A DNA stretch of 64,000 nucleotides from Enterobacterales bacterium (GTDB lineage Bacteria > Pseudomonadota > Gammaproteobacteria > Enterobacterales > GCA-2746155): contig JBLHLI010000001.1 of the NCBI GenBank assembly GCA_047618765.1, positions 8,449 to 72,448 of the forward strand, in the 5' to 3' direction. Both the position numbers and the translations under genes were made by a program. The notes under the pieces are model-generated. The model was given only the letters and a program-made list of their open reading frames with translations, did not search any database and was not told the origin of the DNA. Within the stretch, counting starts at the first letter, position 1, and the number at the start of each line of letters is the position of its first letter. Shown here in pieces: positions 1-64,000 of this stretch.

Positions 1-57
1 GGTCTGTAAAATATCTGGCGATTCTGATCTTGAGCTTGTGTTGACTAATGCCAATAC

Positions 58-1128
58 GTGTTTCAAGACAGAAGAAATCAAATAACCATTATGACACTAA
101 GATCATTATCTATAATTGGTGGAAGTCGGTGGGCTAGACAAATAGCATTAACTTTAGATTCACTCCTTAGTGCTGAAACTAAAATAACCTTACATTCCCA
201 GCATAATACAAAAAATATACAGGGTTGGATTAACGACAATAATTTGAATAGAATTAATGTCGTTAATACTTATCCATTTTGTTCAGATTCTATTAAACCC
301 ACCGCACTTTTAGTGGTAAATCAATCAAGAAAGCATTTCCCTATTGCTATTCAATCACTCTCATGTGGTATTCCTACATTTGTTGAAAAACCTATTAGTT
401 TGACAGAGTATGATGCTAAGCGGTTGTTAGAGACGGCTGTCAGATTTAAAGCACCATTATATGCAAGTAACGTGTTTATGTTTGCGAAATATTTCGAAGA
501 TTTCTTTTGTGAAGTAAGGTGTGCTGGAGAGATACAGGAAGTCGATATAGTTTGGACTGATAAGTGTGAAGAGTTCCGTTATGGTGAGGTTAAAAAATAT
601 GACCCGAGTGTTACAGTACTTCATGATGTGATGCCACATATTGTTTCCATCATAAAAATGTTATCACTAGAGAAGCTTGAATTAAATAGCTTAGATGTTT
701 TTAGGGGCGGCGCTGAGGTTGTTTTGCAGTTAATGTCTAGTAAAGTGAAGTTCAATGTAAAAATGGCTAGAAATGCAGACAGCCGTGCTAGGAAAGTGAG
801 AGTGCGTAATGCAATGGGGATATTTGAGTTAGATTTTTCCAATGAATCTAATATGTTCATTACTAATATTCAAGTAGGGAGTGTGAAGAATATACCGGCG
901 CCCTCGATTGGGGCATTGCAGAATATGATGGCGTCTTTTATTGATATAGAGAAAGAAAGTAATTTCGATTCACGATTGTCTCCAGAAATTTCCTTGGAAG
1001 CTTGTCATTTATGCGATATTGGAATAACACAATACCGGAAGCTTCAGATTGAGTGGTTGATGTCGCAAAAAGAAGCCATTTGTAAGAGTGATATTAGTTA
1101 TGCTTTTGCAGAGATGACCTGTTCATAA
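58..1128 (+). CDS. Gfo/Idh/MocA-like oxidoreductase, upstream of the glycan-locus leader
   Basis: 356-codon ORF. Rossmann-like LSIIGGSRWARQI near the N-terminus and the family-typical FVEKPIS (EKP) motif. GTG at 58; ATG at 91 (MTLRSLSIIGG) is an equally plausible start. Confidence 0.5.
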   Translation: MFQDRRNQITIMTLRSLSIIGGSRWARQIALTLDSLLSAETKITLHSQHNTKNIQGWINDNNLNRINVVNTYPFCSDSIKPTALLVVNQSRKHFPIAIQSLSCGIPTFVEKPISLTEYDAKRLLETAVRFKAPLYASNVFMFAKYFEDFFCEVRCAGEIQEVDIVWTDKCEEFRYGEVKKYDPSVTVLHDVMPHIVSIIKMLSLEKLELNSLDVFRGGAEVVLQLMSSKVKFNVKMARNADSRARKVRVRNAMGIFELDFSNESNMFITNIQVGSVKNIPAPSIGALQNMMASFIDIEKESNFDSRLSPEISLEACHLCDIGITQYRKLQIEWLMSQKEAICKSDISYAFAEMTCS

Positions 1129-1469
1129 CCCGTTACTATCCAGTTGTATTTGAAGAGTGCTTTGGTTGTTAATGCTATAACTAGTGTTTGTGTAAGCATT
1201 TCAATGCGAGGGATTTACAACATTAGGGTATGATTTTAATGCCATATCATATACACTGTTCATTTAATGAACGCCTATGGGAGGTGTTGCCTTAGGCTCC
1301 CAAGTCATTGAAATAAATGGGTATTATACAAAAGCATTCAGTTGAAGAGAGGTATGTGCCTCATGACCATGGCTAGCTTCTTTTTACCCAATATAGGTAT
1401 GTATTAAAGAGCTCGGGGAAACATTAGTAAGCACTTAGGCCTTGTTTATAGAAAAATAGTAAATGAGTA

Positions 1470-1514
1470 AGAGCTCTTTACGGAGTGCCTGATATGGATT
1501 TCGTAAAGAGCTCT
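1470..1514 (+). promoter_or_regulatory. Perfect 13-bp inverted repeat (hairpin or operator) in the locus leader
   Basis: agagctctttacg (1470-1482) and cgtaaagagctct (1502-1514) are exact reverse complements separated by 19 nt. A related aaagagctc string occurs about 60 bp upstream. Lies in the 510-bp ORF-free leader, about 75 bp upstream of the ops core. Confidence 0.45.
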
Positions 1515-1589
1515 CAGCTTCAGGGTAAATTAACAATCCTGTAGGGAAAATTTAAAGGGAGTAGCAACATTATATACATAGTGTTGTAT

Positions 1590-1601
1590 GGCGGTAGCGT
1601 G
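1590..1601 (+). promoter_or_regulatory. ops (operon polarity suppressor) / JUMPStart core, RfaH recruitment site
   Basis: Exact GGCGGTAGCGTG, the 12-nt ops consensus GGCGGTAGnnTG. On the coding strand, 38 nt upstream of the first gene of a very long co-directional polysaccharide operon. Confidence 0.8.
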
Positions 1602-1638
1602 TCTGAACCAAATATAATAGAGTAGAGTAGTAATAAGA

Positions 1639-3483
1639 ATGCTAAGCGATGTAAAAATTAGTTATCGGCAAGTATTTAAGGAATCTTATTCATTTCTTGA
1701 TACTGACCTTCGCAAAAAGTCTTTTCTTAGTATTGTGTTATCAACAATAAATGCAGTTTTAGAAATGCTGGCATTGGTTCTTATATATCCATTAATAATC
1801 CTGATTACTAAGAGAGATGAGCCTGTTGGAGAGACGTTCAAAGTTATCGATAATTTGGTAAGTGTCCTGCCAGAGCAGGATCGTGCTTTTTGGATAGGGG
1901 TGGTAATAGCAATTATTTACATCCTTAAAAATGTCTTTTTTCTAAGTTATTCATGGTGGCAGTTATGTTTCATTAGAACGGCATCAGCACGTTTTAGTGT
2001 TAGCTTGCTTAAATATTACATGACTCAATCATATAGTTGGCATCTTAATAAAAACTCTGCTGAATTAATGAGAAATGTTAATGGTTCTGTAATAACTGTC
2101 TTTCGAAATGTAGTGTTAAATATTTTGAATAGTGCCTCTGAATTATTAAATATCTTGGGTATATTACTGATATTGTTGAGCATGGAGCCGCAAGTAATGA
2201 TTGGCATTATACTTTTTCTTGTTATATCTACATATACATTCCAAACTGTTTTTTCAAAAATTTCTATTAAGGCGGGTAAGAACGTAGAATCGTCGAATCT
2301 TTTGATTATTAAGAATGTCATGCAGTCTCTTGGAGCTTTAAAAGAAATGAGGCTGTTAGGGCGAGACTCAAACCTTTATGACCACTTTGAAACGCATAAA
2401 AAAATACAGGTAAATGCTTATCGTGATGTGGCAATGATCTCGTTATTACCGAAAAGTTATTTAGAAATTATATTAATATTAACATTGCTTATCGGAGTTT
2501 TTTTAGTAAATGTGAGCGGTAATCCAGAGCATCTTTATGCGACGCTAGGTATATTTATAGTTGGTGCATTCAGGATGCTGCCTTCAATATCAAAATTATT
2601 GTCAATGGGGCAGGCAATAGCTGCAGGTATCGCTTCTCTAAATAACGTTAAGAATGATTTAAATAAAGCGATGAAGGTAGACCCAGACAAGCATATTTCA
2701 GAGGAGAAATTAAGAAGTAGACTCAGATTTAATTTTAAAATTGAATTGAGTAATGTCGGGCATAGCTACGAAGATAATACAGTCAAAGTACTTGACGATA
2801 TTAATCTTGAAATTAAAAAAGGAGCTTATATAGGCATCGTTGGAGAAACAGGTGCAGGTAAAAGTAGCTTGATCGACGTTTTGACTGGAATACTGGAGCC
2901 AAGTCAAGGGAAGGTGTTCGTTGATGGGGATGAAATCACCGGAAATTATAATGTCTGGAATGGTGCGCTTGGATATGTTCCACAAATGATTTATTTGATC
3001 GATGATACTGTAAGAAACAATATTGCAATTGGCTTAGATGGCGAAAACATAAATGACGAGAGGCTAATGGATGCTATTAAAAAGGCTCAGCTCAGCGACT
3101 TTATAGATCATCTTTCTGATGGTATTGATACGATTGTCGGTGAAAGAGGGGTTAGAATATCAGGTGGAGAACGACAAAGAATTGGTATAGCAAGAGCATT
3201 ATATTCTGATCCTGAAATTATTATATTTGATGAAGGAACATCTTCTCTTGATGCTCAAACAGAAGCAAATATATCAAAATCTATAGAAGGTCTAAGGGGA
3301 GATAAGACTATTATCGTTATTGCACATAGATTGAGTACCGTAGTTTCCTGTGATGAAATCATCTACTTACAGGACGGTAAGGTTTTGGGTAAGGGAAAGT
3401 TTGAAGCTTTAGTTAAAGAAAATCCTACACTTAAAGCTATGGTTAATTATTCGGATATGAGTGATTACATTGTTGAAGATTAA
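1639..3483 (+). CDS. Fused TMD-NBD ABC exporter (MsbA/PglK-type half transporter)
   Basis: N-terminal multi-TM region. Walker A GETGAGKSS, ABC signature ISGGERQRIGIARAL, Walker B IIIFDEGTSSLD, H-loop IAHRL. Confidence 0.85.
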   Translation: MLSDVKISYRQVFKESYSFLDTDLRKKSFLSIVLSTINAVLEMLALVLIYPLIILITKRDEPVGETFKVIDNLVSVLPEQDRAFWIGVVIAIIYILKNVFFLSYSWWQLCFIRTASARFSVSLLKYYMTQSYSWHLNKNSAELMRNVNGSVITVFRNVVLNILNSASELLNILGILLILLSMEPQVMIGIILFLVISTYTFQTVFSKISIKAGKNVESSNLLIIKNVMQSLGALKEMRLLGRDSNLYDHFETHKKIQVNAYRDVAMISLLPKSYLEIILILTLLIGVFLVNVSGNPEHLYATLGIFIVGAFRMLPSISKLLSMGQAIAAGIASLNNVKNDLNKAMKVDPDKHISEEKLRSRLRFNFKIELSNVGHSYEDNTVKVLDDINLEIKKGAYIGIVGETGAGKSSLIDVLTGILEPSQGKVFVDGDEITGNYNVWNGALGYVPQMIYLIDDTVRNNIAIGLDGENINDERLMDAIKKAQLSDFIDHLSDGIDTIVGERGVRISGGERQRIGIARALYSDPEIIIFDEGTSSLDAQTEANISKSIEGLRGDKTIIVIAHRLSTVVSCDEIIYLQDGKVLGKGKFEALVKENPTLKAMVNYSDMSDYIVED

Positions 3484-3522
3484 TTCTTTGTTATTAATAA
3501 ATAAACTGCGATTCAAATTAAA

Positions 3523-4860
3523 ATGCTAAGAAAAAAACATATACTGATTTCATTTATTGGCGCGTATACTGTATACGACTATTTAAGGTCAGGGATACTC
3601 GATGAGCTATATAAAGAATTCGACTTGAGTTTTGTCATAACATATAAAACTGAAGGGGAAGCAGAGTTAAAGAGCTATGGCGAAGTAGTCAAACTGCCTA
3701 TTGATAATTATTGGAGAACTAGAATATACGGTATTGGAAAAAGTGTTTGGCATTATTATAAGAAAAGAAGTTTCGTTTTAACCGATAAACAACGTAGATA
3801 CCGTTCTTTAATATCCTTGGGTAGATTGGATACATTTGTTGTAAAATCAGTGATAAATTTAAAGCTATCTAAATTAGTCGGTGTCTTGATAAGGCAATTA
3901 TTAAGAATAACGACGCCAAATGTTTTACCGGCAAAAGAGAGCGTAGATTTGGTTATGATGGTTTGGGGGCTTGAATCATTAATAAATGATGACACTATCC
4001 GGTGTGGCAGAGATAATAATATTCCAGTTTTTGCAGTGCAAGGAGGTTTAGATAGTATTTCGACAAAAACTTGTTATGAACCACCTCCATATGCAGCGGT
4101 TTGGGGTGAGTCATGCTTTTATAGTTGTGTGTATGCGCATGGATTTAAGCCCACATCTGTTTTCGTAGTCGGTTCGCCTCGTTTTGAAAGCCATCAAAAG
4201 AAATATAATAAAGAGCAGGTTAGAGGTGAATTAGGTTTGCCTCTGGAGAAAAAAATTGTATTTTTTTGTGGTACGGGATTGCCATTTGATGAAGCTCATG
4301 TGATGAAGACCTTGCAGAAAGCTTATGATGATGGCTGTATAAATAATGATGTAATAATTATGTATAGACATCACCCTTATGGAAGAACAAACTTTGCAAG
4401 CTGGGAAGAAACTAAAAACATACCTTTTGAAACGGACTTTTTAACGGTTGCCCCCTCGGGTAAAGCTAGTAATGGTAGTGAATTTTATTCAAAGTTATTT
4501 AGCGCATCAGATGCTGTTATAACTCCGTATTCAACCATGACCATGGAGGCAACAGCATATGGTTTGCCAGTAATGTGTGTAGGCTATAATGATGATGCTC
4601 GAGAATACCTATATGATTGGTCAAGCAGCATATATGAGCCTCACCTTAGTTTAATTCACCACAGTGACTGGGGTGTGGTTTGTGATGACAAGAGTTTGAT
4701 TGTTGAAAAGTTTAATTTATTGGTAGAGAAGATTGGAGATGAAGAGGTCTATAACGATGCAAAGACTTCGCATAAGTTTATCAATAGGTTAGGTAAGGAA
4801 AGTGTTTCTGATAGAATTAAGTCAGCAATTAACAATCTGGTTAACGTTAGTGATTCTTGA
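3523..4860 (+). CDS. Uncharacterised glycan-locus protein; possible GT-B-type (TagF/sialyltransferase-like) transferase with HP motif
   Basis: 445 aa. VGSPRFES, then YRHHPYG (HP at residues 284-285), then ITPYSTMTMEATAYGLPV about 52 residues later. This pattern resembles C-terminal domains of GT-B transferases that use CMP- or CDP-activated donors. Confidence 0.4.
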   Translation: MLRKKHILISFIGAYTVYDYLRSGILDELYKEFDLSFVITYKTEGEAELKSYGEVVKLPIDNYWRTRIYGIGKSVWHYYKKRSFVLTDKQRRYRSLISLGRLDTFVVKSVINLKLSKLVGVLIRQLLRITTPNVLPAKESVDLVMMVWGLESLINDDTIRCGRDNNIPVFAVQGGLDSISTKTCYEPPPYAAVWGESCFYSCVYAHGFKPTSVFVVGSPRFESHQKKYNKEQVRGELGLPLEKKIVFFCGTGLPFDEAHVMKTLQKAYDDGCINNDVIIMYRHHPYGRTNFASWEETKNIPFETDFLTVAPSGKASNGSEFYSKLFSASDAVITPYSTMTMEATAYGLPVMCVGYNDDAREYLYDWSSSIYEPHLSLIHHSDWGVVCDDKSLIVEKFNLLVEKIGDEEVYNDAKTSHKFINRLGKESVSDRIKSAINNLVNVSDS

Positions 4861-4928
4861 CTTTTTGATTTGAAAAACCTGTTTAATTTAAACGTTAATA
4901 TTTTACCCTAAGGACTATTTGAAAAAAA

Positions 4929-5825
4929 ATGACAGCTTTAAATAAAAAAGTAATAAAAAATATAATAGAACCTTTTGTGCAAAAAACATATGATGTTTCC
5001 ACTAAAGAATGGAGTGAACTTGAGTTAAGTATGCGTAAAATGTTTAGGTGGCGATATATAAAAAACATTCTAAACCCTTTTTACAATGAGAAAAAGGTAG
5101 AAATTGTAAAGTCATCATACGAACTTAATTGGGCTGTTACTGAAATGCCAAAAGTTTGTAGAGAGCCTGCAACTCACTATACATGGAATGACAGTTACTA
5201 TTATATGAGTAGCTTTGCTGAGAAAAAATTTCATATGTATTTACTGCAACAGCAGTTAACTTCTCTTGGAGCGAAAAAAATATTAGAGGTGGGGTCTGGC
5301 AATGGTGTCATGGCTATTGCGTCTGCTTTAGGCGTTGAAGATGCTGAAGTCTTTGGGATTGAACTAACGGATACTGGTGTTGAAAAAGCAAACTACATAT
5401 TACAGAATAATGATGAGTTACAGAAAATAAAAGACTTCGTTCCTTTTGATGTAAAAAATGATGAGTTGAAAGTTAGTTTTGAGTCTCGAAATGCATGCTC
5501 CTTACCTTATGATGATGAAACCTTTGATGTTGTCTACACAAGTTTAGCGCTTGAGCAAATGAATTCTGTTATTGAACAAGTCTTATCTGAAATATTTAGG
5601 GTTTCAAAAAAACATGTTGTGTTTATTGAGCCCTTTAGTGATTTTAATCAAACTAAGTTGCAGAAATATTATACGCGCTCAAGAAATTATTTTTCTCATA
5701 CAGTTGAAGATATGAAGAAGTATGGGTTTGAACCTGTTGAGGTTATATCGGATTTTCCTGTAAAGATGACTCGGGGCGCCGGCCTTCTGTTGGCAAAAAA
5801 GATAAGTAATGAAAAAGCTCTTTAA
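4929..5825 (+). CDS. Class I SAM-dependent methyltransferase
   Basis: Motif I ILEVGSGNGVMA. Downstream acidic loop FDVVYTSLALEQ, typical of the Methyltransf_11/25 fold. Confidence 0.7.
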   Translation: MTALNKKVIKNIIEPFVQKTYDVSTKEWSELELSMRKMFRWRYIKNILNPFYNEKKVEIVKSSYELNWAVTEMPKVCREPATHYTWNDSYYYMSSFAEKKFHMYLLQQQLTSLGAKKILEVGSGNGVMAIASALGVEDAEVFGIELTDTGVEKANYILQNNDELQKIKDFVPFDVKNDELKVSFESRNACSLPYDDETFDVVYTSLALEQMNSVIEQVLSEIFRVSKKHVVFIEPFSDFNQTKLQKYYTRSRNYFSHTVEDMKKYGFEPVEVISDFPVKMTRGAGLLLAKKISNEKAL

Positions 5826-6702
5826 GAAAATTAAACTTCTTCGAAGACTGTATCAATATTATTTGGATATTTTTGTTTATGGGCCAAACTATTTTCGAAA
5901 AAATCTTGTTGTTGATAGAAGTGATGAGACTAAAAACAAATTACTCGAATTAAATGACAAAGGTTTTTTACAGGTAAATAGCCAGTTCAGTAAGGATTAT
6001 ATTGATAAATTAAAAGATAAAATTGACAAGGAAATACAAGGGTGTGCGGCCAACCATGGGCAGGCAGTATATTCTGAATTGCAAAAATACTATACTTTTA
6101 CAAATCCTTTTTTGTTAGATGATGCCCTGCTTTATTATGCTACGCACCCTGATTTATATTCGCTTCTTGAGCGATATTTTAATAATAAAGTATATTTAGC
6201 GGATGTCGATTTGCGTGTAATACCACCAACGGAAATCAAGGATGTTGAAGCTAATGTTAAAGAAAAGCATGGGCTGTCTCATTATTCATCATCCCATTGG
6301 CATTATGATATACGCGGTAAGCAAGTAAAGGTAATGGTTTATTTAAGTGATGTTTCTAGAATTGATAGTAAGTTTATGTGTGTCTTAGGTACACATAAAT
6401 CAGGAGAAAAAAGTTTAGACTACGAAAAGTCTAGATTTGAAGATGCTGAAGTAGATGCAATGGGGAAAGAAAAAGTTGAATGTTTAGGTGAGGTAGGCTC
6501 AGCTTATTTATTCGATACAAATATTATTCACCGATTAAATCGTAGCAACAAAGGGAATGTTAGATACTCGATCACTTTTTATTATACAACGGGTCGTCAT
6601 TTAAGAGAACTCTATGTTACGAAAAGCTCTTTCGAAAATTTGTGTGCTATATCAAAAAAAATGCTGGATGGGCATTCAATGCCAAGAATTAATTTTAAAT
6701 AA
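5809..6702 (+). CDS. PhyH-like Fe(II)/2-oxoglutarate dioxygenase
   Basis: HxD in SSHWHYDIRG and a distal His in TNIIHRLNRS. Size and layout fit the phytanoyl-CoA dioxygenase family. Overlaps the upstream gene by 17 nt. Confidence 0.55.
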   Translation: MKKLFKKIKLLRRLYQYYLDIFVYGPNYFRKNLVVDRSDETKNKLLELNDKGFLQVNSQFSKDYIDKLKDKIDKEIQGCAANHGQAVYSELQKYYTFTNPFLLDDALLYYATHPDLYSLLERYFNNKVYLADVDLRVIPPTEIKDVEANVKEKHGLSHYSSSHWHYDIRGKQVKVMVYLSDVSRIDSKFMCVLGTHKSGEKSLDYEKSRFEDAEVDAMGKEKVECLGEVGSAYLFDTNIIHRLNRSNKGNVRYSITFYYTTGRHLRELYVTKSSFENLCAISKKMLDGHSMPRINFK

Positions 6703-6725
6703 ATGGCAGCTATAATATATAGATT

Positions 6726-7766
6726 ATGATTGTATTAAATGATAAAAAAATAGGTAAAGGTGAAAAAGCCTTTTTAGTTGCTGAGGTTGCTCAGGCACAT
6801 GATGGCTCTCTCGGTGCGGCTCACTCTTTCATTGATGCAGTTTCAAAGAGCGGTGTTGATGCAGTTAAATTTCAAACTCATATTGCCAGTGAAGAATCTA
6901 CACTGGATGAAAAGTTCAGAGTTCAATTCTCTAAGCAGGATCTAACACGATATGATTACTGGAAGCGTATGGAATTCACCGAGTCTCAATGGAGAGGGTT
7001 GGCTCAACATGCTAAAGATGTAGGTTTAGAATTTATAAGTACCCCTTTCTCTATTAAGGCTTTTGAAATACTTGATGATTTAGATATGCCTTTTTGGAAG
7101 GTTCCGTCTGGCGAAATTAAATCTTCAAGCTTATTAGATAGAATGATAGCGACAAAGAAGCCAATTGTTATGAGTACGGGGATGAGTTCTCGGAAAGAAA
7201 TCAATGATAATGTTAAGATTTTAAAAGAATCTGGGAATGCATTTGTTATATTGCAATGTACGAGTAAATATCCTACTCCATACGCTCAAGTAGGCTTGAA
7301 TGTTTTAAAAGAATTACATGAAGAGCATGGTTGCCTTGTGGGGTTGTCAGATCATTCCGGTACCATTTATCCTGCACTTGCGGCAATGACAAATGGCGCC
7401 AGTTTTATTGAAGTGCATGTAGCATTACATAAGCATCAGTTTGGCCCCGACACGAGCTCATCTATTTCATTAGATGAGCTTTCAATTTTGTCTGAAGCAA
7501 GTAAAGCGTTTCATGACATGAATGATAGTCCTGTCGATAAAGATAAAATGGCAGAAGAGCTATCTTTGTATAGAGATTTATTTTTTAAGAGCATAGCATT
7601 AAAAAAAGATTTACAATCTGGAGTGGTATTAAGAAAGGAAATGTTAACTATGAAGAAGCCTGGCACAGGGATTTCCGAGTCTGAACTAGAAAAAATTATT
7701 GGCAAAACTTTAATTAGAGATGTATCCGCTAACCGCCTATTAACCGATGAAGATTTTAAAGAGTAA
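6726..7766 (+). CDS. neuB: NeuB-family nonulosonic acid synthase (paralog 1, Neu/Leg-type)
   Basis: VAEVAQAHDGS...AVKFQTH, STPFS, KVPSGE, STGMS, GLSDHSG, IEVHV and a C-terminal SAF-like domain. Followed directly by a NeuC-like gene. Confidence 0.8.
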   Translation: MIVLNDKKIGKGEKAFLVAEVAQAHDGSLGAAHSFIDAVSKSGVDAVKFQTHIASEESTLDEKFRVQFSKQDLTRYDYWKRMEFTESQWRGLAQHAKDVGLEFISTPFSIKAFEILDDLDMPFWKVPSGEIKSSSLLDRMIATKKPIVMSTGMSSRKEINDNVKILKESGNAFVILQCTSKYPTPYAQVGLNVLKELHEEHGCLVGLSDHSGTIYPALAAMTNGASFIEVHVALHKHQFGPDTSSSISLDELSILSEASKAFHDMNDSPVDKDKMAEELSLYRDLFFKSIALKKDLQSGVVLRKEMLTMKKPGTGISESELEKIIGKTLIRDVSANRLLTDEDFKE

Positions 7767-7771
7767 GAGCA

Positions 7772-8929
7772 ATGAAGAAACGTAGAATAGCTATTGTTAT
7801 AAATAGTCGAGCCAATTATGGAAGAATAAAGTCAGTTCTTACAGAAATAAAAAAGCTTCCAGGTTTAGAATTGATGATTGTTGTAGGTGCTTCTGCATTG
7901 CTATATAGGTTTGGGAATGTAAAGGATATTATTGAGAAAGATGGATTCGAGATTACGACAGCAGTTTATTCTATTGTGGAAGGTGAAACCCCAACCACTA
8001 TGGCTAAGTCTACGGGGTTGGCCATTATGGAGTTAGCCACAATTTTTGAAAATCTAAAACCTGATATTGTCTTAACAGTAGCTGATAGATTTGAAACTAT
8101 TGCGACAGCAATAGCGGCTAGCTATATGAATATCCCTGTCGCACATACTCAAGGTGGCGAAGTTACAGGTTCAATCGATGAAAGTGTAAGGCATGCGGTG
8201 ACAAAACTTTCTCATATTCATTTTCCTGCAACGAAAAAATCTGCTGATATTTTAATAAAGATGGGGGAGTTGCCTGAAACGGTTCATTATACAGGGTGCC
8301 CAGCAATCGATATGATTGCAGATTTAGATTTAAAGTTGCCTAATGATTTCTTTGAGAAATACTTAGGGGTAGGTGAAAAAATTGACCCAGCGAAACCCTA
8401 TATAGTCGTACTACAACACCCTGTAACGACTGAATACGGACAAGGCCTTTCCCAAATAAACGAAACTTTAACTGCAGTGGGCGCTATAGATATGCAAACA
8501 GTGTGGTTATGGCCAAATGTTGATGCAGGTTCAGATGATATCTCAAAAGGTCTTAGGCAATACCGAGAGCTTAATACTAAATCAAAAATTCATTTTTATA
8601 GGAATTTTTCTGTAGAGGACTACGCAAGATTAATTTCTAATTCGTCTTGTTTGATAGGTAATTCAAGTTCTGCAATCAGGGAAGGGGCATTCTTAGGTGT
8701 GCCCGGTGTAAATATTGGTACCCGTCAACAAGGCAGGGAAAAAGCATCTAATATAGTTAATGTTGATTATAATGCTATTGAAATTCAGCGGGCCATCTCA
8801 TCTCAAATTAATCATGAAAAATATGAAAGGTCAACACTGTTTGGAGACGGCAAAGCCGGTGAGCGTATTGCTAAAATACTATCTACCACTGAGGTTAGCG
8901 TACAAAAACGTTTGTCTTATACGGATTAA
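7772..8929 (+). CDS. neuC: Hydrolysing UDP-HexNAc 2-epimerase (NeuC/LegG type)
   Basis: RIAIVINSRANYGRIKSV and AHTQGGEVTGSIDESVRHAVTKLSHIHF are characteristic of the hydrolysing NeuC branch rather than WecB. Confidence 0.8.
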   Translation: MKKRRIAIVINSRANYGRIKSVLTEIKKLPGLELMIVVGASALLYRFGNVKDIIEKDGFEITTAVYSIVEGETPTTMAKSTGLAIMELATIFENLKPDIVLTVADRFETIATAIAASYMNIPVAHTQGGEVTGSIDESVRHAVTKLSHIHFPATKKSADILIKMGELPETVHYTGCPAIDMIADLDLKLPNDFFEKYLGVGEKIDPAKPYIVVLQHPVTTEYGQGLSQINETLTAVGAIDMQTVWLWPNVDAGSDDISKGLRQYRELNTKSKIHFYRNFSVEDYARLISNSSCLIGNSSSAIREGAFLGVPGVNIGTRQQGREKASNIVNVDYNAIEIQRAISSQINHEKYERSTLFGDGKAGERIAKILSTTEVSVQKRLSYTD

Positions 8930-9004
8930 ATGAGTGTTGAGAGAGAAGTCGAGAGTTTTATAATGTTTCTTGCTAACAATGGAGTATTAGTTTAATTTTT
9001 TAAA

Positions 9005-9790
9005 ATGACAATTTATACTAAAGAACAATTAAGCGCGCATCATAATTTATTACTTGAAAAAGTTTTTCAAGTAAATACACGTTGGCCTCAGTTTACCCTT
9101 CTATTAAATGATATTAAGAAGCTAGCCGAAGAGTCTAGTGAAACAGAGAAGGTTGTTAGTCTTGAAAGGGGGCTGTTGTATGGAGGCATTAGTTTGTTTG
9201 CGCCCTACTTTTTTAAAAGTAATTTCATTTCTATTGATTGTAGTCCTAAAGCTGCTGATGAAAGTGGTGCTTACAATAAATCACTAGTAGATGACCCGAG
9301 GTTAATAAAAATAAACTCATCAAGAAGAGCATCAATAGAAAATATAGGTGTTGAAGATGATTCGGTTGATTTGGTTGTTATTCCTAATTTAGTTCATCAC
9401 GTTGAAAATCAAAAAAAATTATTTGAAGAAGTGTCTAGAATAATTAAACCCGGTGGTAAGGTGTATATATTTGAAGCTATCGTCAGGGAGCTACATCAAA
9501 TCCCCAATGATTATATTCGGTATACACCATATGGGCTATCATCTATATTAGAAAGCGTTGGTTTAAATGTTGCTAATTGTAGCCATGAAGGAGGGCCATT
9601 CTCAGCAATCTCATATTGTTGGGAGCAAGCGCTTGAATATATACCTGAAGAAGAAAGAAAAGAGTTAGAACGATGGTATCGAGAAGAGCACTTTCCAATG
9701 TTGATGAAATTTGATAACCAATATACAGAAAACTTGGTTAGGAAAAATTCCTGTTTTCCTGTTGCATTCTCAGTGTTAGCGAAAAAATAA
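9005..9790 (+). CDS. Probable class I SAM-dependent methyltransferase
   Basis: VDLVVIPNLVHHVENQKKLFEEVSRIIKPGGKVYIFE matches the post-motif-I region of Methyltransf_11-type enzymes. The N-terminal glycine motif is not obvious. Confidence 0.5.
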   Translation: MTIYTKEQLSAHHNLLLEKVFQVNTRWPQFTLLLNDIKKLAEESSETEKVVSLERGLLYGGISLFAPYFFKSNFISIDCSPKAADESGAYNKSLVDDPRLIKINSSRRASIENIGVEDDSVDLVVIPNLVHHVENQKKLFEEVSRIIKPGGKVYIFEAIVRELHQIPNDYIRYTPYGLSSILESVGLNVANCSHEGGPFSAISYCWEQALEYIPEEERKELERWYREEHFPMLMKFDNQYTENLVRKNSCFPVAFSVLAKK

Positions 9791-9806
9791 AATTATATAA
9801 AGCTGG

Positions 9807-10514
9807 TTGTCTATGTGGAAATCCTTATCCGTCTTAGCTATTGTTCCCGCAAGGGGAGGCAGCAAAGGAATCATTAAAAAAAATCTTAGGGAAATTTGTG
9901 GAAAATCATTAATAGCACATACAGCAACTTTGGTTTCAAGTATAGATTGGCTCGATGCTTCGGTTTTATCATCTGACGATCAAAGTATGATTGATGAAGC
10001 AATATTGCATAACTTGTCCGCACCATTTGTCCGACCTGATGAGCTGTCATCCGATCTTGCCAACAGTATAGATGTTTGGTTGCACGCATGGAGAGAGGCT
10101 GAAAAATTTTACAACAAGGTATTTGATGTTTCTATATTACTAGAACCTACAAGTCCGTTAAGGACTAGAGAAGACATCGAGCGGGTAATGCAACTATTAG
10201 ATAAACCTAAGGTTAATTCCGTTGTAACAGTATCTAAGACTCCAGCGCACTATACCCCAGAAAAAACATTAGTTTTAAATCAAAATAGATTAAAAAATTA
10301 TTTAGATACGGATACACCAATTCGTCAGATGATCCCAAGTTACTACCATAGGAATGGTATTTGTTATGGTATGAAAAGAGAGCATTTTTTTAAAAACAAA
10401 TGTATTTTCTCAGATTCCACGGAAGCCGTTTTAATCGATAGGCCAATCGTTAATATTGACGATGAATTTGAACTTGATTATGCATCGTGGCTAATGCATA
10501 AAACCATAAAGTAA
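9807..10514 (+). CDS. neuA: Acylneuraminate (NulO) cytidylyltransferase, CMP-sugar synthetase 1
   Basis: AIVPARGGSKGIIKKNL, the signature nucleotide-binding loop of CMP-NeuAc synthetase family enzymes. TTG at 9807 or ATG at 9813. Confidence 0.8.
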   Translation: MSMWKSLSVLAIVPARGGSKGIIKKNLREICGKSLIAHTATLVSSIDWLDASVLSSDDQSMIDEAILHNLSAPFVRPDELSSDLANSIDVWLHAWREAEKFYNKVFDVSILLEPTSPLRTREDIERVMQLLDKPKVNSVVTVSKTPAHYTPEKTLVLNQNRLKNYLDTDTPIRQMIPSYYHRNGICYGMKREHFFKNKCIFSDSTEAVLIDRPIVNIDDEFELDYASWLMHKTIK

Positions 10515-10580
10515 ATATTCTAATATAATAGCGAAAAAACAGTAACTGATAAATATTAACCCAGATGCATTAATTAAATA

Positions 10581-11810
10581 ATGTATCGCAATAGAACTTC
10601 AAATAATATGATTCCATATGGTCAGCACTATATTGACGAAGATGATATAGACAAAGTCGTAGAAGTATTAAGATCTGGTACTTTAACTCAGGGTCCAGTT
10701 ATTTATGAATTTGAAACGACATTAGCTAAACAGGTTGAAGCAAAATATGCTGTAGCGGTCTCAAGTGGAACTGCGGCATTACATCTTGCTTGCTTGGCTG
10801 CAGGTATTGGTCCAGGCAAGAAAGTTTATACTTCTGCTAATACATTCGTTGCCAGCGCCAATAGCGTAATTTACACGGGGGGTGAACCAAGATTTACCGA
10901 TATTAATGTTGATACACTTAATATGTGCCCCGAATCTCTTTTGTCACATATCGCAAAGGATCCTGAAATAGATGCAGTTATTCCTGTTCATTTTGCTGGT
11001 TTACCTTGTGATATGGAAGCAATAAGTAATATAGCCAGTAAACACAATGCAAAAGTAATTGAAGATGCATCCCATGCACTCGGGGCTTATTATTCCTCAG
11101 GGAAACCTGTTGGATGTTGTGCATATTCTGAGATGACGGTGTTTTCATTACATCCAGTTAAAGGCGTTACAGCGGGCGAGGGTGGAGTTATAACAACGAA
11201 TGATTCCGCAATCTATTCCAAACTGCTTCATTTGCGTAGTCACGGTATTTCTAAAGGCAATTTTGATATCCCAGGCATCAGCGAAGGTGATGATGCTTTA
11301 GTTTATAAAGATGAGGCTATTGATAATGGTAAATTAAACCCGTGGTATTATGAAATGCAGGAGTTAGGATATAATTATAGGATTACTGACTTTCAATGCG
11401 CATTAGCATTATCACAGTTACAAAAAATCAACAAATTTATGCAACGTAGAAAAGAAATAGCAAAAATCTACGATAGTGAACTCGCAAACTTACCTTTTGT
11501 CACCTTAACTCAGGCTGATGCTTGTAGTAACAGCTCCCTACATTTATATGTTATTCGAATAGACTTTAATAAGTTAGGTAAAACGCGTGGGGAAGTAATG
11601 CGTGAACTGTTCGAAAAGAATATTGGTACACAAGTACATTACATCCCAGTTCCATTTCACCCTTATTATGCTGATATGGGTTTTGAGCGTGATAATTATC
11701 CAGTAACAAAAAATTATTATTATCAAGCTTTGTCAATTCCTATCTATTATGAACTTACAGATTCAATGGTTGCTGATGTTGTTTCTGGAATTAAAGATAC
11801 TCTACGGTAA
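10581..11810 (+). CDS. pseC: DegT/DnrJ/EryC1-family PLP aminotransferase, PseC-like
   Basis: MIPYGQHYIDEDDIDKVVEVLRSGTLTQGP (PseC-type N-terminus) and SLHPVKGVTAGEGG (PLP lysine). The real start is probably the ATG at 10608. Confidence 0.75.
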   Translation: MYRNRTSNNMIPYGQHYIDEDDIDKVVEVLRSGTLTQGPVIYEFETTLAKQVEAKYAVAVSSGTAALHLACLAAGIGPGKKVYTSANTFVASANSVIYTGGEPRFTDINVDTLNMCPESLLSHIAKDPEIDAVIPVHFAGLPCDMEAISNIASKHNAKVIEDASHALGAYYSSGKPVGCCAYSEMTVFSLHPVKGVTAGEGGVITTNDSAIYSKLLHLRSHGISKGNFDIPGISEGDDALVYKDEAIDNGKLNPWYYEMQELGYNYRITDFQCALALSQLQKINKFMQRRKEIAKIYDSELANLPFVTLTQADACSNSSLHLYVIRIDFNKLGKTRGEVMRELFEKNIGTQVHYIPVPFHPYYADMGFERDNYPVTKNYYYQALSIPIYYELTDSMVADVVSGIKDTLR

Positions 11811-11820
11811 GAATTGATCA

Positions 11821-12690
11821 GTGAAATTAGCTCTAGGTACAGTTCAGTTTAGTCAAAATTATGGAATAGCCAACAAAAGAGGCATGATTCCTTATAATGA
11901 AGTGCAAGAAATCTTAAAATACTCAAATGAAGCAGGTATTAACACTTTAGATACGGCTATTTCGTATGGTGATTGTGAAACTATTTTAGGGAGTGTAGGT
12001 GTAGATTCATGGCAAGTGATTTCAAAGCTTCCTGAGATCCCTTTAAATTGTAACGATATAAAAAGATGGATAGTTGAAACGGTTAAGTCTAGCCTTAATA
12101 AGTTAAATGTTCCTCAGCTTCATGCCTTATTATTACATAGACCAAAACTATTACTGGAAGATAATGGCGATATAATCTACCAAACTTTAAATGAGTTAAA
12201 AGAGAAAAAATTAATAAAAAATATTGGAATTTCAATTTATGAGGCAAATGAGTTGGAGTCAATTATTAACAATTACAAGGTTGACATTGTTCAAGTACCT
12301 TTTAACTTGATGGACCATCGGCTTATCGAATCTGGCTTATTAGCTAAAATGGCATCTTCTAATATTGAAGTGCATGTACGCTCAATTTTCTTGCAGGGAT
12401 TGCTTTTAATGAATAATGAAAATAGGCCAAAAAAATTCAATTTCTGGAAAAACAATTGGAATAAATATGATCAGTGGCTTAAAGTTAATGGGTTAACTCC
12501 ATTACAAGCGTGTTTAAAATTTGTTTCTTCTTTTTCTGAAATTGAAAAAATAGTAGTAGGCGTTGATCATATTTGCCATATTAAGCAAATAGTAGAGGCT
12601 TATAAGGTTGAAACGAATCTAACACCAGTGAGATTTAATAGTGATGACTTGAACTTATTAAACCCTTCAAATTGGATAAATATAAAATAA
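11821..12690 (+). CDS. Aldo/keto reductase family oxidoreductase
   Basis: LGTVQFSQNYG, NTLDTAISYGDCE, LLLHRP, GISIY and VQVPFNL are typical AKR strand/loop motifs. GTG start. Confidence 0.7.
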   Translation: MKLALGTVQFSQNYGIANKRGMIPYNEVQEILKYSNEAGINTLDTAISYGDCETILGSVGVDSWQVISKLPEIPLNCNDIKRWIVETVKSSLNKLNVPQLHALLLHRPKLLLEDNGDIIYQTLNELKEKKLIKNIGISIYEANELESIINNYKVDIVQVPFNLMDHRLIESGLLAKMASSNIEVHVRSIFLQGLLLMNNENRPKKFNFWKNNWNKYDQWLKVNGLTPLQACLKFVSSFSEIEKIVVGVDHICHIKQIVEAYKVETNLTPVRFNSDDLNLLNPSNWINIK

Positions 12691-13709
12691 GCTTGTTGGA
12701 GAAGTATATGAGTATAGAAATAATTGCAGAGTTAGCACAAGGTTTTGAAGGAAAACCGGAGCAAGCCAAGCTATTAATGTTGGCTGCAAGTAAAGCTAAA
12801 GCTGATGCTGTTAAATATCAGCTGGTTTATGCAGACGAATTAGCTACAACTGACTATGAGTATCATGAATTGTTTCAGTCTTTAGAGATGCCAGATGAAG
12901 TTTGGCATGAATTAGCAAGTTATGCCAAACAGTTAAAGATAAAATTACAGTTTGATATTTTTGGAGAAAAAAGTCTTAAATTAGCTGAAGAAGTTAAAGT
13001 AGACACTGTGAAGTTACATGGAACAGATATAGCAAACATTGGGCTACTGAATAAAGTATCATTCAGCACGATTAAAAGAGTAATATTAGGTGCAGGGGGA
13101 GCATTCCTTAGCGAGCTTGAGCGAGCTTTAGATATCTTGAATGATAAAGAAGTTGTTGTTTTGTTTGGGTATCAAGGATACCCAACACCGATTGATACTA
13201 ATCAAATTTCTCGAATTCAGCTATTTAAACATATGGTGGGGGATAGCAGAGACAACGTAATAGTTGGTTTTGCTGATCATGCTGAACCAGACTCGGAATT
13301 ATCGTATGCAATAGCTGCAACCTCTATAGGAGCAGGTGCTAAAGTTATAGAAAAACATTTAACGTTAGGGAAAACAATGGAGTTGGAAGATCATGAGTCG
13401 GCATTAAACCCTGACGAATTTTTAATATTTTCAGAAACCGTTCGGAATTGTGCCAAAGCTTATGAAGGAGCGATTCATGAAAATGATTTTGGTATGAGTG
13501 ACGCTGAATATAATTACAGAAAATTGATAAGACGACATGTCGTTAGCGTTAAAAATTTAAGTAAAAATACAATTATTAAGCATGATGACGTAGGTCTAAA
13601 AAGAACCTCGTCGGAATCATTCCTAACAGATATTGAGAGCGTTTATAATAAAGTGGTGTTAAATGATATTCAAGAGAACGCACCTATTTTACCGGAGAGC
13701 GTTAAATAA
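12672..13709 (+). CDS. Divergent NeuB/SpsE-family synthase (paralog 2)
   Basis: AELAQGFEGK...AVKYQLV, GFADHAEPD, IEKHLT and a C-terminal SAF-like domain. The canonical NH(x)G of the N-terminal motif is replaced by GFEG. Likely start is the ATG at 12708 (MSIEIIAEL), preceded by ggagaag. Confidence 0.65.
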   Translation: MDKYKISLLEKYMSIEIIAELAQGFEGKPEQAKLLMLAASKAKADAVKYQLVYADELATTDYEYHELFQSLEMPDEVWHELASYAKQLKIKLQFDIFGEKSLKLAEEVKVDTVKLHGTDIANIGLLNKVSFSTIKRVILGAGGAFLSELERALDILNDKEVVVLFGYQGYPTPIDTNQISRIQLFKHMVGDSRDNVIVGFADHAEPDSELSYAIAATSIGAGAKVIEKHLTLGKTMELEDHESALNPDEFLIFSETVRNCAKAYEGAIHENDFGMSDAEYNYRKLIRRHVVSVKNLSKNTIIKHDDVGLKRTSSESFLTDIESVYNKVVLNDIQENAPILPESVK

Positions 13710-13711
13710 AA

Positions 13712-14479
13712 ATGAAACGAAAATTAGTTGCAGCGTTAGCCTGTCGTAATCAAGGAACAAGATTATACGGTAAGCCTCTTCAAAACTTAGATGTGAATAA
13801 TAATGTAACTATATTAGATAATATAGTAGATTGTTTAAAGTCAATTGATTGTATAGAAGATATTGTCCTCGGAATTTCCGAGGGCATTGAAAATGAAATA
13901 TTCAAAATAATTGCAAAACAAAAAGGTATTAAATACATCGTTGGAGATCAGACTGATGTTTTATCTAGGCTTATACAGTGTGGGAAATTAGTTGATGCAA
14001 CGGATATACTCCGTGTTACTTCTGAGTCACCTTTTCCATATTATGAAATAATACAAGAAGCATGGGGAGATCATGTGAAAAATGTTGTGGATGCAACTTT
14101 TCTGGATGAAATTGTTGATGGTTGCGGTTTTGAAATAATTAGTTTACAAGCTCTATCTATTTCTCACTCAAAAGGAAAACAGAAGCATAGGTCTGAACTG
14201 TGTACTTTGTATATACGTGAGAATGCTAGTGAGTTTAATATATTAAGAGTTGGTCTTAGTAATAAATTAATAAGAAAAGACCTTAGGTTAACGGTAGACA
14301 ATCCAGAAGATTTGGTTGTATGTAGACATATATACAAACAGTTTAAAGATAAAGCACCAAATATTTCTGTAAATGATATTGTAAATTTTTTAGATCAAAA
14401 TGAAGAACTTGTGAAGCTTGTTTCACCTTATACAGAAATAGGATATTCAACGATGTACATATTTGATGAAAATGAATAA
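13712..14479 (+). CDS. SpsF/PseF-like cytidylyltransferase, CMP-sugar synthetase 2
   Basis: KLVAALACRNQGTRLYGKPLQNL, the nucleotide-binding N-terminus of CTP_transf_3 / SpsF-type enzymes. Lies next to the NeuB paralog. Confidence 0.6.
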   Translation: MKRKLVAALACRNQGTRLYGKPLQNLDVNNNVTILDNIVDCLKSIDCIEDIVLGISEGIENEIFKIIAKQKGIKYIVGDQTDVLSRLIQCGKLVDATDILRVTSESPFPYYEIIQEAWGDHVKNVVDATFLDEIVDGCGFEIISLQALSISHSKGKQKHRSELCTLYIRENASEFNILRVGLSNKLIRKDLRLTVDNPEDLVVCRHIYKQFKDKAPNISVNDIVNFLDQNEELVKLVSPYTEIGYSTMYIFDENE

Positions 14480-15779
14480 TAAAGGATCAAAACTTTGGCA
14501 GCGAGCTAAAAAAATCATTCCAGGAGGGAATATGTTGCTTTCAAAGAGACCAGAGATGTTTTTGCCAGAATTATGGCCTTCGTATTTTAGTAAAGCTAAA
14601 GGCTGTAAGGTCTGGGATTTAGATGGAAAGGAATATATCGATATGTCTATCATGGGTATTGGTACAAATACTCTTGGGTATGGGCATGATGCGGTTGATA
14701 AGGCGGTCCAAAATGTGCTCGCAAATGGAAACATGTCTACATTTAATTGTCCCGAAGAAGTTTACTTAGCGGAAAAGCTTGTTGAGTTACACCCATGGTC
14801 AGATATGGTACGGTTTGCAAGGACGGGTGGTGAAGCTAATGCGATTTCGATTCGGATAGCAAGAGCCGCTACAGGTAAGGATAATGTAGCTATTTGTGGT
14901 TATCATGGATGGCATGACTGGTATCTCTCGGCAAATTTGTCTGATGATGAAAATTTATCTTCACATTTACTATCTGGACTTGATACGAATGGAGTTCCAA
15001 GGAACTTAAAAAATACTATATATCCCTTTAACTATAATAACTTTGATGAATTAAAGCGTCTAGTTGAGACAAAAGATATTGGTGTTATAAAAATGGAAGT
15101 CAGAAGAAATTTACAACCAAAAGATGATTTTCTAAATAAAGTTAGAGATATAGCAAATAAAAATAATATAGTTTTAATTTTTGATGAATGTACTTCTGGT
15201 TTTAGACAGAGTTATGGTGGGCTACATAAAATATATAATGTCGAACCTGATATGGCTATATTTGGAAAGGCACTCGGAAATGGTTATGCGATAACTGCTA
15301 TTTTAGGTAAAAGAGAGGTGATGGAAGCTGCTCAATCTACTTTTATCAGTAGTACATTTTGGACAGAAAGAATTGGCCCTGCAGCAGCATTAAAAACACT
15401 TGAGATTATGGAGGCAGGAAAATCCTGGGAGATAATAACCGAAACTGGTTTAGATATTACATCTAAATGGAGACAGTTAGCTGAAAGTTATGGCCTCCCA
15501 ATAACTACAGGGGGATTATCTGCCTTAACTTATTTTTCGATTGATAGTGAAAATTTTCTAGCGTATAAAACCTTTATTACTCAAGAGATGCTAAAAAAAG
15601 GATATTTAGCGGCAAACAGTATTTATGTATGTACTGAACACCAGCCAGTTGTAATCGATGGTTATTTTTCCGCGCTAGATGAAATATTCAAAATAATAAA
15701 AAAGTGTGAAGAAGGTGAAGATATTTATAAATTGCTTGATGGTCCTGTTTGTCATGATACATTCCAACGATTAAATTAA
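14463..15779 (+). CDS. Class III PLP aminotransferase (glutamate-1-semialdehyde aminomutase-like)
   Basis: GYGHDAVDKAV, FDECTSGFR and AIFGKALGNGYAI (PLP lysine). Overlaps the upstream gene by 17 nt. Confidence 0.75.
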   Translation: MMKMNNKGSKLWQRAKKIIPGGNMLLSKRPEMFLPELWPSYFSKAKGCKVWDLDGKEYIDMSIMGIGTNTLGYGHDAVDKAVQNVLANGNMSTFNCPEEVYLAEKLVELHPWSDMVRFARTGGEANAISIRIARAATGKDNVAICGYHGWHDWYLSANLSDDENLSSHLLSGLDTNGVPRNLKNTIYPFNYNNFDELKRLVETKDIGVIKMEVRRNLQPKDDFLNKVRDIANKNNIVLIFDECTSGFRQSYGGLHKIYNVEPDMAIFGKALGNGYAITAILGKREVMEAAQSTFISSTFWTERIGPAAALKTLEIMEAGKSWEIITETGLDITSKWRQLAESYGLPITTGGLSALTYFSIDSENFLAYKTFITQEMLKKGYLAANSIYVCTEHQPVVIDGYFSALDEIFKIIKKCEEGEDIYKLLDGPVCHDTFQRLN

Positions 15780-15797
15780 ATAAATTTTATTCTAAAT

Positions 15798-16370
15798 ATG
15801 AAGCACGCAATAAATTTAAGACCATTTTCTGAAAATGATATTACAGTTGTTTGGGAATGGCGCAATAGCCATAATGTTTCCAAATATATGTATAGACAAT
15901 CCATTGTTCCTTATGAAGAACACGAGAAGTGGTTCCATAAAATATCAAATGATAATAGTTCAGAATATTGGATTATACAATCTGGAAAAAATGACATTGG
16001 AGTCGCATGTATAACTAATATTAATGTAGAACATAAGCACGCAGATTGGGCTTTTTATATTGCAAATACACAGACAAGAAACTCGGGTATTGGTGCGTAT
16101 GTGGAGTTTCAAATCATTTATACTGTTTTTGAAAAACTTAAATTAAACAAATTATGTTGTGAGGTTTTAGCGTGGAATGAGTCAGTTATAAAGTTACATA
16201 AAAAATTTGGTTTTGTTGAAGAGGGAATAAAGCGTGAGCACGTGTTAATTAATGACGAGTATCAAGATATTGTATGTTTTAGTTTGTTGGCATCGGAGTG
16301 GGAAAAAGATAAAAGTGAACACTTTTCTCGTTTTAAGCGATTAGGATTTTTTACAAGTCAGCCTATATAA
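15798..16370 (+). CDS. pseH: GNAT N-acetyltransferase, PseH-like
   Basis: LRPFSENDITVVWEWRNSHNVSKYMYRQSIVPYEEHEKWF matches the PseH-type N-terminus. Has a GNAT core and is adjacent to the PseG-like gene. Confidence 0.7.
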   Translation: MKHAINLRPFSENDITVVWEWRNSHNVSKYMYRQSIVPYEEHEKWFHKISNDNSSEYWIIQSGKNDIGVACITNINVEHKHADWAFYIANTQTRNSGIGAYVEFQIIYTVFEKLKLNKLCCEVLAWNESVIKLHKKFGFVEEGIKREHVLINDEYQDIVCFSLLASEWEKDKSEHFSRFKRLGFFTSQPI

Positions 16371-16371
16371 A

Positions 16372-17319
16372 ATGACAAGCGTAAATATAATTCCCGATAG
16401 CTCTCCTAGTCAGGGCCTAGGACATGTTTCACGTTGTATGTCTTTAGCAAAAGTGTTAAAAGAACGAGGGTTTGAGATAAATTTCACTGTAAGCTCTTAT
16501 AAAGCTTTAAAACACATTCATAAAAAAGGATATGATGCATCAATCGGTTCGAATGCAACAGATATATATTATGATATAACCATAGTTGATAGTTATACAT
16601 ATCCTGAGTCGTATTATATTGAACAAAAGAAAAAACAAAATTGTTTAATTGTTATTGATGATTTGGCAGATAGAAAGTTAACAAGTGATATTTATATTAA
16701 TCACAATTTATTTGCAAATAATTTGGATTTAAAAAATATAATATCCAACCATTTTTTGTTAGGTTTTGAATATGCGTTAGTCGATCGTTCTTTTTACGAT
16801 ATAACTAAAATTAAGAAATCATCAAACTGCATTAGTATATCTTATGGCGGAACTGATAATGGACAGTTTTCAGTGCCAGTAATTGAAAGTTTAAGAAAAT
16901 TAAAGATAGAAAACCCAATTAACTTAATTCTTTCTGATTTAAATAAAATAAAGCCTGAAAAATTAAAATATATTAGGGATAACTATATAGTAAATATTTC
17001 TAGTGAGGTAGAAATGTCTGATATATTAGCTGATACTTTTATTTTTTTATGTGCTGCTGGGCAAACTTCGTTAGAAGCTCTTATCTCTAATACGGCATTT
17101 GTTGCTTTTCTAATGGCAGATAACCAAATACCAAACGCAAAAGCATTGAAAGACTTAAATTTTCCTGTTGTGAATCAATTTGATCCGTATATAATAGCTA
17201 AAAAAACAAAAGATATAGTAAACAATAATTCTCCAAACCAATTTGATTTCTTCTATAATAAAAATGTCGTAATAGGTCCAGATAATATTGTTAATAGGAT
17301 AGTTGATTATATAAAATAG
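16372..17319 (+). CDS. pseG: PseG-like UDP-sugar hydrolase (GT28-like fold)
   Basis: GLGHVSRCMSLAKVLKERG N-terminal motif and a SYGGTDN mid-region, typical of PseG/SpsG. Confidence 0.65.
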   Translation: MTSVNIIPDSSPSQGLGHVSRCMSLAKVLKERGFEINFTVSSYKALKHIHKKGYDASIGSNATDIYYDITIVDSYTYPESYYIEQKKKQNCLIVIDDLADRKLTSDIYINHNLFANNLDLKNIISNHFLLGFEYALVDRSFYDITKIKKSSNCISISYGGTDNGQFSVPVIESLRKLKIENPINLILSDLNKIKPEKLKYIRDNYIVNISSEVEMSDILADTFIFLCAAGQTSLEALISNTAFVAFLMADNQIPNAKALKDLNFPVVNQFDPYIIAKKTKDIVNNNSPNQFDFFYNKNVVIGPDNIVNRIVDYIK

Positions 17320-17362
17320 CTATGTACACATCAATTGTATTGTTTATTTTTGGAGAAATAGT

Positions 17363-18679
17363 ATGGAATTAGAATTCGTAAGTAATACAGGGTTCTATTT
17401 GTCGAATCAGGAGCATGTTTTTGGTATGGACTTATGGTTCACACAAGGTGCATTTGAAGGCAGTTGGTATCATTTTCCACCTTTAAGAAAAACTAAATAT
17501 AGAATTGAAGATTGCGACACCATATATATATCACATATTCATCCAGATCATTGCGACTTCAATTCTCTACGTTACGCAAAAAAAGATACTGTTTTTGTTG
17601 TTCCCGGGTATTTCAATCATCTAATCAAACGAAAACTAGAAGTTTTTGGCTTTTACAATATAGTTTCTCTGCAGCACGGTGAAGAAGCAACGCTTCCTTG
17701 TGGTGCACATGTTCGCTTATATAAACAGTTTGTGAATAATATGGGGATTGATGCTAAATTTGGAAGTTTGATTGATAGTGCTCTATTAATCAAATGGGAC
17801 GGAAAGGTCATACTTAATTGTAATGATAACTATATAGATTTGGAGTCTGCGCAAGAAATAAAAAAAGAATTTAATACAATTGATCTGGCATTACTACCTC
17901 ACTCAGCTTCAGGCCCTTATCCTGCAAGTTTTAATAATTTATCCTTAGATGAAAAATATTTAGAAGCTGATCGCTTGTCTAATTTTTATATTAATCATTT
18001 CCTTGAAATGACAGAAACTTTACAGCCAAGACTGGTTGTCCCCTGTGCTGCAGAGTATGTGGTTGTTGGACGAATGTGGAAAAAGAATGACCATATTGGT
18101 CTTGCTTATCCCAAAGATGCTGTAGATAGATGGAAGGCAAAAGCTGAAACTCATGGATGTCATACTGAAGCTCATCATTTAGATTGTGGAACGATTTTAA
18201 ATCTTGATACAGGTAAAACATATGGCCTTGAACCACGTAATCCATCAGTAAAGGAGAGGATGGAGTTCGCTAATAAGTATAAGGATGTTAATTTTCGTTA
18301 CGAATGGGAAGATACTTGTACTTCAGTAGAGGATTTAAATGTATTAATTCTTGCAGCTAGAGTGAATATGTGGGAAATGCAAAAAAAATTAAACTGGTTT
18401 AAAGATTATAATGTTTATATAAATATTGAGGGCCTTTATTTATACCATTTGAATTTTAGTGTTGAGAAAATTGATAATAAAATTGAAGAGCGATATACTC
18501 CCTATTTAGAAGTGCGTTTATCACAACAATTAATGTACTCAATTATTACAAAAAAAGTACATTGGAATAATGCTGAAGGCGGATTACATTTAGAATTTTA
18601 TAGAGAGCCGAATTTATATGTGCCTGAAGTTTTTATATTAATGTCCTTTTTTCATGCTGAAAAAATTCAATATAAATAG
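17363..18679 (+). CDS. Metallo-beta-lactamase-fold protein, unknown role in glycan tailoring
   Basis: IYISHIHPDHCDF (HxHxDH). 438 aa, longer than simple MBL hydrolases. Confidence 0.6.
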   Translation: MELEFVSNTGFYLSNQEHVFGMDLWFTQGAFEGSWYHFPPLRKTKYRIEDCDTIYISHIHPDHCDFNSLRYAKKDTVFVVPGYFNHLIKRKLEVFGFYNIVSLQHGEEATLPCGAHVRLYKQFVNNMGIDAKFGSLIDSALLIKWDGKVILNCNDNYIDLESAQEIKKEFNTIDLALLPHSASGPYPASFNNLSLDEKYLEADRLSNFYINHFLEMTETLQPRLVVPCAAEYVVVGRMWKKNDHIGLAYPKDAVDRWKAKAETHGCHTEAHHLDCGTILNLDTGKTYGLEPRNPSVKERMEFANKYKDVNFRYEWEDTCTSVEDLNVLILAARVNMWEMQKKLNWFKDYNVYINIEGLYLYHLNFSVEKIDNKIEERYTPYLEVRLSQQLMYSIITKKVHWNNAEGGLHLEFYREPNLYVPEVFILMSFFHAEKIQYK

Positions 18680-18723
18680 TCGATTATATAAATTAAAACT
18701 TATTATTAATAGGATGATTTAAA

Positions 18724-19488
18724 ATGGCAAGAGAGATACCAAGTTATAAAGTAAACTCTGACCATAGCTTTGAACAAGCTATGGAAGATCACCTCGAAAC
18801 TCAAGTTAAAAAGCAAGGCGCATTAAATGTTGTTAATGGCTTTTCCAAATACGCAAGAAGGCAAGAGATAACTAGATTTTTGGTTAGGCATGAGTTGTAT
18901 AAATTAATTCAAGATCATAAAGGATGTATAGCAGAGTGTGGTGTATATGCTGGACAAGGTTTAATGACTTGGGCACAGCTTTCCACAATTTATGAACCTG
19001 TTGGAGGGATGTTTAGACATATTTATGGATTTGATACGTTTGAAGGTTTTCCATCTGTTGATGATAAGGATAAGATTGGTGATTCAAAGTTTGATTGGAA
19101 AGAAGGCGATTTAGCTAATGATAGTTATGACGATTTATTGAATTGTATCGAGTTATACGATAAAAATCGTTTTCTATCGCAAATCCCTAAGGTGAGCTTG
19201 GTTAAAGGTGATTTTAATAAAACCTCTAAAACTTTCTTGCAGGATAATCCTCATGTACTATTTTCACTAATATATCTTGACTTTGATTTATACGAGCCAA
19301 CAAAGCAAGCTTTAGAATTTTTTCTTCCTCGTTGTTCTAAAGGAACTATTTTAGCTTTTGATGAAATTAATCATCCACTTTGGCCTGGTGAAACATTAGC
19401 GCTTTTGGAGGGTTTTGATATTAAAACATCAAAACTAAGACAGTTTAATATTGACCCTACTATCTCTTACTTAATTATAGGAGAATAA
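18724..19488 (+). CDS. TylF/MycF-family sugar O-methyltransferase
   Basis: ECGVYAGQGL, YGFDTFEGFP and IYLDFDLYEPTKQALEFF...GTILAFDE are diagnostic of the TylF (Methyltransf_24) family. Confidence 0.75.
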   Translation: MAREIPSYKVNSDHSFEQAMEDHLETQVKKQGALNVVNGFSKYARRQEITRFLVRHELYKLIQDHKGCIAECGVYAGQGLMTWAQLSTIYEPVGGMFRHIYGFDTFEGFPSVDDKDKIGDSKFDWKEGDLANDSYDDLLNCIELYDKNRFLSQIPKVSLVKGDFNKTSKTFLQDNPHVLFSLIYLDFDLYEPTKQALEFFLPRCSKGTILAFDEINHPLWPGETLALLEGFDIKTSKLRQFNIDPTISYLIIGE

Positions 19489-19498
19489 GAATAATTAT

Positions 19499-20782
19499 AT
19501 GATTAACAATAAACAAAATGATGAAAATACTTGGGATAAAACTTGGTCTGACCCTGGTGCCCAAGCTTGGTACCCGGACGAACAAGTTGTTCGTTTTCTA
19601 TCAAGATATTATGTTCAAAAAACTGGCTTGTCTAAAAATGAAAAAAATTGGAAAGCAAAACCTGAAACAGAAATAAAAGGTTTGGATCTTGGTTGTGGTA
19701 AAGGAAGACATGTCGTTACTATGGCTGAACAAGGAATAAAAAGTTTTGGAATAGATATATCAGAAGTTGCTATTCAAGATGCAATAAAATGGATAGAGCA
19801 TTTAAAAATTAATGCGGATTTAATTTCTGGAACAATTGAAAAGTTGCAGTATCCTGATGAATGTTTTGATTTAGTGATATGTCATGGAGTATTGGATCAT
19901 ATATTAGTTGATGTTAGAGTGGCTGCAATTGAAGAGACGTGGCGTATTTTAAAACCTGGAGGTCGATTTTTTGTCAGTTTGATTTCAGAAACTGATAGTG
20001 CATTAGGTGAAGGGGAAATAATAGAAGAAATGACATGGCTAATACCAAATGGATATGAAGCGGGCATGCCACAATCTTTTTTTAATGTTGATAGAATTAA
20101 TAAAGAATTAAGTGATTTTCAACTTGAGAGTATAGTTAAGGTCAGTAATGAGTCTTTTTATGGCCGAAGTTTAATTGGAACAGATAAGCATTACGCTTGC
20201 GACTCTCGTTACTATGTTACTGCAATTAAGCCGCTGCATGAAATGTTAAGTCATAATGATTATTCAAGTATTAAAATTTTATTAGAGCCTGAAGAAACAA
20301 GTTATTTATCTATATTAGATGAAGGCAGTGTGACAGATTATTATGTTGACTCAATGAGTGACCCTGATGTTATTAAATGGTTAGTAAATGTTAAGTTGAA
20401 CCCGCCTTCAGAATGTGATGTAAAAAAATATGTGGTGGATAATTTAACTGATCCATATTCATGCTTGTTTGGTTTTTATCATAAGAATGAGCTTAGTGGC
20501 ACAGTACGAATACATGATGTAAATCAAGTGTCAGGTTCAGCAATATTGGGTATAGTTATATTTAATAAATCTATTTGGGGCTATGGTTGGGGTAATAAAT
20601 TATTATCAAAAATAGGTGAGTATTGCTTTAAGAATTTAAAATTGAAGTCAATATTTGCATCTATAGATTCTGAAAACATATATGCAAGAAAATCATTTAC
20701 TGATGCAGGTTTTATTCGATGTCCATCTAGAGATGTCGAATATGGGTTTGGCAATGCTACTTGCTTTGAATTGATTCGATAA
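19499..20782 (+). CDS. Bifunctional fusion: N-terminal class I methyltransferase + C-terminal GNAT acetyltransferase
   Basis: N-terminal half: GLDLGCGKGRHV and ILKPGGRFFVSL. C-terminal half: IWGYGWGNKLL...ENIYARKSFTDAGF (GNAT motif A region). Confidence 0.65.
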   Translation: MINNKQNDENTWDKTWSDPGAQAWYPDEQVVRFLSRYYVQKTGLSKNEKNWKAKPETEIKGLDLGCGKGRHVVTMAEQGIKSFGIDISEVAIQDAIKWIEHLKINADLISGTIEKLQYPDECFDLVICHGVLDHILVDVRVAAIEETWRILKPGGRFFVSLISETDSALGEGEIIEEMTWLIPNGYEAGMPQSFFNVDRINKELSDFQLESIVKVSNESFYGRSLIGTDKHYACDSRYYVTAIKPLHEMLSHNDYSSIKILLEPEETSYLSILDEGSVTDYYVDSMSDPDVIKWLVNVKLNPPSECDVKKYVVDNLTDPYSCLFGFYHKNELSGTVRIHDVNQVSGSAILGIVIFNKSIWGYGWGNKLLSKIGEYCFKNLKLKSIFASIDSENIYARKSFTDAGFIRCPSRDVEYGFGNATCFELIR

Positions 20783-20801
20783 AAATAATTGTGGCTTACT
20801 A

Positions 20802-21845
20802 ATGAATTTTAAAATAGACAATAAAAGTGTAGGGAAAGGGTGTAAGCCTTATGTAATTGCAGAAATGTCTGGCAATCATAATGGAAATATTAATAGGGCA
20901 TTAAGGATTATTGATGAAGCCAAAAAAGTTGGCGCTGATGCTGTAAAAATCCAAACATATACCCCTGATACGATTACAATAGATTGTGATAATGAGGATT
21001 TTAAAATTAAGAGTGGTTTATGGAAGGGCAAAAATTTGTATGAGTTGTATGGTTGGGCTCATACTCCTTGGGAGTGGCATAAAGAATTGTTTGATTATGC
21101 AAGAAAAGTAAATATTACTTGTTTTAGCTCACCTTTTGACACCTCTGCGGTAGACTTATTAGAAGACTTAAATACGCCTGCATATAAAATTGCATCTTTT
21201 GAAATAGTGGACTTACCTTTAATTGCTTATGTAGCCAAAACCAAAAAACCTATGATTCTATCAACAGGTATGGCTAATGTTGAAGAAATAACGGAAGCAG
21301 TTACAACGGCTAAAGACAATGGCTGTACGGAAATGGCTTTACTACACTGTATCAGTGGTTATCCAACACCTGTTGATCAATCCAATATAAGAACCATATC
21401 AGATTTGATAGAAAGATTTAATTTAATTGTTGGTCTGTCAGATCATACTATGGGTACAGCAGCGGCTGTAGCAAGTGTGGCCCTTGGTGCTGCTGTTATA
21501 GAAAAGCATTTCACTCTTAATAGAGAAGATAAAGGACCCGATAGCGAATTTTCACTAGAACCAGATGAATTTTCATCGCTCTGTAATGATACGAGAGATG
21601 CTTGGTTGGCTCTGGGGGAACCAGGGTATGAGAGTAAAGTTGTAGAGCGTAGTAACCTTAAGTTTAGACGTTCGCTATATGTAGTAAAAGATCTAAAGAA
21701 AGGTGATAAATTCAGTAAAGAAAATGTAAAAAGTATAAGGCCAGGTTTTGGAATGTCCCCTAAATATTATTTTAAAGTTTTGGAAAAAAAAGCAGCTAGG
21801 GAATTAAAAAAAGGAACAGCTCTTAATTGGGATCTGATCAGCTAG
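20802..21845 (+). CDS. pseI: Pseudaminic acid synthase-like NeuB-family enzyme (paralog 3)
   Basis: YVIAEMSGNHNGN...AVKIQTY, SSPFD, STGMA, GLSDHTMG, IEKHFT and a C-terminal SAF domain. Canonical PseI-type motifs. Confidence 0.8.
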   Translation: MNFKIDNKSVGKGCKPYVIAEMSGNHNGNINRALRIIDEAKKVGADAVKIQTYTPDTITIDCDNEDFKIKSGLWKGKNLYELYGWAHTPWEWHKELFDYARKVNITCFSSPFDTSAVDLLEDLNTPAYKIASFEIVDLPLIAYVAKTKKPMILSTGMANVEEITEAVTTAKDNGCTEMALLHCISGYPTPVDQSNIRTISDLIERFNLIVGLSDHTMGTAAAVASVALGAAVIEKHFTLNREDKGPDSEFSLEPDEFSSLCNDTRDAWLALGEPGYESKVVERSNLKFRRSLYVVKDLKKGDKFSKENVKSIRPGFGMSPKYYFKVLEKKAARELKKGTALNWDLIS

Positions 21846-22159
21846 GTTAAATTTCTTATGGATGCGCTTAAAGTCTGATAAACTAATGGCGCTAGTATTG
21901 CTAACTTTCTTACAAGCTGATTTTCTCAGGGCTCTCGACTTGTCTCAATCATCGATCCACATCGTCCCATTCTGTATTGCTAGTATCAATCTAAAATAGT
22001 AGTTTTGTATCATAGTGATCTCAATAGATTGTCTATTTAAGTGGTAATGAATTTGCATCGTTCGCTTTTGGCACTTTGACCGTAACTAATTAAGTTTTTC
22101 AGCTTTAGACATAATGTATTCCTTAGAAGTGTACAAGTACAATATAAAAAATAGTGTAA

Positions 22160-22167
22160 GGCGGTAG
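22160..22167 (+). promoter_or_regulatory. Second, partial ops-like core (GGCGGTAG) in the internal 348-bp gap
   Basis: GGCGGTAG followed by GGGA, so the trailing nnTG of the consensus is not matched. Coding strand, 27 nt upstream of the next ORF. Immediately followed by the near-palindrome GGAGAAAAATTTTCTCC (22169-22185). Confidence 0.4.
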
Positions 22168-22193
22168 GGGAGAAAAATTTTCTCCAATAAAAC

Positions 22194-23810
22194 ATGATTA
22201 AAAATTATCTTAAAAAACGAAAAAATAAATATATTCGTAATCTTATGCGGGGTTATAGAAACTTATCCCAGTCGGGAAAAATCTATAAAATTGCTGATTT
22301 AAAACGACAGCTAACAATTTCAAAACTTAAACTTGGTTTTTTTTCAGATAGAATATTAAGCGATAGTCTAGATGATTATGAAATTGTTATTCGGCAATAT
22401 TTATTGACCCGATTCGCTAGTATTAATTTAAATAAAGCTATACTTTATGGTAATAGAAAGTCTAATGGTAAGTTAGTTTTTCCGTTGCCTAAATTATGGC
22501 GGGATATTGTTGAAGAAAATGGCTTGAAGGTAGCTAAATATAGGTGCATGTTACTTTGGCAAATGACATTAGTCTGTTATTTTTTTTATGGGGTATTATT
22601 TATTTTTAAAAAAATATATGCCTCCTTAATTGTGTGTTTTTTTTACAAAAAGTCAACTCCTGAAAATTATATTTATTTTTTTAGTTTAAAAGAAAATAAT
22701 ATATCTGTAAGTTCGGATGAAAAAAATATTTACAATATGATTAGTTGGTATTCTAATTGGAATGGGAGAGCATCAAGTATTGAAGTCATTTGTCATGATG
22801 TGAATGTAGCGACGAAAAGCTTGAGGGGTAATCTTTCTTTACAATACATGCCTTCTGCAACACCTCCATTAGGGAGTTTATTTGAAATAACTCATTTTCT
22901 CAGGTGGAGTATAGGCGCAATATTTATAAGCCTGTTTGACTTGTTGAGAGGTAGGTGGTGGCATGTTCTCTTGTTGCAAGAGTCTGCTAAATCTGCCTTA
23001 ATTAGACTTCAAAAAAAATCTCTTGCTAAGGAGTACTTTTTCCATAATTCCGAATGGATTTACCGACCCCTTTGGACATATGAAGCAGAACGAAAAGGGG
23101 CAGAAATTACTTTCTATTTCTATTCTACTAACATTGAAGGTTTTAAACGTGACGAGAATGCTCCTCATAAATATCATTATGGATATCAATCAATGAATTG
23201 GCCACGTTATTTAGTTTGGAATGAATGTCAGGCTGATTTTGTACGTAGAGTTAATATATATATTCCTGAAATAGTTAATGTGGGGCCAATATGGTTTGAG
23301 GATACAAGTGAGGCCACTATTTTATTGCCGCCAAATGGCGTGGCTGTTTTTGATGTTCAGCCAGTACGTGATTGCTTTTATAAAATGCTATGTATTGATT
23401 TTGACTATTATATACCCGAAAATTGTAATCAATTTATAATAGATGTTTATGCAGAATTAACTGAGGCTGATTGTAATCTCATGCTAAAACAAAAAAGAAA
23501 GTTAGGTAAATTGATTCATCCAAGATATAAGAAACATATCAATCGATTAAATATGAAATCTAACTTTATTATAATTAATGCAGAGATAAGTCCAATTAAA
23601 ATTATTGAGAAAGCAATTGCAGTAATATCAATGCCGTTTACATCAACAGCATTATTAGCTAAAGATTTAGGTAAGCCTTCTATTTATTACGACCCATTTG
23701 GCATAATTAAACAAGATGACGGAGCTTCTCATGGAATACAAATTGTGACAGGGAGAAAGGAATTAAAGAAGTGGGTTGATGAGGTGGCTCAAAAAAATAT
23801 AAATCATTGA
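22194..23810 (+). CDS. Uncharacterised polysaccharide-biosynthesis protein with HP and PFTS motifs (candidate glycosyltransferase)
   Basis: 538 aa. Hydrophobic segment around residues 118-150. C-terminal KLIHPRY (HP 442-443) and ISMPFTSTALLAKDLGKPSIYY (PFTS 481-484). I recall a family named for a PFTS motif, but this is unverified here. Confidence 0.4.
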   Translation: MIKNYLKKRKNKYIRNLMRGYRNLSQSGKIYKIADLKRQLTISKLKLGFFSDRILSDSLDDYEIVIRQYLLTRFASINLNKAILYGNRKSNGKLVFPLPKLWRDIVEENGLKVAKYRCMLLWQMTLVCYFFYGVLFIFKKIYASLIVCFFYKKSTPENYIYFFSLKENNISVSSDEKNIYNMISWYSNWNGRASSIEVICHDVNVATKSLRGNLSLQYMPSATPPLGSLFEITHFLRWSIGAIFISLFDLLRGRWWHVLLLQESAKSALIRLQKKSLAKEYFFHNSEWIYRPLWTYEAERKGAEITFYFYSTNIEGFKRDENAPHKYHYGYQSMNWPRYLVWNECQADFVRRVNIYIPEIVNVGPIWFEDTSEATILLPPNGVAVFDVQPVRDCFYKMLCIDFDYYIPENCNQFIIDVYAELTEADCNLMLKQKRKLGKLIHPRYKKHINRLNMKSNFIIINAEISPIKIIEKAIAVISMPFTSTALLAKDLGKPSIYYDPFGIIKQDDGASHGIQIVTGRKELKKWVDEVAQKNINH

Positions 23811-23858
23811 TAATAGGATGTGTGTTTAGACAGTAATAGATTATATGGTTAACTGATT

Positions 23859-24452
23859 ATGGTAGAAATTATTACACTAGAATTTAAAAATTGGTTTTTA
23901 TTTTTTCTGGTAAATATACCTGGAATTATTGGTAGCAAACTACGATACTATTATTGGTCGAGTAGCCTTGCTATATGTCCTAAGCCATTAACAACTGGTA
24001 CTGGAACTTACATTAAAGGCGCGGAGAACATGCGGCTTGGGGGTAATATATCTCTTGGTAATAATTGTTTGTTTGATAGTGTGAATGGCGAATTAAATAT
24101 TGGAGAGGATTCTCATTTTAATCAAGGCGTTATCGTTGTGTCTGCACATGGCCAAATTAATATAGGAAAAAATGTGCTTGTCGGACCATATGTTGTTCTT
24201 AGGTCTAGTAATCATAAGTATGATATGAATTCAATAGTGCCTACTGCGAAGCTGGGGCATAAACCGGGAAAAATTATAATAGGAAATAATGTGTGGATTG
24301 GAGCAAATTCTACCATCCTTTCGGGAGCAAAAATTGGTGATAACTGTGTTATTGGGGCTGGGGCGGTTGTTAATTCTGAGCTTCCTCCAAATACTGTAGC
24401 GGGTGGTGTTCCTGCACGAGTGCTTAAGAGCAATAGCCATGAATCCTGTTAG
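23859..24452 (+). CDS. Left-handed beta-helix (hexapeptide) acyl/acetyltransferase
   Basis: IGNNVWIGANSTILSGAKIGDNCVIGAGAVVNSELPPNTVAGGVPARVLK. Confidence 0.8.
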   Translation: MVEIITLEFKNWFLFFLVNIPGIIGSKLRYYYWSSSLAICPKPLTTGTGTYIKGAENMRLGGNISLGNNCLFDSVNGELNIGEDSHFNQGVIVVSAHGQINIGKNVLVGPYVVLRSSNHKYDMNSIVPTAKLGHKPGKIIIGNNVWIGANSTILSGAKIGDNCVIGAGAVVNSELPPNTVAGGVPARVLKSNSHESC

Positions 24453-25314
24453 TAATAGTTGTCAAATATGTGGTGAATGCTTTGGTGAACATATTCCGTA
24501 TCCATCATTAAATAATAATAGTCTTCAATTTTCTGTGATTAGTATTTGTTCGGGATGTGGTTTAGGCGCTGCAACTCCAACTAAAACGCAAGCAACATTA
24601 GATCAATACTATAATAGTGGTGAATATTGGAGTGACACTGTTGAACCTAGTCCTGCTTTGAGTCAGCATTACAGTAGTCAAGCAAAAGAAAGAATAAGGA
24701 AAAGTGTCAAATATATAACTGCTCAAAATATTGACATACTTGATATTGGAGCGGGTCAAGGATGGATTGGACATTGGGCTTCAGTTTTTTTAGGGGGCAG
24801 TCTTAAATCAGTAGATTTAATTGAGCCTGATGAAGACTTGAATAATACTTTTGGAGAGAACACTACAAGATATTCAAGCCTTGAAGAATGCAATAAAAAA
24901 TATGATTTAATCTTTATGAATCATGTATTTGAACATGTAGCTGAGCCAGTAGAGTTCATGAAAAAGGTTATTTCATATCTCAAGCCTGGAGGAATAGTTT
25001 ACGTAGAAGTTCCAAATGAAGATTGGAAGTATAAAGAAGACGTTTTGCCACATACATTTTTTTTCACCGAATTAGCGTTAACATCATTGGGGAAGCGCTT
25101 GGGCGTTAATACAATGGGGTGCCATGCATTTGGGGTTGGTCGGAGTAAATTGTTACAAAATATTACACTCAGAGATCGAGTATTGAACAAACTCTATAGT
25201 TTTGCCGTTAAGTTTAAGTTTGAAAAAATAAGTAATAGACTGGATCGTTATATATGGAGGTATGATAAGGTTCATACGGATGGAATTTGGCTTCAGTGGT
25301 TATTTGTGAAGTAA
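24403..25314 (+). CDS. Class I SAM-dependent methyltransferase with N-terminal Cys-rich (Zn-ribbon-like) segment
   Basis: CQICGE...CSGCG, ILDIGAGQGWIG and DLIFMNHVFEHVAEPVEFMKKVISYLKPGGIVYVEVPN. Likely start is the ATG at 24439 (MNPVSNSCQIC). Confidence 0.7.
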   Translation: MVFLHECLRAIAMNPVSNSCQICGECFGEHIPYPSLNNNSLQFSVISICSGCGLGAATPTKTQATLDQYYNSGEYWSDTVEPSPALSQHYSSQAKERIRKSVKYITAQNIDILDIGAGQGWIGHWASVFLGGSLKSVDLIEPDEDLNNTFGENTTRYSSLEECNKKYDLIFMNHVFEHVAEPVEFMKKVISYLKPGGIVYVEVPNEDWKYKEDVLPHTFFFTELALTSLGKRLGVNTMGCHAFGVGRSKLLQNITLRDRVLNKLYSFAVKFKFEKISNRLDRYIWRYDKVHTDGIWLQWLFVK

Positions 25315-25315
25315 G

Positions 25316-26296
25316 TTAAACTAAACATTGGTTTGGTACTGAATATTTTTGTAGTTGAGTTAACCTTTCGTAATCTTGTTGAGGGAAATTGTAATAGGGC
25401 GGTGTGCGTGTAGTGGCAGGAGCAAATACGGCATATCCTAGATCACGATAACCTTCGTTGGGGACATTGGCTCTGTGTAGACCTCGGGTATCCTCGATGA
25501 TTATTGTTCCTGCAGGGACTACACTTAATATCCTATCGCTGCTGTTTTCAGGATAAATCAGGTTGACTTCGTCATCATCATAATACCTTTTGTCATTTAA
25601 CAGCTTAAGTTTGTTTTTATTTGTATAAGAACCCTTTATATATTCATGGGGGCCATTATTGATAGTGCAGTCATTAAGAAAGAAAAAGCCCTTAATTAAA
25701 TGATATTTACTGTTTAGATCTCTATGCCAAAAGTGATTCATGCTTCTATGCGGACATGGGAAGTTCCTTCTCACGTATGATTCAATCAATTGAGGGACAA
25801 GGCCCATATACTCAGAAATTATTGATAATAAATAGGTGTCGAGCCAAACATTTTGATACGTTGTTGAATGTTCTAACATTTGTACTGATAACGTAGAAGG
25901 TGAGTAGTCATCTAAAACCTGTTTGTAATTTACGCAATCACCTTTCTCTATGGCCAGCCCCAATTCACTTAATTCCTTTGGCGTTGCAAGCATACGATTC
26001 CTTAAGAAAGATTGATGCTTTTTGGGGTCTATTTTTGACTGGGCAAGACATGGAGTGGCGAATTTAATGCTATTCAAGGATGCTTGAAATTCCCCCCTTA
26101 ATGTATCAAGCACTTTTGGAGGAATGTAGCTTGTTAAGATTGCAAAACCATCTGTCTGCAGGTCATTTAATATATCTATTTGAGTGTTATCTAAGGGCGG
26201 TGATTTTTTGAGCGCACTAATATTTGAGGAATAACGGAATCTATTGAATAGTTTCCTGGCAAGTGATGGTTTTTCGATTTTGTGCTGTTTAAACAT
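25316..26296 (-). CDS. PhyH-like Fe(II)/2-oxoglutarate dioxygenase (only minus-strand gene of the locus)
   Basis: HFWHRDLNS (HxD) and TRGLHRANV (distal His/Arg). 326 aa. Confidence 0.55.
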   Translation of the reverse strand: MFKQHKIEKPSLARKLFNRFRYSSNISALKKSPPLDNTQIDILNDLQTDGFAILTSYIPPKVLDTLRGEFQASLNSIKFATPCLAQSKIDPKKHQSFLRNRMLATPKELSELGLAIEKGDCVNYKQVLDDYSPSTLSVQMLEHSTTYQNVWLDTYLLSIISEYMGLVPQLIESYVRRNFPCPHRSMNHFWHRDLNSKYHLIKGFFFLNDCTINNGPHEYIKGSYTNKNKLKLLNDKRYYDDDEVNLIYPENSSDRILSVVPAGTIIIEDTRGLHRANVPNEGYRDLGYAVFAPATTRTPPYYNFPQQDYERLTQLQKYSVPNQCLV

Positions 26297-26538
26297 TAGT
26301 GGTCAACCTAAATATTAGTCAATATAGTTTAGCTCTTTAGTCCAATATTCACAATTAAACATTATGGGCTCAGTTAGTAAGAGTCACAGATAAATAATGG
26401 GCTAAAGCGTAAGTTGGGTTATAATCAAGAACTTTACCCCCTGAGCTGGCAGAAACCTACTAATTAGCTGTGAACATAGATCTAATGCTGGTCTTTCTAT
26501 TTTGCCCTTGAGACTTGAATTAGTGAGAAATTAACAAT

Positions 26539-27201
26539 ATGAATTTTAATAAAATAAAACAAATCATGTTAAAATATCGGACATTGGATCTAATCTTCTA
26601 TGTATACGATTTAACGCTAATGGGAGCCTTCAGGCGATATTCCACCTCTATTTTTTATCTTAAATCTTGGTTGCGAGGCGTAGAAGTTAAATCAGGGTAT
26701 AAAATTTGGGGTAAGGTATTTATTAAGAAGTTTCCAGGGAGTAACATAAAAATAGGGGAGAATTTATTTATAGTCTCTTCTCCTTTGCGTTATTCGTTGA
26801 ATATTTTCCCCCAGACTAAGCTGTTAACCCTTAGTCCCGAAGCGAGAATAAGGATTGGTGACAATGTTGGGTTTAATTCATTAACTATTATGTGTCGATC
26901 TACATCGGTTTCTATAGGGGACAGAACCCTAATTGGTGGAAATTGCCAGATATTAGATAATGACGGGCACCAATTATGGCCTGCAGTAAGTAGGTTTTCA
27001 AGCCCAGGCATTAAATTTGATGAGCCTGTAATAATAGGGAAAAACGTATTTATTGGTTTAAATGTGATTATCCTAAAAGGGGTTGAAATTGGAGATAATT
27101 CTATTATTGCTGCGGGAAGTGTGGTGACAAGCGCTATTCCTGCTGATTGTGTTGCGGCAGGTGCTCCTGCTAGAGTAATAAAGTATAATGAACGTAAATA
27201 A
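26539..27201 (+). CDS. Left-handed beta-helix (hexapeptide) acyl/acetyltransferase
   Basis: IGKNVFIGLNVIILKGVEIGDNSIIAAGSVVTSAIPADCVAAGAPARVIK. Confidence 0.8.
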   Translation: MNFNKIKQIMLKYRTLDLIFYVYDLTLMGAFRRYSTSIFYLKSWLRGVEVKSGYKIWGKVFIKKFPGSNIKIGENLFIVSSPLRYSLNIFPQTKLLTLSPEARIRIGDNVGFNSLTIMCRSTSVSIGDRTLIGGNCQILDNDGHQLWPAVSRFSSPGIKFDEPVIIGKNVFIGLNVIILKGVEIGDNSIIAAGSVVTSAIPADCVAAGAPARVIKYNERK

Positions 27202-27213
27202 ATTAATTGGCAA

Positions 27214-28095
27214 ATGATGAATAAAAAAATTATTGAAGTAGGTTATGGTTCGGTTCGCCGAATAAAAATTGGCCACAAACTACCATTAGTATTTATTGGT
27301 GGTCCATGTGCAATAGAAAGTCGTGAACACGCTTTCATGATGGCAGAGAGGATAGGTGAGGTTTGTCAACGCCTAGATATCCCTTGGATTTATAAATCCT
27401 GCTATGACAAAGACTGCCGTTCATCTCCTGATAGTTTTCATGGCGTAGGTATAGATGATGGTTTAAGAATATTAGCTGATATTAGAGATGAGTTTGGCAT
27501 CCCTGTTGTTGCTGACTTCTCTGATCCTGCATGGGCAGCGCCGACAGGCGAAGTCTGTGATATGGTGCAAATTCCTGCTTATTTGTGTCGCCAAACCTCT
27601 ATATTAAAGGCGGCAGCTGAGACGAATAGACCGATTCATCTTAAAAAAGGCCAATATATGAGCCCTTGGAATATGAAAAATTCGGTTAGAAAGCTTGAGG
27701 CATTTGGCAATGATCAAATTTTATTGGCGGACCGCGGTACATTTTTTGGGTATAACATGTTAGTTAATGACATGAAGAGTTTACCAATCATGGCTGAAAC
27801 AGGTTGCCCCGTTTGTTTTGATGCAAGCCATTCTATTCAGTTGCCGACATCTATGGGCAATATCTCTGGAGGGCAGAGAGAATTTATCCCACATTTAGTC
27901 CGAGCAGCGGCAGCGTGCGGAATTAATGCTTTGTTTATGGAAGTGCATAATGATCCAAGTAATGCCTTATCTGATGCAAATACAGTGCTTAACATTCAAT
28001 ATCTTGAAAATATTCTCGGCCAAGCTAAGGCTGTACATGAAATGCGCCTAGAGTTATTAGACAAGTACGGAGAAGATAATGTCCATCCAGAATAA
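27214..28095 (+). CDS. kdsA: KdsA-family 3-deoxy-8-phosphooctulonate synthase paralog, metal-dependent (Cys) type
   Basis: GGPCAIES (Cys where E. coli KdsA has Asn), KSCYDKDCRSS, IPAYLCRQTSIL, FDASHSIQLP, FMEVHNDP, ALSDANT. All four ligand positions of the Aquifex-type metallo-enzyme (Cys, His, Glu, Asp) are present. Confidence 0.8.
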   Translation: MMNKKIIEVGYGSVRRIKIGHKLPLVFIGGPCAIESREHAFMMAERIGEVCQRLDIPWIYKSCYDKDCRSSPDSFHGVGIDDGLRILADIRDEFGIPVVADFSDPAWAAPTGEVCDMVQIPAYLCRQTSILKAAAETNRPIHLKKGQYMSPWNMKNSVRKLEAFGNDQILLADRGTFFGYNMLVNDMKSLPIMAETGCPVCFDASHSIQLPTSMGNISGGQREFIPHLVRAAAACGINALFMEVHNDPSNALSDANTVLNIQYLENILGQAKAVHEMRLELLDKYGEDNVHPE

Positions 28096-28504
28096 CCAAG
28101 CTCTATTAGTTCGTGAAGTAATGCTATCTTTAGCTAATACACCAGTGATTAGCGAAAAGGTGATTCTGAAAGAAGCCTTAGAAGAGATGTCGCGCAGTAG
28201 AATAGGTATTGTGTGTATTATCGATGAGCAGGCTAAATTGTTAGGCGTGCTTACGGATGGCGATATACGAAGAAAATTACTTAAAGTACAAAAACCTTTT
28301 TCAGCTTTTTTTGTTGATGATGCTCTTGAACATGCTATTCAATCGCCAACTTCAATTCAGCCTGATGATAGATTGATTGATGCAATACAGTTGATGGGCG
28401 AAAAACAAATTTGGGATTTACCGGTAACAGATTCTAAAGGAGCACTTCAGGGTTTACTCCATCTTCATCCTGCCATTCAGGCCTTAATGGGAATGGAAGC
28501 TTGA
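28079..28504 (+). CDS. Stand-alone CBS-pair protein resembling the C-terminal half of KdsD/KpsF (no SIS isomerase domain)
   Basis: 141 aa. LLGVLTDGDIRRKLL and LQGLLHLHPAIQA parallel E. coli KdsD IEGIFTDGDLRRVF and LLGVLHMHDLLRA. Starts 17 nt inside the kdsA-like gene, so there is no room for an SIS domain. Confidence 0.65.
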   Translation: MSIQNNQALLVREVMLSLANTPVISEKVILKEALEEMSRSRIGIVCIIDEQAKLLGVLTDGDIRRKLLKVQKPFSAFFVDDALEHAIQSPTSIQPDDRLIDAIQLMGEKQIWDLPVTDSKGALQGLLHLHPAIQALMGMEA

Positions 28505-29451
28505 TCTGTTCTGGCCAAGATGTCTTTAATTACTTATCATCTGAAGCCACAAAAGAAGACCCAGGCGAGAGCTCTCATTGGAAAAAATATAATAAGAATC
28601 TAAAGTTCTGTGGCGATGATTTTGATGGTGTTTATGGCTTTGGGTCTGATGCTAAACCATATAAAGGAATTAAAAAATTTCTGCATCACATGATGCAGCA
28701 TAAGTATAGAAAAATGGGGGAATCTTTTCCCGAGTTTTCTTCAATTGATAAAATCTCTCGTACTCTTGCTAAGAAGCAAGATCGTGCTTATAGTCTAGAT
28801 GTTTTGCGTCAAGCATTAACTGTGGGTCTGTTAAAGCAACATGTCGATTTTGAATCCCAATTAGAAAAATTAAATGTCTGTGTTATTGGCGACGGGTTTG
28901 CCACTATGACTTCCTTAGTACAATCGTATAAGGGTGTAGAAATAACATTTATGGTTAACCTTACAAAAACTTTAATGGTTGACCTTTGGTACTTAAAAAA
29001 ACATATTGGTGAAGAAGAATTTAACTCTTCTGTCAAAGTTGTTACAGATAAAGAGTCATTAGAACAAGTCATTAATTCAAGAAATGATAATCGTAAATTA
29101 ATAATAGCATTACAAGCTAAGCACAATAACCTGCTTGAGTATTGTCCGATAGACCTAGCGATAAATGTTGCCTCTATGCAGGAAATGCACCCAGATATCG
29201 TTGCTGATTACTTCTCCCATCTTCGCAAAGTGTCTGAAAAAAGAGCGGTATTATTTTATTGCTGTAATCGTGAAGAAAAGACTTTGCCTGGTGGCGAGGT
29301 TGTACGCTTTATGGAATACCCCTGGCAAGAAAATGATGAAATTACAGTGGATGAATTATGTCCATGGCATCAGCAATATTATGTTTTAAAGCCGCCTAGA
29401 TATATGAATTATGATGGCCCGATAAGGCATCGATTGGTTAAATTAAATTAA
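28501..29451 (+). CDS. Hypothetical Rossmann-like protein, possibly a sugar O-methyltransferase
   Basis: 316-codon ORF (TTG start, 4-nt overlap with the upstream gene). NVCVIGDGFATMT glycine-rich loop. No firm family assignment from motifs alone. Confidence 0.3.
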   Translation: MICSGQDVFNYLSSEATKEDPGESSHWKKYNKNLKFCGDDFDGVYGFGSDAKPYKGIKKFLHHMMQHKYRKMGESFPEFSSIDKISRTLAKKQDRAYSLDVLRQALTVGLLKQHVDFESQLEKLNVCVIGDGFATMTSLVQSYKGVEITFMVNLTKTLMVDLWYLKKHIGEEEFNSSVKVVTDKESLEQVINSRNDNRKLIIALQAKHNNLLEYCPIDLAINVASMQEMHPDIVADYFSHLRKVSEKRAVLFYCCNREEKTLPGGEVVRFMEYPWQENDEITVDELCPWHQQYYVLKPPRYMNYDGPIRHRLVKLN

Positions 29452-29466
29452 ATTAAGTGGATTGAG

Positions 29467-30258
29467 ATGAATAATATCTTTGAAAGTAGAAAAATATTAA
29501 GAGATAAATTAAGAAGTCGCGAACGATTATTTGCGGGTTGGGTATCTTATGCGGAGCCATCGATTACTGAGACGTTTGCGCGAGCAGGTTTTGATTTTAT
29601 GGCTATTGACATGGAACATTCAACCATTACATTGCCTCAAGCCCAGCGTATTATAGCGGCAAGCCAAAGCGAAGGTGTGCCTTGTTTACCGCGTCCGGTT
29701 TCCCAGTCTAATGATTGGTTTAAACCTTTGCTAGAGTCTGGTGCAGATGGACTGTTGGCGCAAATGGTAAATACTCCAGAAGAAGTGCATGATATCATTC
29801 AATGCCTTAAATACCCGCCACTGGGTAATCGTAGTTATGGTCTCAATAGAGCGCAAGCATATGGTTTTGATTTTGAAACGTATATAGAAAATTGGAATGA
29901 TTCTTCTAGTTTGATTATTCAAGTTGAATCAATACATGCGGTTGAAAATATTGATAAACTATTGGCCTTTGATGAAGTTGATGCAGTGATGGTAGGGCCT
30001 TATGATATATCGGGTTCATTAGGCGTCCCGGGCCAAACAACTCATCCTAAAGTTATCGAAGCTTCCAAAAAAGTCATTGATGCTTGTGAACGATTTAATA
30101 AAAGTTGTGGTACTCAAGTAGCCGATGTCTCTACAGAAAATGTACAAGCCTTGTTTGATTTGGGTTATACCTATGCAATCTTAGGTTCCGACTTATTTGT
30201 TCTGTGGAAATGGGCAGAGCGAATGGATGCAATGATGGGCTCACTACGTAAAAAATAA
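29467..30258 (+). CDS. HpcH/HpaI-family (class II, pyruvate-dependent) aldolase
   Basis: FMAIDMEHSTI, IIQVESIHAVENIDKLL and VDAVMVGPYDISGSLGVPGQ follow the HpcH/HpaI TIM-barrel motifs. Confidence 0.7.
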   Translation: MNNIFESRKILRDKLRSRERLFAGWVSYAEPSITETFARAGFDFMAIDMEHSTITLPQAQRIIAASQSEGVPCLPRPVSQSNDWFKPLLESGADGLLAQMVNTPEEVHDIIQCLKYPPLGNRSYGLNRAQAYGFDFETYIENWNDSSSLIIQVESIHAVENIDKLLAFDEVDAVMVGPYDISGSLGVPGQTTHPKVIEASKKVIDACERFNKSCGTQVADVSTENVQALFDLGYTYAILGSDLFVLWKWAERMDAMMGSLRKK

Positions 30259-30267
30259 AAGAAGATT

Positions 30268-31050
30268 ATGAATACTTATTTAAATAGTTTATTTAATTTA
30301 GAAGGTAAAGTGGCTGCAATCATAGGTGCTGGTGGGCACTTATGCAGTGAAATGGCAAGAGGGCTTTCCCAAGCAGGTTGTTCAGTTGTAATACTGGATT
30401 TAAAACTTGAAAAAGCGCAGCTCATTGAAAAAGAATTAAGAGAAATGGGCTGTGACAATGTGATTTCACTTACCATTGATGTGTCACAAAAGCAGCAGCA
30501 TATAGAGGCGCTACAGAAAGTTTTAGATGAATTTGGTGATCTTGATATTCTTGTTAATGGAGCAGGCATTAATGGGCCTACACCATTTCTAGAGATTACT
30601 TTAGATGAATGGCAAGCTATCATGGATTCGCAAATAACCGGTACATTCTTGGGGTGTCAAGTGTTTGGTGCCTACATGCTAGAAAAACAAAAAGGCTCGA
30701 TTATTAATGTCTCATCTGCATCGGCAGGGCCACCCTTATCCAAGGCATTTACCTACTCTGTTGCTAAGGCCGGGATCAAAAATTTAACACTTAACCTAGG
30801 TCGAGAATGGGGAGCAAGAGGTGTTCGTGTCAATGCTATTCGGCCAGGCTTTTTTCCTACTGAATGGAATAGGAAAAATTTTATTGATGCAGGAAGAGAA
30901 AAAGCAATCTTAGGTCATACACCAATGCAGCGTTATGGTGAAGTAAATGAACTAATTGGGGCAATACTTTGGTTGGCTTCAGACGCATCTTCTTTTGTCA
31001 CAGGCTCGGAAGTCACGGTTGATGGTGGGTTTTCGTGCATGACGATTTAG
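30268..31050 (+). CDS. Short-chain dehydrogenase/reductase (SDR)
   Basis: AAIIGAGGHLCSEMA cofactor loop, NGAGIN, catalytic YSVAKAG (YxxxK), IRPGFFPT. Confidence 0.75.
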   Translation: MNTYLNSLFNLEGKVAAIIGAGGHLCSEMARGLSQAGCSVVILDLKLEKAQLIEKELREMGCDNVISLTIDVSQKQQHIEALQKVLDEFGDLDILVNGAGINGPTPFLEITLDEWQAIMDSQITGTFLGCQVFGAYMLEKQKGSIINVSSASAGPPLSKAFTYSVAKAGIKNLTLNLGREWGARGVRVNAIRPGFFPTEWNRKNFIDAGREKAILGHTPMQRYGEVNELIGAILWLASDASSFVTGSEVTVDGGFSCMTI

Positions 31051-31109
31051 GTACTTAATTGACCGCCGTTCTCCGTGCCAACTGAATTTATTATATAGAG
31101 TCTAAATTA

Positions 31110-31859
31110 ATGCAAAATAATGTAGTTGTTATAACTGGAGGTAATAGGGGTATCGGCTTGGATATAACCGAGACTTTTATTAATGCAGGATACAAGGTTA
31201 TTGTAGGTGCAAGACAAGATTTTAATCTGGAGCAACGTTTCGGTGAAAATTTAAGCTTCCTTAAAACCGATGTGCGTAATGAGCAGGCGCATCAAAAGTT
31301 AGTTGAGTATGCGCATAGTAAATACGGAGGTTTGAACGTATTTATCAATAACGCTGGCTTTTCTGAGTGGATGCCAATTGAAGAAATAGAAAATGAATTT
31401 TTAGATGATATTATTAATACAAACATAAAAGGCGTGTTTTGGGGATGCAAGGTGGCTGCCAATACTATGTTAAATGGAGGAAGTATTATTAATATTTCAA
31501 GTCTCGCCGGTAAAAGAGGCAGTACAAATAACTCAGCTTATTGTGCAACAAAGTTTGCAGTTAATGGTATTACACAATCTTTAGCAAAAGAATTGGGGCC
31601 AAAAGGAATAAGGGTGAATGCATTGTGTCCAGTTTTGATTAAAACAGATGGGCTTGTTGAAGCTTTAAAGGGTATACATTCTCCGGCTAAGGGGCAGCCA
31701 GAAGAATTTATAGACAATTTTAGTGCTGCAAATTCAGCATTGGGGAGATTGCCAACAGGTCACGAAGTGGGGAAAATGTGCCTCAGTTTAGCTTCAGATA
31801 ATATGTCAGCCATTACTGGGCAGTGCATTAACGTTGATTGTGGCGTCTTTCCACAGTAG
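31110..31859 (+). CDS. Short-chain dehydrogenase/reductase (FabG-like SDR)
   Basis: VVVITGGNRGIG, NNAGFS, YCATKFA (YxxxK), LCPVLIKT. Confidence 0.8.
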   Translation: MQNNVVVITGGNRGIGLDITETFINAGYKVIVGARQDFNLEQRFGENLSFLKTDVRNEQAHQKLVEYAHSKYGGLNVFINNAGFSEWMPIEEIENEFLDDIINTNIKGVFWGCKVAANTMLNGGSIINISSLAGKRGSTNNSAYCATKFAVNGITQSLAKELGPKGIRVNALCPVLIKTDGLVEALKGIHSPAKGQPEEFIDNFSAANSALGRLPTGHEVGKMCLSLASDNMSAITGQCINVDCGVFPQ

Positions 31860-31871
31860 AGGTTTTGAGTA

Positions 31872-32654
31872 GTGAAAATTATTGCAGTAATACCAGCACA
31901 CCTTGCTTCAGTAAGGTTCCCAAGAAAGATCTTATATCCAATTCACAACTTGCCAATGATAGAGCATGTGCGACGACGTGCTTTGCTCTCAAATGAAATC
32001 TCAAGGGTAATAGTTGCCACATGTGACAATGAAATCGCTAATGTTATTCGTGGATATGGGGGAGAGGTTGTTATGACAGCAAATACCCATACCAATGGTA
32101 CAACACGTGTTGCAGAAGCTATATCTGATATAGAGTGTAGCCACGTCATGTTATTACAAGGTGATGAACCTTTGCTCTTACCTAACCATATTAATTCATT
32201 TGTTGATGCAATTAAAAAAGAACCTGATGTAAAGGCATGGAATGCTACAGGGCCAATTGATAGTGAGGATGAGCTAGACAGGCATTCTTTTGTAAAATGT
32301 GCAGTTTCCCATACCAATGAAATTTTATACTGTTTTCGGCGTTCTCCTTGTTATAGTGATTTTATCCAACAAAAACGCTTCGTTAGAAAGATTTTAGGAA
32401 TTATTGCGTATCGTAAAGATTACCTATTGCAACTAGCATTATCGCCAGTCTCAGCGATAGAACAGGCTGAGTTTATAGAACAAATGCGAATTGTCGAAAA
32501 CGGAGTGAAATTAAAATCTATAGCTGTAAATGAAAGCTTACCTTCAATAAATGAACCGCAAGAAGCTGATATTGTTAAAAAATATATATCGGCTTCGCAA
32601 GAGCAGAAAAAGATACTGCAAGCTATTTTGAATCAAGACGATCTACCTGCGTAA
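31872..32654 (+). CDS. kdsB: KdsB-like 3-deoxy-ulosonate cytidylyltransferase, CMP-sugar synthetase 3
   Basis: [31 protein letters not shown] compares with E. coli KdsB [39 protein letters not shown] compares with NVQGDEPMI. GTG start. Confidence 0.75.
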   Translation: [260 protein letters not shown]

Positions 32655-32656
32655 CC

Positions 32657-34159
32657 GTGCAGCCTGTTAACGAAGAAGGATATCAAAAGCTTTGTAAAGC
32701 GAGTAAAAAAATTTTAACTGCTAGTGATGTTACTGTTGAGCGAATAAGTGTTAGCTGGCTTCATATATTGCGTGCCCACCCATCGTTTTTAAGTAAATAT
32801 AGTCATCTTTTTGAAAATGTTCATTGGTGTATGGCTTATGCCAAGTTGGTAGTAAAAAAAACACGCTACAAATGTATTTGGTTTATTAGAATAGTTCAAT
32901 CAAGCTTTATGGCTAGGTTTAACTACAGTAAAGACAGTCAAGACGAACATGTGGATGTATTATTTATATCCCACCTGTTAAATGCCGAACAATTGTTTAA
33001 TGAAAAAGATTTTTATTATGGAGATTTGGTTGATAAATTATTGAGCCAAAAATATACTGCGCATACAGCATTTATAAACCATACAAAGCTGCATGATATA
33101 AATAAAGTATTAGATGATGGTGGTGAAAAAGTAAATAAATATATTTTTTCTAATGCTTTGTCCTTAAAAGAAGAAATAAACATATTTAACAAATTAAAAA
33201 AAGAGTGCAAAGAGATTAACCGCATTGCTTTGTCGGAAAACTTGGATTTCAACAAAAATTTTTATAGGCAAGCCTCAGTTGAAGCATTGTCTCAAAATTC
33301 AGCATTCAACCTTCGTTTGGCTTGCCAGCTAGAAATGTTAATAAATAAATTACAAGCTAGATTTGTCGTGTTGACGTATGAAGGGCATGCATGGGAAAGA
33401 GTGTTTTGTTCTGTGGTAAGAAATTTTTTCCCTGATGTAAAAATAATTGCATATGTGCATTCTGTTTTGTTTTATAAGCAAGATTCCTTGTTTCAAAGCT
33501 TCGCCCAAGAATTTAAGCCTGACTATGTTTTAACCACTGGAGAGGTGTCAAAAAATCAGCTAAAAAAATCTCATGTTTATTCTAATATTCCTATTTCTGT
33601 ATTAGGCTCATCTCGTGTACTTGATAATAAAGAAAATGGCGATATGGCCTATAAAAATAACAATAAAAATGTTTGTTTGGTTCTGCCTGAAGGAATAATT
33701 AGTGAGTGTAATTTGTTGTTTGAATTTTCATTAGGGTGTGCAAAAATAATGCCATGCATTGATTTTATATGGAGGCTTCACCCAAGTGTTAGTTTTGATC
33801 TCCTATTAAAAGAAAACTGCAATTTAGAATTTTTGCCTAAAAATATTGTTTTATCTGACGCGTCTATTGAAGACGACATGTCAAGGAGTTCTTGGGGGTT
33901 GTATAGAGGGTCTACAGCTATAATTCAATCTGTCATTTCAGGTCTCACACCAATTTACCTTGAAGTGGAGGGCGAAATCACCATCAATCCATTATACGAA
34001 TTCAGCCATAAAATTAAAAAAGTAAAAGGTATTTCAGACTTTAAAAATATTTTTGAAAAAGCTAATGTCGATGATCAACCAAGTAAAGATTTAATGGATT
34101 ATTGTATAAAGATATATCAGCCGTATAATGTACATAGCTTAACGAAGATTATTCAATGA
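32657..34159 (+). CDS. Uncharacterised protein with HP motif; candidate ulosonic-acid (Kdo-like) transferase
   Basis: 500 aa. VCLVLPEG, WRLHPSVSF (HP 375-376), LYRGSTAIIQSVISGLTPIYL (about 43 residues later). Immediately follows the KdsB-like gene with a 2-nt gap. Confidence 0.35.
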   Translation: MQPVNEEGYQKLCKASKKILTASDVTVERISVSWLHILRAHPSFLSKYSHLFENVHWCMAYAKLVVKKTRYKCIWFIRIVQSSFMARFNYSKDSQDEHVDVLFISHLLNAEQLFNEKDFYYGDLVDKLLSQKYTAHTAFINHTKLHDINKVLDDGGEKVNKYIFSNALSLKEEINIFNKLKKECKEINRIALSENLDFNKNFYRQASVEALSQNSAFNLRLACQLEMLINKLQARFVVLTYEGHAWERVFCSVVRNFFPDVKIIAYVHSVLFYKQDSLFQSFAQEFKPDYVLTTGEVSKNQLKKSHVYSNIPISVLGSSRVLDNKENGDMAYKNNNKNVCLVLPEGIISECNLLFEFSLGCAKIMPCIDFIWRLHPSVSFDLLLKENCNLEFLPKNIVLSDASIEDDMSRSSWGLYRGSTAIIQSVISGLTPIYLEVEGEITINPLYEFSHKIKKVKGISDFKNIFEKANVDDQPSKDLMDYCIKIYQPYNVHSLTKIIQ

Positions 34160-35079
34160 AAAAGAAAAAAGTATTAATAACTGGTGGGTCAGGGCTTTTA
34201 GGTATTAACTGGGCGCTTGCAATAAAAGATAACTATGATGTTGTTTTAGGGTTGCACAGTAAAGAGGTTATACTAGAGGGAGTCGAGACAATTAAAATCG
34301 ATATTGAGAATATTGAAGTTTTTAGAAAAGAAATTGATAAAATGTCTCCTGATATAATTGTTCACACTGCGGGCATGACAAATGTGGAGCAGTGTGAAAA
34401 CGATTTTGACATGGCAGAGTATATAAACTGTACATTATCTAAAAATATTGCAACCATTTGTAATGAAAAGAACATTAAATTAATACACATATCGACAGAC
34501 CATTTATATGATGGCAGAGAAAAAAATTTAACAGAAAATGATTTTACTTGTCCTGTCAATGTTTATGGAAAGACTAAGCTTGAAGGTGAAAGAGTTGTTT
34601 TTGAGGAGTGTCCAGATTCATTAATAGTTCGAACAAATTTTTTTGGATGGGGAGGCCCTTATAAACAATCATTTAGTGATTGGATAGTCTCTAACCTTAG
34701 GGCGGGTAATAAAATAAAGTTATTTGATGATGTATTTTATACGCCAATATTGATAGATAAGTTGGCATGTGTTTCGATGAAATTTATAGCTGGGAATGTA
34801 AAGGGTATTGTGAATATTGTTGGCGATGAAAGAATATCGAAATATGACTTTTGTAGTAAGCTTGCTAAAGAATTCGAGTTGCCTGAAGACTTAATTGAAA
34901 GAGCAAAAATAGCAAGTTCTAAATGTTTAACCCTGCGCCCTTTAGATATGTCGTTATCAAATCAATATGCACAAAGTCTTCATGGCGGGAAAATTGGAAA
35001 TGTTAATGAATATCTAACAGAGTTAAAGGCTCAAGAAAATAACGGGAGAGAAAAGATAGTGCGAAATGCATTTCGGTAA
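34156..35079 (+). CDS. RmlD-like NAD(P)H-dependent sugar 4-reductase (extended SDR)
   Basis: KVLITGGSGLLG, HTAGMTNV, YGKTKLEGE (YxxxK). 4-nt overlap with the upstream gene. Confidence 0.7.
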   Translation: MKKKKVLITGGSGLLGINWALAIKDNYDVVLGLHSKEVILEGVETIKIDIENIEVFRKEIDKMSPDIIVHTAGMTNVEQCENDFDMAEYINCTLSKNIATICNEKNIKLIHISTDHLYDGREKNLTENDFTCPVNVYGKTKLEGERVVFEECPDSLIVRTNFFGWGGPYKQSFSDWIVSNLRAGNKIKLFDDVFYTPILIDKLACVSMKFIAGNVKGIVNIVGDERISKYDFCSKLAKEFELPEDLIERAKIASSKCLTLRPLDMSLSNQYAQSLHGGKIGNVNEYLTELKAQENNGREKIVRNAFR

Positions 35080-35161
35080 ATAAGCCATGTATGCTTAGTT
35101 ATTGTTATAGCTGCTCTTAGAAATACACTTTAATATTATTAATAGTACAACGTGGTAATAG

Positions 35162-36028
35162 ATGAACTCCGAAGCCCATGAAATAGTTTCTGTGGTGATA
35201 GCCACCTTAGGTGGTAGCTCATTACATGAAACAATAAAAAGATTGAATTCAGGAACCATAATCCCAACAGAAATTATTGTTTGTATACCTAGGGAGCATG
35301 CAGCTCGTGTTCAAGGGTTTACTTATGATAATGTTAAGGTTTTAGAGACGGCAATAAAAGGCCAGGTTGCACAAAGGGCGCTTGGGTTCAGAGAAGCTCT
35401 TGGCGATTATATTTTACAGATTGATGATGATGTTCTGATAGACGGGAGGTGTCTGGAATACCTTGTTAGGACTTTAAAGACTAATGGCCGCAAAGCTGTT
35501 GCTGGTGCGGCGATATATGAGACTGTTTCAGATAAGCCCGTATATAATAAAATAAAGAAAGGGGTAGTTTTACAAAGAATTTATTATTGGCTGTTGAATG
35601 GAAAAGACGGGTATAAACAAGGTGTTGTTGATCGGGCAGGCGTAAACATAGGCGTGAATTATTTAACGGTTAATGAAGACGAGGTTTCTGTTGAATGGTT
35701 AGCTGGCGGTTGTGTTGCGCACTATAAAGAAAATCTAATATTAGAAAACTTCTATCCGTTTGAAGGTAAGGCCTATAGTGAGGATTTGATCCATTCTTAT
35801 CTGCTATCTTCTGCTGGAAATAAATTAATAGTCAATGTGAATGCTAAATGTTATATAGATATTTTGTGTGCTGACAAGATGAGCTTTAAAGAATATTGGA
35901 ATATCTTTAGATTTGATTATAGGGCGCGACTTTACTACGTTAAACTAACAGAAAAAAGTTTGTTGAGAATGCATGTGTACTATTTGACATGGTTTATGAG
36001 TTATTGTTTTAAACATTTCTTTCGATAA
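35162..36028 (+). CDS. Family 2 (GT-A) glycosyltransferase
   Basis: VSVVIATLGGSS and LQIDDDVL (DxD). Size typical of GT2. Confidence 0.65.
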   Translation: MNSEAHEIVSVVIATLGGSSLHETIKRLNSGTIIPTEIIVCIPREHAARVQGFTYDNVKVLETAIKGQVAQRALGFREALGDYILQIDDDVLIDGRCLEYLVRTLKTNGRKAVAGAAIYETVSDKPVYNKIKKGVVLQRIYYWLLNGKDGYKQGVVDRAGVNIGVNYLTVNEDEVSVEWLAGGCVAHYKENLILENFYPFEGKAYSEDLIHSYLLSSAGNKLIVNVNAKCYIDILCADKMSFKEYWNIFRFDYRARLYYVKLTEKSLLRMHVYYLTWFMSYCFKHFFR

Positions 36029-36051
36029 ATTTCTTTACTATTATAAAAAAT

Positions 36052-36804
36052 ATGAATGAAAAAACTATTAGACCCAAGGTAAGCGTAATAATACCTTTTT
36101 ATAAAAGATATGAATTTGTTGTTCGTGCTATTGATTCTGTGCTTACACAGACATATACAAACTTTGAAATCCTCTTGATAAATGACGGTACTCCCAATAA
36201 TGCTGGAGTAGATGAAATTGTAAAGCAGTCAGAAAAAATACGTTATTTTAAACTTGAGAAAAATGTCGGCCCAAGCGGTGCAAGAAATTACGGAATTAAA
36301 TATTCAAAAGGGACTTATATTGCATTTCTTGATTCAGATGATCAGTGGGAAAAAAATAAGTTGTCTGTGCAGATTGAAATGATGGAAAAAAACTCTTGGG
36401 ACTTTTCGCATACATCTTATTGGAGGCACGATACATCAGTTGATAAAATTGAAATAGTTCGGAGCGGGAGAGGTATAAATAAATACCCTTTAATTGCGTT
36501 TCATTGTTCTATTGTCACACCTTCTGTTGTGATTCGTAGAGAGCTCTTGCAAAAATATCTTTTTAACCCTGAATTAAGAATAGGGGAGGATGTATTACTA
36601 TGGATGGAGCTCTCTAGGAAGACAAAAATACATGGTATTGATCAGCCACTTGCACATGTCTACATAGGCCATCAAAATCACGTCAAGGATAAAGCTATAA
36701 AAGAATATGGGCTATATGTGATTGGTCGCGAAGCATTTTCAAATAATTTCATTCTGTGTCTTATCCATAAAGTATATAGGCGCTTGAGAACCATTGTTAA
36801 ATAA
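36052..36804 (+). CDS. Family 2 (GT-A) glycosyltransferase
   Basis: VSVIIPFYKRYEFVVRAIDSVLTQTYTNFEILLINDGTPN, GPSGARNYG, FLDSDDQW. Confidence 0.85.
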   Translation: MNEKTIRPKVSVIIPFYKRYEFVVRAIDSVLTQTYTNFEILLINDGTPNNAGVDEIVKQSEKIRYFKLEKNVGPSGARNYGIKYSKGTYIAFLDSDDQWEKNKLSVQIEMMEKNSWDFSHTSYWRHDTSVDKIEIVRSGRGINKYPLIAFHCSIVTPSVVIRRELLQKYLFNPELRIGEDVLLWMELSRKTKIHGIDQPLAHVYIGHQNHVKDKAIKEYGLYVIGREAFSNNFILCLIHKVYRRLRTIVK

Positions 36805-36838
36805 ATCTATTTTTTGAGAGGCTGTATGGTAAGAAATA

Positions 36839-39277
36839 ATGAAATATCTTAAGTTTATATTTCCTTTTGCATATTCTTTGAATATGTTTTCCATGACACT
36901 GATAATAATTTTTTTTGGGTTGTTTGGTCAGCCTGAGATGGCGGCAGACGCGGCTATCATTCATGCCGCTACTTTAGTTGCTTTTATGGCATTCTCTGGT
37001 AATGCAAGAAATATTATCCTTAGCCAAGATAAAACCTTAACAGTTAATCAGCTATTAAGATTTCGATTAGTGTTAGTTTTGCCTTTGTCGTGTTTAGCCT
37101 ATTTCTTATGCTACGGAGTTCTAAGGCCAGAAGCTTTCCTTGTTAATGCTTTAATAATAAGGAGGGCGTTGGAATGGTTTGTGGAACTTCAGATAAGTGA
37201 GAGGGAGCTTTGTGATGATATTGCTTATGCAAAAAAATATTCATTAATACAAGGCACATTAATTACTGTTTTATCGGCTTTAATATTTTTTGACGAAATG
37301 TATTTTCTGCAAATAGTATTGAGTATATGGGCATTTAGCCCAGTTTTGTTTTTATATAAATTCATTAAAGGAAATTTTCATATACATGGTAATGGTTTGG
37401 ATGTGTGGAAGCGCATTCTTCCACACTTAGGCTCAAGTTGGATTATTGCTTGTTCGGCGTATATTTTTAGGCTTTTAATTATTCTGCTTGCTGGTAAGGC
37501 TATCGCCGGTGTGCTTTTTTCTGCCTACGCAATTGGCGGAATGATGAATTCGATTTATACCTATTCAGTCGGGCCAAGTATGGCAAGATTATTAAAAGAT
37601 GGAAAGGTAAAAAAGGAAAAAATATACACTTTTCTTGTGATAGCACTTTTAGCTTTTCTAGGTATATTGTTTGTAGCGTATGCATTTTGGATCGAAAGAG
37701 TTTCTATTGCTCAAGCTGATGCCTATTATTTGCCAATTGGTTTGTCATTTATTGGTGGTGCAATAATGATTGTGGCACAAAGGCAGCGTATACATATCTT
37801 ACAATTGGAAAAAAATAGTGTGTTTGTGCCAGATGTAATCGTTAATATTTTAATTATATCTAGTGTTCCATTTAGTTTCTATCTGTTAGGTGTTGATTCA
37901 CTAACAGGTTTGTTTTTGTGGAATGCAATATTGACATTTCTTTTCTATAAAATACCTTCCATAAATGCTGATTGGATAAGGGGTAAGTTTTCAGTGAGTT
38001 GGTCAAGAAAAATATTAATAGTTTTTGATAGAGATGTCATTCAAGCAATCATTTTATTTTTTTTATTAATGCCAATTTTTTTTCAGCTAGACGGCAGTTT
38101 ATTATTTCATAGTAATCAATTAGTCTTTGATCATGGAGGTAGTTTTTCAAAATTACCTTTACCATATTCAATGTTGGCCTGCTTTTTGGGTTTGGTGTTG
38201 ATAAAGTATAATGATAAAAGCGGACTAGAGGCGAGTGTGTTGTTTGCATTCTTTTCATTGATGATGTTCTCTGTTTATGTAACCTCATTTAATAATCAGA
38301 GCGAGCTGTTAAGTAAGATCATCTTTTTAATACAATTTATTTTGCCTGTGTTTGCTTTAATGTTGGGCCGAGCTTATATCAGCCCCCGACATATTATGTT
38401 GACATACCAGAGTGTGTTTCTATTGGTGTTAGCTTTAATTATCCCTTTGCAAGTACTTATTACAGCGCTATATGGTTTTGGAATTTTAGAGTCAAATATG
38501 TCTTTTTTTAGCATATATCAACATTTACAGTATGTTCCAACAGTGTTGGTAGGTGTTTACGCTGTCATTGTTTTGAGCTATAAAGACGAGCCTATATTTA
38601 GATCCGTAGCGCTAATTTTATTGCCGATAGTCTGGGTTTATGCAGTATTCTCGGGTTCTGTAGTAACTTTGTTTCTAATATTTCTTGTTTCGGTGTTCTT
38701 GTTTTTTTCTTTCTCTGATTTTAAAAAATATAACGATTTGTATAAATTTTTTGCAGCGCTAATTTTTTGTACTGGCGTGCTGATATTTAAAGATTCGGTC
38801 TTGAATTTTTTTGCGCATGGAGGTAGCGAGGAAGCTTATATTTTTAAGAAAATGGTATTAGACGAGAATGGCCTTTTCCGTAATGTCAATGAAAGATTAG
38901 ATATATGGCGGGTGGTTTTAGGGGGAGTGTTTGAAAGTGATAAAACTTTTTGGTTCGGTCATTCAGAACGTATGAGTAAGGATGTGGCGAATAGCGCACA
39001 TAACTATTATTTTGATCTTGTTTATCATTTTGGATTTATAGCAATGTTACCACTTTTATCTTTAATTGCTTATACGGTCTATAAATTTATAAGCTTGTTT
39101 GTTAGAGGGCATTTACCTGTTGATATCGTTGGTTTGTCTTTATTTGTGTTTTTCTTGTTGCTGATTGATAACTCACTAAAGGTTGGCCTAAGGCAGCCTT
39201 ATTCAGGTATAGTAAGCTTTTTCCTTTGGGGGCTTTTGTTGTCAAAGTTGAATGAAAAAAGTTATTCTAGAGATTAA
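36839..39277 (+). CDS. 812-aa polytopic membrane protein with C-terminal Wzy_C (O-antigen polymerase/ligase-like) motif; N-terminal half Wzx/MOP-like
   Basis: Hydrophobic throughout. NSAHNYYFDLVYHFGFIAMLPLL in the C-terminal quarter resembles the Wzy_C loop. The N-terminal ~370 aa (LPHLGSSWIIACSAYIFRLLIILLAGKAIAGVLFSAYAIG) is reminiscent of Polysacc_synt_C-type flippase C-terminal halves. Confidence 0.5.
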   Translation: MKYLKFIFPFAYSLNMFSMTLIIIFFGLFGQPEMAADAAIIHAATLVAFMAFSGNARNIILSQDKTLTVNQLLRFRLVLVLPLSCLAYFLCYGVLRPEAFLVNALIIRRALEWFVELQISERELCDDIAYAKKYSLIQGTLITVLSALIFFDEMYFLQIVLSIWAFSPVLFLYKFIKGNFHIHGNGLDVWKRILPHLGSSWIIACSAYIFRLLIILLAGKAIAGVLFSAYAIGGMMNSIYTYSVGPSMARLLKDGKVKKEKIYTFLVIALLAFLGILFVAYAFWIERVSIAQADAYYLPIGLSFIGGAIMIVAQRQRIHILQLEKNSVFVPDVIVNILIISSVPFSFYLLGVDSLTGLFLWNAILTFLFYKIPSINADWIRGKFSVSWSRKILIVFDRDVIQAIILFFLLMPIFFQLDGSLLFHSNQLVFDHGGSFSKLPLPYSMLACFLGLVLIKYNDKSGLEASVLFAFFSLMMFSVYVTSFNNQSELLSKIIFLIQFILPVFALMLGRAYISPRHIMLTYQSVFLLVLALIIPLQVLITALYGFGILESNMSFFSIYQHLQYVPTVLVGVYAVIVLSYKDEPIFRSVALILLPIVWVYAVFSGSVVTLFLIFLVSVFLFFSFSDFKKYNDLYKFFAALIFCTGVLIFKDSVLNFFAHGGSEEAYIFKKMVLDENGLFRNVNERLDIWRVVLGGVFESDKTFWFGHSERMSKDVANSAHNYYFDLVYHFGFIAMLPLLSLIAYTVYKFISLFVRGHLPVDIVGLSLFVFFLLLIDNSLKVGLRQPYSGIVSFFLWGLLLSKLNEKSYSRD

Positions 39278-39280
39278 AAT

Positions 39281-40723
39281 ATGTCAGAATTCACTGAAAG
39301 TAAATTTCAATTAAAAAAATATTTAATGGTGTTTGTTTCTTTGCCTATTATATGTCTTTTTATTATGGGCGTTTTGGAATATCCGGGTGATGTAACCTAT
39401 TATATTATTTTTTCAGTTGTTTCAAATACGCTGTTATATTTTGGGTTTAGAGAGAATGCGATTTTTTTTGATGCATTTATCGGAGTTTTATTATGGCTTG
39501 GATTTTGGCTAAAGTTTTCATTTAGATTGGTGTTCTTAGAAGCCACGTTTAATGATCCGATAGGTATCTTTTCTGGTACGGCTAGTGAGTTTGACTATGC
39601 AATGCTGGTCTGCTCTGTAGGCTTGTTCGCTTTAATCTTGGCTAGTGCGGTGCGGGAAAAGTTTATATTTTGCTATAAGGAAAAAATGTACTTCAATGAA
39701 GATGCTTCATTATTTTTGTTTTACAAAAATAATAGAGTATGCTTATTACTGTTGTTTTTGTTAGTCGTTGTTGTTGTTTCAGCATCTAATTTGTACCTTG
39801 GTATTTACCAGAGAGGCACCATCCCCAAAACTGTTTTGCCGTATGGACTTGGAGGAGTTTATTCATGGTTGTTGCTTTTTGGTCTGTCATCATTCTCGGC
39901 GTTAATAATATGGTATGAATTAATATTGAAGAAAAAAACTATATTTTTAGTGATATTTATAGCCTTAATTGAAAGTTTTTTCTCCTGCGTTTCTTTGCTG
40001 AGTAGGGCCATGGTTATAAATAGTAGCTCACTATTATATGGATATTATAAAACTCTGAGATTAAATAAAATTGTATTTAGTAAGCGTTATTGCGCAATAA
40101 TTTTTTGTGTGTTTTTCATTCTTTTTGCGATATCAGTTTATAGTGTTAACTATATGAGGCTAAATGCGGTAACGAAACTAGCTCCAGGTGAGGTGATGTC
40201 GGAAACAACAAAAGCGACGGAGACTATAAGTAGTGTAAATGTTTTATTGATTGATAGGTGGGTCGGAATTGAAGGTGTTCTAGCTGTTTCGAGTTATAAT
40301 AATAAAGGCTGGGAACTTTGGAATAGAGCTTGGCAAGAAAAGATATTGTACGATAGAGCCAGTATTTATGATGCAGATATTGCTTTACCTCAAAATATAA
40401 ACCCTGATTTTAGTAAGCACCATTTTTTATCTGTACCAGGTGTGATTGCATTTTGGTTTTATCCTGGCTCATTTATGTTTCTTATGTTGGGTATGTTTTG
40501 CTTGGGGCTGGCTGCTGCGCTAATTGAAGTTTCTGTATATTATTTAGGCGGAAAGAATCTAATTTTATGTGCGCTATTGGCTCAGGTCGTGGCTTATCGT
40601 TATGCGCATTTCGGTTATGTACCACAACAGAGCTATTTGTTATTTGGCGCATTATATTTAAATTTGTTCTTGATTTATTTTTCTAATGTGTTTTTCACTT
40701 ATTGGTATAGAAGCAAGTCATGA
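39281..40723 (+). CDS. 480-aa polytopic membrane protein of unknown function
   Basis: Roughly a dozen hydrophobic segments. No recognisable catalytic motif. Tightly packed between the 812-aa membrane protein and the sugar-nucleotide genes. Confidence 0.4.
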   Translation: MSEFTESKFQLKKYLMVFVSLPIICLFIMGVLEYPGDVTYYIIFSVVSNTLLYFGFRENAIFFDAFIGVLLWLGFWLKFSFRLVFLEATFNDPIGIFSGTASEFDYAMLVCSVGLFALILASAVREKFIFCYKEKMYFNEDASLFLFYKNNRVCLLLLFLLVVVVVSASNLYLGIYQRGTIPKTVLPYGLGGVYSWLLLFGLSSFSALIIWYELILKKKTIFLVIFIALIESFFSCVSLLSRAMVINSSSLLYGYYKTLRLNKIVFSKRYCAIIFCVFFILFAISVYSVNYMRLNAVTKLAPGEVMSETTKATETISSVNVLLIDRWVGIEGVLAVSSYNNKGWELWNRAWQEKILYDRASIYDADIALPQNINPDFSKHHFLSVPGVIAFWFYPGSFMFLMLGMFCLGLAAALIEVSVYYLGGKNLILCALLAQVVAYRYAHFGYVPQQSYLLFGALYLNLFLIYFSNVFFTYWYRSKS

Positions 40724-41592
40724 AAATTTTAATATTGGGTGGCTCTGGCATGCTAGGGTTCCAGCTTTTTAAAGAGTGGCGTGAGTCACATACGGTAAGG
40801 CTTACTTTGCGTGGAAGTAAAGAAGATTACCCGACTAATACACTATTAAATGCTGATACTAATTATTTTAATGTTGATGTTTCATTAATTGATTGTTTGA
40901 AGTCAGTACTTAATGATTTTCGTCCAGATGTAGTTGTAAACGCGATTGGTATTACGAAGCAATTAACTGAGACTTTACCTGTTGAAGTCACCAATTATGT
41001 CAATGCCAGATTTCCTCACTTTTTGTCCGATATCTGTGGGCAGCATCAATGTAGATTGATCCATATGAGTAGCGATTGTGTCTTTTCTGGTAAGAAAGGT
41101 GATTATACCGAAGATGACAAACCTGATGCTGAAGACCTATATGGGCAGAGTAAGTATTTGGGAGAGGTGTCTGCTTCTCACGTACTGACCTTACGAAAAT
41201 CAACTATTGGTTTGGAGTTATCTTCGTCCCATGGTTTGATTGAATGGTTCTTGCAGCAGCAGGGTAATGTAAGAGGGTATACAAAAGCAATTTACTCTGG
41301 TTTGATTGCATCTGAGTTGGCGTCAGTCATAGAGAAAGTTTTGCTGGGCTATCCTGGGTTGAATGGAGTTTTTCATGTTGCTAGCCAAGCGATTAGTAAA
41401 TATGATTTATTGCTGAAATTAAGCCAGCATTTGAATCGAAAAGATATTAATATCATCCCTTTTGATGACTTTATATGCGACCGTAGTTTAAATGGCAGTC
41501 GTTTTTCTGAAATAACAGGATATAAAGCCCCTTCTTGGGATGATATGATAGTAAAATTAGCATCTGAAATAAGCAAAAGAGAATCTACATGA
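40720..41592 (+). CDS. RmlD-like 4-reductase (WbvR-like) of an L-6-deoxy-HexNAc pathway
   Basis: MKILILGGSGMLG and YGQSKYLGE (YxxxK). 4-nt overlaps on both sides with the membrane-protein gene and the dehydratase gene. Confidence 0.6.
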   Translation: MKILILGGSGMLGFQLFKEWRESHTVRLTLRGSKEDYPTNTLLNADTNYFNVDVSLIDCLKSVLNDFRPDVVVNAIGITKQLTETLPVEVTNYVNARFPHFLSDICGQHQCRLIHMSSDCVFSGKKGDYTEDDKPDAEDLYGQSKYLGEVSASHVLTLRKSTIGLELSSSHGLIEWFLQQQGNVRGYTKAIYSGLIASELASVIEKVLLGYPGLNGVFHVASQAISKYDLLLKLSQHLNRKDINIIPFDDFICDRSLNGSRFSEITGYKAPSWDDMIVKLASEISKREST

Positions 41593-42650
41593 TCCTAGAT
41601 AAAAAAGTTGTTCTAGTAACTGGTGGTACCGGTTCTATGGGAAAGGTCTTGGTAAGGCGGTTATTGTCGGGTGAGCTTGGCACACCTACTAAAGTCATTG
41701 TCATGTCTCGTGACGAAGGTAAACAGCATGATATGCGCTTAGCATACCTGCATAAAACAGTCACTACAGATGAAGTCATTTATCGTAATTTTCAACAGAC
41801 TTTAGAGTTTCGTATTGGTGATGTTAGAGATTATCACGATGTTTGTTCCGCGGTTAAGAGTGCTGATGTGGTGATTAATGCAGCAGCATTAAAGCAAGTG
41901 CCTACCTGTGAATATTTTCCTGATCAGGCAGTGTTAACCAATTGCATTGGAGGCATGAACATTGTCCGAGCCATTCGAGAAAATGATTATTCTGTAGAGA
42001 CTGTAGTGGGAATTAGTACCGATAAAGCGGCAAAGCCTGTCAATGTCATGGGAATGACTAAGGCGATTCAAGAGCGTATCTTTACATCTGCGAATATTTT
42101 GAGCCCAGAAACCCGCTTCATTTGTGTACGCTATGGCAATGTAATGGCTTCACGCGGTTCAGTGATGCCTTTATTTCTTGATCAGGTTACTAATGGTGGT
42201 CCATTAACAGTGACTGTACCTGGTATGACACGATTCTTATTAACGCTCAATCAAGCCGTTGATACAGTATTTGCAGCATTGGAAACGGCAGAAGCAGGCG
42301 AAATACTAGTGCCAAATGCGCCTGCAGCCACTGTACTTAACCTTGCTAAGGCATTAATTGGCGAGCGTGATATAGAGATAAAAATAACTGGTATTCGACC
42401 TGGCGAGAAAATGCATGAAGTCATGGTGTCGGAGGAAGAGATTCATCATACCGTAAAACGTGGTGATTATTATGCAATAAAAGCAATGTTGCCGGAGTTG
42501 TTAAATGATAACGGAGAAAATATCTTAACTAAAGAATTTAGCTCCGATGATGATGTTTTAGATTTGGAAGGCACTAGAGAGTTATTGAAAAAAAATAATC
42601 TATTGCCTGGTATGGAAATTCTTTCAGAAGGTGGTGAACTATTAACATGA
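41589..42650 (+). CDS. Soluble CapD/FnlA/WbvB/PseB-type UDP-GlcNAc 4,6-dehydratase (5-inverting class)
   Basis: VTGGTGSMGKVL, NAAALKQVPTCEY, STDKAAKPVNVMGMTKA, RYGNVMASRGSV. Confidence 0.75.
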   Translation: MILDKKVVLVTGGTGSMGKVLVRRLLSGELGTPTKVIVMSRDEGKQHDMRLAYLHKTVTTDEVIYRNFQQTLEFRIGDVRDYHDVCSAVKSADVVINAAALKQVPTCEYFPDQAVLTNCIGGMNIVRAIRENDYSVETVVGISTDKAAKPVNVMGMTKAIQERIFTSANILSPETRFICVRYGNVMASRGSVMPLFLDQVTNGGPLTVTVPGMTRFLLTLNQAVDTVFAALETAEAGEILVPNAPAATVLNLAKALIGERDIEIKITGIRPGEKMHEVMVSEEEIHHTVKRGDYYAIKAMLPELLNDNGENILTKEFSSDDDVLDLEGTRELLKKNNLLPGMEILSEGGELLT

Positions 42651-43780
42651 AGAAATTAAAAGTTGCAACTATAGTGGGGACCCGCCCAGAATTAATTAAA
42701 TTGTCACGTGTTATTGCGGAGCTGGACAATACTGTTGAACATATTTTAGTGCATACAGGGCAGAATTATGATGACGAATTGAATAAAATATTTTTTGATG
42801 ATTTAGAAATCCGGCAGCCCGATTATTATCTTGATGCTGCAGGAGAAAATGCTACACAAACTATTGCACAAGTAATAGCAAAATCAGATGATGTGCTGGC
42901 AAAAGAAAAACCAGATGCAGTATTGTTATATGGTGATACTAACAGCTGTATGGCTGCAATAGTGGCTAAGCGTAGGAAGATACCAGTTTTTCATATGGAA
43001 GCAGGAAATCGTTCTTTTGATGAGAGGGTTCCAGAAGAAATTAATCGTCGTATTGTTGATCATATTAGCGACATCAATATGCCCTTAACTGAGCATGCCA
43101 GACGCTATCTATTGGATGAAGGTATAAGACCAGAAACAATTATTAAAACAGGTTCATGCATGCAAGAGGTGCTTGAATATTATGCGCCTAAAATAGATAA
43201 GTCTGATGTTTTGTCTCGATTAAACTTAAAAGATAAACAGTATTTCTTATTAAGTGCACATAGAGAAGAAAATGTAGATTCACCTGAACGTCTTAAAAAT
43301 TTGTTAGAGTCATTGAATACACTAGTTAATGAATATGATATGCCGGTTATATTTTCTGTTCATCCAAGAACACGAAAACAACTTGAACAACTGGGATATG
43401 ATAATATTGATGAAAGGATTAAATTTAATAAAGCATTAGGCTTTCTTGATTACATTAAACTCCAGCAACATGCAAAATGTGTAATTTCTGATAGCGGTAC
43501 AATTGCTGAAGAATCCTCGTTACTTAATTTGCCAGCTGTGACTATCAGGCAAGCACATGAACGGCCTGAGATGGTAGATGAAGGAACGCTGATTATGACT
43601 GACATTGTTCCGGAGAGATTACTTTTAGCCATTAAAACTACTTTACGTCAATATGAGTCTGATGATTATCAGGTTCGACAAGTACAAGACTATCGGGGTG
43701 GCAAGGTATCAATAAAAGTATCACGTACGATCCAAAGCTATACTGACTACATCAATAGAACAGTGTGGAGAAAAGCGTAG
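42647..43780 (+). CDS. Non-hydrolysing UDP-HexNAc 2-epimerase (WecB/FnlC/WbvD type)
   Basis: IVGTRPELIKLSRV and HMEAGNRSFDERVPEEINRRIVDHISD. Confidence 0.8.
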   Translation: MKKLKVATIVGTRPELIKLSRVIAELDNTVEHILVHTGQNYDDELNKIFFDDLEIRQPDYYLDAAGENATQTIAQVIAKSDDVLAKEKPDAVLLYGDTNSCMAAIVAKRRKIPVFHMEAGNRSFDERVPEEINRRIVDHISDINMPLTEHARRYLLDEGIRPETIIKTGSCMQEVLEYYAPKIDKSDVLSRLNLKDKQYFLLSAHREENVDSPERLKNLLESLNTLVNEYDMPVIFSVHPRTRKQLEQLGYDNIDERIKFNKALGFLDYIKLQQHAKCVISDSGTIAEESSLLNLPAVTIRQAHERPEMVDEGTLIMTDIVPERLLLAIKTTLRQYESDDYQVRQVQDYRGGKVSIKVSRTIQSYTDYINRTVWRKA

Positions 43781-43792
43781 CGCTATTATTGT

Positions 43793-45010
43793 ATGAAGAT
43801 AGTTTTTATTTCACAGTGGTATTATCCTGAACCAGATGGCAGGGTCAGTGCTTTAGCTGAGGGCCTTGTTGAAAAAGGGCATGAGGTTACAGTCATTACG
43901 GCTTTTCCAAATTATCCGCAAGGGAAAATATATGATGGTTATAAGGTTTCCCTTTTTCAGCGAGAAGCAATAAATGGCGTGAATGTTATTAGGCTTCCCA
44001 TTTTTGCTGATCATAGTCATTCGGTAATAAAGCGAATGCTCAATTACCTTTCTTTCTTTTTGTCATTATTCTTTCTTGCGCCATGGTTCATTAAAAAAGT
44101 TGATATTTTTTGGAGTTATACTCCTTTTGTTGTTATTCCTACGATTTGGTGTGGTCTGCTATTTAGAAAGCCATATGTGTTAGAAATTACCGATATATGG
44201 CCGGATACTATCAATGAAACCGGAATGATAAATAACAAAAAAATCTTACAGGGGCTTGATCGAGTAGCCCAGATTGGATATCGACACGCTCAAGCAATTA
44301 CCGTTCAAAACCCAGGATTTAAAACCACATTGATTGCTCGGGGTGTAAGCCAAGAAAAAATACACGTCATTGAAAACTGGGCAGATGAAGAGGTTTTTTA
44401 TCCTCTCCCTTATGATAATGAACTTGCAGAAAAGTATGGGCTTGATGGAAAATTCAATATTACTTTTGCGGGTAATATGGGGGTTGCGCAGGATTTATCT
44501 AATATTATAAAAGCAGCAGAAACTTGCCAGAAATACGAAAAAATACAGTTTGTTTTCATTGGCGATGGCGTATGTTTATCCGAGACTAAGCAGCAGGTAC
44601 AAGAAAAAAAATTAAGCAATGTTAAGTTTATAGCAAGGAAGCCATTACAAGACATGGCTGCACTATTTGCAATATCAGACGTTTTGTTGGTGACACTTGC
44701 GGACAAACCCATATTTGAACTTACATTGCCATCGAAAGCTCAGGCCTACATGGCTTGTGAAAAACCCTTATTAATTGCCAAGCGTGGCGATGATATTAAG
44801 TTTTTGAAAGAAGAGGGGTGTGCGGTAATCGTTGAACCTGAAAATTTTAGCCAGTTAGCGGCAGCTGTGTTCCAGCTGTATTCACTCCCTGTAGAGAAAA
44901 GAGATGAAATGGGAAAGAAAAGCCTGAGCTTATATAAGCAAAAGTATACAAAAAATATTTTGTTAAAAAAGATGGAAGCTGTTTTTTTTGATGTGATTAA
45001 TTCCCAATGA
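43793..45010 (+). CDS. GT4 glycosyltransferase, WbuB-like (L-6-deoxy-HexNAc transferase type)
   Basis: MKIVFISQWYYPEP N-terminus typical of the WbuB group. C-terminal GT-B E(x7)E-like region. Directly follows the three sugar-nucleotide genes. Confidence 0.65.
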   Translation: MKIVFISQWYYPEPDGRVSALAEGLVEKGHEVTVITAFPNYPQGKIYDGYKVSLFQREAINGVNVIRLPIFADHSHSVIKRMLNYLSFFLSLFFLAPWFIKKVDIFWSYTPFVVIPTIWCGLLFRKPYVLEITDIWPDTINETGMINNKKILQGLDRVAQIGYRHAQAITVQNPGFKTTLIARGVSQEKIHVIENWADEEVFYPLPYDNELAEKYGLDGKFNITFAGNMGVAQDLSNIIKAAETCQKYEKIQFVFIGDGVCLSETKQQVQEKKLSNVKFIARKPLQDMAALFAISDVLLVTLADKPIFELTLPSKAQAYMACEKPLLIAKRGDDIKFLKEEGCAVIVEPENFSQLAAAVFQLYSLPVEKRDEMGKKSLSLYKQKYTKNILLKKMEAVFFDVINSQ

Positions 45011-46035
45011 CATTCGATAGCTATTCTTTTTTAGGAATTATTTTTTCTCTGGCAGGATTATTAACTGTTATAGGGATTGTATATTACAAGCAGCTTGCTA
45101 ATCGTTTTGGCATAGTGGCAAAAAAGAATTTCAGAACGTTACATGAAGTCGATGTGCCGAGGGGCAGTGGGGTGATTCTTGGTTTAGTGTTTCTTTTTTT
45201 TCTGATTATTTTATGGTGTTTCGCTTATATAAATGACTCTATATTTTCCATTTTACTGATTGGTGGTTTAAGTTCAACGTTGTTTGGTTTGCTTGATGAT
45301 ATTATGGATATCAAAGCGCGTATAAAGTTAATTATACAGTTGCTGCTAAGTGTAATGATATTGTACTCGTTGAATGACAAGTCTAAGCTTATTGTTGAGC
45401 AGTTTTCATTTTTAACAATAATAGGAATTATTCTTTTATTTATTGCTGTTGCTTGGTTTTTGAATCTTGTTAATTTTATGGATGGTGCAGATGGCTTGCT
45501 AGCTACTTGTACCTGCTGCGTTTGTGTAATGCTTTTTGGGCTCTTGTATCTGAATCATTCTGATCTTGATGTTATGATTCTTAGTGGATTGTTGGCGGTG
45601 GTATGTTTAGCTTTCCTCCTTTTTAATTGGCCTCCTGCATCGGTATTTATGGGGGATGCGGGCAGTTTATTTATTGCTTTTGTTCTCGGTGTTTTCATCA
45701 TAAATACAATAGATAAGAGCATCAGCCCTTGGCTTTGGTTGATCATGTTGGGTTATATACTAACTGATACGTGTTTAACATTACTTTTAAGAATAATATT
45801 AGTGAAAAAGTGGTATGGGGCGCATAGAAGCCATGCCTATCAAAATTTTGTCAGAATTCGAGGAGAGCATAAAACTGCATTATATATTATCCTTGCTTAT
45901 CATCTGTTTTGGCTAATGCCGCTATTAGTTTTGGCGAATACTTATCAAACCTATGAAATAGCTTTTGCCTTATTAGCCGTGTTGCCAGTATCTTGCGGGA
46001 CAATAAAATATGGGCCTCTGTTATCCAAGGATTAA
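45007..46035 (+). CDS. WecA/WbpL/MraY-family polyprenyl-phosphate HexNAc-1-phosphate transferase (initiating enzyme)
   Basis: Multi-TM. LLDDIMDI, NLVNFMDGADGL and FMGDAGS motifs of the GT4/MraY superfamily. Confidence 0.8.
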   Translation: MTFDSYSFLGIIFSLAGLLTVIGIVYYKQLANRFGIVAKKNFRTLHEVDVPRGSGVILGLVFLFFLIILWCFAYINDSIFSILLIGGLSSTLFGLLDDIMDIKARIKLIIQLLLSVMILYSLNDKSKLIVEQFSFLTIIGIILLFIAVAWFLNLVNFMDGADGLLATCTCCVCVMLFGLLYLNHSDLDVMILSGLLAVVCLAFLLFNWPPASVFMGDAGSLFIAFVLGVFIINTIDKSISPWLWLIMLGYILTDTCLTLLLRIILVKKWYGAHRSHAYQNFVRIRGEHKTALYIILAYHLFWLMPLLVLANTYQTYEIAFALLAVLPVSCGTIKYGPLLSKD

Positions 46036-46044
46036 AAATATAAT

Positions 46045-46710
46045 ATGAATCCATCTATAAAAAAACTTATTGAACAGGGCGTTAAGATACATGATCCAAA
46101 TAGGTTGGATATTAGAGGTAGTCTTGAATGCGGTGACAATACTGAGATAGATATTAATGTCATATTTGAGGGAAAGGTTGTATTGGGCTCAAATGTTAAG
46201 ATAGGCCCCCACTGTATTATTAAAGATTCCAGCATTGCTGATAATGTAGAAATCAAAGCCTACACGATGATAGAAGAATCAATGATTGGCTCAAATAGCT
46301 TTGCTGGGCCGTATTGTAGGATTCGCCCAGGCACAAAAGTGGGTAATTATGTTCAGTTAGGAAATTTTTTGGAAATTAAAAATACTATAATAGGGGATGG
46401 GTGTCGGATAAATCATATGAGCTTTCTTGGTGATGCTGAGTTAGGTAAAAAAGTCACACTAGGTGCTGGTGTAATTACATGTAATTACGATGGTAAAACG
46501 ACACATGAAACATTAATTAATGACGATGCGTTTGTGGGCTCGGGGACTAACCTTATCGCACCTATAGAGGTTGGCGTGAATGCGACTATTGGCGCAGGTT
46601 CAACGATTACTAAGAATGTTGAGGCTGAGTATTTAACCTTAGCGCGTAGCCGACAACATATAGTAAAGGACTGGCAGGGGCCAAAGGATTTGAATCAGAA
46701 TGATGACTGA
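46045..46710 (+). CDS. Stand-alone GlmU C-terminal-domain homolog (LbH acetyltransferase, no uridyltransferase domain)
   Basis: LGDAELGKKVTLGAGVITCNYDGKTTHETLINDDAFVGSGTNLIAPIEVGVNATIGAGSTITKNV aligns by eye with E. coli GlmU [65 protein letters not shown]. Only 221 aa. Confidence 0.75.
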   Translation: MNPSIKKLIEQGVKIHDPNRLDIRGSLECGDNTEIDINVIFEGKVVLGSNVKIGPHCIIKDSSIADNVEIKAYTMIEESMIGSNSFAGPYCRIRPGTKVGNYVQLGNFLEIKNTIIGDGCRINHMSFLGDAELGKKVTLGAGVITCNYDGKTTHETLINDDAFVGSGTNLIAPIEVGVNATIGAGSTITKNVEAEYLTLARSRQHIVKDWQGPKDLNQNDD

Positions 46711-47695
46711 GCCTTTAAATATTGCTGTTTGGGGCTTGGGAAAGCATGCCTTAAACCGGATCTTGCCAGCTATTAAAGGCTGCCAACACTTGAGCTTATA
46801 TGGTGTTTATACCAGAGATCAGTCAGTGTTAAGTCGGGTTGGAGAGCATTACCAATGTAAAGCCTTTAGCTCCGAAGCAGAGCTGTTAAACGATAGTCAC
46901 CTAGACGTTATTTATCTGTCAACACCGATTGGTTTACATTACTCCCAAGGTAAATCAGTCTTAACAGCAAATAAGCATCTTTGGTGTGAAAAGCCGCTGG
47001 CTACTCATTATAGGCATGCATGTGAACTGATTGAACTAGCCAGAGAGAAAGCCTTGAGCGTGTTTGAAGGCTTCATGTATTTATACCATCCCCAATTTCT
47101 ACATTTAAATGATTATATTGAGAATAATCATGCCCAGTTAGATCTGATAGAAAGCCGTTTTACAATTCCTATGCTAGAAAAGCCAGGGTTCCGTCACAAC
47201 CCTGATTTGGGCGGCTCCGCTTTATATGATATTGGTTGTTACCCATTATCGTTAGTGCAGGCATTAATGGGCAAACAAAATAGTGACATTAAATATTGCC
47301 GCATTAAAAGAGACGCTCAGCTTGGTGTCGACGTGCGTGGAAAAGTACTACTTGAATATGAGAGTGGTGTACAGGCAAGCTTGGATTGGGGTATGGGGCT
47401 GGGGTATACTAACTCTGTTAGTGTTTTGGGCGCGGAAGGCCGAGTGTTCGCGGATAAGATATTCTCCAAGCCTGATGAATATGAGGCGAGTGTTGTCAGT
47501 TATGATCAATATGGTAATCAAATTGAACAAAAGTCTTCATCTTGCAACCAATTTACCGCAATGTTTGATGCATTTGCAGAAAAAGTGACAAATCTATTAT
47601 CAATTGAAGATGAATATAATAGAATGCTCGGCCGTACAAAATTATTAGAAAATATCAATAAATATGCGAATTCTCGATTCGTGACAAAATTTTGA
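46700..47695 (+). CDS. Gfo/Idh/MocA-family sugar-nucleotide oxidoreductase
   Basis: NIAVWGLGKHALNRILPAI Rossmann start and CEKPLA motif. Confidence 0.7.
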   Translation: MMTEPLNIAVWGLGKHALNRILPAIKGCQHLSLYGVYTRDQSVLSRVGEHYQCKAFSSEAELLNDSHLDVIYLSTPIGLHYSQGKSVLTANKHLWCEKPLATHYRHACELIELAREKALSVFEGFMYLYHPQFLHLNDYIENNHAQLDLIESRFTIPMLEKPGFRHNPDLGGSALYDIGCYPLSLVQALMGKQNSDIKYCRIKRDAQLGVDVRGKVLLEYESGVQASLDWGMGLGYTNSVSVLGAEGRVFADKIFSKPDEYEASVVSYDQYGNQIEQKSSSCNQFTAMFDAFAEKVTNLLSIEDEYNRMLGRTKLLENINKYANSRFVTKF

Positions 47696-47705
47696 CAATT
47701 AAATT

Positions 47706-48161
47706 GTGAGTAAAAATATGCAAAGCTGGAAAAATGTAAAGTTAGATGATGAGTCTATGTGGCCTAAAGAAGGTATCGTTAAACTCGAGGAGCCACATAC
47801 GGATGCTAGAGGATCTATTCAATCATTGGTTAATTTTCCAATGAAGAATCTGTCTTTGATCTCTTCTAAAAAAGGATGTGTTCGCTCAAACCACTACCAT
47901 CAAACAGATTGGCATTATATGTATGTCTTATCAGGTAGCTTTGATTATTTCTTCAGACCGACAGGCTCTGATGAAGAACCTCAAAAAGTGACAGTAAAAG
48001 CAGGTGAGATGGTATTTACTCCTCCTATGGAAGATCATGCGACTGTTTTTCTAGAAGATTGTGATTTATTGGCAATGAGCCGTAATCCACGAGACCAAGA
48101 AGCTTATGAGTCTGATGTTAAACGAGTTATTTTGGTTGCTCCAGAAGATGTTTCGTTATGA
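47706..48161 (+). CDS. Cupin-fold sugar-nucleotide epimerase/ketoisomerase-like protein
   Basis: DARGSIQSL and NHYHQTDWHYMYVLSG are cupin motifs. GTG at 47706 or ATG at 47718. Confidence 0.55.
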   Translation: MSKNMQSWKNVKLDDESMWPKEGIVKLEEPHTDARGSIQSLVNFPMKNLSLISSKKGCVRSNHYHQTDWHYMYVLSGSFDYFFRPTGSDEEPQKVTVKAGEMVFTPPMEDHATVFLEDCDLLAMSRNPRDQEAYESDVKRVILVAPEDVSL

Positions 48162-49411
48162 GTGAAAAAGATTATTACCTAAGGCAAACATGTCGTATGT
48201 GTTTGTCTCAGGATCTGAAAAAAGTGATGGCGTTGACGCCTACACCTCCAGGAAATAATTTCGTTACTAAGGAATGTCTTGAGCTAGAACAGCCATGCTA
48301 CCCGCTTGAGTTGCATTTTTGTGAGCACTGTAGTCATGTGCAATTAGGGCATGTTGTTGATCCAGAAATTTTGTATCAAAATGATTACTCTTATGTGTCT
48401 TCAACATCCAGTCATTTTGTCAATCACCTTCGTGATTATGCTGATCATATGATCAGCAAATATTCTTTGCAAAAGAATGAATTTGTCATTGATATTGGTT
48501 CTAACGATGGTACTTGTTTAAGCTTTTTTCAGAAGCAAGGAATGCAAGTGTTAGGTGTGGATCCAGCGACCAACATTGCTGAGATTGCTAATGAAAATGG
48601 TGTTGAGACAATAGCTGATTTTTTCTGTCTACAGACAGCGGAGAATATCAAAACGACACATGGCAAAGCAAAACTGATTACTTCACATAATGCTTGTGCA
48701 CACATTGATGATTTGAGTGGTGTAATACAAGGCGTAAAAAATTTACTTGATGACGATGGTATTTTTTGTCTCGAAGTTGGGTATTTGTATGATGTTTATG
48801 GTAATAACTGGTTTGACACTATTTATCATGAACATGTAGACTTTCATCTAGTTAAGCCCTTTAGCTATTTGTTTTCACGCTTTGATATGGAAGTCATTTC
48901 AGTAGAGCGCATCAGCCCACAGGGTGGCTCTATCAGAGTTGTTGCTCAACATAAAGGTGGGCCTTATGAAAAAGATACTAGTGAAAAAGAGTTAATGCAG
49001 CTTGAGCAAGATGTTGGCTTATATACTGCTAGCACTTATATGAATTTTGCAGAAAAAATCAATCGGGTTAAACAAGACTTACGTGAGTTGATTAACAAAT
49101 TAAAAGCTGAAGGAAAGACTATAGCAGCATTTGGGGCTCCGACTAAAGCCACTACTTTAATGGCTCATTTCGAACTTAGCCAGAATGATATTGATTATAT
49201 TGTCGATGAAAACCCTTTAAAACAAGGTTTATATTCGCCGGGGCTTCATATTCCTGTTTTTTCTGCGAATAAAATTTATACCGACAAACCTGATTATGTT
49301 TTGATATTGGCGTGGAACTTTGCTGAGCCTATCATGAAAAACCATGCGGAATATCTACTGCAGGGTGGAAACTTTATTGTGCCTATGCCGCAGCCTAAGA
49401 TAGTTAATTAG
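48158..49411 (+). CDS. NDP-hexose C-methyltransferase (TylCIII-like; Zn-ribbon + SAM MTase + C-MT C-terminal domain)
   Basis: CRMCLSQDL...CEHCSHVQL, VIDIGSNDGTCL, and C-terminal DYVLILAWNFAEPIMK. Confidence 0.7.
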   Translation: MSEKDYYLRQTCRMCLSQDLKKVMALTPTPPGNNFVTKECLELEQPCYPLELHFCEHCSHVQLGHVVDPEILYQNDYSYVSSTSSHFVNHLRDYADHMISKYSLQKNEFVIDIGSNDGTCLSFFQKQGMQVLGVDPATNIAEIANENGVETIADFFCLQTAENIKTTHGKAKLITSHNACAHIDDLSGVIQGVKNLLDDDGIFCLEVGYLYDVYGNNWFDTIYHEHVDFHLVKPFSYLFSRFDMEVISVERISPQGGSIRVVAQHKGGPYEKDTSEKELMQLEQDVGLYTASTYMNFAEKINRVKQDLRELINKLKAEGKTIAAFGAPTKATTLMAHFELSQNDIDYIVDENPLKQGLYSPGLHIPVFSANKIYTDKPDYVLILAWNFAEPIMKNHAEYLLQGGNFIVPMPQPKIVN

Positions 49412-49439
49412 CGTTTATTTTTCACATTAAATTTATTAG

Positions 49440-50117
49440 TTGTATATTATGACAAAGAAAATATTGGTTATAGCTCCTCACCCTGATGATGAAACTTTGG
49501 GTGTTGGCGGTACAATTGCAAAGCATATTGAGAAAGGGGATAAAGTCACCATTCTTACCGTGTCTGGTCATTTACCGCCGCTTTATAACGAAGAAGCATT
49601 TCAGGAAACTCTTGACGAAGCGAATAAAGCGTATGCAATTCTAGGTGTGACAGAATCAATATTCCTAAAAATACCTGCAACGTGTATCGGTGAGAAGCCT
49701 GTTAGAGAATTTAATAAAAAAATTAACGATGTTGTCGCTCAGGTTGAACCCGATACTGTATTTGTTCCTTATCCAGACAGGCATATTGACCACCGTTTAG
49801 TTTTTGATGCTGCTCTGGTTGCTACTCGACCCGTTTATCATGGTGCGAATATCGAAATCGTTGCGGCGTATGAAACGCTATCAGAAACGCATTGGAATGC
49901 TCCGCATATAGAGCCAAATTTCACGCCTAATTGGGTTGTTGATATTACCCAGCAAATAGATAAAAAGGAGTCAGCGCTTCGTTGTTACTCCAGTCAAATT
50001 CCAGCATTTCCAGGCGCACGTTCTATTGAAGCAATGAGAGCTTTAGCAGTGTTCAGGGGGACACAGGTTGGTTTTGCTTATGGTGAAGGTTTCCATATTA
50101 TTCGAAAATTGAATTGA
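49440..50117 (+). CDS. PIG-L/LmbE-family N-deacetylase
   Basis: VIAPHPDDETLGVGGTIAKH and RHIDHR. TTG at 49440; the ATG at 49449 is more likely. Confidence 0.8.
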   Translation: MYIMTKKILVIAPHPDDETLGVGGTIAKHIEKGDKVTILTVSGHLPPLYNEEAFQETLDEANKAYAILGVTESIFLKIPATCIGEKPVREFNKKINDVVAQVEPDTVFVPYPDRHIDHRLVFDAALVATRPVYHGANIEIVAAYETLSETHWNAPHIEPNFTPNWVVDITQQIDKKESALRCYSSQIPAFPGARSIEAMRALAVFRGTQVGFAYGEGFHIIRKLN

Positions 50118-50202
50118 TAATGATCTTCCCCACTAAATTAGTACTGATGCTTTATGATGTTTAAGCTACCTAACAAGACTAGAGTATGTAGAATGACATA
50201 TA

Positions 50203-52158
50203 TTGGTTAATTTTGAGATCCTTATGGAAAAAAGTCGCTTTATTTACCAGCTTGCAACAATGAGACGCTCTCATAAACGCTTTATTATGTTGTTGAGCGA
50301 TATTATTGCTTTACCTATTGCTTTATGGTCGTCTTATGCACTACGTTTATCTGAGTGGTGGCCTGAGCCCTATCTCCTTGCTTCTTGGTGGTTGTTTGCT
50401 GTAACTCCAATTATTGGTGTTTATGTTTTCGCTCGCCTTGGCCTATATCGTGCGGTAGTACGTTTTATGGGCACTCAGGCTATCTGGGCGGTTGTCAAAG
50501 GAGTTTCTCTGTTAGCACTCTTTTTGTGGGCGGTAGCCTTTGTTTTTCAAATTCAAGCTTTTCCTCGTTCTATTCCTATTAACTTTGCCTTAGTGGCATT
50601 GGTTTACGTTGGAGGTAGTAGACTGTTAGTTCGCCATTATTATCATTGGTTTGTACGGCATCGTTTAGAAAAAGATGCAGTGCTGATTTATGGCGCGGGT
50701 GGTGCGGGTATTCAGTTGGCTACGGCTTTGTCTGATGGACGTGAATATTACCCTGTAGGCTTTATAGATGATGACTCTTCATTATGGAAGTCTACTATTA
50801 AGGGGTTGCCTGTTTACGGAATTGATTCCTTAGAAAAGGTCATCGAGAAAAAAAATGTAAGGCATATATTATTAGCAGTGCCAAATATTACGAATAAAGA
50901 ACGTAAGAAAATTTTAGAGTGCTTGAGTCGTTACAGTGTTCATATCCAAACTATACCGTCCATGCCGGACCTTTTATTAGGTAAAGCTTTGGTTGAACAG
51001 TTACAGGAAGTTGAAATTGAAGATTTACTAGGGCGTGATTCTGTTCCCCCCATGCCGGAGTTGATGGCCAAATGCATTACTAATAAGAGCGTAATGATAA
51101 CGGGAGCAGGCGGCTCTATTGGCTCTGAATTATGTCGACAAGTGTTAGCTAAAAAGCCAAAAATACTATTGCTGTTTGAGCAAAGCGAGTTTAACTTATA
51201 TCAAATAGAACAAGAGCTTCAATTTAAAAAAAGTGAATTTCAGTGTGATACGGTGATTGTTGCACTTTTAGGTTCGGTTGTTGATAGAGCGCGTGTTCAT
51301 AATACCTTGTCACATTTTATCGTAGATACCATTTATCATGCCGCCGCTTATAAGCATGTACCATTAGTCGAGCGTAATATTATTGAGGGAGTAACCAATA
51401 ATATCTTCGGTACTCAAGTGGTTGCCGAAGAGGCGGCGCGAGCCCATGTTAGCTACTTTATTTTGATTTCGACCGATAAAGCTGTGCGTCCAACCAATGT
51501 TATGGGGGCAACCAAGCGCTTTTCTGAGCTTATTTTACAATCCTTGTCTATGGATAGTCCAACGGTCTTCTCCATGGTTCGCTTTGGTAATGTACTAGGA
51601 TCTTCAGGTTCTGTAGTACCTTTATTTCGTAATCAAATTAAAGCTGGGGGGCCGATTACCGTAACTCATAAAGAGATCAATCGCTTTTTTATGACCATTT
51701 CTGAAGCGGCTTCCCTAGTAATTCAAGCAGGTTCAATGGCTAAAGGAGGGGATGTGTTTGTGCTCGATATGGGTGAGTCAGTAAAAATTGTTGATTTGGC
51801 AAAACGTATGGTGCAGTTATCAGGCTTGGAGCTTAAAACAGAAGAGAATCCTGAGGGTGATATTGAAATTAAATATACAGGTTTGCGTCCAGCTGAAAAA
51901 TTATACGAAGAGCTTTTAGTGGGAGATAATGTCATTGGTACTGATCACCCTAAAATAATGCGGGCTAATGAGGAGTTTTTTCACGCAGACGTGATCAAAA
52001 GGTTTTTACTGAAAATAAAAACAGCATGTGAGGCAGGTGATTGCTCGGAATTAACGTTGATTCTCAAAGAGGCTGTAGTTGGCTACAGGCCTCATGATTT
52101 AATAGTTGATCCATTGTCGCTTGCTGTGGTGAAGTCTAATGTAGTTAAGCTTGTCTAG
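50203..52158 (+). CDS. WbpM/PglF/CapD-type membrane-anchored UDP-HexNAc 4,6-dehydratase
   Basis: Four N-terminal TM segments. IYGAGGAGIQLA, ITGAGGSIGSEL, HAAAYKHVPL, STDKAVRPTNVMGATKR. TTG at 50203 or ATG at 50224. Confidence 0.85.
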   Translation: MVNFEILMEKSRFIYQLATMRRSHKRFIMLLSDIIALPIALWSSYALRLSEWWPEPYLLASWWLFAVTPIIGVYVFARLGLYRAVVRFMGTQAIWAVVKGVSLLALFLWAVAFVFQIQAFPRSIPINFALVALVYVGGSRLLVRHYYHWFVRHRLEKDAVLIYGAGGAGIQLATALSDGREYYPVGFIDDDSSLWKSTIKGLPVYGIDSLEKVIEKKNVRHILLAVPNITNKERKKILECLSRYSVHIQTIPSMPDLLLGKALVEQLQEVEIEDLLGRDSVPPMPELMAKCITNKSVMITGAGGSIGSELCRQVLAKKPKILLLFEQSEFNLYQIEQELQFKKSEFQCDTVIVALLGSVVDRARVHNTLSHFIVDTIYHAAAYKHVPLVERNIIEGVTNNIFGTQVVAEEAARAHVSYFILISTDKAVRPTNVMGATKRFSELILQSLSMDSPTVFSMVRFGNVLGSSGSVVPLFRNQIKAGGPITVTHKEINRFFMTISEAASLVIQAGSMAKGGDVFVLDMGESVKIVDLAKRMVQLSGLELKTEENPEGDIEIKYTGLRPAEKLYEELLVGDNVIGTDHPKIMRANEEFFHADVIKRFLLKIKTACEAGDCSELTLILKEAVVGYRPHDLIVDPLSLAVVKSNVVKLV

Positions 52159-52563
52159 CTCTTATCATCATTCTAGCAGTAGCGATAAGTAAACCAAGAA
52201 TCGTTCCAAATAAAATACTGACTGTAATAATTTTTTCGTTGATGGCTGTGTCGTTGGCACAGTTGCCTCCGCTGATGACTGCTCAGGAACTAAGGCGAGA
52301 ATATATTGAAGTGCTATAGGCTTATCAATTTGCAGTGGCTTCACTAACCTCTATGCGTGATGTTTGGCCTCAATCAGAAAAGTTAGCAAACGTTGACATT
52401 TTTTGTGTAGGCGCTTATCAGAAGACGAGTACGTTGGTCATGGCTATAGAAACAAGACAGAAAAAACGGGAATAAGTAGGGTCGAATACGAATGGCGCTT
52501 TGTTCGGCATGAGGTTAAACGGATCTGAGGGGTTGAGTCCTTGATTGAGTAAAAACGAGATGT

Positions 52564-52602
52564 ATAAAACCCCCTACAAGAAAACTTGTAGGGGGTTTTA
52601 TA
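52564..52602. terminator. Bidirectional rho-independent terminator
   Basis: 11-bp stem ccccctacaag / cttgtaggggg with an aaaa loop. Flanked by ataaaa on one side and ttttat on the other, so a U-run follows the stem on either strand. Lies 8 nt beyond the tRNA-Asp 3' end. Confidence 0.75.
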
Positions 52603-52609
52603 CAAAATA

Positions 52610-52686
52610 TGGCGGACCGGACGGGACTCGAACCCGCGACCTCCGGCGTGACAGGCCGGCATTCTAACCAGCTGAACTACCGGTCC
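52610..52686 (-). tRNA. tRNA-Asp (anticodon GTC)
   Basis: The reverse complement reads GGACCGGTAGTTCAGCTGGTTAGAATGCCGGCCTGTCACGCCGGAGGTCGCGGGTTCGAGTCCCGTCCGGTCCGCCA. Cloverleaf with CTGTCAC anticodon loop, GGTTCGAGTCC T-arm and encoded CCA. Confidence 0.95.
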
Positions 52687-52737
52687 GTAAAATATATATT
52701 GTCTTAGCTATAAGGTTGAGCTAAGACGTCTTAAGAG

Positions 52738-52813
52738 TGGTGGGTGGTACAGGGATCGAACCTGTGACCTACGCCTTGTAAGGGCGCCGCTCTCCCAGCT
52801 GAGCTAACCACCC
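52738..52813 (-). tRNA. tRNA-Val (anticodon TAC)
   Basis: The reverse complement reads GGGTGGTTAGCTCAGCTGGGAGAGCGGCGCCCTTACAAGGCGTAGGTCACAGGTTCGATCCCTGTACCACCCACCA. CTTACAA anticodon loop, GGTTCGATCC T-arm and encoded CCA. Confidence 0.95.
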
Positions 52814-52835
52814 ATGTTTACTCTTGAGGGCGCGT

Positions 52836-52863
52836 ATCATAATGTGATTTCAAATAAGGTCAA
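52836..52863 (-). promoter_or_regulatory. Probable sigma70 promoter of the tRNA-Val/tRNA-Asp operon
   Basis: On the minus strand: TTGACC, 16 nt, TATGAT, then a GC-rich discriminator (acgcgccc). Ends about 22 nt upstream of the tRNA-Val 5' end. Confidence 0.5.
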
Positions 52864-52962
52864 TACCTTTTCGATAAATTCTTGTTTTAGAAGGGTATTT
52901 TATGTGTGATCCCGCTATAATAGTGTTTTTTCGCCCAATCTTCTTTCTTAAGGTCAAGATTA

Positions 52963-53565
52963 ATGCCTGCGTGTATTCGATATCTATTGGTTTCTTGTGG
53001 TTTACTAGTTTTTGCGGCTAGCGCAGTAGCGCTTGTTGACATATATGAGTTTGACAGCACTTCGCAACGTCATCGTTATCAAGCGTTAAGCCAAGAGTTG
53101 CGTTGCCCAAAATGCCAGAATCAAAATTTAGCGGGATCTGATTCGCAAATTGCCGGTGATTTACGTCGTGAGCTGTATCGATTGCTGACCGAAGGTAAAA
53201 CTGATGCTGAAATTAAAACTTTTATGGTTGATCGCTACGGTGAGTTTGTTTTGTATAAACCGCGCCTACAAAAAGCCACCATAGTCTTATGGATCTTACC
53301 GATCATATTATTGATAATTGGTGTTTTTGTACTTCGTTTTTTGGTTAATCGTCATAAGGCGAAAGCCGTTGCGGGCACGAATAGTAAAACCGATAAAATG
53401 TCTGCAGAAGGGCTATTGGAATCACTTTCGCCGCAAGAGCAGTCAGTGCTCGATCATTTGCTTGCGCCTACGGCCAGCACGCCAAGTAATGAATTTACTG
53501 GCAGTGCAGCTAAGAGTTCAGCTAAGAGTTCAGCTAAGAGTTCAGCCAAGGATGAATCTTCATGA
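52963..53565 (+). CDS. ccmH: Cytochrome c-type biogenesis protein CcmH (thiol-disulfide, CXXC)
   Basis: Signal/TM start. LRCPKCQNQNLAGSDSQIAGDLRRELY...FMVDRYGEFVLYKP closely parallels the E. coli CcmH N-domain. Followed by a TM segment. Confidence 0.9.
   Translation: MPACIRYLLVSCGLLVFAASAVALVDIYEFDSTSQRHRYQALSQELRCPKCQNQNLAGSDSQIAGDLRRELYRLLTEGKTDAEIKTFMVDRYGEFVLYKPRLQKATIVLWILPIILLIIGVFVLRFLVNRHKAKAVAGTNSKTDKMSAEGLLESLSPQEQSVLDHLLAPTASTPSNEFTGSAAKSSAKSSAKSSAKDESS
53509..53550 (+). repeat. In-frame 12-bp tandem repeat (gctaagagttca x3 plus partial) encoding (AKSS)n at the CcmH C-terminus
   Basis: 53509-53520, 53521-53532 and 53533-53544 are identical, followed by gccaag. Translates as SAKSSAKSSAKSSAK. 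Confidence 0.9.
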
Positions 53566-54905
53566 CCCTATTTTATGTCGGTGTTAGTGTATTGTTGTTA
53601 TTAGCGCTGCTCTTTATTTTATGGGAATTTGTTTCGTGGGAATTCATCTTTCCAGGATATTGTGCTCGCCGCCGTTATTCTTCTGCCGATTTAAGGGAGT
53701 CAACAAATGTTGCTCTTTACCGTGATCATTTGGCAGAGATTGAGCAGTCTTTCGTTTCGGGTAATATTAACCAAGCCCAATATGATCAGCTAATCATAGA
53801 GCTAGAACGTAATTTGGTAGAGGATAGCCAGTTATCCGTTACAGACGCTGTTGGGCAGGAAAAAAATAATGGGAAAAATGGCTATTTTTTAGCGGCGATA
53901 GTTGTAGTTCTAGTGGTCAGTGCTGGTGGGATATATAGTCAGTTGGGTGCCTATGAAGCATGGCAGGTGAAAACGGCATTGGATAAACGTGGTGACTTAG
54001 AACAGCAATATCTGCTATCTGCTGATCCCGCGTTACAGTCACAAATTGTTGAGTCTAACCGTGAGCTAGTGGTGCAGTTAAGGCTTCATGTAGCGAAGTC
54101 ACCAGAGGATTTGCAAATGCGCGCTTTACTGGCGCGAACTGCGCTGGGTTTGGGCGATTATGGTTTGGCGATTGAGCATTTTCAGGGGATATTGTCGCAA
54201 GAGCCAGAATTAAGCCAAATAATGGCGGAGTTGGCACAGGCGGTATTCTTAAAAGCCAATAATAGAGTAGTGCCTATTGTGCAATCCCTGGTTGATCAAA
54301 CGCTAAAGTTGGAACCCAATAATACCATCGCCCTCGGTTTGGCTGGCATTGGTGCCTTTCAGTCAGAGAAGTTTCAGCAGGCGATTAATTTTTGGCAGCA
54401 AGCGATCGTAATACAGGGTGCTACTTCACCTAACTCGATTGCCTTGCAGAGTGGGATTACGGCAGCTCAGCAACGTTTAGGTGTTGAGGATACAACAGTA
54501 GTTGCAGCGGATGTTCAGCCTGCTACTCAACAACAAGCGAAAGCCGATGGTGGTTCTGAACCCAGCATAACGGTATCAGTATCGCTGGCGAATGATGTTA
54601 AGCTGGCGCCAGAGGCTACGGTGTTTATTTATGCTCGGGCATGGCAGGGGGCAAAAATACCCTTATCCATTGCTCGTGTCGAGGCAAGCCAGTTACCCGT
54701 GACACTGACATTAACGAATACAATGTCTATGGCTCCCAGTGTGAATTTGAGTAGTGCTAGCCAACTAGAATTGGTCGCGCGAGTCTCTGATAGCGGTACC
54801 CCCGTGCCTCAGTCGGGAGATTGGCAGGTAACCTTAGGGCCGGTTGAAACCCGTGTAATTAATACTCAGCCTTACTCTTTGCTTATTGCTGAGCAAGTCC
54901 CTTGA
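53562..54905 (+). CDS. ccmI: Cytochrome c-type biogenesis protein CcmI (TPR-containing)
   Basis: Two N-terminal TM segments, NVALYRDHLAEIE start, TPR-like repeats (LARTALGLGDYGLAIEHFQGIL). 4-nt overlap with ccmH. Confidence 0.8.
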   Translation: MTLFYVGVSVLLLLALLFILWEFVSWEFIFPGYCARRRYSSADLRESTNVALYRDHLAEIEQSFVSGNINQAQYDQLIIELERNLVEDSQLSVTDAVGQEKNNGKNGYFLAAIVVVLVVSAGGIYSQLGAYEAWQVKTALDKRGDLEQQYLLSADPALQSQIVESNRELVVQLRLHVAKSPEDLQMRALLARTALGLGDYGLAIEHFQGILSQEPELSQIMAELAQAVFLKANNRVVPIVQSLVDQTLKLEPNNTIALGLAGIGAFQSEKFQQAINFWQQAIVIQGATSPNSIALQSGITAAQQRLGVEDTTVVAADVQPATQQQAKADGGSEPSITVSVSLANDVKLAPEATVFIYARAWQGAKIPLSIARVEASQLPVTLTLTNTMSMAPSVNLSSASQLELVARVSDSGTPVPQSGDWQVTLGPVETRVINTQPYSLLIAEQVP

Positions 54906-55151
54906 TGCCTCTTTGGCCCACACACTGGTACATTCCACCTAAAAGTCTCATGGCAGCCTAAAATAGTGAACTAGTTTCATTAATTGGTGGTTAACAAGTG
55001 TAACAATGGCGCTATCAGTGTAAAATTATCCTTTATTGAGTGGCTTATCCCCTAGGCTCCTTACGATAGTGTCTTAGTAATAATTGCTGTTATTTTTTAG
55101 GTAAAAAATAAAGAAAAAACAGTAACCTATGGATGGTAGTTAAATTAAATT

Positions 55152-58100
55152 ATGCGTTTAAAAAGTATTAAGCTTGCGGGCTTTAAGTCCTTTGTTGATC
55201 CCACTACGGTATCTTTTCCTAGCAATCTCTGTGCAGTGGTTGGTCCCAATGGTTGTGGTAAGTCTAATATCATCGATGCCGTGCGTTGGGTGATGGGAGA
55301 ATCTTCAGCTAAAAATCTCCGTGGTGAATCCATGACTGACGTTATCTTTAATGGTTCTGGTGGGCGCAAACCCGTGGGGCAGGCAACGATTGAGTTAGTC
55401 TTTGATAATACCGATGGCAAGTTGTTGGGTGAATATGCGAGCTTTAATGAAATCGCTATTCGGCGCAAAGTGACCCGCGATTCGCAAAATATTTATTATC
55501 TTAATGGCACCAAGTGTCGCCGTCGTGACATTACCGATATTTTCTTAGGTACAGGTTTAGGCCCGCGCAGCTATGCGATTATAGAACAGGGGATGATTTC
55601 CCGTTTGATTGAATCCAAGCCAGATGAGTTGCGAGTCTACGTTGAAGAAGCCGCCGGTATTTCTAAATACAAAGAGCGTCGTCGCGATACAGAAAATCGT
55701 ATGCGTCGCACCATGGAAAACTTAGAGCGTTTAACCGATATTCGTGAAGAACTTGAGCGCCAGTTAATACGTTTAGAAAGACAAGCCAAATCTGCAGAGA
55801 AGTATGCAGAATTTAAGAAAGAAGCGCGCAGTCTTAAAGCCCAGCTACAAGCCTTACGTTATCGTTTGTTAGATAATCAATCAAGCATTCAGCAAATGGG
55901 TATACGTGAATTTGAAGTCAAAATTGAATCTTTTGTTACTGAACGTGTGAGCTACGAGACGGGGATTGAGAAATATCGTACCGAGTACACTGAATGTGGG
56001 GATGCATTTAATGAAGTGCAGGGTCGCTTTTATGGTGTGGGGACTGAAATTGCGCGTTTAGAGCAAAGTATTCAGCATGTCCAAGAGCGTAATCGTCAAT
56101 TACATGAAGACTTATCTCGGACCAAACAAGAGGCGGAAGAAGCCACAAGTAATTTGGTGGCAGACCAAGAGAAGTCGACATCATGGGAAGTGGAGTTAGC
56201 AGAGATCGAACCCGAGCTAGAAATGTTGCAGGCAACAGAAGAGGGTTCTGGTGATGAGTTAATTGCGTCTGAAGAAGCCATGCAAGCATGGCAATTAGAG
56301 TGGGATGAGTTTAACCAACGTGCTGCAGAACCGCGTCAAAAAGCCGAGGTCGAACAATCACGTATTCAGCATTTAGAGCAAGTGCAGTCGCGTTTACTGG
56401 AGCGTATTCGTCGTCTAGACGATGAAAACCAGCAACTGCCAGCAGATGATAATAGTGAAGAAATGTCGTTGCTAAAAGAGCAGGTATCGGAAGCAGAACA
56501 GCTAGTGGAAGAAAAAGCCCTGATAGCCGAAGAGGTGATAGAGAATGTCAATGCATTGCGTGAAACCATTCAGCAGTCCGATAGCGCATTAGATCAAGCA
56601 CGTAACCAATTACAGACTACTCGAGGTCGCCATGCCTCTTTAGAGGCTTTACAGCAAGCGACGATGGGAGGGGACGAACAGTTAACGCGTTGGATTACTG
56701 ACCAATCCCTAAGCAATAATAGTCGTTTGTTAGAACAAATGGCGGTAGTACCAGAATGGCAAACCGCTGTTGAAGCGGTATTAGGCGATGCGCTACAGGC
56801 CATTTGTGTTGAAGGCTTGGATGCGGTGGCGAGTACCTTGTCATCTCTAGAGCAGGGCAGTTTAGTCTTGTTGGATAGCCAAGTCACTAGTAACACTAGT
56901 AACACTAGTAGTGCTGATAGCGCAGCGAAGAAAGCGCCGCGCTTGGCAGAACAAGTGAGTGGCGACGCAGATGTTAACGCTTTATTAACCGGCGTTTATA
57001 CTGCCGACAGTTTGTCTGCAGCGTTGTCTTTGCGTACTCAGTTGAGCGCGGAAGAATCTGTGATTACTGCTGAAGGCATTTGGATGGGCGCCAATTGGCT
57101 TCGCGTTAAGCGTGATGGCGATGCACAATCGGGCGTATTAGCCAGGCAGCAAGAACTGGAACTGCTAACGGCAGGGTTAAGTGAAGTTGAAGCTACGGTA
57201 TCCACCCTTGGTGAACAGCTTCAAGCTCACCGAGAAGCCTTAAAAGAAGTAGAGCAACAGCGCGAACAGTACCGACGCGATAGCGATGCATCTAAACAAC
57301 GTTTAAATGAGCAACGTTCAGAGTTCAGTGCGCATGAAGTACGTCTTGAGCAAAGTGCCGTGCGCCGTCAAAAGCTACATGCCGATATTGATGAAGCAAA
57401 AGAGCAAATGTCGATGGAGGCAGAGAGTTTAGCGGAGGCAAGAGCCACATTAGAAACGGCTATCGGTATTATGGAGCAGGATTCAGAACAGCGTGAGCTA
57501 TTGTTAACACGACGAGATGACATTCGAGAAGTTCTCGATCAAACGCGACAACGGGCACGGCATAGCAAAGACAAGTTACATGCCTTGGCGATGCAGCACC
57601 AATCGGTAAAAACACAATTACATTCTATTCGTGACAGTATTATCCGCCTAAAAGAACAGGTGCAGCGTTTGAGTGATCGTCGAGAGCAGCTATTGGAAAC
57701 TATTGGCACCGCTGATGATCCGACCGAAGAGCAGCAGATGGAGCTAGAAAATTTGCTCGAAAAGCGCATCAGTCTTGAAGAAGAGTTAGCTAGCTCTCGA
57801 CGAGCTGTTGAAACTGTGGAGCAACAGCTACGTGATGCAGAGCAAGCACGAAGCCGTATTGAGAATGAGCTGCAAGGCTTGCGTGCACAACTGACGGAAA
57901 GACGTTTAGAGGCACAAACGATACAAGTACAGCGTGAGACTATTGCAAAAAATCTGCTTGAAGAAGGCAGTGAGCTAAGTGAGTTGTTGGCGCATTTACC
58001 CGAAGATGCACAAGAACAGCCATTTGAAGAAGAGTTATCTAGATTAGAGCATCGCATTACTCGTTTAGGGCCCATTAACTTAGCGGCAATTGATGAATAT

Positions 58101-58679
58101 AAAATTGAATCTGAACGCAAAAATTATTTAGATGCACAAGACGCTGACCTTAGAGAAGCATTAGAAACTTTAGAGAATGCGATTATGAAAATTGATCGTG
58201 AGACGCGCACACGTTTTAAAGAAACCTTTGACTCGATTAATAGTAGTATTCAAGAGTTGTTTCCAAAAGTATTTGGTGGAGGTCATGCGTATTTAGAATT
58301 AACAGGGGATGATTTGTTGGACACTGGCATTACTATTATGGCGCGTCCACCTGGTAAGCGTAATAGTACTATTCACCTATTATCCGGTGGTGAAAAAGCA
58401 TTGACCGCTATTGCCTTGGTGTTCTCGATTTTTCGTCTTAATCCAGCGCCATTTTGTATGTTGGATGAAGTCGATGCACCTTTAGATGATGCTAATGTGG
58501 GGCGTTATGCAAAGCTTGTTGAAGAGATGTCAAAACAAGTACAATTTATTTATATTACGCATAATAAAATAGCCATGGAAATGGCACATCAACTAATGGG
58601 TGTCACCATGCATGAAGCGGGTGTGTCGCGCATGGTGACGGTTGATGTGAACGAGGCTGCAGAGTTAGCAGCAGTTTAA
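55152..58679 (+). CDS. smc: Chromosome segregation protein SMC
   Basis: Walker A GPNGCGKSNIIDA, long coiled-coil, hinge region, signature LSGGEKALTAIALVFSIF, Walker B FCMLDEVDAPLDD. Confidence 0.95.
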   Translation: MRLKSIKLAGFKSFVDPTTVSFPSNLCAVVGPNGCGKSNIIDAVRWVMGESSAKNLRGESMTDVIFNGSGGRKPVGQATIELVFDNTDGKLLGEYASFNEIAIRRKVTRDSQNIYYLNGTKCRRRDITDIFLGTGLGPRSYAIIEQGMISRLIESKPDELRVYVEEAAGISKYKERRRDTENRMRRTMENLERLTDIREELERQLIRLERQAKSAEKYAEFKKEARSLKAQLQALRYRLLDNQSSIQQMGIREFEVKIESFVTERVSYETGIEKYRTEYTECGDAFNEVQGRFYGVGTEIARLEQSIQHVQERNRQLHEDLSRTKQEAEEATSNLVADQEKSTSWEVELAEIEPELEMLQATEEGSGDELIASEEAMQAWQLEWDEFNQRAAEPRQKAEVEQSRIQHLEQVQSRLLERIRRLDDENQQLPADDNSEEMSLLKEQVSEAEQLVEEKALIAEEVIENVNALRETIQQSDSALDQARNQLQTTRGRHASLEALQQATMGGDEQLTRWITDQSLSNNSRLLEQMAVVPEWQTAVEAVLGDALQAICVEGLDAVASTLSSLEQGSLVLLDSQVTSNTSNTSSADSAAKKAPRLAEQVSGDADVNALLTGVYTADSLSAALSLRTQLSAEESVITAEGIWMGANWLRVKRDGDAQSGVLARQQELELLTAGLSEVEATVSTLGEQLQAHREALKEVEQQREQYRRDSDASKQRLNEQRSEFSAHEVRLEQSAVRRQKLHADIDEAKEQMSMEAESLAEARATLETAIGIMEQDSEQRELLLTRRDDIREVLDQTRQRARHSKDKLHALAMQHQSVKTQLHSIRDSIIRLKEQVQRLSDRREQLLETIGTADDPTEEQQMELENLLEKRISLEEELASSRRAVETVEQQLRDAEQARSRIENELQGLRAQLTERRLEAQTIQVQRETIAKNLLEEGSELSELLAHLPEDAQEQPFEEELSRLEHRITRLGPINLAAIDEYKIESERKNYLDAQDADLREALETLENAIMKIDRETRTRFKETFDSINSSIQELFPKVFGGGHAYLELTGDDLLDTGITIMARPPGKRNSTIHLLSGGEKALTAIALVFSIFRLNPAPFCMLDEVDAPLDDANVGRYAKLVEEMSKQVQFIYITHNKIAMEMAHQLMGVTMHEAGVSRMVTVDVNEAAELAAV

Positions 58680-58894
58680 TATAGAGACATTTAACGATAT
58701 AAGTGAACACAAAAAGCGGCTATTTTTCTGTCTGACGTCGTTGCCTACAGGGATGTAGGTAAGAGGCGTGAGCAGGACGCGGAAGCTTTCCTCAATTGGT
58801 CAATAGAATAACTATTACCTGCATTGAGCGCCTAGTCAGCCAAAAAAATATCTCGCTTTAGTTGTTGTTCATTTATATCGTTAAATGTCTATAT
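58679..58894. repeat. 216-bp element bounded by long imperfect terminal inverted repeats (MITE-like or structured RNA) between smc and zipA
   Basis: Left arm atatagAGacatttaacgatataaGtgaac (58679-58708). Reverse complement of the right arm (58867-58894) is atatagacatttaacgatataaAtgaac. Pairing continues inward (aaagcg..tattttt). Internal hairpin cctaca-ggga-tgtagg. Confidence 0.6.
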
Positions 58895-58930
58895 TCTTTC
58901 TTTGTGAACAGGTAACGAGGCTTTATCTAG

Positions 58931-60295
58931 ATGGATTTTACGACTAAACAATGGCTAATAGGCATTATTCTTATCGTCATTATAGCTATTTTAATCGATG
59001 GCTTTCGGCGTATGCGCAGAGCGCGCCAAGATTCATTGCATATGTCATTGAATGTGAAAAATAGACCTGCTGCGGATAACAACAAAAAGCCTTATGGCAG
59101 TGAATTCCCCAATGGGGGCGCGCGAGTTAGTGACAAAAGTATTAATAAAGAACGTATTGATAAAGTGAAAAGTCAGTATGATTTTGGTCGTGACTTATCA
59201 GACACCCATGGTAAACCAAACAAAACTAAGCTTAAAGACACTGAGCAGTCTGACAATAAAGATCAGTGGCTTGATGACGGTGAGGGAGATGAAGAATATT
59301 ACGCTAATAAATGGGATGCTGAGTATGAACTACCCGATGAGCTAGAATATGAAGTTGACAGTGACTTGGAAGATGCGCTTAATCATAGTGGTAAGGCTTC
59401 TAACTCTATAGTGGATGAAGCTACTCAAGTGATTGCTGAAGTGCGTGAAGACGATGAGGTCTTAATGTCAGCAACGCTTAATGTAGATAAAGCGGAAGTA
59501 GTAGGTAAGGAAGATGAGGCAGGTAAGCCAGCAGAGACTAAAGTGTATGCCGAGCCCAAACAGGTACCGCTTAACTTAGAAGAGTCTGTTCCTGTCTTAA
59601 TGGAGACCGTGGAAGAGGGCGAAGAAGACGTTGTCACCGCTGAGGGGGATGATTTTCAGGATGACGGATTAGCTTCGCCTGTAGCCATACGTTCGGTTGG
59701 TAAACACCTTAGGCCCGCTATTGAACCCACTATTGATGATCTTAGCGGATCGGAAGATGAGGATAGCTTAAATACTCGTTCAGCGAATAAACCCCGCTAC
59801 CAATCGAAATATTTTTCTAGTGAAAGTAAGAAAGAACCCCCCCCCTCTAAGGCTTCTATTACGGAAGTGTTAGTTATTAATGTTAAGGCAGTAAAAGATC
59901 ATGAGTTTCAGGGGAGTGATTTATTGCAGCAAGTACTAGAGAATGATTTGCGTTATGGCGCGATGAATATATTTCATCGTCATGCCGATGAAGATGGCGA
60001 GGGGCCAGTATTATTTAGTATGGCCAATATGCTAATGCCAGGTATTTTTGATCTTAAAACGATTGATAGTTTTTCTACCGCCGGGGTTTCTTTATTTTTG
60101 ACCTTGCCAGTAGTTGACAGTAATAATATGGCTGCGTTTGAACTGATGGTAAAAACGGCAAAAGTGCTGGCCGCCTCTTTAGGTGGAAATTTGAAGGATG
60201 AGCATCGTAGTGTGATGACAGCACAAACCATCGAGCATTATCGAGAAAGAATTCGTGATTTTTCTAGACGCCAACAATTGGAAAAAAACAAGTAA
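58931..60295 (+). CDS. zipA: Cell division protein ZipA
   Basis: N-terminal TM WLIGIILIVIIAILIDGF plus basic RRMRRAR, acidic/charged linker, and a C-terminal FtsZ-binding domain (NIFHRH...GPVLFSMANMLMPGIFD parallels E. coli NIYHRH...GPALFSLANMVKPGTFD). Confidence 0.9.
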   Translation: MDFTTKQWLIGIILIVIIAILIDGFRRMRRARQDSLHMSLNVKNRPAADNNKKPYGSEFPNGGARVSDKSINKERIDKVKSQYDFGRDLSDTHGKPNKTKLKDTEQSDNKDQWLDDGEGDEEYYANKWDAEYELPDELEYEVDSDLEDALNHSGKASNSIVDEATQVIAEVREDDEVLMSATLNVDKAEVVGKEDEAGKPAETKVYAEPKQVPLNLEESVPVLMETVEEGEEDVVTAEGDDFQDDGLASPVAIRSVGKHLRPAIEPTIDDLSGSEDEDSLNTRSANKPRYQSKYFSSESKKEPPPSKASITEVLVINVKAVKDHEFQGSDLLQQVLENDLRYGAMNIFHRHADEDGEGPVLFSMANMLMPGIFDLKTIDSFSTAGVSLFLTLPVVDSNNMAAFELMVKTAKVLAASLGGNLKDEHRSVMTAQTIEHYRERIRDFSRRQQLEKNK

Positions 60296-60390
60296 ACAAT
60301 AGCTTAGCTGCGTTTGCATTATAATAAAGTAGAAATGTAATCTATCTGTAAATATTACAGAGCCTTAAATTACGTTACTTGCTGCAATAA

Positions 60391-63113
<2,723 letters not shown>

Positions 63114-63143
63114 TGAATCTTTCAATGTTTCACAGGTGTTAGT

Positions 63144-63584
63144 ATGAGCGATGAATCGGTAGTCTATGGTTATATCAAAAATGCTAGTGCATTCACGGCA
63201 GAAGAAAAATACATTAGCCAAGCGATTAATCGAAAAGCCTTAAGTCACTTACCCACATTAGATGCCTGTGCATTTCTATCAAGAGATATATTCTCAGCTC
63301 CTGTATCGTTGGCTTATGATGATCTACCTCTGTCGAGTGTGATTCACTTTGGCAGCGCTTATAAAGGTATTGAGTATGAGTGGGGTTTGTGGATTACTCA
63401 ATTTGAGCAGCTTTTACAGGGTATGTATTGGGACACCGTCATTGTGCATTTAGAAACTGAATTGTCTGGTGTGCATACCTTTACATGGGATAGTGGTAAT
63501 ACAGTCCATGTGCCCAGTGATAAGGCTCTCAACATTCGTTGTGAATGGCAGCATGAAATGGGCTTGTACAGTCGTATTGCCTAA
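63144..63584 (+). CDS. Hypothetical protein
   Basis: 146-codon ORF in the housekeeping block. No recognisable motif. Confidence 0.4.
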   Translation: MSDESVVYGYIKNASAFTAEEKYISQAINRKALSHLPTLDACAFLSRDIFSAPVSLAYDDLPLSSVIHFGSAYKGIEYEWGLWITQFEQLLQGMYWDTVIVHLETELSGVHTFTWDSGNTVHVPSDKALNIRCEWQHEMGLYSRIA

Positions 63585-63626
63585 GCATTATTCTCCCTTC
63601 CTCATTAGAGCGTTGTGCATTTTTTT

Positions 63627-64000
63627 ATGCTTTTATCTGATGCTAATGTCACTACTAAAAACAATATCCAACTAGTCTTTTTCGATGTAGATGGCACCTT
63701 GTTAGCGCAAGATGGCAACTACTCTCCGTCATTAAAGCAACAGATCCATCGTCTCCATTCTCTCGGTGTTAAAACGGCGATTGCTTCAGGCCGCCCTTCT
63801 TATGCAGCACAATTTTTATTTGATGAGCTGGGTATTTGCGACTTGGGCGTATTTTGTACGGGTGCAGAAATTTATCTGCCTTCAGCTAAGCAGCATATTC
63901 AGTTGCATACCCTCGATAAAGCTAGAGTGGCTTTGTTGGCTCAGCGTGCTAAAGCGCTGGGTATTTATTGTGAGCTTTATACGCCTAACTACCATGCGGT
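63627..64000 (+). CDS. HAD-superfamily (Cof-like) hydrolase, 3'-truncated by the window end
   Basis: Not in the ORF track because it is open-ended. My translation from the ATG at 63627 is MLLSDANVTTKNNIQLVFFDVDGTLLAQDG...GVKTAIASGRP, with HAD motif I DxDGT and motif II S/T-G-R. No stop through 64000. Confidence 0.7.
   Translation, partial: MLLSDANVTTKNNIQLVFFDVDGTLLAQDGNYSPSLKQQIHRLHSLGVKTAIASGRPSYAAQFLFDELGICDLGVFCTGAEIYLPSAKQHIQLHTLDKARVALLAQRAKALGIYCELYTPNYHA

Follow-up and report, generated by a model that had tools for sequence, protein, structure and literature searches.

Introduction

The branched deoxysugars mycarose, tetronitrose and kijanose of actinomycetes are built with C-methyltransferases (TylC3/EryBIII/MtmC, TcaB9 and KijD1, respectively), and kijanose formation also involves KijD10, a Gfo/Idh/MocA sugar ketoreductase. 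These pathways start from dTDP-glucose, use a 2,3-dehydratase and SDR 4-ketoreductases, and serve antibiotic decoration. In a Gram-negative surface glycan, the lipopolysaccharide of Coxiella burnetii, the predicted route to the branched sugar virenose (6-deoxy-3-C-methyl-gulose) has a TylCIII-type 3-C-methyltransferase that methylates an NDP-4-keto-6-deoxyhexose (PMC3539893). The WbpM / WbpK-WbpV / WbpL route of Pseudomonas aeruginosa provides undecaprenyl-linked D-QuiNAc or D-FucNAc for O-antigen. Lastly, the UDP-L-FucNAc pathway includes CapF, whose cupin domain epimerises a UDP-4-keto-6-deoxy-HexNAc in a zinc-dependent manner (PMC5393024).

Here we describe a gene cassette that has features of each of these systems. 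On balance we favor the reading that it converts UDP-GlcNAc to a UDP-2-acetamido-2,6-dideoxy-C-methyl-hexose, most likely the 3-C-methyl form, which would be placed as the first undecaprenyl-linked residue of a surface glycan. Both this methyl-branched 6-deoxy amino sugar and its pathway are previously undescribed.

Results

A conserved seven-gene cassette

The window, the whole stretch of 64,000 nucleotides that was analysed, comes from an Enterobacterales bacterium (contig JBLHLI010000001.1). A sequence-only reading had picked out four genes, for a Gfo/Idh/MocA oxidoreductase, a cupin, a C-methyltransferase and a PIG-L deacetylase, as one compact functional unit. We found that all four ORFs are intact, lie tightly packed on the + strand and encode the Pfam domains named for them. 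Both reported overlaps are real: the GlmU-like gene ends 11 nt past the Gfo start at 46700, and the stop of the cupin gene overlaps the methyltransferase start at 48158. The grouping therefore stands, but the unit is larger than was proposed, as the four genes are part of a seven-gene cassette at 45007-52158 that forms one conserved unit (Table 1). The starts of the cupin and PIG-L genes were moved from the GTG at 47706 and the TTG at 49440 of the mechanical ORFs to the ATG codons favored by homologues and by the source's own gene calls, which also begin the WbpM-like gene at 50224 rather than 50203.

Table 1. Genes of the cassette with their predicted products and the matches behind each assignment.
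Predicted product	Coordinates	Strand	Length (aa)	Matches
WbpL/WecA-type polyprenyl-phosphate HexNAc-1-phosphate transferase, GT4	45007..46035	+	342	PF00953 8e-32; TIGR02380 (wecA) 9e-22, below that model's cut-off
Truncated GlmU-like left-handed beta-helix N-acetyltransferase	46045..46710	+	221	TIGR01173 3e-80; PDB 2v0h 4e-66
Gfo/Idh/MocA oxidoreductase, KijD10-like	46700..47695	+	331	PF01408 2e-20; PF22725 1.5e-13; PDB 3rbv 4e-34
Stand-alone metal-type cupin	47718..48161	+	147	PF14667 (CapF C-terminal type) 2.8e-07; Cupin_2 6.8e-06; CapF-like structure
Three-domain SAM-dependent NDP-hexose C-methyltransferase	48158..49411	+	417	Methyltransf_13 7e-18; Methyltransf_23 1e-11; Methyltransf_14 2e-54; MtmC, TcaB9, KijD1
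PIG-L/LmbE-family zinc deacetylase	49449..50117	+	222	PF02585 7.5e-21; BshB1 model 1.5e-28, below that model's cut-off; PDB diacetylchitobiose deacetylase 9e-19, BshB1 7e-13
WbpM/PglF-type membrane-anchored UDP-GlcNAc 4,6-dehydratase	50203..52158 (start 50203 or 50224)	+		Polysacc_synt_2 1e-119; N-terminal CoA_binding_3 domain

We compared 27 related loci from a range of phyla; in 24-26 of them the core genes are clustered and mostly keep their order, so the grouping is not due to chance. The tightest partner of the methyltransferase is PIG-L (26 loci), followed by the cupin, Gfo and an adjoining WbpL-like transferase (24 each). The GlmU-like gene, previously taken as the boundary of the module, is present in 19 cassettes and overlaps the Gfo gene, and we therefore count it as a member. 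WbpM adjoins PIG-L in 14 loci. The hosts include Gammaproteobacteria, Ca. Electronema, Gemmatimonadota, Bacteroidota, Verrucomicrobiota, Elusimicrobia, SAR86, SAR116, Marinimicrobia, Acidimicrobiia and Coxiellaceae, nearly all represented by MAGs or single-cell genomes of uncultured bacteria.

In a second tier of relatives the cupin and methyltransferase occur together with a UDP-glucuronate-decarboxylase-like SDR but with neither PIG-L nor the GlmU-like gene. This suggests that these two genes track a 2-acetamido substrate. The second-tier Gfo is from another subfamily (25% identity, with His replacing Tyr), thus the recurrence of cupin, methyltransferase and Gfo together holds only at the family level.

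The methyltransferase is predicted to act beside a 4-keto group

A PDB search with the methyltransferase gave strong matches only to the C-3 methyltransferases MtmC (4rv9; full length, E=1e-100, 41% identity), TcaB9 (5e-60, 30% identity) and KijD1 (6e-60). The zinc cysteines C12, C15, C55 and C58 are kept, as are all five catalytic residues (Y77, H182, Y223, E225 and H226, equivalent to TcaB9 Y76, H181, Y222, E224 and H225). By these sequence criteria the protein is a genuine member of the three-domain sugar C-methyltransferase family, as had been proposed, and on the same evidence we rejected an identity as an O- or N-methyltransferase. The expectation that such a sugar would be rare holds for described chemistry but not for genomes, where the methyltransferase has more than 7,400 homologues (E<=1e-30) and PIG-L more than 5,300 (E<=1e-40), both lower bounds.

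Apart from the WbpM-like and FnlA-like genes we found no hexose 4,6-dehydratases in the locus. Both are of UDP-GlcNAc types, which points to UDP-GlcNAc as the most likely substrate. Among window ORFs of at least 120 aa we detected no RmlB, Gmd or sugar-1-phosphate nucleotidyltransferase. Enzymes of the WbpM family convert UDP-GlcNAc to UDP-2-acetamido-2,6-dideoxy-hex-4-ulose, and the 4-keto substrate most probably comes from the dehydratase at 50203, as the sequence-only reading had supposed. Counting against our model, WbpM is not found within 8 kb in about 9 of the loci.

Proposed pathway

The step order that we infer is the exact reverse of the gene order. From what is known of its family, WbpM would dehydrate UDP-GlcNAc to the 4-keto-6-deoxy-HexNAc, from which PIG-L may take off the N-acetyl group. 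The TcaB9/MtmC-type methyltransferase would then form a C3 enolate beside the 4-keto group and add a methyl from SAM, with C3 and this substrate as the predicted site and acceptor. The CapF-like metal cupin may epimerise a carbon beside the keto group, C5 or C3, the KijD10-like Gfo enzyme would reduce the keto group and the truncated GlmU-like enzyme would re-acetylate the C2 amine. Finally, the WbpL-like transferase would pass the sugar-1-phosphate to undecaprenyl phosphate. Why the acetyl group would be removed and then restored is a matter of conjecture.

Structural likeness of the cupin to the CapF epimerase domain

An AlphaFold model of the cupin (pLDDT 82) was compared with the PDB. The S. 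aureus CapF cupin domain accounted for each of the five best structural matches (E=2e-9, TM 0.68, 25% identity), and no RmlC- or FdtA-type enzyme was found among the 50 best. H59, H61, H66 and H107 are invariant and match the canonical cupin metal motif. We therefore propose that the cupin is a putative epimerase acting beside the 4-keto group. Of the earlier label "epimerase/ketoisomerase-like", the epimerase half is favored by the likeness to CapF, and the ketoisomerase half is disfavored by the lack of FdtA-type matches. If C3 becomes quaternary on methylation, a C3 epimerase would be redundant, which counts against the cupin step of our model.

The likeness to CapF could also mean that the cupin stands outside the methyl-sugar pathway and complements a 290-aa reductase at 40720-41592, which has no cupin domain of the kind carried by CapF/FnlB, as a split CapF/FnlB in the neighboring L-FucNAc/L-QuiNAc pathway. 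We regard this as extremely improbable. In both tiers, nearly every locus carries the cupin gene directly upstream of the methyltransferase. The two genes also occur together in loci without FnlA and the reductase (present in only 7-8 of the 27 cassette loci), and P0305 is a natural cupin::C-methyltransferase fusion. Together with the overlap of the two genes, this argues that cupin and methyltransferase are coupled.

The Gfo enzyme is a candidate keto-sugar reductase

The best PDB match of the Gfo protein is the sugar 3-ketoreductase KijD10, with the next family at 1e-18, and the lysine of its EKP motif and the tyrosine of its DIGxYP motif align with KijD10 Lys102 and Tyr186. This suggests a candidate NAD(P)H-dependent reductase of a sugar keto group; there is no SDR-type 4-ketoreductase in the cassette. 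That the closest characterised relative reduces C3, not C4, goes against our model. It would fit a route through a 3-keto sugar, with the cupin as a 3,4-ketoisomerase (some of which are small cupins) or Gfo as a C3 oxidoreductase, followed by methylation at C4 or C2 and reduction of C3 by Gfo. However, Gfo is about 35% identical to KijD10, too distant for its regiospecificity to be deduced, the cupin matches speak for an epimerase, and the methyltransferase retains every catalytic residue of the C3 methyltransferases of 4-keto sugars, so we find such a route quite improbable.

KijD10 and MtmC, the closest solved relatives of Gfo and the methyltransferase, use 2,6-dideoxy sugars as substrates. 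A 2,3-dehydratase is absent from the cassette, whereas PIG-L is almost always part of it. These observations would agree with loss of the C2 amine from the 4-keto sugar after de-N-acetylation to give a UDP-3,4-diketo-2,6-dideoxy sugar, which KijD10-like C3 reduction and MtmC-like C3 methylation would turn into a mycarose-type 2,6-dideoxy sugar, so that UDP-GlcNAc would yield such a sugar with no need for a 2,3-dehydratase. That scheme would leave no amine for the N-acetyltransferase and no enzyme for C4 reduction. To our knowledge the elimination step has no precedent, and WbpL-type transferases are not known to use the resulting sugar. We consider it very improbable.

The final sugar is probably N-acetylated

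PIG-L retains the PHPDDE and HxDH motifs. The GlmU-like protein covers only GlmU residues 241-452, the acetyltransferase half without the uridylyltransferase domain, and keeps R333, E349, K351, H363, N386 and S405 of GlmU. Its acceptor pocket is changed across cassette orthologues (Y366 to F, N377 to T/I/V, K392 to a non-basic residue), and we propose it as a candidate re-acetylase of the C2 amine. As the gene is absent from 8 of the 27 cassettes, re-acetylation would not be universal.

The sequence-only reading predicted a de-N-acetylated product. A final sugar with a free C2 amine would have PIG-L act late, on the UDP- or undecaprenyl-linked sugar, and the GlmU-like enzyme work elsewhere, for example on a different position. 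The substrates of characterised PIG-L enzymes are alpha-linked GlcNAc glycosides, PIG-L is linked to the methyltransferase more tightly than is the GlmU-like gene, and some cassettes, such as SAR116 L015, have no GlmU-like gene. We nevertheless consider a free amine unlikely. A dedicated N-acetyltransferase with the GlmU catalytic residues is encoded in overlap with Gfo; the cassette contains no aminotransferase, leaving no amine other than the one at C2; and transferases of the WecA/WbpL type use 2-acetamido sugars. A re-N-acetylated final sugar is thus more likely, and the de-N-acetylated end product is doubtful.

Discussion

The cassette methyltransferase belongs to the same family as the actinomycete enzymes, with identical catalytic residues, and a KijD10-type ketoreductase is common to both. 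The two share a logic of dehydratase, methylation beside a 4-keto group, epimerase and reductase. In contrast to the dTDP-glucose pathways, the cassette would start from UDP-GlcNAc via WbpM and would feed a WbpL-type initiating transferase and a surface glycan. Its additional enzymes are a deacetylase (PIG-L) and an N-acetyltransferase derived from GlmU, and its cupin is like CapF rather than RmlC.

Like the P. aeruginosa route, it combines a dehydratase of the WbpM type with an initiating transferase of the WbpL type. Both lie at the 3' end of a locus that resembles those for O-antigen, and an FnlA/WbuB-type L-sugar module adjoins them. Where P. aeruginosa has a single SDR 4-ketoreductase, however, the cassette has five genes between wbpL and wbpM, for the N-acetyltransferase, Gfo, cupin, C-methyltransferase and PIG-L. 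The C-terminal domain of CapF/FnlB is the closest structure to the cassette cupin, but CapF is a fused SDR-cupin, whereas the cassette cupin is a stand-alone protein of about 25% identity that is genetically coupled to a methyltransferase. The virenose system shares with the cassette a predicted sugar 3-C-methyltransferase in a Gram-negative surface glycan. Its predicted starting point is GDP-mannose or dTDP-glucose, no amino group is involved, and PIG-L, GlmU-like and CapF-like cupin partners are absent.

Four genes within a larger conserved cassette

The ORF listing of the window contains four same-direction genes between positions 46700 and 50117 (see table). The sequence-only reading had treated these as a compact module with two overlaps, and the listing confirmed both, 11 nt at 46700-46710 and 4 nt at 48158-48161, where the cupin and methyltransferase genes meet. 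Homolog alignments and the source's gene calls favored ATG 47718 as the start of the cupin gene and ATG 49449 as the start of the PIG-L gene. We found that methyltransferase homologs with 61-77% identity have neighborhoods in the order seen in the window, namely a WbpL-like GT4, GlmU-like, Gfo, cupin, methyltransferase, PIG-L and WbpM. All four genes are real and Pfam places them in the families claimed for them, but the boundaries of the module had been drawn too narrowly, since the conserved unit is larger. The conserved feature is real and the genes of the cassette are linked.

Features of the window discussed in the text (window positions)
Feature	Position	Strand	Pfam match
Gfo/Idh/MocA	46700-47695	+	PF01408, PF22725
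Small cupin	47706/47718-48161	+	Pfam cupin
C-methyltransferase	48158-49411	+	Methyltransf_13, class I SAM domain, Methyltransf_14
PIG-L	49440/49449-50117	+	PF02585
NeuB-family	6726-7766
NeuB-family	12672-13709
NeuB-family	20802-21845
KdsA-like	27214-28095		DAHP_synth_1
CMP-sugar synthetase-like	9807-10514
CMP-sugar synthetase-like	31872-32654
HpcH-type aldolase	29467-30258
L-sugar module	40720-45010
tRNA gene	52613-52686	-
tRNA gene	52741-52813	-
Long ORF	36839-39277		none at E<=1e-6
Long ORF	39281-40723		none at E<=1e-6
Long ORF	22194-23810		none at E<=1e-6
Long ORF	32657-34159		none at E<=1e-6
Long ORF	25316-26296	-	none at E<=1e-6
Repeat-bearing ORF	52963-53565

The methyltransferase resembles sugar C-3 methyltransferases

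The methyltransferase matches Methyltransf_13 (residues 12-73), Methyltransf_23 (92-247) and Methyltransf_14 (255-411), each over its Pfam cut-off, and has the three-domain layout of an N-terminal zinc ribbon, a class I SAM methyltransferase domain and a C-methyltransferase C-terminal domain. The zinc cysteines C12, C15, C55 and C58 (CxxC...CxxC) are invariant in 12 homologs and align with those of the actinomycete deoxysugar enzymes MtmC and TcaB9. The Holden laboratory reportedly probed the TcaB9 active-site residues Y76, H181, Y222, E224 and H225 by mutation; Y77, H182, Y223, E225 and H226 are kept in the window methyltransferase, MtmC, TcaB9 and 8/8 aligned relatives.

Across all sequences of the PDB, strong matches over the full length of the protein came solely from sugar C-3 methyltransferases: MtmC (4rv9, E=1e-100; 41% identity), TcaB9 (5e-60; 30% identity) and KijD1 (6e-60). 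The remaining PDB methyltransferases matched at E of about 1e-4 and over the Rossmann domain only. These matches place the window enzyme in the NDP-hexose C-methyltransferase family (TcaB9/MtmC/TylC3 type). It would transfer a methyl group to the carbon beside the 4-keto group of an NDP-sugar, both the substrate and the methylated position being predictions. We saw no grouping with O- or N-methyltransferases among the strong PDB matches, and the branched C-methyl sugar expected as product from the sequence-only reading has good support from homology.

The cupin resembles CapF's cupin domain

The cupin is the best-conserved protein of the cassette, with 56-86% identity across phyla. The canonical metal-cupin motif fits its sequence, and H59, H61, H66 and H107 are invariant. 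A search of the PDB by sequence gave marginal matches (E about 0.02). AlphaFold produced a best model with a pLDDT of 82 and four other, poor models; among PDB structures the top five structural matches of the cupin model were all CapF, an enzyme of the S. aureus UDP-L-FucNAc pathway, and RmlC- and FdtA-type sugar enzymes were absent from its best 50 structural matches. The cupin of CapF is a zinc-dependent epimerase whose substrate is the 4-keto-6-deoxy-HexNAc made by CapE (PMC5393024).

The likeness to CapF and FnlB lies in their C-terminal metal-binding cupin domain. In CapF and FnlB this domain is fused to an SDR, whereas the window protein stands alone: its 147 aa are cupin only, with no N-terminal SDR reductase domain. 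The protein is not a CapF/FnlB ortholog. We also considered the cupin as the split CapF partner of the reductase at 40720 and rejected this. A search of 1.8 billion cluster representatives identified P0305, a metagenomic protein of 561 aa, as a natural fusion of the cupin to a complete three-domain C-methyltransferase; cupin and methyltransferase are coupled. Another protein, P0282, is a GT2-cupin fusion.

Reductase, deacetylase, acetyltransferase and dehydratase

In the PDB, Gfo matches the sugar 3-ketoreductase KijD10 far better than any other family (4e-34; next family 1e-18). Gfo has the two-domain fold (PF01408, PF22725), and its lysine in EKP and tyrosine in DIGCYP align with Lys102 and Tyr186 of KijD10, the tyrosine standing where the Gfo/Idh/MocA family usually has histidine. 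KijD10 reduces C3 of a 3,4-diketo-2,6-dideoxy sugar, whereas the role proposed for the window Gfo is C4 reduction; at about 35% identity to KijD10, its regiospecificity cannot be inferred from that enzyme.

PIG-L scored 75 bits against PF02585 (cut-off 28), and the metal/catalytic motifs PHPDD(E) and HxDH are present in the sequence and in an alignment to 3we7. Its closest relatives are diacetylchitobiose deacetylase and BshB1. It scored 100 bits against the BshB1 equivalog, below the cut-off of 182, and is therefore not BshB.

The GlmU-like protein (221 aa) consists of the acetyltransferase half only, aligned to GlmU residues 241-452; it lacks the uridylyltransferase domain and scored 270 bits against the GlmU equivalog cut-off of 367. 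The window protein keeps all the catalytic GlmU residues (R333, E349, K351, H363, N386 and S405), as do 16-20 of 20 cassette orthologs. In the same orthologs Y366 is changed to F (18/20), N377 to T, I or V (20/20), and K392 to V, T, N or S (at least 17/20, with no lysine among the residues listed). In the E. coli structures, Y366, N377 and K392 bind GlcN-1-phosphate, and their replacement points to another acceptor. Since the catalytic residues are kept and these three contacts are changed consistently, the protein is best read as a specialized N-acetyltransferase and not as a spare GlmU. We rejected the alternative that it is part of a split GlmU supplying UDP-GlcNAc, since no partner nucleotidyltransferase was found among window ORFs of at least 120 aa and the residues of the acceptor pocket are consistently unlike those of GlmU. 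In the Ca. Electronema halotolerans loci L007/L009 (5291-6544) the GlmU-like protein is 417 aa long, and its match to GlmU (residues 198-453) is confined to residues 158-414. The 157 residues before these, at the N terminus, have no PDB match and may be a decayed uridylyltransferase domain, which would show how the truncated form arose.

WbpM matches PF02719 (Polysacc_synt_2) at residues 297-589 (1e-119) and PF13727 (CoA_binding_3) at 91-252.

Distribution of the cassette and a sister variant

We scanned one genome per species and used the window proteins as tblastn queries, and the relatives fell into two tiers. In tier 1 methyltransferase identity is roughly 50% or more, nearly always at least 53%, and the full cassette is present. 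Carriers include Gammaproteobacteria, Ca. Electronema, Methylomarinum, Burkholderiales, Gemmatimonadota, Pedobacter, Chitinophagaceae, Opitutus, Elusimicrobia, SAR86, SAR116, Marinimicrobia, Syntrophales, Coxiellaceae, Vicinamibacterales, Acidimicrobiia and Paracoccaceae. When the ORFs of 27 non-redundant tier-1 loci, several of which end at contig ends, were clustered, the methyltransferase was found in 27/27, PIG-L in 26/27, the cupin, GT4 and Gfo in 24/27 each, and the GlmU-like protein in 19/27. In the closest relative locus, the second gene downstream of the WbpM-like gene encodes a TIR-domain protein (L002, 12868-14172; L003, 6340-7644), with an NTP_transferase gene in between.

The sequence-only reading had described the product as rare and de-N-acetylated. 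We found instead that the cassette is not rare in sequence data, with at least 7,400 methyltransferase homologs at E<=1e-30 and at least 5,300 PIG-L homologs at E<=1e-40, and the de-N-acetylated end state needs revision in view of the specialized N-acetyltransferase in the cassette.

In tier 2, with identity mostly 44-51%, Magnetospirillum and many Rhodospirillales keep the cupin and methyltransferase; next come an SDR, whose closest match is UDP-glucuronate decarboxylase (5e-61), and a Gfo/Idh/MocA gene. We found this sister cassette conserved across most of roughly 50 loci (L036-L088; for example L051 7501-11210, Paramagnetospirillum caucaseum). PIG-L, GlmU-like and WbpM are absent from the tier-2 loci; PIG-L and the GlmU-like protein are restricted to the HexNAc-type cassette. 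The gene content of the sister cassette predicts an undescribed C-methyl pentose, a prediction that is testable because some carriers are cultured Magnetospirillum species. The Gfo proteins of the two tiers share 25% identity and differ in their best PDB match, with His for Tyr in tier 2. This rules out orthology, and the argument from a shared Gfo therefore holds at the family level only. Neither the genome scan nor the PIG-L search found a cultured carrier of the full cassette, the carriers being MAGs, single-cell genomes and unnamed metagenome proteins; the cultured Magnetospirillum species have the tier-2 variant only.

The surrounding glycan locus and the likely substrate

By the window annotation the cassette lies in a low-GC glycan locus of about 52 kb with three NeuB paralogs, a KdsA-like protein, two CMP-sugar synthetase-like proteins, many methyltransferases and an ABC exporter. 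Together with an HpcH-type aldolase, the NeuB, KdsA and CMP-synthetase genes suggest that several pathways for nonulosonic or ulosonic acids lie together in the locus. Its 3' end is marked by two tRNA genes that follow the WbpM-like gene directly; beyond them GC rises from about 0.38 to 0.43-0.48. For several long ORFs of the locus, those in the table among them, no Pfam match reached E<=1e-6. One of these ORFs encodes a protein of 812 aa, and another a very hydrophobic protein of 480 aa, which may be a polymerase or ligase. Of the long minus-strand ORFs in the locus, only the one at 25316-26296 is free of overlap with plus-strand genes. The product of the repeat-bearing ORF has a short C-terminal serine/alanine/lysine repeat (SAKSSAKSSAKSSAK) and is tentatively read, by its sequence, as CcmH-like.

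Among window ORFs of at least 120 aa, we found no RmlA, RmlB, Gmd or other sugar-1-phosphate nucleotidyltransferase, and the only hexose 4,6-dehydratases were the FnlA-like (41589) and WbpM-like (50203) proteins, both of which act on UDP-GlcNAc. The SDR 4-ketoreductase usual in WbpM/WbpL routes is absent. The dehydratase that travels with the cassette is WbpM (14/27 loci), and FnlA (8/27) is a less likely source of the substrate. Just upstream of the cassette lies an L-sugar module made up of an RmlD-like reductase (290 aa) that lacks a cupin domain, the FnlA-like dehydratase/epimerase, a 2-epimerase and a WbuB-like glycosyltransferase; apart from FnlA, these occur in 7/27, 11/27 and 15/27 loci, respectively. 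This module probably supplies the second sugar.

Proposed pathway

Sequence comparison assigns each cassette enzyme to its family, and from these assignments we infer every substrate, the order of steps, the methylated position and the role of acetyl removal and restoration. WbpM would produce a 4-keto-6-deoxy-HexNAc and PIG-L would free the C2 amine, after which the methyltransferase would place a methyl group on the enolizable carbon beside the keto group (C3 by analogy). The cupin would then epimerize beside the keto group, Gfo would reduce that group, the GlmU-like enzyme would re-N-acetylate the sugar, and GT4 would transfer it onto undecaprenyl phosphate. The cassette's gene order is the exact reverse of this reaction order, which is suggestive only.

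We tentatively propose, at slightly less than an even chance, that this is an undescribed, multi-phylum pathway of UDP-HexNAc C-methylation, in which PIG-L transiently removes the N-acetyl group and a GlmU-derived acetyltransferase restores it, letting the TcaB9-type methyltransferase and CapF-like cupin act. This route would lead to a new branched amino sugar, 2-acetamido-2,6-dideoxy-3-C-methyl-hexose, with which many uncultured marine and groundwater bacteria would begin their surface glycans. The sister cassette, with its cupin, methyltransferase, UDP-GlcA decarboxylase and Gfo, would yield a C-methyl pentose.

Significance and relation to known systems

The branched C-methyl sugars described so far come mainly from actinomycete antibiotics and a few lipopolysaccharides. 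The cassette suggests that abundant uncultured bacteria, among them SAR86, SAR116, Marinimicrobia, cable bacteria and Gemmatimonadota, commonly use a C-methylated N-acetyl-hexosamine as the first sugar of their surface glycans. If true, nucleotide-sugar biosynthesis would gain a new monosaccharide and a "deprotect, modify, reprotect" logic of a new kind, and the cassette would provide enzymes for glyco-engineering of UDP-HexNAc scaffolds. The set is defined, with seven genes and known enzyme families throughout, and lends itself to reconstitution in vitro.

In the literature, of which our coverage is incomplete, we found no characterized version of this gene combination, only an in silico virenose paper (PMC3539893). 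The virenose pathway predicted there follows the same general logic as the cassette, which is also common to the mycarose, kijanose and tetronitrose pathways: a dehydratase, C-methylation beside the keto group, an epimerase and a reductase. The cassette enzymes likewise all come from known families, and novelty would lie in the scaffold and in the combination of partners: the start from a UDP-HexNAc, PIG-L plus a GlmU-derived acetyltransferase, a stand-alone CapF-like cupin, a Gfo reductase replacing the SDR, and delivery to a WbpL-type initiating transferase.
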